Shown here in pieces: positions 1 through 64,000 of a stretch of 64,000 nt of DNA. Under the pieces are notes generated by a model. That model had not been told where the DNA came from, did not search any database, and saw only the letters and a list, made by a program, of their open reading frames with translations. The stretch comes from Isurus oxyrinchus. Its lineage: Eukaryota. The position numbers were made by a program, and so were the translations under genes. Position 1 is the first letter of the stretch; every line of letters starts with the position of its first letter. Where the stretch lies: contig JANJGN010000071.1 of the NCBI GenBank assembly GCA_026770705.1, forward strand, positions 434,001 through 498,000. Reading direction: 5' to 3'.

Positions 1-413
1 TCAGTGCTGCACTGGAGTCTTGGTATCAGCTCTGATTCTGTGTTGAAGGAAGGTAAACTCCAGATCAGCAAGACCCTGAATTGGATGGAGCAACCTCCTG
101 AACAGTGAATTGTAGATTTACCCCTCAGTGCTCCATCGATCAAATACAATTCACGGGCTTTCAATCCCTTGGGGGCATCTTGAGAGTGTTAAAGGATGTT
201 TGTTTCATTCTAGGTGGACAGCAACTCTGCTGGTGGGAGAATGCAACTGCAGTGTGACAGTTTACATAGGAAGTGCCCATTATAAATGTGACAGTATTTT
301 TTCCTGAGGGAAGGTACCTGGAAATGCATTCCAACATCAGATACAGAGAGATGATGCATGGAGTCTTGCTGTGCATGCTGCTTGCTCACATTAAAATCTT
401 TATTTGTTTTTAG

Positions 414-695
414 ATGCCCCACAGAATCTCTCAATTACTTCTCTTGATATGATTAACGCTTCATCGATCAATATAATTGAGGAGAATTCTGCAGTGATAA
501 TCTGCTCTGTCGAGAGCTTCCCAGCTTCTAACCTGACGTGGCGACATCTTAATGTCCCAATGAACAGAACAAGTTCCAACAATGAGCTGTGGTTGGTGAT
601 TCCTCACGTTACATCCAGGGACACTGGAGACTATCAGTGTGTGGCAGAGAATGAACATGGAGCAGTGGAGGGGTTCATAACCATCACTGTGGAAT
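414..695 (+). CDS. Gene A (inhibitory Siglec/CD22-like receptor): C2/I-type Ig exon, copy 1
   Basis: ttttag|AT...GAA T|gtgag; 282 nt, phase 1-1; DAPQNLSI...IICSVESFPASNLTW...DTGDYQCVAENEHG...ITVE has the canonical C-W-DxGxYxC Ig pattern. Confidence 0.92.
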
Positions 696-1534
696 GTGAG
701 TTAACGNNNNNNNNNNNNNNNNNNNNNNNNNNNNNNNNNNNNNNNNNNNNNNNNNNNNNNNNNNNNNNNNNNNNNNNNNNNNNNNNNNNNNNNNNNNNNN
801 NNNNNNNNNNNNNNNNNNNNNNNNNNNNNNNNNNNNNNNNNNNNNCACATTTACACACACAGTCATACACGTGCAAAAACATACACAGAAACACACATAC
901 ACTCAACTCACACGCACACACTCACACAGGCACACATATAGACATACACATGCACTCACGTTCACTCATGCACAGACGTATACACAAAGACACACAAACA
1001 TATGCAAAACACATACACACACGCACACACAGACACATGCGTGCATACACACACAAACACACTCACTTGTGCAGAAACACAAACACACACATACGCACGC
1101 ATGAGGTCCCTCTCCTCTCTCAGGGCTGCACTGGAGTCTTGGTATCAGCTCCGATTCTGTCTTGAAGGAAGGTAAACTCCAGATCAACAAGATCCTGAAT
1201 TGGATGGAGCAACCTTCTGAACAGAGAATTGTAGGTTTGCCCCTCAGAGCTCCATCGATCAAATGCAATTCATTGCCTGTCAAGCCCTTGGCAAAATCCT
1301 GAGGATGTGCAAGGAAGTTTCTTTCATTCTAGGTGGACAGCGCCTCTACTGGTGGGAGAATGTAACTGTAGTTTGACTGTTTACATAGGCAGTGCCCATT
1401 ATAAATTTGACAGTGGAAGTTATATGGAGGGAAGGTATCTGGAAATGCATACAGACATCAGATACAGAGAGATGATGCATGGAGTCTTGCTGTGCACGCT
1501 GCTTGCTCACATTAAAATCTTTATTTGTTTTTAG

Positions 1535-1816
1535 ATGCTCCACAGAATCTCTCAATTAATTCTCTTGATATGATTAATGCTTCATCGATCAATATAATTG
1601 AGCGGAATTCTGCAGAGATAATCTGCTCTGTCGAGAGCTTCCCAGCTTCTAACCTGACGTGGCGACATCTTAATGTCCCAATGAACAGAACAGGTTCCAA
1701 CAATGAGCTGTGGTTGGTGATTCCTCACGTTACATCCAGGGACACTGGAGACTATCAGTGTGTGGCAGAGAATGAACATGGAGCAGTGGAGGGGTTCCTA
1801 ACCATCACTGTGGAAC
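1535..1816 (+). CDS. Gene A: C2/I-type Ig exon, copy 2
   Basis: ttttag|ATGCTCC...GAA C|gtgag; 282 nt, open frame, near-identical to copy 1. Confidence 0.92.
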
Positions 1817-2806
1817 GTGAGTTAACACAAACTTCAACATTACTCTCACATACACACACACACACACACACACACATACACACACACACACAGACACGTG
1901 CACACAAACAAGCATTCATGTGCAATCCCACATGTGCACAGGTGTGTACACCTGCATGCTCACACACACAGAAGGAAACATACACAGAATCACACGTGTG
2001 CTTGCTCACACACACACAGACATGTGTGAGTTGTCTCTTCTCCCTGTGCTGCACTGGAGTGTTGCTCCAGATTCTGCTCTGAAACACTGACGACATCAGC
2101 TGAACAAGACCCTGTATTGGACGAGCAGCCCCCTGCACAGAGAATTGTAGGTTTATCACTCAATACCCCATTATTCTAAAGCAATTCCTCCGCTGTCAAA
2201 TCCCTGTGAACATCCTGATGATGTGAAAGACATTTTCTTTTCTTCTAGCCCGACAGTGTCTCCTCTGGTGGAAGGCTGTAATTACAGTGTGACAGTTTAC
2301 ATATCCACATGCAGCAAGAGCTGAATAACACTCAGCTTGGGCTGAGAAATGACAATTAATGCATCACAAGTACCAGGCAGTGATCATGTCCAACAAGAGA
2401 GAATCTAACCATCTCCCCTTGATGTTCAGTGAGTTTACTATCACTGAATCCCCCACAATCAACATCCTGGGGGATGTTAACCAAACAACTATCTGGACCG
2501 GCCATAAATACTGTGGCTACAGGAGCCGGTCAGAGGCTGGGAATTCTGTGGGGGTGAAAAACTCACCACCACCTCCTCAAGGGCAATTAGGGATGGGTAA
2601 TAAATGCTGGTCTAGATAGATACAGCCACTTCCCATGAATGTACAAAAAGAAAAACACCAGCAGTGACCATTATAAAAGTTGACATAGGAACTTAAAACA
2701 GGACAGAAACCTTGAAATGCACATAGACACCAAATAGAGAGAGATGTATCATGGAGTCTTGCTGTGCACTGTGTTTGCTCACAATGATACCTTTATTTGT
2801 ATTTAG

Positions 2807-3088
2807 ATGCACCACGGAACCCATCAATTACTTCTCTTGATATGATTAACGCTTCATCGATCAATATAATTGAGGGGAATTCTGCAGTGATAATCTGCTC
2901 TGTCGAGAGCTTCCCAGCTTCTAACCTGACGTGGCGACATCTTAATGTCCCAATGAACAGAACAAGTTCCAACAATGAGCTGTGGTTGGTGATTCCTCAC
3001 GTTACATCCAGGGACACTGGAGACTATCAGTGTGTGGCAGAGAATGAACATGGAGCAGTGGAGGGGTTCATAACCATCACTGTGGAAC
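2807..3088 (+). CDS. Gene A: C2/I-type Ig exon, copy 3
   Basis: atttag|ATGCACC...GAA C|gtgag; 282 nt, open frame. Confidence 0.92.
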
Positions 3089-3121
3089 GTGAGTTACTGC
3101 AAACTTCAACATCACTCAGAT

Positions 3122-3158
<37 letters not shown>

Positions 3159-3859
3159 CACACACACACGTGTAGGCACACACATGCACACTTATACACA
3201 CACAGTCATACACGTGCAAACACATACAGAGGAATATATATACACAACTCACACACACACACACATTCATGCCCACACATAGACACACACATGCACATTC
3301 ACTCACTCTTGGACAGACGTAGACACACAGTCATGCGTGCATGCGCACACACAGATACATGTGTGCATACACACACAAGCACACTCACTTCTGCAGAAAC
3401 ACAAACACACACACACTCACACACATACACAAATGTGAGTTCCCTCTCCTCTCTCAGGGTGCACTGGAGTCTCGGTATCAGCTCTGATTCTGTGTTGAAG
3501 GAAGGTAAACTCCAGATCAACAAGACCCTGAATTGGATGAGCAACCTCCTGAACAGAGAATGGTAGATTTACCCCTCAGTGCTCCATCAATCAAACATTG
3601 CCTGTCAAGCCCTTGGCGAAATCCTGAGGATATGAAAGCAAGCTTCTTTCATTCTAGATGGACAACACCTCTACTGGTGGGAGAATGCAATTGCAGTGTG
3701 ACAGTTTACATAGGCAGTGTCCATTAAAAATGTGGCATTAGACCTTATCCTGAGGGAAGTTACCTGGAAATGCATTCAGACATCAGATACAGAGACATGA
3801 TGCATGGAGTCTTGCTGTGCACTATGTTTGCTCACGTTAAAATCTTTATATGTTTTTAG

Positions 3860-4141
3860 ATGCACCATGGAATCTCTCAGTCAATTCTCTTGATATGATT
3901 AACGCTTCATGGATCAATACAATTGAGGGGAATTCTGCAGTGATAATCTGCTCTGTCGAGAGCTTCCCAGCTTCTAACCTGACGTGGCGACATCTTAATG
4001 TCCCAATGAACAGAACCAGTTCCAACAATGAGCTGTGGTTGGTGATTCCTCACGTTACATCCAGGGACACTGGAGACTATCAGTGTGTGGCAGAGAATGA
4101 ACATGGAGCAGTGGAGGAGTTCATAACCATCACTGTGGAAC
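3860..4141 (+). CDS. Gene A: C2/I-type Ig exon, copy 4
   Basis: ttttag|ATGCACC...GAA C|gtgag; 282 nt, open frame, a few private substitutions (PWNLS, NASW, VEEF). Confidence 0.9.
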
Positions 4142-4847
4142 GTGAGTTACANNNNNNNNNNNNNNNNNNNNNNNNNNNNNNNNNNNNNNNNNNNNNNNNN
4201 NNNNNNNNNNNNNNNNNNNNNNNNNNNNNNNNNNNNNNNNNNNNNNNNNNNNNNNNNNNNNNNNNNNNNNNNNNNNNNNNNNNNNNNNNNNNNNNNNNNN
4301 NNNNNNNNNNNNNNNNNNNNNAATCCCACATGTGCACAGGTGTGCATGCTCACACACACAGAAGGAAACATACACAGAATCACACGTGTGCTTGCTCACA
4401 CACACACACAGACATGTGTGAGTTGTCTGTTCTCCCTGTGCTGCACAGGAGTGTTGCTGCAGATTCTGCTCTGAAACACTGACGACATCAGCTGAACAAG
4501 ACCCTGTATTGGACGAGCAGCCCCCTGCACAGAGAATTGTAGGTTTATCACTCAATACCCCATTATTCTAAAGCAATTCCTCCACTGTCAAATCCCTGTG
4601 AACATCCTGATGATGTGAAAGACATTTTCTTTTCTTCTAGCACAACAGTGTCTCCTCTGGTGGAAGGCTGTAATTACAGCGTGACAGTTTACATATCCAC
4701 ATGCAGCAAGAGCTGAACAACACTCAGCTTGGGCTGAGAAATGACAATTAATGTTCATGCCGCACAAGTACCAGGGAGAGCTGTTCCTTGTATTGACCCT
4801 TGGGATTGTTTATCCCAACCTGATAGGGCAGAGGGGGCCCAGGTTGT

Positions 4848-4914
4848 GACTATCAGTGTGTGGCAGAGAATGAACATGGAGCAGTGGAGGGGTTCATAAC
4901 CATCACTGTGGAAT
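4848..4914 (+). pseudogene. Gene A: 5'-truncated fifth C2 exon remnant (DYQCVAENEHGAVEGFITITVE)
   Basis: Matches the 3' end of the C2 exons including the donor GT, but the first ~215 nt are replaced by unrelated sequence. Confidence 0.8.
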
Positions 4915-5732
4915 GTGAGTGTGGAGAAATATTTGTTTGTTTGTTGTCTCCGTGGTCTCCGTGGAGCCATTGGGATCGTGTTGTTTTTAATCCAGTTTTC
5001 TTCAATCCTCGCTCAGTCCACGTTATCCACACACCCAATTTTTCCTCTCCCTTTCTGTTTTTGCTCTCAGTTTCTCCTTCAATGGTTGTGAGGACAAGGC
5101 TGTCAGGTCTTCGTTTCCAATCTCCGTACTTGACGACCTTTCTCTCTCTAACTGTCCTGAACTACCCTTTTAATTGCTGAACTTCTCATTCTTTAATTGA
5201 TAAATATTATATATAAATGTTACATGGATTACTTTGAAATGCAACACCTGTATTCATAAATTGCTTAGAAATGACTAAACATTCAACAGCCAATGAAGCA
5301 TTATCGAAGTAAGCTCACTGTTGTAAAGGAGGAAACACAGGTACTGATGTGTACACAGCAAGATCCCACAAACCACCGGGTCTTAATGACCTGATAGGCG
5401 ATTATTTCAATGAGGTTGGTTTTTTAATGTGTAGAGAGACTACATACCCTTTAGGGAGGGAAGCATGTCTCGATGTGGATGTGACTCCAGTCTCAGACAC
5501 CATCATGGTTAAATCACATCTGCCCTCTGAACTGCTCTCCCAGTTTGGGACAAACCAGTGGTTCAGGAGGAAGACCCCCCACCACCTTCTCAAGGGGAAA
5601 CTAGGGATGGACAATAAATGTCAGCATTGCCGAGAATGAATATTTAAACACTGAGTGAGTGTATCGCTTCTCGAGATACATCGGAGCATCATTGTAAACC
5701 TGTAGTGCAGTAATTAATGGCTGTTTTTACAG

Positions 5733-5829
5733 GTAGAGACTCCAGTAAATGGACAGTAGGATTGTTCACGGCTGGGATCATGTTGAGTGTTTTCCTGGCT
5801 GGAATCTTCATCTTCATCTGTGTGAGAAA
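5733..5829 (+). CDS. Gene A: transmembrane exon (uncharged TM)
   Basis: tttttacag|GT...AGA AA|gtaagt; 97 nt, phase 1-2; RDSSKWTVGLFTAGIMLSVFLAGIFIFICVRK. Confidence 0.9.
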
Positions 5830-6523
5830 GTAAGTCTGAAGATTTAACTTGATTTTAATATAAACATTTGCTTCAATGTTCTTTCCTGAAGTCGGTGATT
5901 GTTTCCCTTGTGTTAAGCGCCAGATGCCTCTCCGTAACTGGTCTCTTTATCCGTTATGATCCAGAGAGTGTTTTTCATTGCCCGTTATCCAGATGAATAA
6001 TAATCAGTTGCTGTGATCTGGAAGGTGCTGCCTGAAAGGGCGCTGGAAGCAGATTCAATAGGATCTTTCAAAAGGGGAATTGGATAAATACTTGAAGGGG
6101 GAACATTTGAAGGGCTACAGGGGGAAGAGCAGGGGTGGAGGGGGGGTCAAAGATATGGCGTGTTATTATAATGATATTATACCTTAGGCTTATTTACTGT
6201 ATAAGACAGAAAACACCAATCACTCATAGGGGATTTGGTGAGAATGTTAATGATTTGTTTATCAAGACTCGGCATGAGAACAGTTATACATACGGAGAAA
6301 GCTTGAAGGCATCAGAGCTGTGAGTGTGTGCTCTGCTCAAAGCAAATGTCAAACTGAGATTGGATCACATGACACACTTCCATTATAGTGATGTCACGCT
6401 GATACCCCTTATTGGAACAAGAGACAGTCCAGTCATTGGTGTAAGGTTACAGTGGGCTCTGTGTCTGTGCTGCACTGACTCTCTGCTATATGATAACCAC
6501 AGTGTGATATTGTGTTATTGCAG

Positions 6524-6605
6524 GAGAAAGACAGCGATGGAGGAGAGAGGTTCAGGGACCAATTACATTGCATTGACCCTCAGGTCACTCTCTGTGAAGC
6601 ACCAG
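6524..6605 (+). CDS. Gene A: cytoplasmic exon 1
   Basis: ttattgcag|G AGA AAG...CAC CAG|gtacag; 82 nt, phase 2-0; RKTAMEERGSGTNYIALTLRSLSVKHQ; paralogous exon at 59059-59140. Confidence 0.85.
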
Positions 6606-6819
6606 GTACAGGAACTGTTTACACTCACTCCATAGCTTCAACCTCAGTCTGTAGACAACACGTAAACCAGATTCTCAACCGGGTTACACACAGATATCTC
6701 CCTGTGAAGTCAGCAATGGCTCAGTGGTCAGCACTGTCTCTCGCTCCCTGCCTCTGTCTCCCTCCATCACTCGCTCTTTGACCAGAAACCTGAACACAAT
6801 AATGACAAGGCACCTGATG

Positions 6820-7640
6820 TCAGTAGTGAGGGAGTGCTGCACTGTCAGAGGGTCAGTACTGAGGGAGTGCTGCACTGTCGGAGTGTCAGTACTGAGAGGG
6901 TGCTGCACTGTCGGAGGGTCAGTACTGAGGGTATGTTGCACTGTCAGAGGATCAGTACAGATGGAGTGCTGCACTGTCGGAGGGTCAGTACTGAGGGAGT
7001 GTTGCACTGTCAGAGTGTCAGTACTGAGGGAGTGTTGCACGGTCAGAGGGTCAGTACTGAGGGAGTGCGGCACTGTCGGAGGGTCAGTAGTGAGGGAGTG
7101 CTGCACTGTCAGAGGGTCAGTACTGAGGGAGTGCTGCACTGTCAGAGGGTCAGTACTGAGGGAGTGCTGGACTGTCGGTGGGTCAGTACTGAGGGAGTGC
7201 TGCACTGTCTGATGGTCAGTACTGATGGTGTGCTGGACGTTCGGAGTATCAGTACTGAGGCAGTGCTGCACTGTCAGAGGGTCAGTACTGAGGGAGTGCT
7301 GCACTGTCAGACGGTCAGTACTGAGGGAGTGCTGCACTGTCAGAGGGTCAGTACTGAGGGAGTACTGCACTGTCGGAGGGTCAGTAGTGAGGGAGTGCTG
7401 CACTGTCAGAGGGTCAGTACTGAGGGAGTGCTGCACTGTCAGAGGGTCAGTACTGAGGGAGTACTGCACTGTCGGAGGGTCAGTATTGAGGGAGTGCTGC
7501 ACTGTCAGAGGGTCAGTATTGAGGGAGTGCTGCATTGTCGGAGGGTCAGTATTGAGGGAGTGCTGCACTGTCAGAGGGTCAGTATTGAGGGAGTGCTGCA
7601 CTGTCAGAGGGTCAGTATTGAGGGAGTGCTGCACTGTTGG
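6820..7640. repeat. 33-bp minisatellite (gtcagagggtcagtactgagggagtgctgcact), SINE-derived, in the last intron of gene A
   Basis: About 25 tandem units; source of the spurious 11-aa periodic ORFs (TDPLTVQHSLS). Confidence 0.95.
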
Positions 7641-7856
7641 AGTGCGATAGAGATTAAATTATAAAGAGAGAGAGAGAAAGCGAGAGAGAAAGAGAGACAG
7701 AGAAAGAGATTGAAAAAAAGGAGACAGAGAAAGAGAGTGAAAAAAAAGCTTAAACCCATTGAGACACGACTGACACTAACGAGGCTGCACAATAATTTAA
7801 CCCTATCAGTGCCAGTAAATGATGTGAGGATGTCTTCTGTTTCCATTTCTCTGTAG

Positions 7857-8105
7857 GGTAAACAGAACGTGCTGATTTCTGAGCCCCAGGAAACAACCAG
7901 AGACACAACTAGCGAGGGGGAGACCCCAGCTCCCCGGGGTCTCTCTGAAGGTCCAGTGGGAGGCGATGTTGGACATGGGAACTCCGACAAACCTGACGAG
8001 CTTCTCTACACCAACATCAACTTTTCAAAGCTGCCCGGCGGTGACAGGACTGTGCACAGGAGCGAGGACACGGAATACGCACAGATCAGGTTCCAGAAAA
8101 ACTGA
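7857..8105 (+). CDS. Gene A: terminal cytoplasmic exon with ITIM (LLYTNI) and ITSM (TEYAQI)
   Basis: ttctctgtag|GGT AAA CAG...AAC TGA; ends DELLYTNINFSKL...EDTEYAQIRFQKN*, the proximal-ITIM plus distal TxYxxI layout typical of Siglec tails. Confidence 0.92.
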   Translation, partial: GKQNVLISEPQETTRDTTSEGETPAPRGLSEGPVGGDVGHGNSDKPDELLYTNINFSKLPGGDRTVHRSEDTEYAQIRFQKN

Positions 8106-8296
8106 GTGTGAAACAGGGAGCGGGACTGTGGGGTGTGTGCAGCCAACATGGCCAAATAGTAATGAACACAAATATGATGTTGCTCAACTTTTTTTTATTG
8201 GTTTTAACTGAGCTTTCTGAATGCTGCACCTTTTTCCATGCTGTAAAAGATTGTGAGAAGCTTATGAATTATGTATAATTTTACATCTGTTAATAC

Positions 8297-10372
8297 AAGG
8301 TGAGGTGAGAGTGACTGCCTTTGACATCAAGGCTGCATTTGACCGAGTGTGGCATCTAGGAGCCCGAGTAAAACTGGAGTCAATGGGAATCAGGGGTGGT
8401 ACGAAAGTATAATAATTTGCTTAATATTTTCCTGGTTTGTTGTAAACTAGGTTTATGGGTGTGAGTGTAGATGGGTCTGTCTGTGTAGTTTAATTACATC
8501 TGGAGACAGGTAGACTGCAAGTTTGAGATTATCAAAAGAAGCTAGGTGTAGAAATGTACTTGAAATGCTAATGAGAACACATGGAGGCTGCCTTAGCATG
8601 TAAGGTGTGAAGGGGCTGTTTAGATTTCAAAGGGATGTTGGTCTGTTTAGGACAAGCCCAATAAGCAAAGCTAAGGAGTTTTTTTTAAATTTTACCCAAA
8701 CTTCATTGACAATATTGGCAACATGAAAGTTTATATTATGGGAAAGGTACAGTTCCAAAGAATTTACACATCAAAGAGAGAGAAACATGTATAAAGGAGA
8801 ATGAAAGGCTATGTTGGGGGCCATGTAAGATCTAACAGGAGTGTGTGAAACAGGCTTGAAGAAGCCTCCAGGCATTTGTGCATAAGTCTGTTATGTTCAG
8901 TAAATAAAGTTGGAGAAACCCATTTAGAATTCCAGGGTCAAGTGTGTGCTGTGTTAACTCGCTGGGTTTGTTTTTAATCTAAAATCTTATTTTGGACTGT
9001 TGCCTTAAAAGGGGTATGTAACTGGGAGTCAGGTTAATTAGGAATTTGAGAATATATTTTAGCTGTAACTAACCGTGGTATTATGTCTGTGCTTGAAATC
9101 TTTTATTTTGTTAATAAATATCTTAATTGAATTTTTAAAATCTCTAAAGGTTGTGGTCAACTCATTACTCCTGAATTCAGTGCACGCTTCTTGTAATAAA
9201 TACAAATTGCAAAACTATTGTGATAGCGTGACCAATTTTCCCTTGTGGATTTGGAGCACCAAGCACACATCATCTGCCATGTCATGTCACAGGGAAAACT
9301 CTCCACTCGTTGGATTCATACCCAGCACAAAGGAAGGTGGTTGTGGTTGTTGGAGGTCAGTCATCTCAGTTCCAGGACATCACTGCAGGAGTTGCTCAGT
9401 GCAGTGTCCTAGGCCCAACCATCTTCAGCTGCTTCATCAATGACATTCATTCTATCAGATGGTCAGAATTATGGAAGGTCGCTGATGATTGCACAACGTT
9501 CAACATCATTCATGACTCATCAGATGCTGAAGCAGTCCATGTCCAAATGCAGCAAGACCTGGACAATATCCAGGCTTGGCCTGACAAGTGGCAAGTAACA
9601 TTCATGCCACACAAGTGCCAGACAATGACCATCTCCAACCAGAGAGATTATATCCATCTCCCCTTAATGTCCAATAGCATCACCATTGCTGAATCCCACA
9701 CTATCAACACTCTGGGGGTTACCAATGACTAGAAACTGAACTGGACTAGCCATATAAACACTGTGACTATAAGAGCAGGCCAGAGCCTGGGAATCCTGTG
9801 GTGAGTAACTCACCTCCTGACTCCCCAAAGCCTGTCCACCAACCTCAAGGCACAGGTCAGAAGTGATGGAATACTCTCCACTTTCCTAGATGAGTGCAGC
9901 TCCAACAACACTCAAGAAGCTCGACACCGTCCAGGACAAAGCAGCCCCGCTTGATTTGCGGCCCGTCCACAAACATTCTCTCCCTCTACAACTGACGCAC
10001 AGTGGCAGCAGTGTGTGTACCATCTACAAGATGCAATGCAGTGAGTCACCAAGCCTCCTTAGACAGCACCTTCCAAACACATGATCACTACCATCTCGAA
10101 GGACAAGGGCAGCAGACACATGGGAACACCACCACCTGGAAGTTCCCCTCCAAGTCACTTACCATCCTGACTTGGAAATATATCACCGTTCCTTCACTGT
10201 CGCTGGGTCAGAATCCTGCACCACCCTCCCAAACAGTTCTGTGGGTGTACATACACCACAGGGACTGCAGCAGCTCAAGAAGGCAGCTCACCCCCATATT
10301 CTCAAGGACAATTAGGGATGGGCAATAAATTCTGGCCTCGCCAGTGTCAGTGAATGAATACAAAAAAGAAGC
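8297..10372 (+). mobile_element. Degenerate CR1-group LINE (RT and 3' tail) interrupted by a solo LTR
   Basis: DIKAAFDRVWH, SVLGPTIFSCFIND and ADDCT RT motifs; continuity across 8396/9292 is shown by the uninterrupted copy near 30460-30500. Confidence 0.85.
8397..9291 (+). mobile_element. Solo LTR nested in the LINE
   Basis: TG...CA ends, internal AATAAA, splits a LINE; same family as 43633-44558. Confidence 0.7.
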
Positions 10373-10774
10373 AATTAAAATGTCCTGACATTTCTGTACA
10401 TTTTTATCAAATTAAATACGTACTGTAGTGAATAATTCCATTCTCCAAGGCACCACTTCCTGTTGTCACATGTCCTTCTGATTATTTAAATTCCTGTGTC
10501 ATTGGTAATGGAACATTCCCATGTAAACATGTCACACTGTAATTACAGCCTCCTACCAGTGGTGGTGCTTTAGTGTCCTAGTTTTGCTTCTCAGAGACTG
10601 GAGGAGCTGTATACATTGTGTTTACAATATTAGTAACACTCAGGGGTGACCAGGGGGATTCTTTTGGCCAAGTTTACGATGTTGCTAAGATACAATGGCC
10701 CCGTGGGATATTTCCTACTGCGTTTACAAGGTTGAATTGAAGAGATTTTTGAAGTGTCTGGCACAGTTTTATTA

Positions 10775-11298
10775 AGGTCCCCTCACATCCAATCTGGAGT
10801 CACTGGGTTCAGTTCTGAGTCCAGCAGCTTAGGAAGGATATATTGTCCTTGGAGGGGGTACTGTGCAGAGTCACCAGGATGATCCCGGGTCTGAAAGGGT
10901 TAAATCCCGAGGACAGGTTGCACAGACCAGGCTTGTGGTCCCTCGAGTCTCCAAGATTAAGGGGTGATCTAATCGAGGGGTTTAAGATGATTAAAGGCTT
11001 TGTTACGGGCAATAGAGAGAAACTATTTCCTCTGATGGGGTTGAGGTGAGGAGGGTTCAGAACAAGGGGGCAGAACATTAACATTGGAGCCAGGCCGTTC
11101 AGGGGGTGATGTCAGGAAGCACTTCTTCACACAAAGCGGGGGTGGAAATCTGGAACTCTCTCCCCCAGAAAAAGCTGTCGATTGTAAATTTCAAAACTGA
11201 GATTGGGAGATTGTTGTTGGGTCGGGGGTTAAGGGTTACAGAACCGAGGCGGGTGGATGGGGTTAAGATACAGATCGGACGTGATCCAATCAAATGTT
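10775..11298 (+). mobile_element. CR1 LINE 3' fragment
   Basis: LEGVLCRVTRMIPGLKGLNPEDRL...RLRGDLIEGFK is the CR1 ORF2 C-terminal signature. Confidence 0.85.
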
Positions 11299-13529
11299 AG
11301 GACGGTGAGTCTCAGGGAGGCTGGCCCAACCCCAGACGCAGCCGTCTCTGTGACCTGCTTCAACCCTGTTGGTCAGCAATGACAACATGAGTTGATGTTA
11401 GCCTGATATGTAGTGCATGGAGGGATATTACTCTCCAGGGTGTGTGTGCATCACAGTGCTCATTCACATGTGTTCCATGTGCACCTACATCAGCTGTGTA
11501 GACATACAAGCCTCAATGCTGCATCCGCGGAATGTACCATGTCTCACACCTTAGCTGCAGCACGACCCTTCCCTTGGAGCTCTGTGTGCTCGAGACATAT
11601 TTTGTTATTTTTTCCTGCCGTCTCTGTGTCCCCCGACCCGGGAGTGAAAATCCGGCCTTAACTTCCACTTTCTAGTGTCTGAGACAAGAGGCAATGAGTG
11701 AGTGGGCTGACGGTCAGGATTAATGCTGTTAATCTGTGTTTGAGGGGCTGTGAATTCTCGGGGGACTAGTTACTCTCTGAGCTGCAGCTTCCAAATCCTT
11801 ATTTGATGCCGTGCATATGGGGTTGGAAGATTCTTTTTAAAACCACAGGCAGTTCACAGAAACCCACAGGAAACCCACAGAGAGACAGTCACTGAGAAAG
11901 TCACTCACTCCTTGTGGTTTCACCTTTTAACCACATCCTGTCTGTGTGGCTTAAATGTTAAACACAGTGGCCACACTCAGGGAGGTTTCACTCTGTNNNN
12001 NNNNNNNNNNNNNNNNNNNNNNNNNNNNNNNNNNNNNNNNNNNNNNNNNNNNNNNNNNNNNNNNNNNNNNNNNNNNNNNNNNNNNNNNNNNNNNNNNNNN
12101 NNNNNNNNNNNNNNNNNNNNNNNNNNNNNNNNNNNNNNNNNNNNNNNNNNNNNNNNNNNNNNNNNNNNNNNNNNNNNNNNNNNNNNNNNNNNNNNNNNNN
12201 NNNNNNNNNNNNNNNNNNNNCAGACAGACACAAACACACACATTCACACACACACACATTCACTCACACACTCACTCACACACACAAACACACACACAAA
12301 GACAATATCCCAATGACAACAAACTGCGATTAAGAACTTCCTACAACTTAACTAAGAGACCAAAGACATATTGAACTGTCTAAAAGCGACCTGTTTTTCA
12401 AAGAAATACAAGATTGTACACAGATCAAAAATGGCTGACACAAGTCACCTGATTGCTGATACTGTGAAGTTGATCACTTCTCTGGAAAGGTTCAAATGAA
12501 TTGCACTGCAGACCTGTTGCATGGAAGTTCACGCCTGGGGTGTGTCAGGGTCCACTTCAAATAGAGACACTCTTAAAAGGAAGGCATTAAAATGTAAAGT
12601 GCTGGACTTTGATCAGCTGTAGTTCAATCAAAACATTGGGAACTGCTCACCAAGCGGATAATCATCAACCATTCAAAACCCCCTGTGGAGGATACAATAC
12701 CCCCGTCTCCTGTTGATTTATATCTTGAAATGCATCAAAGGTTTCAGAGATGCAAAATAAAAAAATGGGAATACTTGGTCTATAACAATGAATGCAAAAC
12801 ATGCTGATCGAATTGACTTCAGGGATATACAGACAGGAGTTTAACAAATGGTTCTGCCAAGCAGATATAAGAGAAAGGAGGGGAAAAAGAAATATGGCAG
12901 TCTTCCACAAACACTGCTGGAAAAGAGCAGAAATTCTCTCTCTCTCTCTCTCTCTCTTTCTGAAGCTAACAGCGCATCTTCAACAAAGTGCAAATCTGAA
13001 TCAAATCACCACCAGGATGCCACAGGAAACCAATTAACCTTGAACAGCTGCAAACGTCAACAATCTACACCTCAAAGACAAGCTATTGTATTAATCATAT
13101 ATTCTTTTAAATTTTTATTGGACTCTAACNNNNNNNNNNNNNNNNNNNNNNNNNNNNNNNNNNNNNNNNNNNNNNNNNNNNNNNNNNNNNNNNNNNNNNN
13201 NNNNNNNNNNNNNNNNNNNNNNNNNNNNNNNNNNNNNNNNNNNNNNNNNNNNNNNNNNNNNNNNNNNNNAGTGAGTGTGTGTCTGTCTATGTACCCTTGT
13301 GAGTGAGTGTGTGTGTGTGTGTACATGTGTGCGTGTGGATTGTTGCATCTTTATTATTAACGTTATTTAAAAATAGTGATCACACAAGCCTGGTTTCTAA
13401 GGAAATGAAACTGCAAACAATTTACAGTAAAGTGAAACGTACAGGAATAATCTATTTATTTTGAGCTGATGATATATAATTATACATGAGGCATGTTGCT
13501 AATTTCAAATGTCATCTGAAATATGGCAG

Positions 13530-13690
13530 GTCTGACAGTGCAGCACTCCCTCAGCACTGACCCTTTGAGAGTGCAGCACTCCTTCAGTACCGACCCTCCG
13601 ACAGTGCAGCACTCCCTCAGTACTTACCCTCTGACAGTGCAGCACGCCCTCAGTACTGATCCTCTGACAGTGCAGCACTCCCTCACCACT
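13530..13690. repeat. 33-bp minisatellite, short array
   Basis: Same unit as 6820-7640, opposite orientation. Confidence 0.85.
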
Positions 13691-13759
13691 CCCTCACTGG
13701 GGAGAATCTACCTGGGTTTTGAGCTGAAATCATGAGCAGGTCTTAAAACATTCTATATC

Positions 13760-15519
13760 AGAGAGAGAGAGAGTGTCTGAGAGACAGAGAGAGACCGAGA
13801 GACTGTGTGAGAGAGAAAAAGAGATAGAGAGAGTGTGTGCATGTGTGAGGGAGAGTGTTTGTATATGAGGGAGAGAGTGTGCATGTGATAATGTGTGAGA
13901 GAGAGTGTGTGGGAGAGAGCGTGTGTTTGTGACAGAGAGAGTGTGTGTGTGTGAGAGAGAGTGTGTGTGAGAGAGAGTGTGTGTGTGACAGAGAGTGTGT
14001 GTGTGTGTGAGAGAGAGTGTGTGTGAGAGAGCGTGTGTTTGTGACAGAGAGTGTGTGTGTGTGCGAGGGAGAGAAAGAGGGAGACAGCAGAAGAGCGAGA
14101 TGAAGAGAAATGTTACATGTTTGAGAGAGAGAGAATGTGTGTGTCTGAGAGAGAGAGTGTGTGTGTGTGAGAGAGAGTGTGTGCTTGACAGAAAGAGAGA
14201 TTGTGTTATTTTTAGGGAAAGTGTGTGAGTGTGTGAGAGAGTGTTTGTGTCTGAGAGAGAGAGAGAATGTATTTGAGGGAGGGAGACAGAGAGAATGTGT
14301 GTGTGAGAGAGAGAGAGATAGAGCAGAAGAGTGTGATAGAGAGAGATTGTGTTTGTTAGAGAGAGAAAGTGTGTGTGTGAGAGAGAGAGAGATAGAGCAG
14401 AAGAGTGTGATAGAGAGAGATTGTGAGTGTTAGAGAGAGAATGTGTGTGTGTGTGAGAGAGATAGAGCAGAAGAGTGTGATAGAGAGAGATTGTGAGTGT
14501 TAGAGAGAGAAGGTGTGTGTGTGAGAGAGAGAGAGATAGAGCAGAAGAGTGCGATAGAGAGAGATTGTGAGTGTTAGAGAGAGAATGTGTGTGTGTGTGT
14601 GAGAGAGATAGAGCAGAAGAGTGTGATAGAGAGAGATTGTGAGTGTTAGAGAGAGAAGGTGTGTGTGTGTGAGAGAGAGAGATAGAGCAGAAGAGTGTGA
14701 TAGAGAGAGATTGTGAGTGTTAGAGAGAGAATGTGTGTGTGAGAGAGAGAGAGATAGAGCAGAAGAGTGTGATAGAGAGAGATTGTGAGTGTTAGAGAGA
14801 GAATGTGTGTGTGTGAGAGAGAGAGAGATAGAGCAGAAGAGTGTGATAGAGAGAGATTGTGAGTGTTAGAGAGAGAATGTGTGTGTGTGAGAGAGAGAGA
14901 GAGAGCAGAAGAGTGTGATAGAGAGAGATTGTGTTTGTTAGAGAGAGAATGTGTGTGTGTGAGAGAGAGATAGAGCAGAAGAGTGTGATAGAGAGAGATT
15001 GTGTTTGTTAGAGAGAGAAAGTGTGTGTGTGAGAGAGAGAGAGACAGAGCAGAAGAGTGTGATAGAGAGAGATTGTGAATGTTAGAGAGAGAAAGTGTGT
15101 GTGTGTGAGAGAGATAGAGCAGAAGAGTGTGATAGAGAGAGATTGTGAGTGTTAGAGAGAGAATGTGTGTGTGAGAGAGAGAGAGATAGAGCAGAAGAGT
15201 GTGATAGAGAGAGATTGTGAGTGTTAGAGAGAGAATGTGTGTGTGTGAGAGAGAGAGAGATAGAGCAGAAGAGTGTGATAGAGAGAGATTGTGAATGTTA
15301 GAGAGAGAATGTGTGTGTGAGAGAGAGATAGAGCAGAAGAGTGTGATAGAGAGAGATTGTGAGTGTTAGAGAGAGAATGTGTGTGTGTGAGAGAGAGAGA
15401 GAGATCGAGCAGAGGAGTGTTTTAGAGAGAGATTGTGTTTGTTAGAGAGAGAATGTGTGTGTGTGAGAGAGAGATAGAGCAGAAGAGTGTGATAGAGATT
15501 GTGAGTGTTAGAGAGAGAA

Positions 15520-15550
<31 letters not shown>

Positions 15551-15870
15551 GCAGAAGAGTGCGATAGAGAGAGATTGTGAGTGTTAGAGAGAGAATGTGT
15601 GTGTGTGAGAGAGAGAGAGAGATAGAGCAGAAGAGTGTGATAGAGAGAGATTGTGAGTGTTAGAGAGAGAATGTGTGTGTGTGTGAGAGAGAGAGATAGA
15701 GCAGAAGAGTGTGATAGAGAGAGATTGTGAGTGTTAGAGAGAGAATGTGTGTGTGAGAGAGAGAGATAGAGCAGAAGAGTGCGATAGAGAGAGATTGTGA
15801 GTGTTAGAGAGAGAATGTGAGTGTGAGAGAGAGAGATAGAGCAGAAGAGTGCGATAGATAGATATTGTGA
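13760..15870. repeat. (GA)n/(GT)n tract grading into a ~60-70-bp compound satellite (gatagagcagaagagtgtgatagagagagattgtgagtgttagagagagaatgtgtgtgt...)
   Basis: More than 20 tandem units with variable internal microsatellite lengths. Confidence 0.95.
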
Positions 15871-16135
15871 GGGCTAAACTCACTGAGAGAAAAAGCTGGA
15901 CACCCAGCACAGGGAGTGAGGGAACAATGAATTTTTGCCGTGTTTGGTGAATTGGTTTGCGATGTCCCTTCTCAATCTCTCCTTCCTTGTCTTGACATTA
16001 GTTTATTCCCTGGGGCTGTTTAACTCACTGAAAGGTGCCATTTAACCACAAGTTGTTGTTTGAGGAAGAAACGCTGGGGACAATTTATGAAAAAGTCTCT
16101 GTCTTTATCATTTCCATTTAGATGAGGAACTGAAG

Positions 16136-16181
16136 ATGGGAGAGGTCGGTCTGATATTGATCTTCATCAGCTTGCTGCAAG
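16136..16181 (+). CDS. Gene B: signal-peptide exon (MGEVGLILIFISLLQ-G)
   Basis: Acceptor ttccatttag ending at 16121, ATG at 16136, CAA G|gtacaa donor; phase 1 joins the V exon in frame. Confidence 0.78.
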
Positions 16182-16499
16182 GTACAAATTCATTACTGAT
16201 CGGAACTCAGGGAATTGGATTCTTTCCTGGAGTGAGGAAGTGAACATTTAATTTTAGAGAACAAGGTTAGTGATCACACAGAGAGTGAGTGATTAGCGAG
16301 TCAGAGAATTTAGCAAAAGAAAAAGCCTCATACGGACTCGAAACACCAACTCTGTTTCTCTCTCCACAGATGCTGTCAGACCTGCTGAGTTTTTCCAGCA
16401 TTTTCTGTTTGTGCACCAGAGAGCTTGTTTCAATAGGAATGACAGTGCATTTATATAGCACCTTTAATGCAGTAAAACATCCTTATTGCTTCACAGGAT

Positions 16500-16960
16500 T
16501 CCCCCACAAGGGGTAACATCCCCTCAGCATCCACCCTGTCAAACCCCCCACCACCTCAGAATCTTATATGTTTCAATAAGATCACCTCTCATTCTTCTAA
16601 ACTCCAATGGATACAGGGCCCAACCTGCTCAACATTTCCTCATAAGACAAACCCCCTTCATCCCAGGAATCAGCCCAGTGATCCTCCTCTGAGCTGCCTC
16701 CAATGCAGAGTCTATCCCTCCCTAAGTAAGGAGACCAGAACTGTACACACTGCTCCTGATACAATCTCACCAACGCCCTGTGCAGCTGTTGCAAGACTTC
16801 CCTCCTTTTATACTCCATCCCTTTGCAATAAAGGCCAACATTCCACTTGCCTTCCTCATTCCGTGCTGTTTTTGAATGCTGACTTTCTGTGATTCATGTA
16901 CAAGGACACCCAGATCCCTTTGTTCCGCATTCTGCTGCCTCTCTCCATTGAAGTAATATT
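16500..16960 (-). mobile_element. CR1 LINE fragment
   Basis: MEYKRREVLQQLHRALVR...CVQFWSPYL on the - strand. Confidence 0.8.
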
Positions 16961-17001
16961 CTGCTTTTTGATGTCCTGTCTCTTCCCTTGTTGCCTTTCA
17001 G

Positions 17002-17303
17002 GAGTGACGTCAGAGGGATGGTCTATGAAGGCGCTGCCTCGGAGGGCCATCAGCAGCTCTTGTGTGGTTATTCCGTGTAGCTTTGACTTTCCTTCCCACT
17101 CTTACACAGCACTGCACGGAGCTTGGTATAAATATTGGTATAGATGGAAATATACCATCACATACACCAAAGATCCCAACTATGGGATGGCCACATTCGT
17201 GGGACGTGCTAAAATAATCGCCGACTTGGAAGGGAAGAATTGTTTGGTGAGGATTGACAGTCTCAGAGCTGAAGACAGTGACGTGTATTGCACCCAATTC
17301 TAA
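17002..17303 (+). pseudogene. Gene B: MAG/sialoadhesin-like V-set exon truncated by a Gypsy element
   Basis: cctttcag|GA GTG ACG; WSMK...SCVVIPCSFDFP...LHGAWY...FVGRAKIIADLEGKNCLVRIDSLRAEDSDVY, then gag-derived CTQF*; F-strand Arg, G strand and donor are missing. Confidence 0.85.
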
Positions 17304-18420
17304 ATCTTTTCACCAATTAGTCGACCTCATGAAGATGTGTTTTCAGCTGAAGCCGTGGGTAATAATGAAAAGGTTTAAGTTTAACTCCAGAGTAAGGGCC
17401 CAGGGAGAGTCCATCGCAACCTATACAGTGAAGTGGAAGCAGGTGACTGAGCACTGGGACCTCGGAGACACACTCAATGACATGTTGCGGGGCCGATTGG
17501 TTTGTGTTGTTCACCCCAACGCCATTCAGAGCCGTTTACTCACAGAAGCCGACATCAATTTGAAGCGCTCCATGAAAATAGCGCCAGGCATGGAAAGTGC
17601 TGGGAGAGACTGGCGGGATTTACAGGATGTACAACATGGCACCAGTCCTCAGCTGGGACAGGAAACAACCACCGGGCGTGAGGCTCAAACTGGAGAGAGA
17701 GAGAGAGAGAGACAGCCGCCAAGCGAGAGACAGTCTCTGCCGCTCCAGAAACTAAAAGGCTTCGTGGGAGTATTTCAGCAGCAACTCCGAAGTTGGTCTG
17801 TTCTCGATGTGGGGGGCATTGAGCACGTACTGGACACCTGCAGGTCCAAGGGGGCAGAATGCCATCACTGCCACAAGAAAGGGGCGGGTAATAAAGCAAT
17901 GCAGGGTGAAATCGAGACAGCCCATCAGGCAGTGCACCAACATGATGGAAGTGAATAATATCACAGAGCCTGAAGCTGCTGATACCGATGTCTATTCCCT
18001 GTCCAATGTCACAGTGGTAAAAACTGAACCTATAACCATCACAACCCAAGTGAATGGGCAGCCACTAGTAATGGGGCAGATACGGGAGCCTCAGACACAG
18101 TGGTGGAAGAGCCCACATTTAAACAGCTAAATGAAGGAACCCAGACGCTGAATTTAGAGCCAACAATGGATCAGCTGAAGACACACACTGGAGAATCCAT
18201 ACAGGGAAAGGACCTGGTCCCAGTACCTGTGTCCTACAGGCAGCAGACAGCCCAGCTTCCAGTGATCATAGCGACAGGTGAGGGCCCTAGTCTTCTGGGC
18301 CGAGACTGGTTCCAGAAAACCAAGCTCAGCTGCTCTGAAATGTTTCACTGGAGGAGTTGCTGAGTTGCTGGGGGAATATGAGAGTGTATCTCGGAATGAG
18401 TTTGAAGAATTGAAGCATCC
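17288..18420 (+). mobile_element. Degenerate Ty3/Gypsy gag-protease fragment (5' truncated)
   Basis: KSFHQLVDLMK...RFKFNSRVRAQGESIATY...DTLNDMLRGRLVC, CHHCHKKG zinc-knuckle remnant, GEGPSLLGRDW protease motif. Confidence 0.85.
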
Positions 18421-18654
18421 TCACAGGCTGCAAGTGTCCCTCAGGTCAGAGTTGGTTCCACTGGAAAATCCTGAAGAGAAAGAAAGCGAATTCTGTGCCG
18501 CTCTGAGCAAACTGAAGAAACAGTTGGCAGGGAAGACCCAACCATGTCCAATGTTCCAGGAGGAAGGCAAGAGATACAAGGAAGAGACTGAAGAGCTGAA
18601 GATTCCGCTGAATGAAACCAAAGAGGCAGTTACAGTATCACAACAAGTTTACAG

Positions 18655-19150
18655 TGCAGAAGGAGGCCATTCAGCCCGTCGAGCCTTTTACACAGGAACA
18701 GGAAGAGGCCCATTCAGCCCCCTCGAGACTGTTACACAGGAACAGAAGGGGGCCATTCAGCCCATTGAGCCTGTTACACAGATACAGGAAGAGGCCATTC
18801 AGCCTCCTCAAGACTGTTACACAGGAACAGGAGCAAGCCCATTCAGCCACTGATGTCTGTTACACAGGAACGGAAGGAGGCCCATTTAGCTCCTCAAGCC
18901 TGTTACACAGGAACTGGAGGAGGCCCATTCAGCCCCCTCGAGCCTGTTACACAAGAACAGGAGGAGGCCCATTCAGCCCCATTGATCCTGTTACACAGAA
19001 AAAGGACGAGGCCCATTCAGCCACTGATGCCCGTTACACAGGAACAGGAGGAGGCCATTCAGCCACTGATGCCCGTTACACAGAAACAGGAGGAGGCCAT
19101 TCAGCCACTGAAGCCCATTACACAGGAACAGGAGGAGGCCATTCAGCCCC
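18655..19150. repeat. ~42-bp minisatellite (tgttacacaggaacaggaggaggccattcagccactgatgcc)
   Basis: About 11 tandem units; unit resembles the reverse complement of the CR1 3' tail (compare 37950-37990). Confidence 0.85.
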
Positions 19151-19539
19151 TTGTAGGGTGTGGTGGTGTGTGTCAGCTTCACCTGCGACTTCTGAGCCGT
19201 CTGAATCGCTCCCACTCCCTGGGTTCTAGACCTTGGACTTATTCGGGGCTTGTCACAAAGTGCAGCAGACAACTGGTTTTGGTGCAAGACAAAAACTGAG
19301 TTTACTGAAGTCACAAATGAACTTCTAACATTAGGATGACACTGAGATTATACAGACTTACAAAGTACACTGAGTTAAGAATGGGGAACACATGGCATAA
19401 CGAGGGAGAATCACGCTACTAATGCCCTTACCCTTGTCCCACCCCCAAACCCTAACTAAATTGCACTAGGAGAGGTCAGGGGTCACGCTCACCAACCCAG
19501 GGTTCCTTGACAGTTGGAAATTTTGAGAAACCTTCAAGA

Positions 19540-19940
19540 GATGGGGAGGGTTACAGGGGCTGGAGGAGGTTACAGAGATAGGGAGGGTTGTAGGGGCTGG
19601 AGGAGGTTACAGAGATAAGGAGTGTTGTAGGGGCTGGAGGAGGTTACAGAGATAGGGAGGGTTGTAGGTGCTGGAAGCTGTTCCAGAGATAGGGAGGGTT
19701 GTAGGGGCTGGAGGAGGTTACAGGTATAGGGAGGGTTGTAGGGGCTGGAGGTTGTTACAGGGATAGGGAGGATTGTATGGGCTTGTGGAGGAGGTTACAG
19801 ATATAGGGAGGGTTGTGGGAGGTGGAGGAGGTTACAGAGATGGGGAGGATTGTAGGGGCTGGTGGAGGTTACAGAGATAGGGAGGGTTGTAGGGGCTGGA
19901 GGAAAGGGACAGAGAGAGGAGGTTACAGATATAGGGAGGG
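19540..19940. repeat. 37-bp L2-derived minisatellite
   Basis: tagggagggttgtaggggctggaggaggttacagaga units. Confidence 0.9.
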
Positions 19941-20087
19941 AGACAGTCAGAGAGAGAGCCTCCAGGAGATAGAGAGCGATAGAGAGATTGAGAGACAGAC
20001 AGAGACTGAGAGAGGGAGAAGAGAGAAGGAGAGTGAGAGAGAGACAGAACAAGTGTGAAAGATGGTGGAAGGGAAGAGTGGGGAGGT

Positions 20088-20442
20088 GGTGGCCTGATGG
20101 TATTTTCACTGGACCAGTAATCCAGAGACCCAGCGTAATGGTCCTGGGACCCTGGTTAGAATCTCACCACAGCAGTTGGTGGAATTTCAATTCAATAAAA
20201 ACCTGGAATTAAAAGTCCGATGATGACCAGGAAACCATTGCCGATTCTTGTATTTGGGTCACAAATGCCCTTTAGGGAGGGAAATCTGCTGTCCTTACCT
20301 GGTCTGGCCTACATGTGACTCCAGACCCACAGCAATGTGGTTCACTTTTAAAAAGTGGCCTCTGAACAAGGGCAATTAGGGTTGGGCAATAAATGCTGGC
20401 CTGGTCAGTGATGTCCACATCACATGAAAGAATGAAATAAAA
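20088..20442 (+). mobile_element. tRNA-derived SINE with a LINE-like 3' tail
   Basis: A-box-like tggcctgatgg, B-box-like ggttagaatctc; tail aagggcaattagggttgggcaataaatgctggcc shared with LINE ends at ~10305-10340 and ~59670-59705. Confidence 0.65.
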
Positions 20443-21029
20443 GGACAGAGAGGGACAGACAGAGTCGAGAGACACCCAGAATGAAAAAAACACAGTCAAC
20501 ACTGGAAAATAAACATTCTGGTCTGATCTGGTCTTGTATACCTTCAAATGGAACACCAGTAAAACAGGGAAATAAGAGTAATGGGCCAAACTGTTAGAGA
20601 GGGGCACATTTAGAGAGAGAGAGAGAGAGAGAAAGAGGGAGACACTGAAAGAGATAAGGACAAGGAAAGAAAGAGTGAGAGAGAGAGACAGACAGAGACA
20701 CACAAAGAAGTAGAAAGAAAGTGATAGAGATGAAGCAGGAGAGAATGAGGAGAAAGATAGATAGATAGAGAGAGAGGATGGTAGAGAAAGAGAACGAGAG
20801 GAAAAGAGACAAAGGCAGAATGTGATGGAACACTGAATCCTTGTCTATGCGTTTTGAAATCCAGCCCAGAACTATCATTGGAAGATTCAGCGAGTGTCCA
20901 GTACAGGGGACCCAGCCCAACCTTCTCATCCTGACCTTCCCAGTGGGGCTGAAGAGGGCAGAGAGGAAACCTTCCTCTGTTATTCTGTTGTCGAATAAAC
21001 ACAACAATTCTGGAACTCTGCCCTTTCTA

Positions 21030-21615
21030 TCTCACGGATTAGAATATAAGGGGGCAGAGGTCATGCTTCATGCAAAGCCCTGGCTAGACCACACCTGGAG
21101 TCACTGTGAGACATTCTGGGCCCCACACCTTAGGAAGGATATATTGACCTCGGAGGGAGAGCAGTGTCAGTTTACCAGAATGAGACCGGGACTCCAAGGG
21201 TTAAATCACAAGGAGAGATTAAACACAAACTCGGCTTGTATTCCCTGGAAGTTAGAATGTTAAGCAGGAGATTTGATGAAAGTTCGCATGATAATAAGGG
21301 GAACAGATCGGGGGCGATAAAGAGAAACCATTTCCCCTGGTTGGGGGGAGTCTGGGACTCGGGGTCAGAGCCTAAAAAGGAATTAAATTAGGAAGTACAA
21401 AGGGTGGGAGAAATTTGGAACTCTCTTCCCCAAACAGGAACTGATGCACGATCAAGTTGTTCATTTTAAACCTGTGAGACTGATAGATTTTTGTTATCCA
21501 AAGGTATTAAAGGAGATGGGACAAAGCCATATGGGGCTAGTTTGCAGATCAGCCATGATCTCATTGAATGGTGGAGCAGGCTCGAGGGGCCAAATGGCCT
21601 CCTCCTACCCTCATG
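21030..21615 (+). mobile_element. CR1 LINE 3' fragment
   Basis: GLEYKGAEVML...FWAPHLRKDIL and CR1 tail ggctcgaggggccaaatggcctcctcct. Confidence 0.8.
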
Positions 21616-21979
21616 TAATAGAAACTTACCTGTCAGAAGCCAGTTTATGTTGATGTGAGTCTGAGTCGATGACTGAACCCAGTTGGTAACTTGTTCCATA
21701 CAAAGCAAGAACGTTCATGCCCTTCAATGTTCCTGGATAAACCATGAACAAAGCTGGTGACAGACAGTCTCCACATGGTAAACAGTTAACCCCTAAACCT
21801 CAGCGTAAATCAGTTCCCCCTCGAGGCCCCTTGTCCGAAATAAAAGTAACGCACACAATTTGTAAAATAGTAAGTGTCTGGCAGGAAGGAGGAGCAATGA
21901 GAGGAGTAAGGGGTTAGGGGGCGTGCGCTTCACCTGATCTGCCGACATAAGAACCAGCCCCTATGTTTTTGCTATGTTG

Positions 21980-22195
21980 TGTTGCGTCAATATGAACACA
22001 TATTTGCACAAGGTGAAGGGCGTTGCGGAGGGACTGATAGTTCTCGGCGCCAGACAGTCAATGTCCCAGTGACCTTACTGCTGGTCCCAGGCCAGTGGGA
22101 CAGGGAACATCAACACTGCAATATCCAGAAATGGGTGTGATACCACACAGCTACCCACCCGCGGCTGTCCCCTTCAAGTGTTTCAGGTATAAGAG
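21980..22195 (+). promoter_or_regulatory. hamp: Hepcidin proximal promoter: C/EBP-like sites, BMP-responsive element, TATA box
   Basis: TTGCGTCAA 21982-21990, TTGCACAA 22004-22011, GGCGCC 22046-22051 abutting CAGAC (SMAD box), degenerate STAT-like TATCCAGAA 22122-22130, TATAAGA 22188-22194 about 75 nt before the ATG. Confidence 0.7.
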
Positions 22196-22264
22196 CAGGA
22201 AGCTCCTCTAGTTACAAACCAAAGCATCAAAGCAGAGCCAGAAGATCAGAAGAGACAGGCAGAG

Positions 22265-22356
22265 ATGGGAAGCTCCCAGATGAAATGGCGACTTGTCTTG
22301 TTCACTCTGACTTTGCTGCTCTCCCTGCAGCTGAGTCACTTCTTCTCCTTGTCGAG
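22265..22356 (+). CDS. hamp: Hepcidin-like exon 1 (signal peptide), apparent 1-nt deletion near 22340
   Basis: MGSSQMKWRLVLFTLTLLLSLQLSH then, after a frame shift, LLLVE|gttaag; 92 nt from the ATG to the donor where 93 are needed for a phase-0 join to exon 2. Confidence 0.75.
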
Positions 22357-22554
22357 GTTAAGCTAAGAGATGTCCCTCTGGGTGAGGTGTTTCTTGCACA
22401 TGACTCTACGTCTACCACCCAGATAGACTGGTCTCTTCCGCAGTTTGATATTATGTTCGTGCCTTTAATATTGTCGCCCTCTATGAATTTAACATCATTT
22501 CCTTCTGTCATTTCCCCTGAAATTCTCATTCTTGTTTTCAATCCCTCCTCAGCG

Positions 22555-23890
22555 ACTCCCTATCTCTGTAACCTCCTCCAGCCCGTACAACCCTCCCTAT
22601 CTCTGTAAACTCCTCCAGCCCCTACAACCCTCCCTATCTCTGTAACCTCCACCAGGCCTTACAACCCTCCCTATCTCGGTAACCTCTTCCAGCCCCTACA
22701 CCCCTCCCTATCTCTGTAACCTCCTCCAGCCCCTACAACCCTCCCTATCTCTGTAACCTCCTCCAGCCCCTACAACCCTCCCTATTTCTGTAACTTCCTC
22801 CAGCCCCTACAACCCTCCCTATCTCTGTAACCTCCTCCAGCCCGTACAGCCCTCCCTATCTCTGTAACCTCCTCCAGCCCCTACAACCCTCCCTATCTCT
22901 GTAACCTCCACCAGCCCCTACAACCCTCCCTATCTCTGTAACATCCTCCAGCCCCTACAACAATCCCTATCTCTGTAACATCCTACAGTCTCTACAACCC
23001 TCCCTATCTCTGTAACCTCCTCCAGTCCCTATAACCCTCCCTATCTCTGTAACCTCCTCCAGATCCGACAACCCTCCCTATCTATGTAACCTCCTACAGT
23101 CCCCACAACACTCCCTATCTCTGTAACCTCCCCCAGGCCCCACAACCCTCACGATCACTGTAACCTCCTCCAGACCCTACAACCCTCCCTATCTCTGTAA
23201 CCTGCTCCAGACCCTGCAACCCTCCCTATCTCTGTAACCTGCTCCAGACACTACAACCCTCCCTATCTCTGTAACCTGCTCCAGACCCTACAACCCTCCC
23301 TATCTCTGTAAAGTCCTCCAGGCCCCACAACCCTCACAATCACTGTAACCTCCTCCAGCCCCTACAATCCTCCTGAACTCTATAACCTCCTCTCCACACT
23401 ATAACTCTCCCTATCTCTGTAACCTACCGTGGCCCCTACAGCAGTGTCTATTTTGGTAACCTCCTCCAGCCTCTACAACCCTCCCTACATCTGTAACCTC
23501 CTCCAGCCCCCACAACCACCCCATCTCTGCAACCTCCTACAGCCCCTACACACCTCCCTACCTCTGTAACCTCCTCCAGCCCCCACAACTCCCCCATCTC
23601 TGTAACGTCCTACAGCCTCGACAACCCTCCCTATCTCTGTAACTTCCTACAGCCCTTACAACCCTCCCTATCTCTGTAACCTCCTACAGCCTCTACAGCC
23701 CTCCCTATTTCTGTAACCTCTTCCAGCCCCTACAACCCTCCCTATCTCTGTAAACTCCTACAGCCTCTACAACCCTCCCTATCTCTGTAACTTCCTACAG
23801 CCCTTACAACCCTCCCTTTCTCTGTAACCTCCTACAGCCTCTACAGCCCTCCCTATCTCTGTAACCTCCTCCAGCACCCACAACCCTACC
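22555..23890. repeat. 37-bp L2-derived minisatellite in hepcidin intron 1
   Basis: About 35 units of tctctgtaacctcctccagcccctacaaccctcccta. Confidence 0.95.
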
Positions 23891-23904
23891 TAAATCACTG
23901 GTCT

Positions 23905-24510
23905 GAGTCTCACTCCAGGGAATTCAGTCCCATAATGTAGATCAACGCTCCGTGCTGAGGGAGTGCTGCAATCTCAGAGGGTCAGTAGTGTGGAAGTGTT
24001 GCACTATTGGAGGGACAGTACTGAGGGAGTGCTATACTGTCGGAGGTCAGTACTGAGGGAGTGCTGCAGTGTCAAAGGGTTAGTACTGAGGGAGCGCTGC
24101 ACTGACGGAGGGACAATACTGTGGGAGTGCAGCACTATCGAAGGGTTAGTACTGAGGGAGTGCTGCAGTGTCAAAGGGTTAGTACTGAGGGAGCGCAACA
24201 ATGTTGAATGAGACATTAAACCGAGTCCCCCGTCTGCCCTCTCGGGCGGGTGTGAAAGATCCCACAGCCACTATTTGGAGGAAGAGCAGGGGGTGTTCTC
24301 CCCGGTGTCCTGGGACCAATATTTATCCCTCACCCAACATCACCAAAAACAGATGATCTAGGCCATGATCACATTGCTATTTGTGGGATCTTGCTGTGCA
24401 CAAATCAGCTGCCACATTTCCTACAGTGTGAGTGCACTTCAAAAACATCCTTCAGTGGCTGTGAAATGCTTTGGGATGTGGTGAAAGGCGTTAGAGAAAT
24501 GCAAGTCTGT
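23905..24510 (+). mobile_element. DeuSINE (SacSINE1/AmnSINE1-like) with internal 33-bp expansion
   Basis: atgagacattaaaccgagtcccccgtctgccc...gaagagcagggg...ttgctgtgcacaaat...gtgaaaggcg...aaatgcaagtct resembles the Deu-domain body; tandem 33-mers at 23955-24195. Confidence 0.75.
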
Positions 24511-24607
24511 CCTCCTCCCCCTCTCTCTCCTGTACCTCTCTCTCTCTCTCTCCCTCTCCCTCAATCCTCCTCTCACTTTCTCCCTGATAAATTCTTTCTT
24601 TTTGCAG

Positions 24608-24664
24608 GTTGACACTGCTTTAGGTTCTTCGACGATTGAGAAATCTGTGGATTCCCCGGACACG
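24608..24664 (+). CDS. hamp: Hepcidin-like exon 2 (pro-region VDTALGSSTIEKSVDSPDT)
   Basis: Strong polypyrimidine acceptor ttctttctttttgcag and donor ACG|gtaggt; 57 nt, phase 0-0, similar in size to vertebrate HAMP exon 2. Confidence 0.8.
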
Positions 24665-26184
24665 GTAGGTGGAAATTCATTCCTTATTTTAAGGTTTCTC
24701 CCTGCTCGTTTCTTCCACAGAAAGTTTTCTGATTTCAATGGCAGTCTGTCTCGGTTATACTCAGGAGGCAGGTTTGAAATCGAGCACCCCCCACCCTTTT
24801 TTTGCAAAGCTGGGAAGAGGCAATTCCAAGGAAGTGAACATATCCCCACAGGAATTTTAAATGTAACCCACGCCGGGAATAGTGAGAGGGAGACTGATCC
24901 AGCCTGGGAGTGGGTTAAAGAGAGGCTGGGAGTCGAGAGTCGGAGAGAGGGATGGAATGGGGGAGGGAGGGATTGGAAGAGAGAGACAGAGAGTGGGACG
25001 GGGAGGGGTGAAAGGGAAAGAACATAGGTGGGAGAGAGTGACAGAGGGAGAAATTTAAGAGATGCAGAGTGAGGGAAAGTGAAAAGAGAAGAGAGATTGT
25101 CCAAGAGAGAGAAATTAACAGGAAAGGGAGAGTTACAGAGTGAGCGAAAGGTACAAAAATAGTGTGAGAGAGAGGGAGAGATACAGAGTGGGAGAAGGAG
25201 ACAGGGGAGAGAGAGGGAGAGAGACAGGAAAAGGGAGAGAGGAGAGAAAGATTGGGAGAGAGGGCAATTGAGCGGAAGAGTAGGAGAGAGAGAGACAGGG
25301 AGAGGAGGAGTGGAAGAGAGGAAGAGAGAGAGAGATATGGAGCAGGAGAACACCTCCTCCGGTCCCGATGTTCCTCCAAAATCTCTGACATTACTGCATC
25401 TCCCGGGTCCCCCTGATTCCCATCGCTCCACCATTGGTGGCCGTGCCTTCAGCTGCCTGGGGCCCTGAGCTCCGGAATACCCTCCCTTAACCTCTCTGCC
25501 TCTCTCTCTCTCTCTCCTTTAAGACGCTCCTTAAAAACTGACATCTTTGACCAAGCTTTTGGTCACCTAACCCTAATATCTCCATATGTGACTCAGTGTT
25601 AGACTTCTCTCTGATTTACGCTCCAGTAATGTGGGCTGGGACATTTTGCAATGCCAGAGGCGCTGTGTAAATGCAAGTTGTGAGTGTTATGTGGAAGGGA
25701 GATCCCAGGCGGCAGTCAGTGCCAGAGACTGGAGTCATTGTGCGCAGACCGTATCTCATCTCTCTGAATGCACAATCGGTTTGACTGTCAGCCAAAGCAC
25801 TTTTGATATTTGATCCTTCTAACTGTTTATAACCAGGCCTACATCAAACACCGAGAGGCTGGTTAATCAACAGACACCTTAGAGGATCGAGTGAAAGACA
25901 AAGAGGACTTGCATTTCTCTAGCGCCTTCCAACACATCAGGACGTCCCAAAGTGTTTCGCAGACAATCAAGTGCTTTTTTCTTTCATGTGAGGTCACTGA
26001 TGTAATGTGGGAAAAGAATCATCCATTGGCGCACAGTAAGATCCCACAGACAGCAGCATGATAATGACCAGCGCGCTCCCAGTACTTGCACTGCAAGTGT
26101 CAGTTCAGGGTGTCTGCTCGATTCTCTGCGACTCTCAGCTCTGAGTTAAAAGGACCACCAGGCGTAATTGAGGAATGACCGAGC

Positions 26185-26890
26185 TATCGGAGGGTCAGTA
26201 TTGAGGGTGTGCTGCATTGTCAGAGGGTCAGTACTGAGGGAGTGCTGCATTGTCAGAGGGTTAGTACTGAGGGAGTGCTGCATTGTCAGAGGGTCAGTCT
26301 TGAGGGAGTGTTGCACTGTCGAAGGGTCAGTACCGGCGGGGGGATGCACAGTCGGAGGGTCAGTACTGAGGGAGTGTTGCATTGTCAGAGGGTCAGTCTT
26401 GAGGGAGTGCTGCACTGTTGGAGGGTCAGTACTGAGGATGTGCTGCATTGTCAGAGTCAGTACTGAGGGAGTGCTGCACAGTCGGAGGGTCAGTACTGAG
26501 GGGGTGCTGCACTGTTGAAGGCGCTGTCTTTCAGATGAGATGTTAAACTGAGACAACATCTGCCCTCTCAGGTGGATATAGAGGATTCCATGGCCACAAT
26601 TTAAATGAAGTGCGTCAGGAGTTGGGTGTATGTGTGGAGGGGGTGGTGGGGGCTGGATGGGTGGAGTTATGTCCGCTTTCCTGGGGCAAACATTTATCCC
26701 TCAACTGACATTGGTAAAAAACTGAAAATCGGGGCCATTATCACATTTCTGTTTGTGGGATCTTGCTGTGCATGAATTGCCTGCTGCGTTTCCTACATTA
26801 CAGCGGTGAGCCCACTTCAGAAAAAGTCCTTCCTTCAGCTGTGGAACACTTTGGGCCATCCTGAGGAGGGGAAAGGCGCTATAGAAATGC
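26185..26890 (+). mobile_element. DeuSINE with internal 33-bp expansion (hepcidin intron 2)
   Basis: 33-mer array 26185-26515 runs directly into gtctttcagatgagatgttaaac...gaaaggcgctatagaaatgc. Confidence 0.75.
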
Positions 26891-26979
26891 GCCATCCTCC
26901 TTCCAATGACGCGCCTGATTGAAATGATGCCTTCTTTCTTTCCGGAATGTTCTCACCTATTGTGCTCCTGCTTTTCCAG

Positions 26980-27096
26980 GGCTCCTTGCTGCAGCGCCAG
27001 AAGAGAATGGGCAGACAGCAGCGCTGCAGATTCTGCTGTAACTGCTGTAATTGGAGAGAATCAAATGAGACTTGTGGTCTCTGCTGTAGATATTAG
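26980..27096 (+). CDS. hamp: Hepcidin-like exon 3 (furin site and mature 8-Cys peptide)
   Basis: cttttccag|GGC...; GSLLQRQKR^MGRQQRCRFCCNCCNWRESNETCGLCCRY*; the C-x2-CC-x-CC-xn-CG-x-CC pattern after RxKR is diagnostic of hepcidin. Confidence 0.95.
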   Translation, partial: GSLLQRQKRMGRQQRCRFCCNCCNWRESNETCGLCCRY

Positions 27097-27424
27097 ACCC
27101 TGGCCTCATTCACGCAAGGTCATCCTGCACCATGCCACAGCCTCTCCCCTCCTTATCATTGCTTAGCAATCTATTTCACACAGGCCCTGTTCATTAATTC
27201 CAACTGAAACTTTACCTGCGTTTTACAGCAGGGAAAGAAGCCATTCGGCCCATCTGCTCCATGCTGGTGTTTCTGCTCCACACGAGTCTCCGCCCACCCC
27301 TTCTCCATCTCACCCCATCACCATATCCTTCTATTCATTTCTCCCTCGTGTGTTTATCCAGCTTCCCCTTAAATACATCGACACTATTCACCTCACGTGA
27401 CTGTGTTTGTGTCTGTCTTTATGA

Positions 27425-27905
27425 GCGTGTGTGTGTGTGTGTGTGACTGTCAATATGTGTGTGTCAATGTGAATGAGTGAGTGTGTCAGTGTGTCTGTGT
27501 GGGTGTGTGTGACTGTCAGTGTGTGTCAATGTGAATGAGTGAGTGTGTCAGTGTGTCTGTGTGGGTGTGTGTGACTGTGTCAGTGTGTGTCAATGTGAAT
27601 GAGTGAGTGTGTCAGTGTGTCTGTGTGGGTGTGTGTGACTGTGTCAGTGTGTGTCAATGTGAATGAGTGAGTGTGTCAGTGTGTCTGTGTGGGTGTGTGT
27701 GACTGTGTCAGTGTGTGTCAATGTGAATGAGTGAGTGTGTCAGTGTGTCTGTGTGGGTGTGTGTGACTGTGTCAGTGTGTGTCAATGTGAATGAGTGAGT
27801 GTGTCAGTGTGTCTGTGTGGGTGTGTGTGACTGTGTCAGTGTGTGTCAATGTGAATGAGTGAGTGTGTCAGTGTGTCTGTGTGGGTGTGGGTGTGTGAGT
27901 GTGCA
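27425..27905. repeat. ~64-bp GT-rich minisatellite
   Basis: About 7 near-perfect units of gtgtcagtgtgtgtcaatgtgaatgagtgagtgtgtcagtgtgtctgtgtgggtgtgtgtgact. Confidence 0.9.
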
Positions 27906-28114
27906 AGTGAATGTGTGAGGAATCTTATGACTAAGTCATTTGAATGGATGTTACTGGGGTTAATGATAGTTAAAATTCAGAGAGATGTAAAGCGGGCTGC
28001 TGATTTTGCTGCTTTATGCTCCCGGGCACAGATTCACCCCGACAATGTGTTCATGATTCACCATTATCTTGTCGGGACTTTAATTGTAAAGATTATGATT
28101 TGTAAAAAAAAATG

Positions 28115-28120
28115 AATAAA
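28115..28120 (+). other. Candidate hepcidin polyadenylation signal AATAAA
   Basis: First AATAAA I found downstream of the stop, in AT-rich unique sequence after the repeat-interrupted 3' UTR. Confidence 0.45.
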
Positions 28121-29764
28121 CAACTTCTGTCTTCACAAAGTGTCTGGCTTGGTATTTCAGGCTACTTGTCTCCCCCTCACCCTCCCCCCCCACCATGCCC
28201 CCCACACCAGGGAACAATTGTCCCCCCTTCCTCTGAAGTTCTGGGTAAAGATCAGCTTTGTTCAATGCAAACTGTTCCGACATCGAGAACGTTGTTACAA
28301 ATATCTCACAAAGGGCACACGCCATGATAGCCCACTTTCAACAGATTTTACCAGTTGACCAGGTAGAAAAGCTTTTCATAAACCACAACGTAGGTGTTCA
28401 ATTCTTGCTGCTGTTTGCTTAATGCTCTCATAACTGCTATAACCTCTCTAGTTCCACTACATAACAACACCAACATAAATAAACAGAAGCAGGAGTAGGC
28501 CTTTTGGCCCCCCAAGCCAGCTTGTCCATTCAATTTGAACCTGGCTCCTGCTGAAAGTTACTTAAGTTGAAGCAATAAAGCCATCAGGTGCAGGGATTAA
28601 AATGTAAGCAAAGGAAAAATAATACTTAGAGATGAGATTTAAAATCAGTTTCTGTCAAGTATTATAGTGAGGCCCATTGCTCTGGATTCCTTCTTTCCAG
28701 AGTGAAGGGTTTGAAACTAGGAGTCACATTCAGCAGCTGCATTGTCTTCTCTAGTCGACTGTTTGGAGGTTGCCTGTAGATGTGAATCAGCAGGTCAGCA
28801 GCTTTGAGGAGTGAGTGAAGGTCCCTTTTATTTACAGGATCTGCCACAGGATGTGCAGGAATATTCCTGCTGAATCCCCCATCCTTGTATTCATGAAGGT
28901 TTTGAAACTGGAAGTCATATTCAGCAGCTGCAATGGCCTTTGTAGTCAACTGTCTGGAGGTTGCCTGTACAGGTGGACTCGGCATGTCAACAGCTTTGTT
29001 GGGCAGGGGACACGGGTAGTGAAGGTCCCTTTTCTTTAAAGGCTCTGCCAGTGCAAAACTTGATGATCCTGGGTCAAAATCATGTAACTCCCTCCCCAAA
29101 AGCACTGTGGGTGTGACCTATGGAGGGTCCTTGGCTTCGACAAGCAGCCTACCAGCTCTGCTCTCAATTCCTCTTCACACTTGCTTCCTTCCTCCTCTGG
29201 TCTTTACTTTGTTATAGTGTTAGTGTCCGCTCTGCCTTTTTTGTTGCTTTCCCAATTCTTCCCACCAACTCTCTCTGGCTTGATCCTTCTCTGTGCTCAT
29301 CTCATTGGTTTGAGTTTCTATCCGTTCATTGACCTGGTATAATCTGAAACTGGTGCAATCAGGTAGGGGTGGGGGGGTTGGCGCTGGCCGTGGGTGGTGA
29401 TACACGGCTACCTTTTTACCAAAATTCTTTCACGGGATGTGGACAGCGTTTGTTACCTGTTCCTGACTGACCCCTTGAGAAGGGGGTGCTGAGCTGCCTT
29501 TTCGAAGTGCTGCAGTTCGCCTGGTTTGACTGGTCTGTGGCGGGTTTTGATATAACTCAGTGGCTTGCTCGGCCATTTCAGGGGCCAGTTAAGAGTCAAC
29601 CACATTGCTGTGTGTCAGGAGTCACACATAGGCCAGAATGGGTAAGGACGGCAGGTTTCCTTCCCCAAAGGGCATTAGTGACCCAGATGGGTTTTTGCAA
29701 CAATTGGCCTTAGTTTCATGGTCACCATTACTGAGACTAGCTTCGCATTCCAGATGTCACATCC

Positions 29765-31718
29765 AGTCATGGACAATTAAACAACTCACTGGAGGAGGAG
29801 GCTCCACAAATATCCCCATCCTCAATGATGGAGGAGCCCAGCACATCGGTGCAAAAGACAAGACTGAAGCATGCGCAACAATCTTCAGCCAGAAGTGCTG
29901 AGTGGGTGATCCATCTCGGCCTCCTCCTGAGGTCCCCAGCATCAGAGATGCCAATCTTTAGCCAATTCGATTAATTCCACGTGATATCAAGAAAGGGCTG
30001 AAGGCACTGGATATTGCAAATGCTCCAGACCCTGACATTATTCCGGCAATAGCACTGAAGACTTGTGCTCCAGAACTTGCTGCGCCCCTAGCCAAGCTTT
30101 TCTGGAATTTTCTAGTACCGCTGCAACACTGGCAACTACCCGGCTATGGGGTACGTCCTGTACACAAAAAGCAGGACAAATCCAACCCAGCCAATTCCCC
30201 AGCAGTCTATTCTTGATCATTACTAAAGTGATGGAAGGGGTCATCAACAGCGCTTGCAAGCAGCACCTGCTTAGCAAGAACCTGCTCACTGACGCTCAGT
30301 TTGTGTTCCACCAGGATCATTCAGCTCCTGGCCTCATTACAGCCTTGGTTCAAACATGCACAAATGAGCTGAACTCCAGAGGTGAGGTGAGAGTGACTGT
30401 CCTTGACATCAAGGCAGCATTTGACTGAGTGTGGCAAAACAAGGAGCCCGAGCAAAACTGGAGTCAATGGGAATCGGGGGAAAACTCTCCGCTGCTTGGA
30501 GTCATACCCAGCACAAAGGACGATGGTTGTGATTGTTGGGGGTCAATCATCTCAGTTCCAGGACATCACTGCAGGAGTTACTCAGGGTAGTGTCCGAGGC
30601 TCAACTATCTTCAGCTGCTTCATCAATGACCTTCCTTCCATCATAAGGTCAGAAGTGGGGATATTTGCTGATGTTTGCACAATGTTCAGCACCATTCACG
30701 GCTCCTCAGATACTGAAGCAAGTTATGTCCAAATGCAGCAAGACCTGGACAACATCCAGGCTTGGGCTGACAGGTGACAAGTAACATTCATGCCACACAA
30801 GTGCCAGGCAATGACCAGCTCCAACAAGAGAGAATCGAACTGAAGGCGCAGAAAATTTGGATTTATTTTAAAGAGCCAGCCAAGACCAGCAGCTAGGGTG
30901 CCAAAGCGTACACATCCTTACGTGAAAGCTAAAAACCTGTACAAAGGGCTCAGTTGGAAATTTGCAATGAGGAAATGGGAGACACACACACAAGGACACA
31001 GGGTGACTCAATCAAGAAATGGGGAAGGTTATTTCACACCCTCCGATGGCCTTGAACCACATCCAGTCAGCCTCCGGAAACCTTTTGTATCGAACAAACA
31101 TAGATTCTTTGCTGTCTCAAAAGGACAATAGCCAGTCTCTGCCCTGTAATTACTGTACAAGAACACAATTATCAGCCCACCGGAGGATCATTGTGCTGTG
31201 GCCTTTGTCTAACTAATACCATTACCTTGTAACTGAGAGTAAAAAATATATAAACTGTGCTCATTTGAACCTCGGTGGAGAAGCACCTGTACTGCCCAGC
31301 GTTTGCTCCCCACATGCCTAATAAAGGAACCACTTGAATATTGCATCTGGAGTCCGAGTGTTGAAATTTTGTACCAGAGTATCCCACAGACCATTCATAA
31401 CCATCGCCCCTTGGCATTCAATGGCATTACCATCAATGAATCCCCCAATATCAACATCCTGGGAGTTACCATTGAGCAGAAACTGAACTGGACCAGCCAT
31501 ATAAACACTGTGGCTGCAAGAGCAGGTCAGAGGCTGGGAACCCTGCAGACAGTAACTCACCTCCTGACTCCCCAAATCCTGTCCACCATCTACAACGCAC
31601 AAGTCAGGAGTGTGATGGAATACTCTCCACATGCCTGGATGAGCACAGCTCCAACAACACTCAAGAAGCTTGACACCATCCAGGACAAAGCAGCCCGATT
31701 GATTGGCTCCCCTTCCAC
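29765..31718 (+). mobile_element. Degenerate CR1-group LINE RT region, interrupted by a solo LTR
   Basis: KVMEGVIN...LDIKAAFD...QGSVRGSTIFSCFINDL...FADVC; same family as 8297-10372. Confidence 0.85.
30841..31397 (+). mobile_element. 557-bp solo LTR
   Basis: TGAA...TTCA termini, gaac/taac target-site duplication, internal TATA-like tract and AATAAA; splits LINE sequence gagaatctaaccatc seen intact at ~2400. Confidence 0.8.
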
Positions 31719-33219
31719 AGAGCTAGATAGATTCTTGATTAACAAGGGGGTGAAAGGTCATTGGGGGTAGGCAGGAATGTGAGGTTGAGGTGACAATCAG
31801 ATCAGCCATGATCTTACTGAATGGCGGAGCAGGTTCGAGGGGCTGAGTGACCTACTCCTGATCCTAACTCAGATATCCATATGTTCTCAAAGGCAAATGG
31901 GGATGGGCAACAAATACTGGCCTAGTCAGCGACACCAACATCCCTGAAATGAATAAGAAAAAAATGTATCAATCAATTAAATTTATTGATTAATCGAATT
32001 GAAATTCCTCCAGCTGCCGTGGTGGGATTTGAACCCGTGCCTTCAAAGCATTCACCTGGGCCTCTGGATCACTGGCCTAGTGCCATTCCCATTGTGCGAC
32101 TGTCTGCTATCATCATGGCTCTTTCACATCGATGTGGAAGTCCTGATAACAGAAGCATTGGACGAGGTACAGGAAGGTGACAAATCAGGAGCTCCATTGC
32201 TCAATATGAACGGATAATAAAGATAAATGAACATAAACCTTCCAGTCGCTAATTAGGGAGTCACTGTGGAGCCCATGAGTCCCTCGCAGCGCTATTGCAA
32301 CCTTCTGGATCCCCAGTAGGGGACTCGGGGTGCAGCTGTGTCTTCCTCATCATTTGGAAAAGCCGGAATTGTTCGGGTGCCCCTTCAAACAGGCCGAAGA
32401 TGCAGTGGGTGATGTCTCCCACAGGCCCTGGGAGACCTCCCCTGCCAATTTGTTTTGTAGCTTATTCTTCAACTGCGACATTGGATCAGCTTGAAAAAGG
32501 GTGGGGCTGAGGCAATACCACCAGGTAAGCGTCTATCCCCTCACACGTCACCCCCCCCCACCCCCGTAACCATCACAGTCCCTCCCATCGTGCTGGAGGA
32601 GCATAATGTGCACATTCCCCTCCTTCCAATCAGTCTCCTCCCTTCCTCTCTAATCCTTGATCTTATTGTGTTGGGGGTTGACATGCCAGTCCTCCTCCCT
32701 AGACTGTCTGATGTTGACATCCCAATGCCCCATGTAGACCTGACCTCTCTCCAACTAGAGGCCCATTGTACTGTGACTTACAGAGACCACCGGCCCCCCT
32801 CGATTCCCACCCCCACCCCTACTCTCTATATTACCTGCTCCCCACTGACAGGCTGCAGATGCCTCCCCTGACTGGGATTGTGCCACCTGCGGCCTAGTAT
32901 CAAGCCACCCACCCCCAGGACCGACGTGTGTGAGGGACTGACCACGTCACTCACACCATGCTGGGCACCACCAACCCAGGACTGCCAGGCTCTCCCCACC
33001 ACACTGGACTGGGCCTAGAATAGGCGTGCCAAGCACAGCTCTCTAAATCGTGGCGCAGACCCACAGCACTCGCAATGTTTTGTGGCCCGAATCCTTGCTG
33101 AGGAACTGCCCAGCACTAAAAGCAAAAAAACTGCAGATGCTGGAAATCCAAAACAGAAACAGAAACAGAAATACCTGGAAAAACTCAGCAGGTCTGGCAG
33201 CATCGGCGGAGAAGAACTG

Positions 33220-33565
33220 AGGTAGTGCGGCACTGTCGGAGGTTCAGTACTGAGGGTGTGCTGCACTGTCGGAGGGTCTGAGCTGAGGGAGTGTTGCACT
33301 GTCAGAGGGTCTGAACTGAGGGAATGCTGCACTTTCGGAGGCTCTGAACTGAGGGAGTGCTGCACTGTCGGAGGCTCTGAAATGAGGGAGTGCTGCACTG
33401 TTGGAGGGTTTGAACTGAGGGAGTGCTGCACTGTCAGAGGGTATGAACTGAGGGAGAGCTGCACTGTCGGAGGGTTTGAACTGAGGAAGTGCTGCACTTT
33501 CGGAGGGTCTGATCTGAGGGAGTGCTGCACTGTTGGAGGGTTTGAACTGAGGGAGTGCTGTGCTG
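33220..33565. repeat. 33-bp minisatellite, variant unit (gggtctgaactgagggagtgctgcactgtcgga)
   Basis: About 10 units sharing locally homogenised substitutions. Confidence 0.9.
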
Positions 33566-34298
33566 TCTAAAGAACATTGTACAAATTGCACAAAATTGTA
33601 TCTGATGCCTGTGTCTCATGCTAACATGAAGTTCATGCACACAACAGGAATATTTCTCGCTGTTTCTCTGCAGCAAGACAGCTTTGGTATCACACCAGCC
33701 ACTGGCAAGTGTGTGCAGTTACAATGTGACATGTTTACATTGGAAATTTCTATTATAAAGATGGACAGAGGAATTCATCTGATTGGAAAACGTGACAACA
33801 GGAAGTAATGTCTTTGAGCCAAGTATTTTGCAGCAAAACAAGAATTTTAATCTTTAAATATCTACAGAACAGGCTGAGCATTTTAATCACTTGAGTTAAT
33901 CAATGTAATTTTATTCATAAGCCAAATGCTTCTTACAATCTATCGCAGCATGAAAAAGGTGCAGCATTCAGAAAGCTCATTCCAATCAGAGAACAGAGTT
34001 TAGCGACGTCACATTTCTGTTCATTCCTATTCGATGAACAATTTCAAAAGGAAATTGGACGGAAATTGGAAATAAATTTGCAGGGATACGGGGATAGAGC
34101 GGGGGATGGGACTGAGTGGATTGCTTTACAGAGAGACAGCATAGACTCAATGGGCCAAATGTCCTCCTCCATTGCTGGAATGACTCGATGATACGGAGAT
34201 GATTCTAACCAGGACACTGACCAGTTTCATTACAACTTAACACAACATCACACGTTATTTGTCCGCACTGACTGACCAGATTGTTGCTGTACAAAGCT

Positions 34299-34438
34299 TC
34301 AAACAGTCTGTCGACTTCCTTTCACTGTTTGTCTCTCCCAGACACAGACTCCAGCGATAGTGATAACCACAGCCACAAGGAATATCACAGCTCGTATTCC
34401 CAGGATCAGGATCACGTGCAGAATCTCTCCTCCACTGT
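34299..34438 (-). CDS. Gene D: terminal TM exon with intramembrane Arg and short Tyr-free tail (activating type)
   Basis: tttctttctgtgtgttctctag|AC AGT GGA...GTT TGA; (D)SGGEILHVILILGIRAVIFLVAVVITIAGVCVWERQTVKGSRQTV*; Arg codon at 34392-34394; AATAAA downstream at 33910-33915 (-). Confidence 0.85.
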
Positions 34439-35552
34439 CTAGAGAACACACAGAAAGAAATCATCACTGACTCTCCGCTTTCAATCTCTCACTCTGGCTG
34501 AACAATCAAGCTTCATATCACTGCAACATTTGCTGTAATATTGACCCATCCACTGGGATTCAATGTGGAATGAATGTTTTCACTGTAAACACTCTAAGAG
34601 TGGACAATCGGAACTTTCCCCTTAGCGTGGAACATTGGTGAGAATGGATCATTGTGCTGTTGGACTCTCTGTCCAATGTTTCTCTCCATCGCTGTGTACA
34701 GGATTGTGCTGTAGAAAATTCTGGAAACGTTTAGTGCAGGGTGGAAATCCATCTCGGACGCGTGTGCGAATCGGGCAGGATCGAGATGGACTCCCCCACG
34801 GACTTACACACCCCGCTTAATAAACAGTTCCAATCTTTACCCAGAGGGAGGGGAGAATGTGGAACTCGCTCCCACAGGGAATGGTTGAGGTGAATAGTAG
34901 CAAATTAGGAAGTGAAATTGCTTGAAAAGCTTGGAGATGCAAGGGTTAAGTGTTACCGTGCTACCACTGGTGGGAGAGTGTAACTACAGCGTGACGTTTA
35001 CATAGGCAATCCCCATTATGAACATGGACATCATGTGAAAAATGGGCACTGGAAAGCTGAGAACTTGATGTAAGCTTTTCAGCAACAGGAATTCCCTTCC
35101 TTAACCTCTCCACTTCCCTCTTACTCTCAGATACTCAAACAAAATTTCACACAAAATCACGTAAGGAGGAATTGGGACAGGTGACTGGTCAAAGAGTTAG
35201 ATTTCAGGAAGGTTCTTAAAGTAGGATAGAGAGTTGGAGAGGCAGAGAGTATCTGTGAGTAACTCTGTGCATCTGAGTGTCTGTAATAGACTTTGCAATT
35301 TCCATATTCTTCCATAAATATGAAAGGGAACACAAATCCCAGAATCCAGGTCAACTCTCCGGTGCAGCACTGAGGGAGGTCAGGTAATCCACAGGGGAGT
35401 ATGTGCTAGTGTGTTTGTTTGTGAGTGTGCCTTTGTGTGTGCTCATAGATGTGGGATTGTTTGTCTGCAGGTGTCTATTTAAGGCTGGATATTTATGTGT
35501 GTTTTTGTAGTGTTTCAATCTGAGAGAGATGTTGAAGTTTGCCTTAACTAAC

Positions 35553-35704
35553 GTTCCACAGTGATGGTTATGAACCCCTCCACTGCTCCATGTTCATTCT
35601 CTGAGCACACTGATAGTCTCCAGTGTCCCTGGATGTAATGTGAGGAATCACCAACCACAGCTCATTGTTGGAACTTGTTCTGTTCATTGTGATATTCAGA
35701 TGTC
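35553..35704 (-). pseudogene. Gene D: dead C2 exon (3' half only, frameshifted), nearly identical to gene A C2 exons
   Basis: HLNITMNRTSSNNELWLVIPHITSRDTGDYQC, then a 1-nt deletion (gctcagag vs gtggcagag); 5' half and acceptor absent. Confidence 0.85.
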
Positions 35705-36027
35705 AGGACCGGACTCAACAAGGCAGATTGCAGGTTTACCAACAGAAAGTGAACAACAATTTATATTTAAAGGGAAGAGAGTGCTGGTTAATCAGCAAGT
35801 GGTCTCTGATTGGAGGAGGTGTTGCCATGGTAAATAATGTGTGTGAGATGTAAAGTTTAGACAGCTTGTCTCTTCATTCAGCAACAATCAAATAAAGATC
35901 AGTTAACTTCTATCGACTGTGAAGCACTTTGAGAGGCATGAGAATGTGGACACTGAGAACGGGCTGCACTGTCAGAGGGTCAGCGCTGAGGGAGTGCTGA
36001 TGTAGAATGAAGGGTGTCCGTTCTTAC

Positions 36028-36315
36028 CTTGCACAGTTAGTATGAGGGTCCGCTCCGATGAAACAGATGGATATCTCACTCTGCAGCTGAGAGTGTGTCC
36101 GTGGTGTTTGAGTGATGGGATCAGGGTCAGAACAGAAGTATAGGTCAGAGTGACACCATGCTGAGTTACAGTGTTTGAGACTGATCCAGGTACGTCAGTG
36201 GGAGTGTCCCAGGTTAAGACAGGTGCTGCTGTTCCATTGCACGTTGTGTTGAAGGTGCAGCTTACATCCACACGCTTTCCTGCAATAATTTCAGCAGGGA
36301 ATATCGTGGGTTTAT
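36028..36315 (-). CDS. Gene D: Siglec domain-2 (C2-set) exon
   Basis: cacag|AT AAA CCC...GTG CAA G|gtaaga; 288 nt, phase 1-1; DKPTIFPAEIIAGKRVDVSCTFNTTCNGTAAPVLTW...HGHTLSCRV with the extra interdomain Cys typical of Siglec domain 2. Confidence 0.85.
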
Positions 36316-36782
36316 CTGTGACACATGTGGAGATATTAGTGACAGCTGGCCAGAAGAGGTCGGTGTTATGGAAAGACAGAGAGAAAGAGACAGAGAGACA
36401 CAGCGAGAGAGAGAGAGATAGGGAGAGGAAGAGGGAGAGGGAGAGGTTTAGGGTGGGAACTCTAGGGTGGTGAAAGGCGCTGTAGAAATGTAAATCTTTC
36501 TTCTGTCGATATGTCAGACTTCAAGACAGGATTTGAGAGATTGATGGGAGTGGATAAACTGATAACATTGATGGACACAGTCAACACATTTAATCATTGA
36601 TATTAAAGTAAGTATTAGAGGTTGCTTTAGGACTGAACTGGAAGCTATCATCAGGTTATTGAGAATCAGACAGTGTGTTATAATAACCTGTGTTTTGTGT
36701 TAATATGTAAATGTCACAGTTTGTGTTATTTCCCATTGAGTGTTGGATGTGAACTGTTGAGTAATTATAACACAGCACTTAC

Positions 36783-37151
36783 CAGAAACGTGAAGCTGAG
36801 TTACAGGGTAATAGTTATGGCTCGGACCATTGTCAAATTCTATTCTGAAAAAATAAGGTCCTGCATCTTCCCGTCTGATGTTGTTTATAATCAGGGAACA
36901 GTCGCCATCTTTCAGGTCTCCAGACAGCCGGATCCGATGGTGGAACCGTGGTAACTCGTGACTGTGATCCTTGGAGTGAAAGGCAATGGGAGCCCAGGGA
37001 ATCTGTTCCTCATTATTAAACCAGACTCCACCTCGCGGTTGGTTTTCCAGACACGATGGATAACTGTAATGACATGGAATCTGTACACAGGAACCTTCCT
37101 GAGCTGTCACCTCTCGTGGAGTGTCACCTTTCCACTCTTGTGACAGTCCAA
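36783..37151 (-). CDS. Gene D: Siglec V-set exon V1 (essential Arg present)
   Basis: ttctctccccag|TT GGA...TCT G|gtaagt; 369 nt; SCVQIPC, GDLKDGDCSLIINNIRREDAGPYFFRIEF. Confidence 0.93.
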
Positions 37152-39082
37152 CTGGGGAGAGAAATCTCAATATTTATCTCTGGATGGCTTGTGGATCCAC
37201 TAGACTCAAAATTTACAGATGAGGCTGAATTGGGGGGATGGTCAATACTGAGGAGAATGGCAACAAATTATTTTGGCAGGAAGAATAGAAAATCAGAATA
37301 TTATTTAACTGGAGACAGGCTGCAGAATGCAGTACAGAGGGATCTGGGTGTCCTTGTACATGAATCACAGAAAGTCAGCATTCAGGAAAACCATGGAATG
37401 AGGAAGGCAAGTGGAATGTTGGCCTTTATTGCAAAGGGATGGAGTATAAAAGGAGGGAAGTCTTGCAACAGCTGCACAGGGCGTTAGTGAGATTTTAACA
37501 GGATCATTGTGTGCAGGCAGTTCAGAGAAGCTACACTGGGCTGATTCCTGGGATTAAAGGGTTTGTCCTGTGAGGAAATGTTGAGCAGGTTGGGCCTGTA
37601 TCCATTGGAGTTTAGAAGAATGAGGGCTGACCTTACTGAAACATATCCGATTCCGAGGGGGCTTGACAGGGTGGATGCTGGGAGGATGTTTCCCCCTCGT
37701 GGGGGAATCTAGAACCAGGGAGCACAGTTTTGGAATGAGTGCTCTCCCATTTAAGACTGAGATGAGGAGGAATTTCCTCTCTCAGAGGGGCGCTAGCCTG
37801 TGGAATTCTCTTCCCCAGAGAGCAGTGGAGGCTGGGCCATTGAATAGACTCAAGGCTGAGTGAGGCAGGTTTTTGATCGACAAGGGAGTCAAGGGTTTGG
37901 GGGACAGGCAGGAAAATGGAGTTAAGGCAACAACCAGATCAGTGAGAGCATGCTCGAGGGGCCGAATGGCCTGCTCCTGTCCCTGTTTCTTATGTTCCTA
38001 CATTCTTACCATCTTAAAATATTAAAGCTGCAGAATAAACATGCAAGTGACTGACCCGCTCGACCCACCTTCCATCTGGGGGTCCCATGGGGAGGACCCT
38101 TCCTGAGCCAGATCCACCAGCCAACATGGTCTAGATCTGAGCACAGGAGACACTGGGGGGAGTGACTAACAGGCTCCTTGTGACAGGCCCCGTCTGTCCA
38201 ATGGCTGGCTTTCAGCTGCCAAGGCCAGAGTGGTCCTTGCTAAAACCGGCTCAGGACAGGCCAGGACCCCTGTGCAGACCCCCTCCAGCGCTGCAGCCTC
38301 TGTACAAACCCCTCATGCGCTTGTGGAGAGACACAAACAAGGCTGCTCATTACCGAGGAGAATCCCCTCTACAGACTAAGGTGCTGACTCATCACCCTAA
38401 ACTCGGCAAATGAGGAGGCTCTCGCTCGGTATCGGGGCTTGGCATTCGCTCAATAAAAATAATCAAATGACATTTTGGTCAGAAATCTAAGGAGGTTGTA
38501 CATTCCCTCAAAAATAAGACTCGATCTGGGGTCGAGAGTCAAAGGGCAACAACTTATATTTTCACAACAACTTTAACATGACAAATCACCTCAAGGTGCT
38601 ACACAGGAGCGTCATAAAACAAAGTATGTCACCCAGACACATGTAGATATTAGCGACAGCTGACCAGAAGAGGTCGGTGTTATGGAGAGACAGAGATAAA
38701 GAGACAGAGAGAGAGAGAGAGGGAGAGGAAGAGGGAGAGGGAGAGATTTAGGGTAGGAACTCTAGGGTGGTGAAAGGCGCTGTAGAAATGTAAATCTTTC
38801 TTCTGTCGATATGTCAGACTTCAAGACAGGATTTGAGAGATTGATGGGAGTGGATAAACTGATAACATTGATAGACACAGTCAACACATTTAATTATTGA
38901 TATTAAAGTGAGTATTAGAGGTTGTTTTAGGACTGAACTGGAAGCTATCACCAGGTTATTGAGAATCAGACAGTGTGTTATAATAACCTGTGTTTTGTGT
39001 TAATATGTAAACGTCACAGTTTGTGTTATTTCCCATTGAGTGTTGAATGTGAATTGTTGAGTAATTATAACACAGCACTTAC

Positions 39083-39451
39083 CAGAAACGTGAAGCTGGG
39101 TTACAGGGTAATAGTTATGTCTCGGACCATTGTCAAATTCTATTCTGAAAAAATAAGGTCCTGCATCTTCCCGTCTGATGTTGTTTATAATCAGGGAACA
39201 GTCGCCATCTTTCAGGTCTCCAGACAGCCGGGTCCGATGGCGGAACCGTGGTAACTCGTGACTGTGATCCTTGGAGTGAAAGGCAATGGGAGCCCAGGGA
39301 ATCTGTTTCTCATTATTAAACCAGAGTCCACCTCGCGGTTGGTTTTCCAGACACGATGGATAACTGTAATGACATGGAATCTGTACACAGGAACCTTCCT
39401 GCGCTGTCACCTCTCGTGGAGTGTCACCTTTCCACTCTTGTGACAGTCCAA
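39083..39451 (-). CDS. Gene D: Siglec V-set exon V2 (essential Arg present)
   Basis: Copy of V1 offset by 2300 bp; 7 substitutions in 369 nt; splice sites intact. Confidence 0.93.
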
Positions 39452-41184
39452 CTGGGGAGAGAAATCTCAATATTTATCTCTGGATGGCTTGTGGATCCAC
39501 TAGACTCAAAATTTACAGATGAGGCTGAATTGGGGGGATGGTCAATACTGAGGAGAATGGCAACAAATTATTTTGGCAGGAAGAATAGAAAATCAGAATA
39601 TTATTTAACTGGAGACAGGCTGCAGAATGCAGTACAGAGGGATCTGGGTGTCCTTGTACATGAATCACAGAAAGTCAGCATTCAGGAACACCACAGAATG
39701 AGGAAGGCAAGTGGAATGTTGGCCTTTATTGCAAAGGGATGGAGTATAAAAGGAGGGAAGTCTTGCAACAGCTGCACAGGGCGTTAGTGAGATTGTAACA
39801 GGATCATTGTGTACAGGCAGTTCAGAGAAGCTTCACTGGGCTGATTCCTGGGATTAAAGGGTTTGTCCTGTGAGGAAATGTTGAGCAGGTTGGGCCTGTA
39901 TCCATTGGAGTTTAGAAGAATGAGGGGTGACCTTATTGAAACATATCCAATTCCGAGGGGGCTTGACAGGGTGGATGCTGGGAGGATGTTTCCCCCTCGT
40001 GGGGGAATCTAGAACCAGGGAGCACAGTTTCGGAATGAGGACTCTCCCATTTAAGACTGAGATGAGGAGGAATTTCCTCTCTCAGAGGGGCGCTAGCCTG
40101 TGGAATTCTCTTCCCCAGAGAGCAGTGGAGGCTGGGCCATTGAATAGACTCAAGGCTGAGTGAGGCAGGTTTTTGATCGACAAGGGAGTCAAGGGTTTGG
40201 GGGACAGGCAGGAAAATGGAGTTAAGGCCACAACCAGATCAGCGAGGGCAGGCTCGAGGGGCCGAATGGCCTGCTCCTGTCCCTATTTCTTATGTTCCTA
40301 CATTCTTACCTTCTTAAAATATTAAAGCTGCAGAATAAACATGCAAGTGACTGACCCGCTCGACCCACCTTCCATCTGGGGGTCCCATGGGGAGGACCCT
40401 TCCTGAGCCAGATCCACCAGCCAACATGGTCTGGATCCGAGCACAGGAGACACGGGGGGGAGTGACTAACAGGCTCCTTGTGACAGGCCCCATCTGTCCA
40501 ATGGCTGGCTTTCAGCTGCCAAGGCCAGAGTGGTCCTTGCTAAAACCGGCTCAGGACAGGCCAGGACCCCTGTACAGACCCCCTCCAGCGCTGCAGCCTC
40601 TGTACAAATCCCTCATGCGCTTGTGGAGAGACACAAACAAGGCTGTACATTACCGAGGAGAATCCCCTCTACGGACTAAGGGGCTGACTCATCACCTTAA
40701 ACTCAGCAAATGAGGAGGCTCTCGCTCGGTATCGGGGCTTGGCATTCGCTCAATAAAAATAATCAAATGACACTTTGGTCAGAAATCTATGCAGGTTGTA
40801 CATTCCCTCAAAAATAAGACTCAATCTGGGGTCGAGGGTCAAAGGGCAACAACTTATATTTTCACAACAACTTGAACATGACAAATCACCCCAAGGTGCT
40901 ACACAGGAGCGTCATAAAACAAAGTATGTCACGCAGACACATGTGGAGATATTAGCGACAGCTGACCAGAAGGGATCGGTGTTATGGAGAAACTTAAAAG
41001 AGGGATGAAATGGTTAGTGAGAGAGAGAGAGTGAGTGTGAGGGATGGAGAGGGCTTAAGGGAGGGTATTACAGAGCTCGGTCCCCAGGCAGCTGAAGGCA
41101 TGGCCACCGATGTTAGAGTGTTGAGATCGGGGGATGGTCAAGAGGCTGGAATTGGAGGAGCGCAGAGACCTCTGAAGGTTGGTG

Positions 41185-42600
41185 GGTCTGGAGGAGGTTA
41201 CAGAGATAGCGAGGGTTGTAGGGGCTGGAGGAGGTTACAGAGATAGCGAGGTTTGTAGTGATTGGAGGAGTTATAGCGATAGGGAGGTTTTTAGGGACTG
41301 GAAAAGTTAAGAGAGATTGGGGAGTGTAGGGTCTGGAGGAGTTTGCAGAGGTAGGGAGGGTTGTAGTGACTGGGGCAGGTTACAGGGGCAGGGAAAGTTG
41401 TCAGGACTGGAGCAGGCTACAGAGATAGGGAAGCTTTTAGGGGCAGGAGGAAGTTACAGAAATAGGGAGGTTTGTAGTGGCTGGAGGAGGTTGCAGAGAT
41501 TGGTAGGTTTGTTGGGCAGGATGAATTTACAGATATAGGGAAGCGGTAGAGGCTTGAAGAGGTTACAGAGAATGGGATGGTTGTAGGTACTGGAGGAGGA
41601 CGAGGAGATTACAGGGATAATGAGGAAACAAAGATGAAAATTTGGACATTGAGACTTTGCTTGACCAGGAGCCAGTCTCGGTCATCGAGCAGAGCGGGTG
41701 ATAAGGGAACGGGACTTGGTGTGAGTAAGGACGTGGTCAGCAGTTTTGGATGGCCTCAAGTTTATGGAGTGTAGAGCGTGTGTTGGAACAGTCGAGACTG
41801 GAGGTAATGAAGGCGTGGATGAGGGTTTCAGCAGCAGATGAGCTGAGACAGGGTGACGTCGTGCGATGTTACGGAGGTGGAAATAGACGGTGTTAGTGAG
41901 GGCGCAGATATGAGGCCGGAAGCTCATCTCAGGATCAAATGGGACAACAAAGCTGTGAACAGATTGGCTTCAATCTCAGAGAGCTGCCAAGGAGAGGAAT
42001 GGAGTTGGTAGCGAGGGAACAGAGTTTGGAGCGGGGAATGAAGACAATGGCTTCAGTCTTTCCAATATTTAATTGGAGGGAATTTCTGCCCATCCAGTAC
42101 TGGATGTCGGATAAGCAGCCTGATAATTTAGCAGCAGTGGAGGAGTCGAGAGAGGTGGTGGTGAGGTAGAGCTGGGCATCCTCAGTGGACAGGTGAAAAC
42201 TAACACTGTTCAGATGATGCTGCAAAGCCATTGCAAGTGATTCTCTGGCTACGATGAGATGGATAAGAATGGAGCCAGGGGAGAGCAGTCCCACCCAGCT
42301 GGACGACAGTGGAGAGGTGTTGGAGGAGGATGGTGTGGTCGAGCGTGTCAAAGGCTGCAGACAGATCGAGAAGGACGAGGAGGGAAAGTTGACCTTTGTC
42401 ACAGTCACACAGGATGCCATTTGTGACCTTGATAAGAGCTGTTTCAGCACAGTGGCTGGGGTGGGAACCTGATTGGAGGGATTCAAACATGGAGTTCCGG
42501 GAAAGATGGGAACAGATTCGGGAGATGGAAACAGGTTGCAGGACTTTGGAGGGGAAAGAGAGGCTGGAGATGGGACGGGGGTTTACACGGACAGTGTGAG
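41185..42600 (-). mobile_element. L2 LINE RT fragment with degenerate 37-bp minisatellite at its 3' end
   Basis: RPISSLSFPSKVL...ETALIKVTNGILCDCDKGQLSLLVLLDLSAAFDTLDHTILL; LQLNIGKTEAIVF. Confidence 0.85.
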
Positions 42601-42854
42601 GGGTGAAAGGTGTAGTGGGGAGGAGATACTTCACTCAGGGGGCAGGTGTCATCACCCCTCAGCTCGGTTTATGTTACAGCTATGATGTGGATTCAATCAC
42701 ACACAATAAGCTTATGGATCTGGGAGCAGAAATAGACAAATCATTAAAAATAGTGGCGCTGGTTAACACAGCCAAAAAACAAGCAAATCAAACACTATTA
42801 TTTCCCATTGAGTGTTGGATGTGAATTGTTGAGTAATTATTACACAGCACTTAC

Positions 42855-43229
42855 CAGAAACGTGAAGCTGGGTTTCAGGACGGTCGTTGTATCTATTCCT
42901 GTTGTCAAATTCTAGGCTGAATAAATAATATCCTGCATCTTCCCGTCTGATGTTGTTTATAATCAGGGAACAGTCGCCATCTTTCAGGTCTCCAGACAGC
43001 TGGGTCCGATGGTGGAACTGTGGTAACTCGCGATTATGATCCTTGGAGTGAAAGGCTATAGACCGTTCATTCCATTTTTCCCAATTCCTTCTCATATACC
43101 AGATTCCGACTGGTGATCTCGCTACTAAATATGATGGATAACTGTAATTACATGGAATCTGTACACACGAACTTTCCTGCGCTGTCACCTCTCCTGGAGT
43201 GTCACCTTTCCACACTTGTGATAGTCCAA
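42855..43229 (-). CDS. Gene D: Siglec V-set exon V3 (essential Arg replaced by Ser)
   Basis: ttctctccctag|TT GGA...TCT G|gtaagt; 375 nt, open; EDAGYYLFSLEF. Confidence 0.92.
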
Positions 43230-43632
43230 CTAGGGAGAGAAATATCAATATTTAACTCTGAATGTTTTCTCAATCCACTAGACTCAATATCCACCCCCTC
43301 CATCACTGGGGCACACAGGCTGCAGTCTGGATAATCCACAGGTCACACAATGAATGCCCCAAGGTTTCACAACAGATTGAAGAGAATTCCGGACACAGGA
43401 GTGGACAAGTTCATTCTAAATTGGCTCATGACCCTCAGGTACCTATTTAGTGAAGTCAGTCTGCCACCCAACACAGTGTCTACAAGACACACTAATTGAA
43501 GTGAGTTCACTGCTGATTTACAATGTAGGACAATGGATTAGGAGCCTTCAGAATTCCCCCATTATCACCATCATGAATCATGAATTGGCCTAGCTGTCCT
43601 AGATCCTCAGTGTCTAAGGCAGTGGTTCCTAT

Positions 43633-44558
43633 TGTGATGTAAGTATAATAATTTTCATAATATTTTATAGTATATTGTGAAGTAGGTTTATGGGGGTACG
43701 CGTGATAGGTCTGCATGTGATTTAAGTACATTTGGAGTTAATTAGATTGGAAGTTTAAAATGATCAAAAGGAGCTAGGTGCTTGACATGCTATTGAGGAA
43801 ACATGGATGCTGCTTAGCATGGAAGGTATGAAGAGAATTTGCATTTTTCTATCAATGAAGGGGTTGTTGGATTTCAAAGGAATCTTAGCTTGTTTACAAC
43901 TAGCCAGATAAGCAAGACTAAGGAATGTGTTTATTTTTCTCAAAGGCTCCTGGCAATATGGGCACCACGAAAGAGTTTGTTATGTGGAAGATACAGTTTC
44001 AAAAACATATGGAACAATAGAATTTTCATGTTACAAAGAGAGAAATATATATCTATCAGGGAGAATGAAAGGCTATGTGTCAGAATGCCATGTAAGATCT
44101 AACACGAGTGTGTGATATAGTCTTAATGAAACCTCTAGCATTTGTGCACAAGCCTGCTATCCAACAGAACTGAAGTTGGGGAAAAGCCACTTGGAATTCC
44201 TCTGTGCAGGGTATTGCTTTTATATTGTGTTAACTTGCTGGGTTTGTTTTAAATATAAAGTCTATTTTTGGACCGTTGCCTTAAAGGGAGTGTAACTGGG
44301 AGTCAGTTTAATTCAGAATTTTAAGAATTATTATAGTGGTAATTGTAGAGTTATGTATGTGCTTCAAATCATTTATTTTGAGAGCAAGTATTTTAATTTA
44401 ATTTTCAAATCGCTAAAGGTCTTTGTGTAATTATTGCTTCTGAATTCAGTGCACACATCTCATAATAAATACAAATTGCAAAATCATTATGATCATGTGA
44501 CCATCTTTCTCTCATGGACTTGGTCTGCCTGGCACACATCACCTGCCAAGTGATAACA
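43633..44558 (+). mobile_element. Solo LTR (same family as 8397-9291)
   Basis: TGTGATG...GATAACA termini with ctat/ctgt flanks. Confidence 0.7.
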
Positions 44559-44562
44559 CTGT

Positions 44563-45879
44563 TGTAATATGCCTTTCAGGGACAGCAGCATGACATCACT
44601 CGAGGGGAAGTGTGTCATGTGATTTTAGGAATTGGGTATAGCTTAAGTAAGTTCTATGTGTATTTGTGTGTGTTAGGGATAAGGCATATGTTTATGTTCA
44701 AGTTTAGTTTGATTTCTGTATTTGTGTGTTAAGAAAGGGGGAAACTTCAGTTTTGGTTTCATTTTCGTTTAGCAATCTAATGGGGTTTGATGTCTCTTGA
44801 AGGGAAGTCAAAACAAACACAATGTGTAAGAAACTGTGCTATTGCTAAGCAACAGTGATCCATAGGGACGGACCCATAGAGACAGAGAAAAACAGAAATG
44901 TGCTTTCAGTTTGGTTGAAAGGAGTTGCCAGGAGAAGCAGCAAAGGAGCGGGACAGATAGTCAGTCCCAAAGTAAAGAAGAAGCCAAAACTATCGAGTGG
45001 AACAGGAGAAAGAGCCAAGAAGACCTTCTACTCCAAAGAAGATCAGGAATCTGAAAAAGGTCCTGTTAAGTCGAGATAAGATTGAGGAGCAGAGGAGGGA
45101 TCCAAGCTAAAAGAGAAAAAGCAAAAGGACACAGACCTAAAGCAAAAAAGGCTTATTAGAAGCCAGAAGATCATAGGAGACAGCCAAATGTTGATGTCTT
45201 CTTACTATGACCATGTGAAGCCATGGTGTTCCATTGGCATGACTGAGCATTGGAGAGACAACGCGTAGAAGGAAGGCTGAATGCATGTGGCGATCCAGGG
45301 GGCAGGAACATGGGAAGGAGAGTTTGAAATCGTGGAAGTGGACCCTTGTGGAAGGTCTCTGAGTGAAAGTGTCATGTTAGAGAAGATTCCAAAGAGAGCA
45401 CTTGGTGAGTAGAGATTGGAAACTCTCATGTGAAAGATACAGTTTTGTAAGACCAGTTGCCTCATGGTGAAACAAGTGTCTGGAGTCAGTTGAGCTGAAA
45501 CCCATAGCATTTGTTCCAATTGGGGTCTATCACTTGGTTACAGAATGTGGTGTCCCTGACACCAGGTCGTCTATTGGTTTGCATGAACTGTGTACTTAGT
45601 GTGAACATGAGAGTATAAGATAGTTATTGTAACTTGTATTCTACTTATGAATCTGTAAATGTATAGGTCTGGGTGAAGGAGTAATGTAATATAGTTTGTC
45701 TTTCCTAGTTTAATAAATGTTTTATTCTTTTGTTAGAAGGTCATCAGATGATTCCTGTGACTCTGTTCAGTAGCAGCACTCCACATTCCTAAATAAAAAA
45801 TAAAAGTTAGGACCTATCAAGCTGAGTTCCACCCTGGGATCTGACTTGCCCAGTAGTAACATCAGCTGGGATGATAACA
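44563..45879 (+). mobile_element. Second solo-LTR-like element
   Basis: TGTAATA...GATAACA termini, AATAAA near the 3' end; inverted copy at 63477-64000. Confidence 0.6.
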
Positions 45880-46123
45880 TCATCCAGTCCAAGTTTCACT
45901 TTGGCCTGTGAGCAGAACACAGCTCACACAGTTTGGCTGCAGGTGTCTCCCAGCTTTCTATCCTTGTACATCTGTTCTCATGTCCCCATTCTAAATAACT
46001 GAACCCACAATGTATTTACCCAATTCCGTATCAGTGGCTGGTGCCTTTATATCATTATAAAAACACAACATGGTGATCAGCGGTGGCCAAACATTCTGGC
46101 CGCAAGATTCAGTACAGGTATGA

Positions 46124-49100
46124 TGTGGTGAACAGCCTGAGATCGAGCTACATGACATGAGATGACCCTCGACGCTTTGGTCAGACCACAACAGAGACAC
46201 AGCATCAGAGAGGGTTGAAATCGCAGTGTACTGACTCTCAGGAAACCTTTGAAGACACAGTGACGGGAAAGAGCTCAAGTAAAGAGCTGGGGAGCAGACG
46301 GATCCCTCGTGGTGGGATTACAGCACACGGCCTGTAGGTCAGTGAGTGGGATAGTGTGTATCGCCAGGACCAGCAGCGGGTTAGCTCAGTCAGGGAAGGC
46401 GAGTGACCAGGGTGTGGGCTGGATCGATAGTGAGCGAGGGAGAGTCAAACACACAAAAACCATTATAAAAATCAGCCCAGAGAAGTTAGTGATTATAACG
46501 GGCGGCTTCGAGATTGCTGAACAGCAAATTGAATAAAAAACAAAGACTCCATTACTCCGTGGTGTGTTCCTGCCGCAACCCATCTTCGTGGGCGGAGCTT
46601 CGGAAAAGCACGTGAAAGGGGCTAAAGCGACACTCATCCCAGGTCCTGTAGGAGAAGGAAGGTCAAAGGAATATTGTCAGAATGTCCACAAAATTCCCCA
46701 GTTTGAACTGGGATGTAGCTGACCGACTATCTGAATTCAGAATGTTTAAACAGCGTACAGAACTCTGGTTTCCTGATTCTGGTGTGACTGAACCAGACGA
46801 ACCACCCATAAAAATTCACCTCGCGATTGGGAATGAAGGTCTACACAGGCTGAAGACATCAGGATTAACAGCAGAAGAGCGAAAGGATCCCCAATAGACA
46901 CGGACGGTATTGGAAGACAGTTTCAGAATCAGGTGAAACTCCAAATTCATCAACTAGAGTTTATGTCATTTCATCAGCCGACACAATCCATAGACCACTT
47001 CATCAGCCGATGTAGAGAAAAGGGTACGCACTGTGATTTCAAACACAGAGCCTGCAGACAGAGTTGTTGAGTTGGCGATCGCATCCACTCCCATGGAAGC
47101 CTTCCAGAAAGATCTGCTAGATAAGACCAAAACCTATAGCATTGAAGAGCTACTCAAGGATGGACATAAATACGAAGTAATCCTCGCAGGTCAACGAAGC
47201 TTACAGGTCCTCAGTACAACATCAATTGTTGACACACTCACTAGCACATCCAAACCTAGTGAGACGTGTGGCAGGCACCAAGGAAATCCCCAGCTTTCCA
47301 CCAATCCTGCAAGGCTTGTAGCAGAAAGGGCCATTGACAGCAGCAGGGCACTAGAGCAAAGGCTGATGCAGCTACAAAGAGCCGTGCGCTGATCCAAACA
47401 GACCCTACACAACGGGGAACCTTCAAGCAATAAGAATGACCATCCGCTATCCCATCAGGAACATATACATGTGGTGACTGACAAGCCAGGAAATGGCGAT
47501 GATGTGCATGACGAGACGAGGTGCGGTGATCGATATTCCACCTCTCACACATATCCTGACGTGGCTTGCCAATAAATTGTGGATTGTTGTCCTTCATGAT
47601 ATCTCTGGGCACATCAAAGAAACTGAAAATGTCCCATAGGTGTTAGATTTTCTGGCCCCACCCACTGCCAGGATTGTCCGGTCCGGCCGAAAGCCAATGG
47701 ATTTATATTTGTCCCAATCTCCCACGGCAGGTCCCACCATGACTGGGCCGGAAAACCCCGGCTTAGAGTTTTTGCAACACTTGTGCTCAACGTATTGTGC
47801 AACTGTTGAACAATTTCACACCTATTACACCATCAATCTCATGGAGAACAGATGCCGTCACTTCACCCGCACTATTGGCCAAGATTCCAATTATCTGCCC
47901 TGAGAAAGTTTCTACCTCCCCTTTATTGGCCAAGATTGATACAGGGACAAGTGCCAACATTCCCCTCCCCCAGCCCACCCCAGCAAATTTTCAAAGACAT
48001 ATATCCAAGGACATGGAAGTCCATGGGGAAACCTACTGCTGTGTACAACACTTCACCAACTCCATGTGCAGAATCCATAGTCCTAGAGTGCAAGTACAAT
48101 CAATCTTCCTGGGTGTCACAGATGTTCTACATCGTGCAGAATAAAGGCTGAGCAATTGCAAGTCTACCAGCATGCGGTGACCTCACACTAGTGACAATCC
48201 ATGGAATCTGTCAGACCTCACATGGGTCAACCTCAGAAACTACCCCATCACCTCAATTCATTGACATAACATTGAAATATGCAGAAAGTTTCAACAATAT
48301 TGGCAGTTTCAAGGGAGCTGCAACATTACACCTGCAGGAGAATGCAAGTCTGTCAATTGATCCAGTATATTTAGCACAACAGAAATGACAGCAGCTACAA
48401 AAGGGAACAGTGAAAAATTCTACAGGAACTGGGGAAATATCATTGAAAGGGTGGCCTGATTCAGCTTGACCTCATCGGGATAAGTGAGGCATCTCCCAGG
48501 GAACCATTTTTAATGGCAGGCAGGGCATTATACCGGAGCCTTTGTGATCCTATATTCTTCAACAACTTCATCCCTCACACATGGGCACAGATCAGACAAG
48601 GAGACTCACAAGAGATATACTCCCTGGCCGGTTATGAAGAATGACCTTGAAGTCGTTGTAGGGAAGTACGAGGCTTGTCAAGAGGATGAGCCAAGTCAGC
48701 ACAAAGAACCACTGATTCCACAGGAAATTCCTGCCCATTCTTAGTCCAAAATCAGGTCTGAATCCTTTCATTTCCATGTCACTGACTTCATCATCATCGT
48801 CGACAGCTTTACCAGATATCCCGTTATTCAAAAATAGCACAACACACCAAGCACAACTGGTGCACACACTCTAAGCACTATTTTCAGTTTATTTGGTGAG
48901 CCTAGGGACATGATTACAGATAATCTGGAATATCAATCACACTACTTCTTCTCCTCATTACCCCAGATCTAACAGCCTCGCTGAATGAATGATTCACACA
49001 GTGAAATCCCTAATTCTCAAATGTAGACAGGCCAAGCAAGATCCACACATTGCAATGTTACATCTGAGATCGACACCTACAACTGCAACTTTGTTAAATT

Positions 49101-49933
49101 CATTCATGGGATGTGGGAGTCACTGGCCAGGCCAGGATTTATTACCCATCCCTAATGTAAGAGTCAACCACATTGACGTGGAGTCTGGAGTCACATGTCG
49201 GCCAGACAATTTTGTTCCCTAAACGGCACTGGTGAACCAGGTGGGATTTCCAACAATGGTTTTGTGGTCATTGCTAGACTTTGAATTTCATATTTTTATT
49301 AAATTCAAATTCCATCATCTATTATGGTCAGATTAGAACCCATATTCTCAGGCCATTACCCTGGGTCTCTGAATTACTCATCCAGCAACAATACCACTAC
49401 ACCATCACCTCACCTTATTCCATCACTGACAGAGAGCATGTTTGGTGGGCCAGTAGTGACCAATTTCGCTACTCTTACCCATTCTACTCTCTCAGAAACC
49501 AGAGGGCAACTTTTAAAACTACAAGAGAAGATAAGGAATGTTCATGATAAAAATGGAGGTGCAGAGTTGCCAAGTTTACAGTTGGGACAAGTTCACATCC
49601 AGCATCCCACAGAAGGTTCATGACCACCAGCCGAGGTGACGAGGATTTGTTCAGAACCAAGGGCCTATGGAGTCAAACACACAAGGGCACAGCGGTGAGG
49701 CGGAACCAAGGATAAATCAGATCCATTCCCGCTCCTATTCCATCGAGGAGAAGATCCCACATGAAATCAGGAACAACATCCAAGGATGACAATCCCACAG
49801 ATCACTGTGAGCAGTTAAAGACACCTCCGGACAAGGGAACCAGCACAAGATCTGGGTGTACCAGAAGGTTAAATCCACACTTTAGAGAGTCAAATATTCA
49901 ACAGTTCCGTACACTTATGTAATTGTCAATAAA
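46124..49933 (+). mobile_element. Internally deleted Ty3/Gypsy element (gag, protease, integrase remnants; no recognisable RT)
   Basis: MSTKFPSLNWDVADRLSEFRMFKQ gag start, KIDTGTSANI protease, SSPHYPRSNSLAE...VKSLILKC integrase; absent from the inverted paralogous copy near 63240. Confidence 0.8.
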
Positions 49934-50828
49934 TATGAACATGATATGAGAAACCGCTTGTTCCCTGCCCTTCTGAAAGAGCCATTCCTGCAGCGGGAGC
50001 CTGAAGAGTTACTGATAAGAGATTTAATTTATTGGATTGTAGAATGATCCGGAACTGAAGGAAGCCATTTGGCCCATCGAGGATGTGCTGGGCCTTTGAA
50101 AGATCTGTCCAATTAGTCCCACTCTCACCTCTGATCTCTCCCCCACAGCCCTGCAAAATGTCCCCTTCAAATCAAATCAAATGTATACAACATAATAAAG
50201 CCTCTGTGGACACTATACAATTATTTTGAAATCCAGCTTTTCTAAGCTCATTAAAGCTGTTTTCAGGTTTGAACTAGAGTTAGACAATCAGCCCAATGTT
50301 GCTTCACAGAATGATTTGAAATTCATGGTGAGAATGGACAGGAAGTGTGACACTGAACAGCCTGTCTATTCTAGGAGCTGCTGTGTTGTCTTCATGGGAA
50401 ATTCTTTTTAAAATCAGCAAAAGGCACAAATTTCAGATTATTGCTATCAGGATCCTAGAACCTGGATAGATTTCATCCCCCAGTTTTTATCCCTGATTTT
50501 CAGCTCAACCCATCCCTCCCCATCTCTCACTGACCAACACCTGACATCACCTGAAGTTTAAGATTCTGCTCTCGCTGCTACAATCCTGCCTAACCCTGTA
50601 ACCTCCTCCAGCCCCTACAACCCTCTGAGATCTCTGCTCCCCTCCAATTCTGCTGTCATACAGGGAGTCAGTGTATATCAGTGAGCATAGGGGTGATGGG
50701 TGAATGGGACTTGGTGTGAGTTTGTACACTGGCTCACTGCTGAATCAGTTCCCAGTCACAGCTCAATAAGAATGATCTTTTACGAAGACTATTGACCATA
50801 AATCTGTCCAAGCTGACGATGATATTAC

Positions 50829-50868
50829 CTTGGAAAAGTGACAGGAAGAAGTAAGATTTCCCGATCAT
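50829..50868 (-). CDS. Gene D: signal-peptide exon, proximal copy (MIGKSYFFLSLFQ)
   Basis: Exon 50910-50829; acceptor tctctttcag, donor CAA G|gtaata; phase 1 joins any V exon (..FQVGLSQEW). Confidence 0.85.
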
Positions 50869-51312
50869 TGTCCACTCATAGATATTCCATCAGCTTCTAA
50901 CTCTGAAGTTCTGAAAGAGAAAGGAGTTAATGAGACTTCACCTCTTGTCCGACAGCTCTCGAGAGATCAGAACTGCTTTTAGACAATGTCTTCACTGACT
51001 AATTTGATTCACGGTGGGATGATAGATGCTCTGCAGAGAGTTACAAGGTTTTAAGGAAGAAAAACAATGAAGGATTTGCATTTCTATACAACCTTTCACC
51101 TCCTCAGGGCATCCCAAAGCTCATGTCACTCCACTTCCCTCGCCCCTTGAGCTAGAAGGATGTTCTGTATGACAGACTTGACCCTCACACCCAGATCTCA
51201 ATAATCATTAGAAATCTTTCAAAGGCATCAATCATTGGAGTCTGTCTTCATAAAGTCACAACATCAACAAAGGACGGTGTTGGAAGTGAATTCCAATCAT
51301 TCCGTTACTTAC

Positions 51313-51455
51313 CCAGGACCTGTCCGACTGCTCGCCTGGGGAGGAACTGCCCACACGCTCTGCTTGGGCTGAATGACCTCTTCCTGTGCTGCTCCCTCTG
51401 TGTATTTAATTAGAAAGAGCTGATGTGTCACTGTGAGACAAAAAGAGGAAGTTGG
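51313..51455 (-). promoter_or_regulatory. Gene D: proximal promoter and non-coding first exon
   Basis: Consensus donor CCTGG|gtaagt at 51313; PU.1-like aaagaggaagt near 51442; block repeated at 53066-53205 and 61600-61742; TSS not determinable. Confidence 0.5.
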
Positions 51456-52589
51456 AACAAAGTGAGTGAACAGCACTTTGCTGTGCACTGTCAGTAAACC
51501 CTGTGTCTGTATAAGAATATAAGAACAGAACAAGTAGGATCAGCTGGACACCCTGATATTTTCATTCCCTATATTCCATCAACTCATTTTTTTATCTACT
51601 CACTGAAACTATTTATCTCCCTCTGCAGCCTCTTTGTGTCCTCCTCACAACTTGCTTTCCTGCCCAGCTTATATATTTCCTACCTATCTTCACCATACAG
51701 TCAGAAAATCTGTCTACAATACAGTCAGTCCCTTCATCCAAGTCACTAATGTAGATTGTGAATAGTTGAGGCTTTGAAATATCTGTCTAATTATTCCCAC
51801 GCTCAGCTCTACTCTCTCCTCCAAAGCCCTGCAAAATGTCCCCTTCAAGTATTTATCCAGTTCCCCTTCTGAAAGTTCCTGTTGAATCTGCTTCCACCGC
51901 CCTTTCAGGCAGTGAGTCAATGGTCTCTCTCTGAGCTGCAAAGTGCTAATGTTCTGTGAAATTTAAACTCTGCAGCAGATCAGAGACAATTATGATAACT
52001 CAGAATATTTGACAGTTTTACACACAGACAGCTTTACCTTCCTTCTCTCTTTCAGTTATCTTGCTCCCTTATTGAAGTTTCTAGCAAGGTGAGAATGGAC
52101 AGGAAGTGTGACACTGAACAGCCTGTCTATTCTAGGAGCTGCTGTGTTGTCTTCATGGGAAATTCTGACTAAAATCAGCAAAGGATACAAATTTCAGGCC
52201 ATTGCCATCAGAGTCCTAGCACCTGGATATATTTCATCCCCCAGTTTTTATCCCTGACTTTCTGCTCAACCCATTACTCCCCGTCTCTCACTGACCAACA
52301 CCCGACATCACCTGAAGTTTAAGATTCTGCTCTAGCTGTAACAATCCTGCCTAATTGGGTAACTGTCTCCAGCCCCTACAACCCTCTGAGATCTCTATTC
52401 TTCTCCAATTCTGCTGTCAGACAGGGAGTCAGTGTATTTCAGTGAGCACAGGGGTGATGGGTGAATGGGACTTGGTGTGAGTTTGTACACTAGCTCACTG
52501 CTGAATCGGTTCCCTATCAGAGCTCAATAAGAATGCTATTTTACAAAGACTATTAACCATAAATCTGTCCAAGCTGACGATGATATTAC

Positions 52590-52629
52590 CTTGAAGAAGT
52601 GACAGGAGGAAGTAAGATTTCCCGATCAT
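52590..52629 (-). CDS. Gene D: signal-peptide exon, distal copy (MIGKSYFLLSLLQ)
   Basis: Exon 52671-52590 with intact AG/GT; part of a ~1.76-kb tandem duplication. Confidence 0.85.
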
Positions 52630-53065
52630 TGTCCACTCCCAGATATTCCATTAGCTTCTCACTCTCAAACTCTGAAAGAGAAAGGAGTTAATGAGACCTC
52701 ACCTCTTGTCCGACAGCTCTCGTGAGATCAGAACTGCTTTTAGACAAGACTTACTTGATTCTCCATGGGATGAGAGGTGCTCTGCAGAGAGTTACTAAGC
52801 TTTCAGAAAGAAAAACTATGTAGGGTTTGCATTTCTGTAGCACCTATCACCACCTCAGTATGTCCCAAATCTCATGACCCTGCACTTCCCTCATCCCTTG
52901 AGCTAGAAAGATGTTCTGTACAACTTGAGCCTCACACCCAGATCTCAATAATCAGTAGAAATCTTTCAAAGGCATCAATCATTGGAATCTGTCTTTATAA
53001 AGTCACAACATCAACAAAGGACGGTGTTGGTGGTGGAAGTGAATTCCAATCGTTCTGTTACTTAC

Positions 53066-53205
53066 CCAGGACCTGTCCGACTGCTCGCCTGGGGAGTAAC
53101 TGCCCACACGCTCTGCTTGGGCTGAATGACCTCTTCCTGTGCTGCTCCCTCTGTGTATTTAATTAGAAAGGGTTGATGTGTCACTGTGAGACAAAATGAG
53201 GAAGT
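53066..53205 (-). promoter_or_regulatory. Gene D: distal promoter and non-coding first exon
   Basis: Duplicate of 51313-51455 with donor at 53066 and GAGGAAGT ETS core. Confidence 0.5.
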
Positions 53206-53269
53206 TGGAACAAAGTGAGAGAACAGCACTTTGCTGTGCACTGTCAGTAAACCCTGTGTCTGTATAAGA

Positions 53270-56215
53270 ATATAAGAACAGAACAAGTAGGATCAGCTGG
53301 ACACCCTGATATTTTCATTCCTTATATTCCATCCACTCATTTTTTTGTCCCCTCTCTGAAACTATTAATCTCCCTCTGCAGCCTCTTTGTGTCCTCCTCA
53401 CAGCTTGCTTTCCTGCTCAGCTTATATATTTCCTACCTATCTTCACCACACAGTCAGAAAATCTGCCTACAGTATAGTCAGTCTCTTCATCCAAGTCACT
53501 AATGTAGTTTGTGAATAGTTGAGGCCTCAGCACTGATCCCTGTGGCTCTCCACTAGTTACAGTTTACCAAGCTGAAAATCACCCATTTATCCTGGCTCTC
53601 TGTTTCCTGTCAGTTAGCCAGTCCTCTATCCGTATTAATATATCCCCCCCAACACCATCCAATTTCACCCTGTGCAGTATCCTTTGATGTGGCACCTTAT
53701 CGAAAGCCTTTTGGAAATGCAATGTCATGAAGAGATATTTGTGTGTAAAATGTCCTTGGAAATTATTTTTTAAAATAGAATTCTAGTGGTGGTCCATGTA
53801 TAGGTGTGTGTCTGGGTGTGTCTTAATTGGATTAAAGCCAGCTGGTCTGTGTGCTTTGATGTTTAGTAGTTTTGAGATGTTAATTGGGTGAATTGTGAGG
53901 AGAACAGTTAAGTGTTCATTTGCAATTGTTGAATAAACCATTCCAGACTGGGGGTAAAATCTTGCACCTAGTTAGAAGGAGCCAAAAGATGTGTTTTTTC
54001 TTGAACTTACTAATGAAATTGGTGCTATGAAAGGGGGTTTTATTGTTCGAAGAGCTGGAGTTCAGAAGACCGAGTGATACAATGGAAAATTTACATTCAA
54101 AGGGAAAGCTAGCTATATAAAGGAAGGAGTTTGTGTGTGTGAGGCAGGAGCGTTTCAGACCTAACCAGCCTGTAGCCTCCAACCAACTTCTAAAGGAACC
54201 TCATTCGGAATTCATAATGTCAAATGTGCTTTGCCTGGTGTCTACATTATGTCAATGGTTCATTGTTGCCTTAGGAGAGATTTATGTACGGGTGATTAAT
54301 TTGGGGATTTGTTAAAATGTTATTATAGTAGTTATTTGTAGCCAATGTGTATGTGTTAAATTTGTTGTTAAATTAATAAATGGTTTATTTAGTTTTATAT
54401 AAAAAACCCACAATCCTCGGTGGTCTTATTCCTACTGAATTCAAAGTCTTCATCTCGACATTACAAACAGCAAAATTGGGTTATGACAGTTGTTTCAATT
54501 TTCCCTCTGGGATTTGAACAACTCAGCCTTTACCCTTGGCTGTGTCATAGTCCCTAATACACCACATCTACAGGTTCCCCTTTATCCAATCCACTTGTTA
54601 CATCCTCGAGGAAATCTAATTATTTTTTCAAACATGATATCCCTTTCACAAACCCATGTTGACTCTGTCTGATTGAATTATGGATTTCTAAATGTCCTGC
54701 TGCTCCCTCCTTCATAATGAATTCTGGTATTTTCCCAATGACAGATGTTAGACTAACTGACCTGTAGTTTCTTGCTTTCTACCTCCTCCCTTTATTGAAC
54801 AGAGGTGTTTTATTTATGTTTTTCCAATCCGCTGGGACCTTCCCATAATCTAAGGAATTCTGGAAGATTACAACCAATGCATCCACCGTCTCTGCAGCCA
54901 TTTCCTTTCAGACCCTCACATTCAGGCCGTCTGCTCCATGGGACTTGTCAGCATCTGTCTCATTAGTTTTCTTAATACTTTTTCTCTGGTGATAGTGATT
55001 GTTTTATGTTCCTCCCTCCTTGTTGCACCGTGACTTTCTCCTGCTATTGGGATGGTTTTAGAGATTTTTACTGTGAAGACAGACACAAAATTCTTGTTGA
55101 AAGTCTCTGTCATTTCCTTGTTTCCCATTATTAATTCCCCAGTCTGATTTTCTATGTGTCCCATTATTACTGTAGCTTCTCTCTTATTTTAATGTACAAC
55201 ATCTCACTGTCATTGTTTATGGTTCTTGCTAGTTTACTCTCATATCATCATTTCTGCCTCCTTATATTTCTCCCCTCACTTTTCTGGTTTCTCAAATATT
55301 CCCAATCTCCAGCCTATCACTAAGCATCCCAACATTGCCGGCTTTATCTCACAATTGGATACCGTCCTTAGCTTCCTGAGTTAGCCACCGATGCTCCATC
55401 CTTTTTATAGATTCTTTCTTTCTTACTGGAAAATATCTTCATTGGAATTTATGAAACATCTCTTTAGATGCCTATTACTCTTCACCTACCCACCCCCCTT
55501 TAACCTGCTGTCCCACTCTACTTGGGCCGACTCTACTTTTAACCCTTGTAATTGCCTTTAGTTAAGTTTATGACACTAGCTTAAGACCCAAGTTTCTAAA
55601 CTGAATATTAAATTTCAACACCGTATGATTACTCTTCCCTTGAGGGTCCTTTACAATGAGATGTTAATTAGTCTTGTCTCATTAAACATTGCCAGGACTA
55701 AAACAGCCTCTTCCCTGGTTGGTTCCATGTTGGATTGTTCTAAAATACTGTCCTGAATACAATCTGTATAACCTCGCTGAAAGCTACATTTGCTAATCTG
55801 ATTTGTCTAATCCATTTGACGATTGAAAACTCCCATGATTAATGTGGTGCCTTTCTCACAGACCTCCTCATGTATTGATTTATAATCTAACCCTGCAGTG
55901 TAACTACTGTCAGGGGGGAGTATAAACAAACCCACCAGTGATTTCTTTCCCTTGCAATTCCTTATGTTCACCCAAACTGACTGTGCATCTTGACATCTGA
56001 GCCAAAATCATTTCTCACTACTTTACAGGTCTCATCTTTTATTAACAGAGCGACCCCACCTCCTTTTCATTTTTCCTATCCTTTCAAAGATTCCAAATAT
56101 CCTTCAATTTTCAATTTCCAACCTTGGTCACTTTGCAACCAACTCTCTGCAGTGTCCATCTTATCGTACCCATTAATCTCTATTTGTGCTATAACTTCAT
56201 TCATTTTGTTCCAAA
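53270..56215 (-). mobile_element. Degenerate CR1 LINE, interrupted by a solo LTR
   Basis: GELIMGNKEMTETFNKNFVSVFT...ITITREKVLRKL and RT-region nucleotide motifs. Confidence 0.75.
53723..54552 (+). mobile_element. Solo LTR nested in CR1
   Basis: Starts TGTCATGA, ends ...tgtgtcatag; related to 58166-58923; CR1 sequence resumes on both sides. Confidence 0.65.
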
Positions 56216-57360
56216 TTTATGTTTTATATATTCATTCTTCCATGGGAAGTGGGCATCACTGGCTAGGCCAGCATTTATGGCCCATCCTTAATTACCTTGA
56301 GAAGGTGGTGGTGAGCTGCCTTCCGGACCCTCTGCAGTCCATGTGGTGTAGGTACACCCACAATGCAGTTAGAGAAGGAAGTCCAAGATTTTGACCCAGT
56401 GGCAGTGAAGGGACGGCGATATATTTCAAAATCAGGATGATGTGTGGCTTGGAGGCGAACTTCCAGGTGGTGGTGTCTGGGCATTTCCATCCCTTGTGAC
56501 AATAAATGTAATATTATAGAAAATGCAAAGGCTTCTTGTAATCTATCACAGAATAAACAAGTTGCAGAATTCAGAAAGCACTTTCTGAAATGTCAACAAA
56601 GTTCAGTGACATCACATTTCTGCTAATTACTATTCGGCCATGTTGGCTGCACGCAGTCAGGCAGTCCCTCGGTTGTGATGTGTCCACACAGCAGTACTGG
56701 GATGCATCAGCATCAAAGGACATGCTTAGTTGTTGCCGTGCAATGCATTTATTGCGAGGCTGTTGCACACACGCCCTGTCGATGGACCCTCTGAATTACC
56801 ATTCTGAATCGAGGCAGATCAACTTTCCTGCAACAACTTGCATTTATATGGCACACTTAATGTAACAAACTGTCCCAAATCTCTTCAGGGGATTGTTACC
56901 TACATATAAATCCATCTCTGAGACACATAATGAGGTATTAGGGACAGGTGACAAAAAGCTGATTTCACAAAGCCAGTTAATNNNNNNNNNNNNNNNNNNN
57001 NNNNNNNNNNNNNNNNNNNNNNNNNNNNNNNNNNNNNNNNNNNNNNNNNNNNNNNNNNNNNNNNNNNNNNNNNNNNNNNNNNNNNNNNNNNNNNNNNNNN
57101 NNNNNNNNNNNNNNNNNNNNNNNNNNNNNNNNNNNNNNNNNNNNNNNNNNNNNNNNNNNNNACTGAATCTCTGTCCCCAATGACTCAGCATCAAGTCGTC
57201 ACTGGGGAAACATTTCATTCAAAACCACACCAACCACAGACCCATTCAGTCCCTTCCTCCCTCTCTCCTCCTCTCCCCCAGTGGGTTGTCTCATGTTCCC
57301 AAGAATCTTCATCCCTGCCACCATCCACAAACCTCCTGACCCCCTCTCCCTTTTTCACGC

Positions 57361-57609
57361 TCAGTTTCTCTTGAATCTGATCTGTGCGTATTCCGTCTGC
57401 TCTTCCCTGTGGACAGACCCATCACCACTGGGCACCCTGAAGACTTGGGGATTGGTGTAGAGAAGGTCGTTGGGATTGTCGGGGTTCCCATGTCCAGCAT
57501 CGCCTCCCACTGGACCTTCAGAGAGACCCCGGGGAGCTGGGGTCTCCCCCTCACTAGTTGTATCTCTGGTTGTGTTCCGGGGCTCAGTAATCAGCACGTT
57601 CTGTTTACC
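57361..57609 (-). CDS. Orphan terminal cytoplasmic exon (LLYTNP; TEYAQI)
   Basis: 249-nt open paralog of 7857-8105 with intact acceptor; 3' UTR homology continues at ~56500-56655; no TM or Ig exons linked to it in the window. Confidence 0.7.
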   Translation of the reverse strand, partial: GKQNVLITEPRNTTRDTTSEGETPAPRGLSEGPVGGDAGHGNPDNPNDLLYTNPQVFRVPSGDGSVHREEQTEYAQIRFKRN

Positions 57610-57754
57610 CTACAGAGAAACGGAAACAGAAGGCATCCTCACATCATTTACTGGCACTGATAGGGTTAAATTATTCTGCAGCCTCGTTAGTATCAGTCGT
57701 GGGTCAGTGGGTTTAACCCTCTCTCACATGTTTTATGAAAGAAAACACCTATGG

Positions 57755-58035
57755 CAGTGCAGTGCTCCCTCAGTACTGACCCTTCGATAGTGCAGCACTT
57801 CCTCAATGCTGACCATCCAACAGTGCAGCACTCCCTCAGTACTGACCCTCCGACAGTGCAGCGCTCCCTCAGTACTGACCCTCCAACAGTGCAGCGCTCC
57901 CTCAGTACTGACCCTCCGACAGTACAGGTCTTCCTCAGTACTGACCCTCTGACAGTGCAGCACTCCCTCAGTACTGACCCTCTGACAGTGCAGCACTCCC
58001 TCAGTACTGACCCTCTGTCAGTCTCACACTCCCTC
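57755..58035. repeat. 33-bp minisatellite in the paralogous last intron
   Basis: Same unit and same relative position as in gene A. Confidence 0.9.
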
Positions 58036-58165
58036 GGTAAGGCTCTGGCGAGTGTCGGCTTGGATTCTGCACTCAGGTGCCTGGTTTGAGGCTCAATAAC
58101 ATGAATCTTGTAATCAGAGAGAGGATGAGAGAGAGAGAAAGAGAGATGAAGGGTCAGAGACAGAT

Positions 58166-58923
58166 CGTTATGAATCTATTAATGTATGTATTGTAATTGG
58201 AAATTGTCTTTTTAAACAGAGGTTTAGTCTGTGGGTGTGTGTGTGTGTGTTTTAATTGGATTAAAGCCAGCCGGTCTGGGGACTTTGATGTATAGTAGTT
58301 TTGAGATGTAAACAAAGAGGTAAAGAGGCATATTGCATTTTTAAAAGGAGGATTCAAAGCCTGGGAGTGAATTCTTAAACCAATCAATGTTGATATTACT
58401 AATAAAATTGATACTATGAAACGGGATTTATAGTTAGAAGAGATGGAGTTCAAAGGTCCTGATGATACAATGAGAATTTACATTCAAAGAGAAGAGCTGG
58501 GTATAACTTGAGCAGTTTTGTGTGTGCAGAGCAGAGGCTTGTAACATCAAAGCAGCTGTAAGCCTGCACCTGTCTGCAATGGAACCAAAGTGAAAGGAAC
58601 CTCATTTGGAATTTGTGAGGTGAAAATGCTTCGCTTGGAATCTGCTTAAAGTCTATGGGTTGTCTTAGAGGACGTTAGTTTGGGAATTTGTTAAAAAGTT
58701 ATGATAGTACTAGTTTGTAGCCATGTGCATATGATTAACTTGTGAAAATTAATAAATGTCTCATGTAGTTTGATATAAAACCATCTCAAGAACTGGTGGT
58801 CTTATTCCTGAATTTAGAGCTGCATCTCAAACATTCCACTGGGAAATATAGGTTATGACAGTTGTTTAAAGTTTCCCTCTGGGATTTTAAACAACAGCCT
58901 TTACCAGTTGCTGTGTCATAACA
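58166..58923 (+). mobile_element. Solo LTR
   Basis: Ends ...gtgtcataaca; homologous to 53723-54552; absent from the equivalent intron of gene A. Confidence 0.65.
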
Positions 58924-59058
58924 GAGAGACAGCATGATATTGAACCATTGCTGACTCCACAGGTACAAATCAGTGGGTAACTGGGCAGGGAATCTGTGAC
59001 ATGTGTTGTCTACACACTGAGATTGAAGCTTTGGAGTGAGTGTAAACAGTTCCTGTAC

Positions 59059-59140
59059 CTGGTGTTTCACAGAGAGTGGACTGGGGGTCAATGCAATGTC
59101 TCTGGTCCCTGAAACTCTCTCCTCCATCGCTGTCTTTCTC
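59059..59140 (-). CDS. Orphan cytoplasmic exon 1 (RKTAMEERVSGTRDIALTPSPLSVKHQ)
   Basis: 82-nt paralog of 6524-6605 with intact splice sites; upstream homology stops at a LINE tail near 59250. Confidence 0.7.
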
Positions 59141-59271
59141 CTGCAATAACACAATATTACACTGTGGTTATCATATAGCAGAGAGTCAGTGCAGCACAGA
59201 CACAGAGCCCACTGTAATCTTAGACCAACGACTGGGACTGTCTCTTTAAATCAGTTCTATACAAAGCACAG

Positions 59272-59742
59272 AATCAAGAAGCTTGACACCATCCAGGACA
59301 AAGCAGCCCGATTGATCTACACCCCATCCCCCACATTAAACATTCACTCCCTCCACAACGAACACACAGTGGAAGCAGTGTGTGTACCATCTACAAGATG
59401 CACTGCAGCAACTCAGCAGGGCTCCTTCAACAGCACCTTCCAAACCCACGACCTCTACCATCTAGAAGGACAAGGGCAGCAGACACATGGGAACACCACC
59501 ACCTGGAAGTTCCCCTCCAAGCCACTCACCATCCTGACTTGGAAATATATCATCGTTCCTTCACTGTCACTGGGTCAAAATCCCGGAACTCCCTCCCTAA
59601 CAGCACTGTGGGTGTACCTACACCACATGGACTGCAGCGGGTCAAGAAGGCTGATCACCACCACCTTCTCAAGGGCAATTAGGGATGGGCATTAATGCTG
59701 GCTTCACCAGTGACAGCCACATTCGATGTAAGAATTAAAAAT
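59272..59742 (+). mobile_element. CR1-group LINE 3' end
   Basis: KKLDTIQDKAARLI... and tail homologous to 9910-10370. Confidence 0.8.
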
Positions 59743-60313
59743 CTCACAGCTCAATGTATTTATTGGGATCCTCCTGCACACACGCCCTGTCGAAGGAGCC
59801 TTTGTGGTTCCATTGTTAATCAAAGCAGATCAGACTTACTGCAACTACTTGCATTTATATAGCACCTTTAATGTAGCAAAATGTCCCAAGGCTCATCCGG
59901 GAATTGTTAGTCACATCTTCACCTGACTCTGAGGCACATGAGGAGATATAAGGGACAGGAGACCAACAGCTGCGTCAACAAAGTCAGTTATTAACGGGCA
60001 TCTTAAAGGAGGAGCTGGAGATAGAGAATGAGTGACAGACACAGAAAGAAAGACAGAGAGAGGGAGAGAGAGAACAAGAGAGCGAGAGAGAGAGAGAGAG
60101 AGACAGAGAGAGACAGTGAATCTCTATCCCCAGTGGCTCAGCATCCAGTCCTCTCTGGAGAAGCATTTCATTCCAAACCACACCAACCGCAGCCCAATCC
60201 CATCCCTTCCTCCCTCTCTCCCCCTCTCCCCCAGTGGGTTGTTTCCCGTTCCCAGGAATCTCAATCACTACCCCCACCCCCATACCTCCTCACTCCCTCT
60301 CCCCATTTTTCAT

Positions 60314-60562
60314 TCAGTTATGCTCGAACCTGATCTGTGCGTATTCCGTCTCCTGATCCCTGTGGACAGACCCATCATCACTGGACATCCTCAATACTTG
60401 GGGATTGGCGTAGAGAAGGCCGTTTGGATTGTCGATGTGCCAATGTCCAGCATCGCCTCCCAATGCACCTTCAGAGAGACCCCGGGGAGCTGGGGTCTCC
60501 CCCTCACTAGTTGTGTCTCTGGTTGTGTTCCGGGGCTCAGTAATCAGCACGTTCTGTTTACC
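60314..60562 (-). CDS. Orphan terminal cytoplasmic exon (LLYANP; TEYAQI)
   Basis: 249-nt open paralog with intact acceptor; ends DQETEYAQIRFEHN*. Confidence 0.7.
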   Translation of the reverse strand, partial: GKQNVLITEPRNTTRDTTSEGETPAPRGLSEGALGGDAGHWHIDNPNGLLYANPQVLRMSSDDGSVHRDQETEYAQIRFEHN

Positions 60563-60707
60563 CTACAGAGAAATGGAAACAGAAGACATCCTCACATCAA
60601 TTACTGGCACTGATAGGGTTAAATTATTGTGCAGCCTCGTTAGTGTCAGTCGTGTCTCAGTGGGTTTAACCCTCTCTCTCATGTCATCTGAAAGAAACCA
60701 CCTATGG

Positions 60708-61380
60708 CAGTGCAGTGCTCCCTCAGTACTGACCCCCCCGACTGTGCAGAACATCCTCAATAGTGACCCTCTGTCAGTCTCGCACTCCCTCTGTACAGTG
60801 CAGCACTTCCTTAGCACTGACCCTCTGACAGTGCAGCACTCCCTCGGAACTGACCCTCCATCAGTGCAGCGCTCACTCAGTACTGACCCTCCAACAGTGC
60901 AGCACTCCCTTAGCACTGACCCTCTGACAGTGCAGCACTCACTCAGTACTGACCCTCCATCAGTGCAGCACTCCCTTAGCCCTGACCCTCTGCCAGTGCA
61001 GCACTCCCTCACTACTGACCCTCCAACAATGCAGCACTGCCTTAGCACTGACCCTCTGACAGTGCAGCACTCACTCAGTACTGACCCTCCAACAGTGCAG
61101 CACTCCCTTAGCCCTGACCCTCTGACAGTGCAGCACTCCCTCAGTACTGACCCTCCAACAGTGCAGCACTCCCTTTTCACTGACCCTCTGACAGTGCAGC
61201 ACTCCCTCAGTACTGACCCTGCAACAGTGCAGCACTTCCTTAGCACTGACCCTCTGATGGTGCAGTACTCCCACATTACTGACCCTCTGACAGTGCAGCA
61301 CTCACTCAGTACTGACCCCTCCAACATTGCAGCATTCCCTCTGCACTGACCCTCTGACAGTGCAGCACTCCCTCAGTAAT
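60708..61380. repeat. 33-bp minisatellite
   Basis: About 19 units, abutting the start of the inverted segment. Confidence 0.92.
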
Positions 61381-61599
61381 GATACCACAGATTGTCGACA
61401 TGGACCATATGGCCAGAGACCTGTATTGGGAACTCTTATCGCCTGAGTTTCAGCCTCCGAGGGGAGGGGAAGGGGTTTAATCCCACGGAGCCATTGGAGA
61501 AGCTTCATGACTACAGCTGCCCAAATATGAGCTGACAGATCATCACATGGTAAACGTTTTGCTGAGAGCACAAAACATCCTCAATCTTCTCACTGATTA

Positions 61600-64000
61600 C
61601 CCACTTCCACATTTTGTCTCACAGTGACACATCAACCCTTTCTAATTAAACACACAGAGGGAGCAGCACAGGAAGAGGTCATTCTGCCCAAGCAGAGCGG
61701 GTGGGCAGTTCCTCCCCAGGCAAGCAGTCGGACAGGTCCTGGGTAAGTAACGGAACGATTGGAATTCACTTCCACCACCAACACTGTCCTTTGTTGATGT
61801 TGTGACTTTATAAAGACAGATTCCAATGATTGATGCCTTTGAAAGATTTCTACTGATTATTGAGATCTGGGTGTGAGGCTCAAGTCTGTTGTACAGAACA
61901 TCTTTCTAGCTCAAGGGATGAGGGAAGAGCAGAGACATGAGCTTTGGGACATCTTGAGGTGGTGAAAGGTGCTATAGAAATGCAAACCCTTCATTGTTTT
62001 TCTTTGTTAAAGTCTTGTGACTCTCTGCAGAGCACCTATCATCCCACAGATAATCAAATTAGTCTGAGAAAACATTGTCTAAAAGCAGTTCTGATCTCTC
62101 GAGAGCTGTCGGACAATAGGTGAGGTCTCATTATCTCCTTTCTCTTTCATAGCTTGAGAGTCAGAAGTGGATGGAATATCTGGGAGTGGACAATGATCGG
62201 GAAATCTTACTTCCTCCTGTCACTTCTCCAAGGTAATATCATCGTCAGCTCAGACAGATTTATGGCTAATAGTCTTTGTAAAAGATCATTCTTATTGAGC
62301 TGTGATTGGGAACCAATTCAGCAGTGAGCCAGTGTACAACCTCACACCAAGTCCCATTCACCCATCACCCCTGTGCTCACTGATATACACTGACTCCATG
62401 TCTGACAGCAGAATTGGAGGAGAATAGAGATCTCAGAGGGTTGTAAGAACTGGAGGAGGTTACAGAGATAGGGAGGGGAGAGGGTGGATTGCGGGTAAGA
62501 AATCAATGATGAGAATTTGAAATTTGAGTCATTGCTGGACTGGGAGCCAATGTAGGTCAGTGAGTGACAGGGGAGCGATCGGCTGAATAGAGAATCAGGG
62601 ATAAAAACTGGGGAATGAGGTCTATCCTGATGCTAGGACTCGGATAACAATGCCCTGAAATTTTGTGTCATTTGCTGATTTTAGTCAGAATTTCCCATGA
62701 AGACAACACAGCAGCTCCTAGAATAGACAGGCTGTTCAGTGTCACACTTCCTGTCCATTCTCACCATGCTAGAAACTTCAATAAGGGAGCAAGATAACTG
62801 AAAGAGAGAAGGAAGGTAAAGCTGTCTGTGTGTAAAACTGTCAAATATTCTGAGTTATCATGAGTGTCCCTGATCTGCTGCAGAGTTTAAATTTCACAGA
62901 ATATTAGCACTTTGCAGCTCAGAGAGAGACCATTGACTCACTGCCTGAAAGGGCGGTGGAAGCAGATTCAACAGGAACTTTCAGAAGGGGAACTGGATAA
63001 ATACTTGAAGAGGACATTTTGCAGGGCTGTGGAGGAGAGAGCAGAGCTGAGCGTGGGAATAATTAGACAGATCTTTCAAAGGCCCAGCACATGTTCGATG
63101 GGCAAATGGCTTCCTTCTCTTCCAGATCATTCTACAATCTGATAAATTAAGCCCCACATCAATAACTCTTAAGGCTCCTGCTGCAGGGATGGATCTTTGA
63201 GAAGGACAGGGAACAAGAGGTTTCTGGTATCATTTTCATATTGTACTGAATCTTGCTGCCAGAATGTTTGGTCACCGCTGATCACCATGTTGTGTTTTTA
63301 TAATGATATAAAGGCACCAGCCACTGATACGGAATTGGGTAAATACATTGTGGGTTCAGTTATTTAGAATGGGGACATGAGAACAGATATACAAGGATAG
63401 AAAGCTGGGAGACACCTGCAGCCAAACTGTGTGAGCTGTGTTCTGCTCACAGACCAAAGAAACTTGGACTGGATGGTGTTATCATCCCAGCTGATGTTAC
63501 TACTGGGCAAGTCAGATCCCAGGGTGGAGCTCAGCTTGATAGGTCCTAACTTTTATTTTTTATTTAGGAATGTGGAGTGCGGCTACTGAACAGAGTCACA
63601 GGAGTCATCTGATGAACTTCTAACAAAAGAATAAAACATTTATTAAACTAGGAAAGACAAACTATATTACATTACTCCTTCACCCAGACCTATACCTTTA
63701 CAGATTCATAAGGATAACACAATTACAATAACTAACTTATACTCTCATGTTCACACTAAGTACACAGTCGATGTAAAACAGTAGACGACCTGGGGTCAGG
63801 GACACCACATTCTGAAACCAAGTGACAGAGCCCACTTGGAACAAATGCTCCGGGTCCCTCCTCAACTGACTCTAGACGCTTGTTACACCGTGAGGCAACT
63901 GGTCTAACGAAACTGCTTCTTTCACATGAGGGTTTCCAATCTCTACTCACCAAGAACTCTCTTTGGAATCTTCTCCAACATGACACTTTCACTCAGACAC
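61600..64000. repeat. Inverted segmental duplication of the gene D 5' region
   Basis: 61600-63080 matches rc(53205-51775); 63080-63240 matches rc(50105-49935); 63240-64000 matches rc(46116-45360). Confidence 0.9.
62193..62232 (+). CDS. Gene E: signal-peptide exon (MIGKSYFLLSLLQ) of a + strand paralog continuing beyond the window
   Basis: Inverted copy of 52590-52629; donor CAA G|gtaata; non-coding exon donor at 61742; acceptor shifted 2 nt (cag changed to catag). Confidence 0.82.

Follow-up and report, generated by a model that had tools for sequence, protein, structure and literature searches.

A highly expressed hepcidin-family gene with a predicted type 2-like peptide, and an apparent frame defect in one genomic copy as assembled, in a Siglec-like cluster of Isurus oxyrinchus

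Results

A hepcidin-family gene with three exons

The stretch of Isurus oxyrinchus DNA analysed here (64 kb of contig JANJGN010000071.1, hereafter the window) carries a three-exon gene whose predicted peptide is of the defence-like type 2, showing the hepcidin pattern without the iron-regulatory motif. The reading we prefer, and to which we assign somewhat more than an even chance, is that this is a genuine type-2 hepcidin-family gene of which the window holds a recently disabled copy, the abundant in-frame RNA being supplied by intact sister copies.

A preliminary description of this DNA had outlined a three-exon gene behind a TATA promoter, and all of the elements described were found in place. 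They are listed below together with features defined by X1 and X2, public runs from a single sample that are RNA-like and were taken, as a guess, to be RNA.

22046..22055, + strand: GGCGCCAGAC, candidate BMP-responsive element next to a SMAD box, some 140 nt 5' of the TATA box
22189..22194, + strand: TATA box TATAAG, read in the sequence
22220..22356, + strand: exon 1, 5'UTR (start approximate) and signal-peptide coding region, from sequence, RNA depth and joints
22357..24607, + strand: intron 1, GT..AG, 2251 nt, with 37-bp and 33-bp minisatellites
24608..24664, + strand: exon 2, 57 nt, 19 propeptide codons, phase 0 being the sole open phase
24665..26979, + strand: intron 2, GT..AG, 2315 nt, with a 33-bp minisatellite and GA-rich tracts
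26980..27096, + strand: coding part of exon 3, end of the propeptide, RQKR, mature peptide and stop
27097..27230, + strand: 3'UTR, at least to 27230, depth above 10^5 in X1 and X2

The coding part of exon 1 starts with the ATG at 22265 and comprises 30 codons and two further bases, GTTAAG following position 22356, where the RNA joints start; its depth in X1 and X2 was 6x10^4 to 2x10^5. In the predicted signal peptide, a start with K/R residues leads into a hydrophobic core of 12 residues, and hydropathy peaks at 2.7 over LVLFTLTLLLSL. Exon 2 is bordered by ...TTTTGCAG upstream and GTAGGT downstream and reached a depth of 7.6x10^4 to 1.6x10^5 in the same runs. Exon 3, immediately preceded by ...TTTTCCAG, encodes the RQKR site (26995-27006) and a 29-residue mature peptide (27007-27093) followed by a stop codon.

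RNA depth at 22190-22202 was lower than in the exon 1 bin by about 30-fold in X1 and 10-fold in X2, a drop that fits a transcription start just downstream of the TATA box. The candidate element further upstream contains the sole GGCGCC of the 64 kb, and the 10-mer as a whole has a chance expectation of 0.01 occurrences; mammalian HAMP promoters provide the basis for reading it as BMP-responsive, a function that it may share by analogy. At the 3' end a two-form variant was seen at 27157 in X1 and X2. An interspersed repeat starting at about 27230 inflates the depth beyond that position, and the end of the 3'UTR was for this reason placed only as at least 27230. Upstream of 28115 there is no AATAAA; AATACA at 27372 is the single variant signal in the vicinity.

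The introns had been described as swollen by minisatellites, which agrees with the three arrays detected, two in intron 1 (37 bp x 36 at 22556-23892 and 33 bp x 7 at 23955-24193) and one in intron 2 (33 bp x 10 at 26190-26515). The statement that the open reading frame track never shows the Cys-rich frame was incorrect, as a 49-aa frame at 26947-27096 is listed at the 40-aa threshold.

Family membership

Reference searches were done exon by exon, and the joined three-exon product was used for frame bookkeeping only. The Pfam Hepcidin family (PF06446) had been named in the preliminary description as the target for a profile search. Against it, exon 3 alone scored 30.4 bits, above the cut-off of 27, with an E value of 4.8e-07 and a match over positions 24-52 of the 53 in the profile; it also aligned to bass hepcidin 1S6W. 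The cysteine pattern C-x2-CC-x-CC-x8-CG-x-CC occurs once in the six frames of the window, RQKR corresponds to a furin-type RX(K/R)R site directly before the mature peptide (predicted cleavage), and the mature peptide has a net charge of +3. Judged by these sequence features, the locus is a genuine hepcidin-family gene copy. The earlier proposal of a hepcidin homolog thus stands as regards the family, the three exons, the furin-type site and the eight cysteines, but not as regards an iron hormone and its time of origin.

Within the window, local blastn revealed neither a further hepcidin copy nor stray hepcidin exons. When the stop-free stretch 26923-27093 was used as query in a word-indexed protein search, no candidate was returned; the search also missed teleost hepcidins that have four 5-residue words in common with this stretch, which suggests that vertebrate proteins are scarce in the collection, and the blank result therefore says nothing about annotation. 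HMMER with exon 3 against 1.84 billion representatives gave one match, a 689-aa Cys-rich repeat protein (E 6e-4), a sparse outcome explained by a 38-residue query that is too short for a library of this size. A single-sequence AlphaFold2 model of exon 3 predicted helices with low confidence (mean pLDDT 66.5), too low for the model to bear on the disulfide-bonded beta-hairpin fold of the family.

Splicing and expression

The splicing deduced in the preliminary description was seen in the RNA, both introns being bridged by contigs of X1 and X2. Among the joints listed, the one from 24664 to 26980, which skips exactly 2315 nt, was supported by five X1 contigs and eight X2 contigs and falls precisely at GT..AG. 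The joints between exons 1 and 2 came in three variants among those listed, all with a net skip of 2250 nt, not 2251; the canonical 2251-nt joint was absent among the joints listed, and contigs drop rare variants. Depth over the three exons was 10^4-10^5, and over non-repeat intron bins tens to a few thousand. The gene type is transcribed at a very high level.

A cysteine-rich reading frame that arose by chance, with no gene, would be compatible with the short exon length and with nothing else. Against it stand the Pfam score above the cut-off, the exact use of the splice sites, an exon depth at least 100-fold over most non-repeat intron bins and the single occurrence of the cysteine motif in the window; this reading, already refuted by the Pfam match together with RNA splicing and depth, has a negligible probability.

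Several transcript forms were evident from the junction codons (AGG/CGG and GTT/GGT), the variant C24663T and the two forms at 27157, which indicates that several copies or alleles are expressed. At 25625-25800, moreover, the intronic contigs of X1, X2 and X14, the last from a DNA run, agree with one another at letters where the window differs. Intronic contigs of X2 are identical to the window over 24217-24525, and the window copy or an identical one is thus represented in the RNA sample.

Siglec-like surroundings

The location of the gene inside a Siglec-like cluster was borne out by Siglec-like Ig exons around it. A V-set exon at 16896-17300 has its best matches in sialoadhesin, MAG, Siglec-5/7/8 and CD33, and Ig C2-type exons lie at 404-5180. 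In human, HAMP adjoins MAG and CD22. This genome hence has both the HAMP-Siglec linkage and the three-exon layout of hepcidin genes.

The missing G and the reading frame

The 92 coding bases of exon 1 leave it ending in phase 2. When the window DNA is spliced canonically, its frame is not uninterrupted and meets a stop at codon 36. As the RNA joint skips 2250 bases and the canonical intron measures 2251, the mRNA has one more G (TCG AGG GTT) than the window, and with this G it stays in frame through 88 codons. The length of about 88 aa "once repaired" that had been given for the product therefore agrees with the mRNA, and the caveat about repair was a real one. At the exon 1/exon 2 junction the window copy as assembled has one G fewer than the mRNA, and after canonical splicing its translation would terminate after 35 codons.

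Apart from this base the copy is intact: its promoter, start codon and stop codon, the four splice sites and every cysteine are in order. An assembly slip or an individual difference could therefore explain the missing base equally well. A copy that is intact, functional and contributing mRNA, its missing G reflecting a slip of the assembly or a base at which the assembled individual and the RNA donor differ, is accordingly a serious possibility, albeit one that we hold to be less probable than not. It would account for a gene that is otherwise perfect with this as its sole defect, for the X2 intronic contigs that match the window exactly over 24217-24525, and for the lack of a canonical out-of-frame joint among the joints listed; the last point counts, weakly, against a disabled copy, whose intact promoter should give such RNA. 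However, assembly errors are unusual at a three-base G run, and the donor sequence of the window recurs in an independent DNA contig from X14 that covers 22100-22472. We consider recent disablement of this copy likelier than a slip of the assembly.

It could also be supposed that the DNA is right and that the frame is rescued, either by non-canonical splicing (GT..CA or TT..AG) that would retain an additional G, or by a start at the ATG at 22285. The RNA joint does map from 22356 to 24607 or from 22357 to 24608 on the window DNA, and canonical splicing would place the ATG at 22285, which has A at -3 and G at +4, in the reading frame of exon 2. Nevertheless, neither form of the intron has GT and AG together, and splicing without both is very rare; the junction codon variants suggest ordinary coding sequence in sister copies; and the product from 22285 lacks an N-terminal segment resembling a signal peptide. 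Its only hydrophobic stretch lies at the C-terminal end of the exon and peaks at 2.1 as against 2.7, so that this product could not be secreted. Rescue of the frame in either way is most improbable.

Type of the peptide

The predicted mature N-terminus, MGRQQR, contains neither the motif Q-S/I-H-L/I-S/A-L, which defines the iron-regulatory type 1 (PMC8502971), nor a DTHFPI-type sequence. The type-2 reading is based on this motif definition and on the Hamp1 and Hamp2 peptides of PMC5665920, according to which ferroportin is not regulated by Hamp2-type peptides in sea bass. The RNA sample that yielded X1 and X2 also contained a type-1-like form with SHLSIC. A type-1-like 30-mer taken from a loose end of the RNA was not found in the window at up to 3 mismatches, and the SHLSIC form is encoded elsewhere.

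These data bear on whether the locus might be the animal's iron-regulatory hepcidin, i.e. the HAMP orthologue acting on ferroportin. Membership of the hepcidin family, the adjoining Siglec genes as in mammals, the GGCGCC element in the promoter and the very high expression would all suit such a role. It is opposed by MGRQQR lacking the type-1 motif (PMC8502971), by sea bass Hamp2-type peptides having no regulatory effect on ferroportin (PMC5665920), by the separate SHLSIC-type form expressed in the same sample and by a window copy that is out of frame, and we regard it as very unlikely. On the preferred, type-2 reading, products of this gene type are predicted to leave the cell by secretion, to undergo cleavage by a proprotein convertase and to take up a fold with four disulfides.

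Discussion

The closest likeness of the window peptide is to teleost type-2 hepcidins (sea bass Hamp2 and hybrid bass hepcidin 1S6W), with which it shares the eight cysteines, an identical CRFCCNCC core, the CG-x-CC-R-aromatic end, a prepropeptide with RX(K/R)R and the lack of the iron-regulatory motif (PMC5665920, PMC8502971). It differs from them in the loop between Cys5 and Cys6, which has 8 residues (NWRESNET, with an N-E-T sequon) compared with 5 in bass, and in an Arg-rich N-terminal arm, MGRQQR, with a second minimal RxxR. The resemblance to teleost Hamp2 may be of independent origin. Human HAMP (hepcidin-25) and teleost type-1 hepcidins belong to the same Pfam family and likewise have three exons, a signal peptide, a propeptide and a convertase site, and human HAMP also has Siglec-family neighbours, as the window gene does; unlike the window peptide, however, they carry the DTHFPI or QSHLSL-type N-terminus, with which iron regulation has been associated (PMC8502971).

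Hepcidin is already known in cartilaginous fish from a report on nurse-shark plasma (PMC9207270), in which an elasmobranch hepcidin was detected as protein and had no annotated orthologue in a reference shark proteome. In the literature on shark hepcidin genes, this proteome mention was the only one found. The origin of hepcidin has been placed at fish (PMC8235187).

For annotation, the locus illustrates that genes with short exons and repeat-swollen introns are easily missed. In a multi-copy family, moreover, RNA support for a gene type does not prove that a given copy is intact.

Type-1-like and type-2-like hepcidins are expressed side by side, as in many teleosts, and the long loop with its glycosylation sequon is an unusual variant. 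A speculative extension, which we consider rather doubtful, is that the long-loop and possibly N-glycosylated hepcidin represents a lineage-specific defence family that arose independently of teleost Hamp2, was co-amplified many times with Siglec receptor genes and ranks with the most abundant transcripts in the sampled tissue, the type-1-like form keeping the iron-hormone role. If true, hepcidin would have divided a second time, and independently, into hormone and defence peptides near the base of the jawed vertebrates.

Organization and setting of the hepcidin gene

As put forward in the preliminary description, a TATA promoter, a signal-peptide exon, a 57 nt exon and a terminal exon encoding RQKR and a Cys-rich peptide could be confirmed in the sequence:

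22046-22055 (+), candidate promoter element GGCGCCAGAC, including GGCGCC
22189-22194 (+), TATA box TATAAG
22265 (+), start codon ATG
22265-22356 (+), coding part of exon 1 (30 codons plus two bases, signal peptide), directly followed by GTTAAG
24608-24664 (+), exon 2 (57 nt), preceded by TTTTGCAG and followed by GTAGGT, open in phase 0 only
from 26980 (+), exon 3 with the acceptor TTTTCCAG immediately upstream, encoding GSLLQ, RQKR and a 29-residue peptide, with the stop codon at 27094-27096

The signal peptide starts with basic residues followed by a 12-residue hydrophobic core (hydropathy peak 2.7). The mature-peptide cysteines are arranged as C-x2-CC-x-CC-x8-CG-x-CC, a hepcidin pattern with a single occurrence when the window is translated in all six frames, and no further copies of the promoter or of any exon were detected within the window, each occurring once. 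The proposed hepcidin homology was borne out by exon 3 alone, which scored 30.4 bits against the Pfam Hepcidin profile PF06446 (curated threshold 27, E 4.8e-07) and aligned to hybrid-bass hepcidin (structure 1S6W) via CRFCCNCC...CG-x-CCR-aromatic; protein and profile searches were performed with the exons one by one. Searches of two large protein libraries brought no useful match, a result uninformative on novelty or annotation because the first library also missed teleost hepcidins sharing four exact words with the query.

The introns, described earlier as swollen by minisatellites, indeed carry a 37 bp minisatellite (36 copies), two arrays of a 33 bp unit and GA-rich tracts. The same interspersed element is present in both introns (24200-24510 and 26535-26890, +, ∼71% alike), where it adjoins the 33 bp minisatellite, and more copies lie at 25906-26069 (−) and 5277-5373 (−). 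A 64 bp minisatellite (7 copies, 97% identity) at 27430-27893 (+) is located directly 3′ of the hepcidin 3′ region.

The sole GGCGCC of the 64 kb (22046-22051, +) is followed by AGAC and precedes the TATA box by ∼140 nt. The element GGCGCCAGAC containing it resembles the BMP-responsive element and SMAD box of mammalian HAMP promoters, and this putative BMP-like element is a lead, no more.

The Siglec-like setting noted previously is real, because a V-set exon that precedes the hepcidin copy by 5 kb (16896-17300, +) best matches sialoadhesin, MAG, Siglec-5/7/8 and CD33, and five near-identical tandem C2-type Ig exons (Pfam Ig_3 and I-set) are located at 404-5180 (+). The latter seem to reflect the tandem amplification of an exon or gene segment within a gene resembling Siglec/CD22. 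A CA-rich microsatellite follows each of the five C2-type exons, in two cases together with an N run. This setting matches the human gene order USF2-HAMP-MAG-CD22. A reverse-transcriptase fragment at 9310-9729 (+; Pfam RVT_1, 27.3 bits, just below the cut-off) represents a decayed retroelement.

Transcription and splicing

Contigs of four public runs were compared with the window between 22100 and 27420. Two RNA-like runs, X1 and X2, stem from one sample of one study and comprise small contig sets whose RNA nature is guessed, and the contigs give neither transcript ends nor per-copy levels. In X1 and X2, word depth was 6x10^4 to 6x10^5 in the three exon bins and mostly tens to a few thousand in the intron bins, with repeat-filled bins higher. 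Depth at the TATA box was ∼30-fold (X1) and ∼10-fold (X2) lower than in the exon 1 bin, and thus fits a transcription start just downstream of the TATA box.

The predicted junction 24664/26980 was bridged by five X1 and eight X2 contigs, which skip exactly 2315 bases with GT..AG borders. At intron 1, all well-supported joints among those listed showed a net skip of 2250 bases, compared with 2251 for the canonical intron 22357-24607; therefore, the mRNA is one G longer than the window DNA gives, and as intron 2 agrees exactly, the discrepancy does not arise from tool arithmetic. The mRNA reads TCG AGG GTT GAC where exon 1 joins exon 2; CGG and GGT occur there as minor variants. With the extra G, 31 + 19 + 38 = 88 codons are in frame, as the ∼88 aa anticipated for a repaired product, whereas canonical splicing of the window DNA leads to a stop at codon 36. 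A minor X2 joint (depth 844) connects the exon 2 donor 24664 to 25837 inside intron 2 (acceptor ATAACCAG, then GCCTAC); it looks like a cryptic exon, whose frame stops after nine codons.

Origin of the RNA and the missing G

The RNA proves that this type of hepcidin gene is real and very strongly expressed. C24663T, by which the final exon 2 codon specifies Met instead of Thr, was found at high depth in RNA contigs, and the 3′UTR occurs at 27157 in two forms (+T/AT to TAC) of roughly equal depth. Both variants suggest that two or more copies or alleles are expressed. Within intron 2, contigs from X1, X2 and X14, the last a DNA run, have common letters between 25625 and 25800 that differ from the window. 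These letters, the junction codons and both exonic variants are as expected of several similar copies or alleles, and the abundant RNA cannot be assigned to the window copy.

With modest confidence, we favour a true one-base loss, which would make the window copy a young pseudogene: assembly errors do not usually fall in a run of three Gs, and an X14 DNA contig (22100-22472) has the donor sequence of the window, all five gap letters lying elsewhere, although this evidence covers the donor side only, exon 2 being outside X14 coverage. An assembly slip or a difference between individuals is possible but less likely; in its favour, the rest of the hepcidin copy is undamaged, some X2 intronic contigs are identical to the window, and the out-of-frame 2251 nt joint is missing among the joints listed, the last being a weak point because 1017 joints lie outside the list and contigs drop rare variants. 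That the frame is rescued by non-canonical splicing or from the in-frame ATG at 22285 is hardly to be expected, as the intron would have to be GT..CA or TT..AG, and the product from 22285 would lack an N-terminal signal-peptide-like segment, its sole hydrophobic stretch lying at the C-terminal end of the exon.

Peptide type and likely role

Judged from the family and from an arrangement in which a signal peptide and a propeptide precede RQKR and the eight cysteines, the product would be secreted, cleaved by a proprotein convertase and form a four-disulfide peptide. Its mature N-terminus after RQKR is MGRQQR, and the Q-S/I-H-L/I-S/A-L motif, which marks iron-regulatory type-1 hepcidins (PMC8502971), is absent. 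The core CRFCCNCC is identical to that of Hamp2 from sea bass, a peptide that has no regulatory effect on ferroportin (PMC5665920), and the net charge of the mature peptide is +3. A defence-type (type-2-like) role is thus the probable one for the hepcidin gene family here, whereas a role as iron hormone appears very unlikely. Bass hepcidin has five residues between the fifth and sixth cysteines in contrast to eight in the window peptide, whose loop includes an N-E-T sequon. RQQR directly before the first cysteine constitutes a second minimal convertase motif, and a cut there could yield a 23-residue form.

One X2 contig matches exon 3 as far as 27009, the Met codon after RQKR, and continues in frame with SHLSICMYCC, a type-1-like (iron-regulatory-type) N-terminus; the SHLSIC sequence is not encoded within the window. 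As this contig occurs beside window-type RNA, the X1/X2 sample expresses both hepcidin types, and many teleosts do so. An X1 contig skips from 27009 to 27093, as if the mature-peptide segment alone had been swapped.

Hepcidin in cartilaginous fish is already known, since it was reported from the nurse-shark plasma proteome, without an annotated orthologue in the whale shark (PMC9207270). The origin of hepcidin has been placed at fish in a review (PMC8235187). No study of the genes or types of hepcidin in sharks turned up in our literature search. The window copy adds a member with an unusual loop to a known family, and of greater interest are the family-level questions of an independent split into hormone and defence peptides and of co-amplification with Siglec genes.

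Follow-up and report, generated by a model that had tools for sequence, protein, structure and literature searches.

Gene organisation at the locus

The window (the whole 64,000-nucleotide stretch of Isurus oxyrinchus DNA that was analysed) carries a candidate receptor gene on the minus strand, here called gene D, and a second gene on the plus strand, gene A, that serves for comparison. The features relevant to both are as follows.

5714..8105, plus strand: comparison gene A, with a neutral transmembrane (TM) exon and a last exon bearing an ITIM and an ITSM
34299..34438, minus strand: last coding exon of gene D, encoding the stalk, a TM segment with an intramembrane Arg, a Tyr-free 12-residue tail and the stop
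35545..35704, minus strand: dead remnant of a C2 exon of the A type, 3′ half only, with a 1-bp deletion and without an acceptor
36028..36321, minus strand: C2-set exon (Siglec domain 2) with an extra Cys; Pfam C2-set_2, 2.6e-9
36320..40950, no strand assigned: tandem duplication with a 2316-bp unit and 95.7% identity, holding V1 and V2; its proximal breakpoint adjoins the C2 exon
36783..37151, minus strand: V-set exon V1 (YFFRIEF), phase 1-1, in the proximal copy of the tandem duplication
39083..39451, minus strand: V-set exon V2 (YFFRIEF), the V exon observed joined to the leader and the C2 exon
42855..43229, minus strand: V-set exon V3, splice sites intact, reading YYLFSLEF with the essential Arg changed to Ser (AGA to AGC)
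50829..50868, minus strand: proximal leader exon, MIGKSYFFLSLFQ plus 1 nt, donor GTAATA, ATG at 50868; the likelier first coding exon
52590..52629, minus strand: distal leader copy, MIGKSYFLLSLLQ plus 1 nt, the start chosen in the original prediction

The end coordinate of the original prediction, 52629, is the ATG of only one of two leader copies, and position 50868 fits the RNA better. The leader sequence joined to V2 in contigs of run X1 is 1 base in 30 off the proximal copy and 3 off the distal copy, and the proximal leader, with its ATG at 50868, looks to be the one used. Contigs of the same run also show a leader-like loose end at 39453, upstream of V2. The interval 37289-37709 was considered as a leader or promoter and rejected, being a repeat with a second copy at 16497-16968 and reaching a stop after 18 codons.

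The joint between V2 and the C2 exon (39083 to 36321) is present in runs X1, X4 and X6. A joint between V2 and V1 (39083 to 37151) is seen in X6 only, as one joint with a 23-nt side. V1 is 98% identical to the V domain of P0016, an activating model from Carcharodon carcharias, and V3 clusters with the first V domain of the two-V models P0012, P0013 and P0014. No RNA contig mapped to V3.

The anchor exon of gene D

The anchor exon of gene D (34438-34299, minus strand) is real. It is in phase 1, translates as DSGGEILHVILILGIRAVIFLVAVVITIAGVCVWERQTVKGSRQTV followed by a TGA stop at 34301-34299, and lies within transcript contigs that extend to 34277. Its start at 34438 follows an AG acceptor (34440-34439) preceded by a pyrimidine tract, and its phase matches the phase-1 donor of the C2 exon at 36028. 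A doubt raised with the original prediction, that this exon might never be joined to the Ig exons, falls away because it is spliced to them: the joint between 34438 and 36028, with GT..AG ends, occurs in contigs of four public runs (X1, X2, X4 and X6) from two studies, all presumed to be RNA, their type being guessed. As had been noted, the open reading frame track gives the exon off-frame only, the listed frame at 34255-34467 being another one.

The anchor peptide itself is ILILGIRAVIFLVAVV (34365-34412, minus strand), and the tail after the apolar run, ERQTVKGSRQTV, has 12 residues and no Tyr. The intramembrane Arg has 10 apolar residues on its N-terminal side and 18 on its C-terminal side. 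In hydropathy scans it falls inside every best window of 19-23 residues, and an Arg-free window of 17 residues scores equal to the best. Sequence, frame and the 19-23-residue hydropathy windows support the predicted Arg within the TM span and confirm the short tail without Tyr. The exon is 91-96% identical to the C-termini of the C. carcharias models P0001, P0016 and P0017. Within the 64-kb window there is no second Arg-TM exon, nor does the strand of gene D hold an ITIM exon or a neutral-TM exon further downstream. Derivation of the anchor exon as a mutated copy of an inhibitory TM exon was rejected, as the likeness stops after the initial 'DS'.

The integrity of this particular copy deserves separate consideration. 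At the 5′ end of the C2 exon the canonical ag before ATT is absent from the assembly, which has GTG without an AG there. At this point the assembly reads catGTGtcacag, whereas every RNA contig and every shark RefSeq model has ag followed by ATTTCACAG (HVS-DFT-DKP). Contigs match 36044-36321 with no differences and carry ATT in front, and may therefore stem from another allele or paralogue. This raises the prospect that the copy in the window is a decaying allele or pseudogene in a real family, the transcripts coming from a near-identical paralogue or the other haplotype. The duplication breakpoint lies exactly at the lost C2 acceptor, and other signs of decay would be the dead C2 relic, the V3 exon without its essential Arg, and the transposon ORFs that fill several kb of the interval from the leaders to V3. 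We nevertheless think this unlikely. All exons of gene D keep open frames and canonical sites apart from that one acceptor, and an in-frame AG at 36317-36316, 9 nt downstream, keeps the reading frame at a cost of three residues (F-T-D). Further, contigs of run X4 show no differences from the C2 and TM exons, and contigs from the intron beside the TM exon show just 2 mismatches in 310 bases.

Assignment to the Siglec family

The original prediction of a Siglec-like receptor is borne out, as the V-set and C2 hallmarks of the family are all found. Among solved structures in the PDB, the V exon best matches Siglec-5 (8e-16), with the Arg and three Cys aligned, and the top 17 solved matches are all Siglecs, down to sialoadhesin at 2e-12. 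Scores against Siglec-5, -7, -8, -10 and CD33 range from 1e-13 to 1e-16, with MAG (2e-13) and sialoadhesin close behind the best-scoring CD33-related Siglecs. Pfam returns V-set at 4e-12 and Ig_CD22 at 2.6e-9. The strand-F Arg of Siglecs (YFFRxE) binds the carboxylate of sialic acid, and the YFFRIE of V1 and V2 aligns on the YFFRVE of Siglec-5, which contains this essential residue. The V-set cysteines (SCVQIPC...DCSL) align on LCVLVPC...NCSL of Siglec-5. The C2 exon corresponds to the second domain of MAG and CD33, both Cys being retained in the alignment, and the segment with its extra Cys, VSCTFNTTC, pairs with VSCMVPDNC in MAG and LTCSVSWAC in CD33. By these hallmarks gene D is a true member of the Siglec family, and its protein would be expected to bind sialic acid.

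The surrounding locus is a multigene cluster of ITIM/ITSM siblings adjoining a hepcidin gene; the human hepcidin gene adjoins MAG and CD22. This setting also bears on the suggestion that gene D is the shark orthologue of Siglec-15, with which it shares the V-C2-TM(basic) architecture. The NCBI pipeline gives the name 'Siglec-15' to some ray relatives. Those ray models bear ITIM/ITSM tails, however, and gene D sits within the ITIM/ITSM cluster beside hepcidin. The V exon scores 9e-7 against Siglec-15, as opposed to 8e-16 for Siglec-5 and 2e-13 for MAG, and the TM segment has Arg where Siglec-15 has a conserved Lys (PMC7226832). We accordingly rejected this orthology and give it almost no weight.

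Activating and inhibitory twins in related sharks

The nearest proteins to gene D come from Carcharodon, Cetorhinus and Scyliorhinus (84-98% identity), which bears out the predicted cartilaginous-fish source, and RefSeq models of the white shark and of catsharks end in the gene D anchor. These are annotated as 'myeloid cell surface antigen CD33-like' (P0001) and 'Siglec-12' (P0016, P0017) in C. carcharias, and as 'Siglec-14 isoform X2' and 'Siglec-13' (P0002, P0007) in S. canicula. All were predicted automatically and carry names taken over from mammalian genes. They share gene D's leader, its V-C2 junction DFTDKP, its Arg anchor and its tail, and judged by these features are orthologues or close paralogues of gene D. 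Relatives P0011-P0017 are modelled with two tandem V-sets.

In these sharks, activating and ITIM/ITSM forms are 87-91% identical over V-C2 and diverge completely thereafter. Over 193 ectodomain residues, the C. carcharias models P0016, with an Arg anchor, and P0035, with an ITIM/ITSM tail, show 90.7% identity. For the S. canicula models P0002 and P0021 the value is 86.8% across 234 residues, exceeding the 79.4% between the two activating models P0002 and P0007. V domains cluster by lineage rather than by tail type, and activating and inhibitory models share contigs. These identity patterns suggest that gene conversion may keep the twin ectodomains alike. These near-identical twins therefore support, at the level of sequence, the existence of an activating/inhibitory paired system in related sharks, which upholds that part of the original prediction. 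Such an inhibitory twin was seen in the relatives and not in the I. oxyrinchus sequence analysed.

The proposed pairing of gene D with gene A is not supported. Gene A does have the predicted neutral TM exon (DSSKWTVGLFTAGIMLSVFLAGIFIFICVRK, about 5714-5830) and a last exon at 7833-8105 with an ITIM (LLYTNI) and an ITSM (TEYAQI). LLYTNI-type motifs (one of them LLYANP) together with TEYAQI occur in gene A and in two orphan tail exons, and likewise in P0014, P0021, P0030, P0035 and P0050. The A-type C2 exons of gene A are repeated at 404-4149, and its V exon and first C2 exon, and with them its ligand-binding exons, fall outside the window. The two genes had been said to share a nearly identical C2 exon. 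The identity is there, at 94% to the repeated C2 type of gene A, over the 160 bp at 35545-35704 in a gene D intron. However, this is a dead fragment of the 3′ part, frameshifted, with its 5′ half and acceptor replaced by unrelated DNA. Contigs over the relic carry the missing base (35605, +A) and so derive from intact paralogues. The working C2 exon of gene D (36028-36321) occurs just once within the window. As the shared stretch is a dead fragment, gene A is not a demonstrated partner of gene D.

A shared Arg anchor across shark receptors

The anchor of gene D extends beyond Siglec-like proteins. The pattern ILGIRAxIF...CV does not vary among 14 sequences that represent three shark orders, and the tail E(R/G)QTVKGSRQTV is retained between lamniform sharks and Scyliorhinus torazame. 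The same Arg anchor is common to Siglec-like, CD22-like, single-V and SLAMF9-like shark receptors. Searching 1.84 billion representatives with the TM cassette returned shark proteins only. Querying with residues 216-357 of P0050, an inhibitory tail, also returned only shark proteins, a word filter making absence elsewhere uninformative in that case.

The recognition of the Arg anchor as a cassette across shark receptor families, as read from these alignments, is what is new here, and the shared cassette gives a direct starting point in the search for the shark adaptor. We speculate further, and put the chances at about even, that anchor and tail constitute a single mobile 'activating cassette' exon. 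In galeomorph sharks this would have been grafted onto at least four kinds of Ig receptor (Siglec-like V-C2, Siglec-like with an extra C2, CD22-like multi-Ig and SLAMF9-like), all feeding one dedicated adaptor. The Siglec part would then represent an ancient equivalent, on the shark side, of the CD33-related paired Siglecs said to be absent from fish.

The invariance of the anchor also speaks to whether gene D signals at all. Its product might instead be a short-tailed, non-signalling decoy or modulator of the inhibitory sibling, with the Arg serving retention, turnover or oligomerisation. Conservation of the 12-residue tail hints at a function of its own, and the Arg is placed towards the outer third of an extended apolar stretch. 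Yet the ILGIRAxIF core shows no variation in three shark orders and in no fewer than four ectodomain families, which fits a shared protein partner in the membrane. Moreover, the combination of a short tail and a basic residue buried in the membrane means adaptor coupling in all well-studied cases known to us (PMC7226832, PMC8102735). We thus hold a non-signalling role to be highly improbable.

Proposed function

Gene D probably encodes a type I, adaptor-coupled activating receptor of the Siglec family, set against inhibitory siblings; its adaptor coupling, activating output and sialic-acid binding are each predicted from its features. The protein would comprise a signal peptide, one or two sialic-acid-type V-sets, one C2-set, a short stalk, an Arg-bearing TM helix and a motif-free 12-residue tail. 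Its mechanism would most likely be that of Siglec-14 and Siglec-16, the Arg pairing with an aspartate within the membrane span of a dimeric, ITAM-bearing adaptor. The receptor would reach the surface only with this adaptor, and ligand binding would then give an activating signal. Siblings with nearly the same ectodomain, a neutral anchor and an ITIM/ITSM tail would give the opposite signal. We lean towards an adaptor of the FcR-gamma/CD3-zeta type over DAP12, judging by the position of the Arg, which 18 apolar residues separate from the cytoplasmic end. In macaques, KIRs with an Arg anchor couple to FcR-gamma rather than to DAP12 (PMC8102735).

Comparison with known systems

The shark gene models already exist in RefSeq under borrowed names, and the paired-receptor principle is not new. 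To our knowledge, however, paired activating and inhibitory Siglecs are known from mammals only. Such pairs are interpreted as a host response to pathogens whose sialic-acid coating lets them engage inhibitory Siglecs. If our interpretation is true, a large shark cluster with both tails and homogenised ectodomains would mean that this solution to the arms race either originated at the base of the jawed vertebrates or was present there already. On the published view for fish, drawn from teleosts, Siglec-1, CD22, MAG and Siglec-15 alone are regularly present and CD33-related Siglecs are absent (PMC7226832), and a 2025 review of vertebrate sialoglycan-binding proteins leaves sharks unmentioned (PMC13358205). 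Our literature search found no relevant paper on Siglecs or adaptors of sharks and other cartilaginous fish, and none describing gene D or its RefSeq orthologues.

Siglec-5/14 and Siglec-11/16 are the precedent pairs (PMC4042635, PMC5701461). Like gene D, human Siglec-14, paired with Siglec-5, combines an essential-Arg V-set, a TM Arg and a short tail (PMC4042635). Its cluster holds an inhibitory sibling whose ectodomain is almost the same, as is also the case for the shark relatives of gene D. The two differ in that identity is about 35-40%, gene D has one C2 domain rather than two, and its TM cassette has no detectable relative outside sharks. Independent evolution of paired Siglecs in sharks is plausible, given cassette matches in sharks only. 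Since the primate Siglec-5/14 pair is evolutionarily young, the shark origin is presumably separate from it.

In the Siglec-16/Siglec-11 pair, gene conversion keeps the ectodomains alike while the anchors differ (PMC5701461), and in sharks V domains group by lineage. Human Siglec-12 has two V-sets and has lost its Arg in humans (PMC13358205), recalling the Arg-less V3 of gene D and its two-V relatives. It is inhibitory, unlike the build of gene D, for which a V-V protein is backed by the single X6 joint. Siglec-15 is, as far as we know, the one activating Siglec conserved from fish to mammals. Its architecture resembles that of gene D, with a basic TM residue, a V-C2 ectodomain and a presence in fish (PMC7226832), but it carries a Lys and a longer tail, and is a single conserved gene rather than a clustered pair.

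Exon structure and identity of gene D

The source of the window is a shark, its closest proteins being RefSeq models of Carcharodon carcharias, Cetorhinus maximus and Scyliorhinus (84-98% identity, none identical). Gene D, the Siglec-like gene of the minus strand, is a single gene that runs from ~50.9 kb to ~34.3 kb, with every exon in phase 1.

Exons of gene D
ATG 52629 and ATG 50868, minus strand: leader, two copies, MIGKSYF(L/F)LSL(L/F)Q + 1 nt, donor GTAATA
43229-42855, minus strand: V3, V-set exon
39451-39083, minus strand: V2, V-set exon
37151-36783, minus strand: V1, V-set exon
36321/36315-36028, minus strand: C2, C2-set exon
34438-34299, minus strand: last exon, encoding DSGGEILHVILILGIRAVIFLVAVVITIAGVCVWERQTVKGSRQTV, then TGA

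V1 and V2 are 96% identical and are contained in a tandem duplication with a 2316-bp unit (95.7% identity). The leader is carried by a 1.4-kb segment present three times (50324-51772, 52085-53525 and 61589-62768; 86-91% identity), two copies being on the minus strand and one inverted. An out-of-frame upstream ATG in this segment (MEYLGVDNDRE...) is the start chosen by NCBI in some white-shark models (P0035, P0050). Transposon ORFs, namely a LINE-type reverse transcriptase fragment and gag/pol-like ORFs, occupy 41935-42634 (minus strand) and 46682-49623 (plus strand) within the leader-V3 and V3-V2 introns.

When the V exons were compared with solved structures, Siglecs came out at the top: Siglec-5 at 8e-16, Siglec-7, -8, -10 and CD33 at 1e-13 to 1e-15, MAG at 2e-13 and sialoadhesin at 2e-12. 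Their YFFRIE aligned with the sialic-acid-binding YFFRVE, as did all three characteristic Cys residues, and Pfam returned both V-set and the CD22-type first Ig domain; by these features the V exons are Siglec V-sets. The C2 exon, which retains the extra interdomain Cys, aligned with domain 2 of MAG and CD33. In V3, a single base change replaces the essential Arg with Ser. Orthology with Siglec-15 was rejected, since its match (9e-7) was far weaker than that of Siglec-5; CD22 was likewise weak (5e-5).

The Arg anchor and its splicing

The Arg-containing transmembrane (TM) exon lies where the original prediction had placed it, with a good acceptor and a frame compatible with the C2 donor, and its tail is indeed 12 residues long and free of Tyr. 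The anchor Arg is flanked by 10 apolar residues on its N-terminal side and 18 on its C-terminal side. All of the best 19-23-residue hydropathy windows include this Arg, and only a 17-residue window without it scores equally.

Contigs from four public sequencing runs in two studies, three of them from a single sample of organism A and the fourth from organism B, were aligned to 34250-40249. These contigs carry no abundance information. That the runs are RNA is a guess, for which the spliced joints are the argument. All four runs contain a joint between 34438 and 36028; the skipped stretch of 1589 bases has minus-strand GT..AG ends, exactly as predicted for the C2-to-TM splice. This removes the objection that the Arg exon might never be joined to the Ig exons. 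Other joints lead from the V2 donor (39083) to the C2 exon, skipping V1 (runs X1, X4 and X6), and, in X6 only, from the V2 donor to the V1 acceptor (37151), one side being 23 nt. A leader-like loose end at the V2 acceptor (X1) has one mismatch in 30 bases to the 50868 copy, against three to the 52629 copy. Thus, the main transcript is leader-V2-C2-TM(Arg), and the proximal leader at 50868 is a likelier start than that at 52629.

Every TM-exon contig ends at 34277, directly before a GT (ctg followed by gtcagt) and 22 nt past the stop codon. A 3′UTR intron may explain this, or a point at which spliced and unspliced forms part.

At the V2-C2 joint, all contigs read ...TTTCTG-ATT-TCACAG..., giving HVS-DFT-DKP as in every shark RefSeq model. 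The assembly has GTG instead of ATT at 36322-36324 and no AG before it, and the breakpoint of the V1/V2 duplication coincides exactly with this site. For these reasons, the assembled copy of gene D is without a canonical C2 acceptor. An alternative AG 9 nt downstream preserves the frame at the cost of three residues (F-T-D). The sequenced transcripts may come from another allele or from a paralogue of gene D. A ~120-bp block ending in CACATGTGTC is present three times within 36320-41061 (once each before the V2 and V1 units and the C2 exon), and this repeat together with the ATT/GTG difference is suggestive of either unequal crossing-over or conversion over a short tract.

The anchor cassette in other sharks

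The D-type anchor and tail also end white shark models P0001, P0016 and P0017 and catshark models P0002, P0007 and P0056. Among 1.84 billion representatives, ten matched the 45-residue exon at E <= 0.001, and all nine of these that were identified are shark proteins; the search did not find the Arg cassette outside galeomorph sharks. In an alignment of 14 sequences from Lamniformes, Carcharhiniformes and Orectolobiformes, ILGIRAxIF...V...CV is invariant.

Ectodomains joined to the Arg anchor
Siglec-like V-C2
V-V, or V-C2 with extra A-type C2 domains (the C2 exon type repeated in gene A)
CD22-like, up to eight Ig domains
Single CD22-type V domain
'SLAM family member 9-like' proteins

From these sequences, it looks as if one anchor cassette has been reused across several receptor families. 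Such a shared cassette argues for a conserved intramembrane partner.

Skate relatives P0047 and P0048 end in WKC(I/L)VALIVLAV(V/I)LGVV(T/P)VI(F/V)WAA(R/-)C(-/F)R(S/N)K; a Lys stands at the outer edge of the TM segment, and the tail has 8 residues. Judged by sequence, batoids may have in this Lys anchor an activating-type anchor of another kind.

Gene A and the surrounding cluster

Gene A, on the plus strand, has the neutral TM exon that had been attributed to it, and its last exon encodes LLYTNI and TEYAQI. At 404-4928 it contains one C2 exon repeated in tandem, in four copies or more (90-94% identity at the protein level), each followed by a CA/TG-rich microsatellite and an assembly gap, so that the copy number may be uncertain. 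The claim that the two genes share a C2 exon did not hold: the C2-TM intron of gene D contains just the 3′ 160 bp of an A-type C2, at 94% identity, with a 1-bp deletion and the 5′ half absent. Contigs over this relic contain the deleted base, and therefore derive from intact paralogues. The relic says only that an ancestor of D formerly had an A-type C2 before the Arg exon, an arrangement still seen in P0057 and P0058. The inhibitory partner of D is not seen in this genome within the window, because the V and first C2 of gene A lie outside it.

A hepcidin-type mature peptide (QRQKRMGRQQRCRFCCNCCNWRESNETCGLCCRY*) is encoded at 27000-27096 (plus strand), with earlier exons from ~22265, amid the Siglec-like cluster. 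Since human HAMP adjoins MAG and CD22, the cluster may mark the MAG/CD22 region, not the CD33-related one. Inhibitory-type cytoplasmic exons lie at 57364-57627, 59032-59235 and 60317-60550 (minus strand), comprising a membrane-proximal exon of CYCRRKTAMEER type and two tail exons with ITIM/ITSM (LLYTNP..TEYAQI and LLYANP..TEYAQI). No Ig exons were found upstream of them in the window, where a plus-strand leader copy stands at 62193 instead; they look like orphan remnants. The exon at 16896-17303 (plus strand; 29-33% identity to V1-V3; Pfam V-set 1e-3) is a V-set of a different, weaker kind; it has WYKYW, lacks the YFFR Arg motif and is probably part of a further Ig receptor gene in the cluster. 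Long minisatellites (6684-7664, 26146-26559, 33015-33591, 57733-58089 and 60563-61349), one frame of which reads (STDPLTVQHSL)n, are found repeatedly, on either strand, in introns close to tail exons.

A probable activating Siglec with paired relatives

The best-supported reading of the gene D product, on its sequence features, would be an adaptor-coupled activating Siglec. The Asp of FcR-gamma and CD3-zeta sits high in the TM helix, as does the Arg of gene D, so we lean towards an adaptor of this type. The Arg of Siglec-14 couples to DAP12, and our leaning is thus a guess, to be taken as a lead, not a result. Arg-anchored macaque KIRs are coupled to FcR-gamma, not DAP12 (PMC8102735).

Literature searches found no description of a shark Siglec. 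Fish are said to be without CD33-related Siglecs (PMC7226832), and a 2025 review of vertebrate sialoglycan-binding proteins does not mention sharks (PMC13358205). The RefSeq gene models, under borrowed names, and the paired-receptor principle are already known; the more original point is the shared Arg anchor cassette.

Inhibitory siblings with a neutral TM (WTVGLLTAGIMLSVFLAGI...), an LLYxNI motif and TEYAQI are numerous, and occur on the same contigs as activating ones.

Ectodomain identity between models
C. carcharias: P0016 (activating) and P0035 (inhibitory), 90.7% over 193 residues
S. canicula: P0002 (activating) and P0021 (inhibitory), 86.8% over 234 residues
S. canicula: P0002 and P0007 (both activating), 79.4%

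Past the ectodomain, activating and inhibitory models have no sequence in common. In a V-domain tree of modest support, grouping follows lineage, not tail type. Shared ectodomains and grouping by lineage are the hallmark of paired receptors that stay similar to each other, as Siglec-5/14 and Siglec-11/16 do (PMC4042635, PMC5701461).
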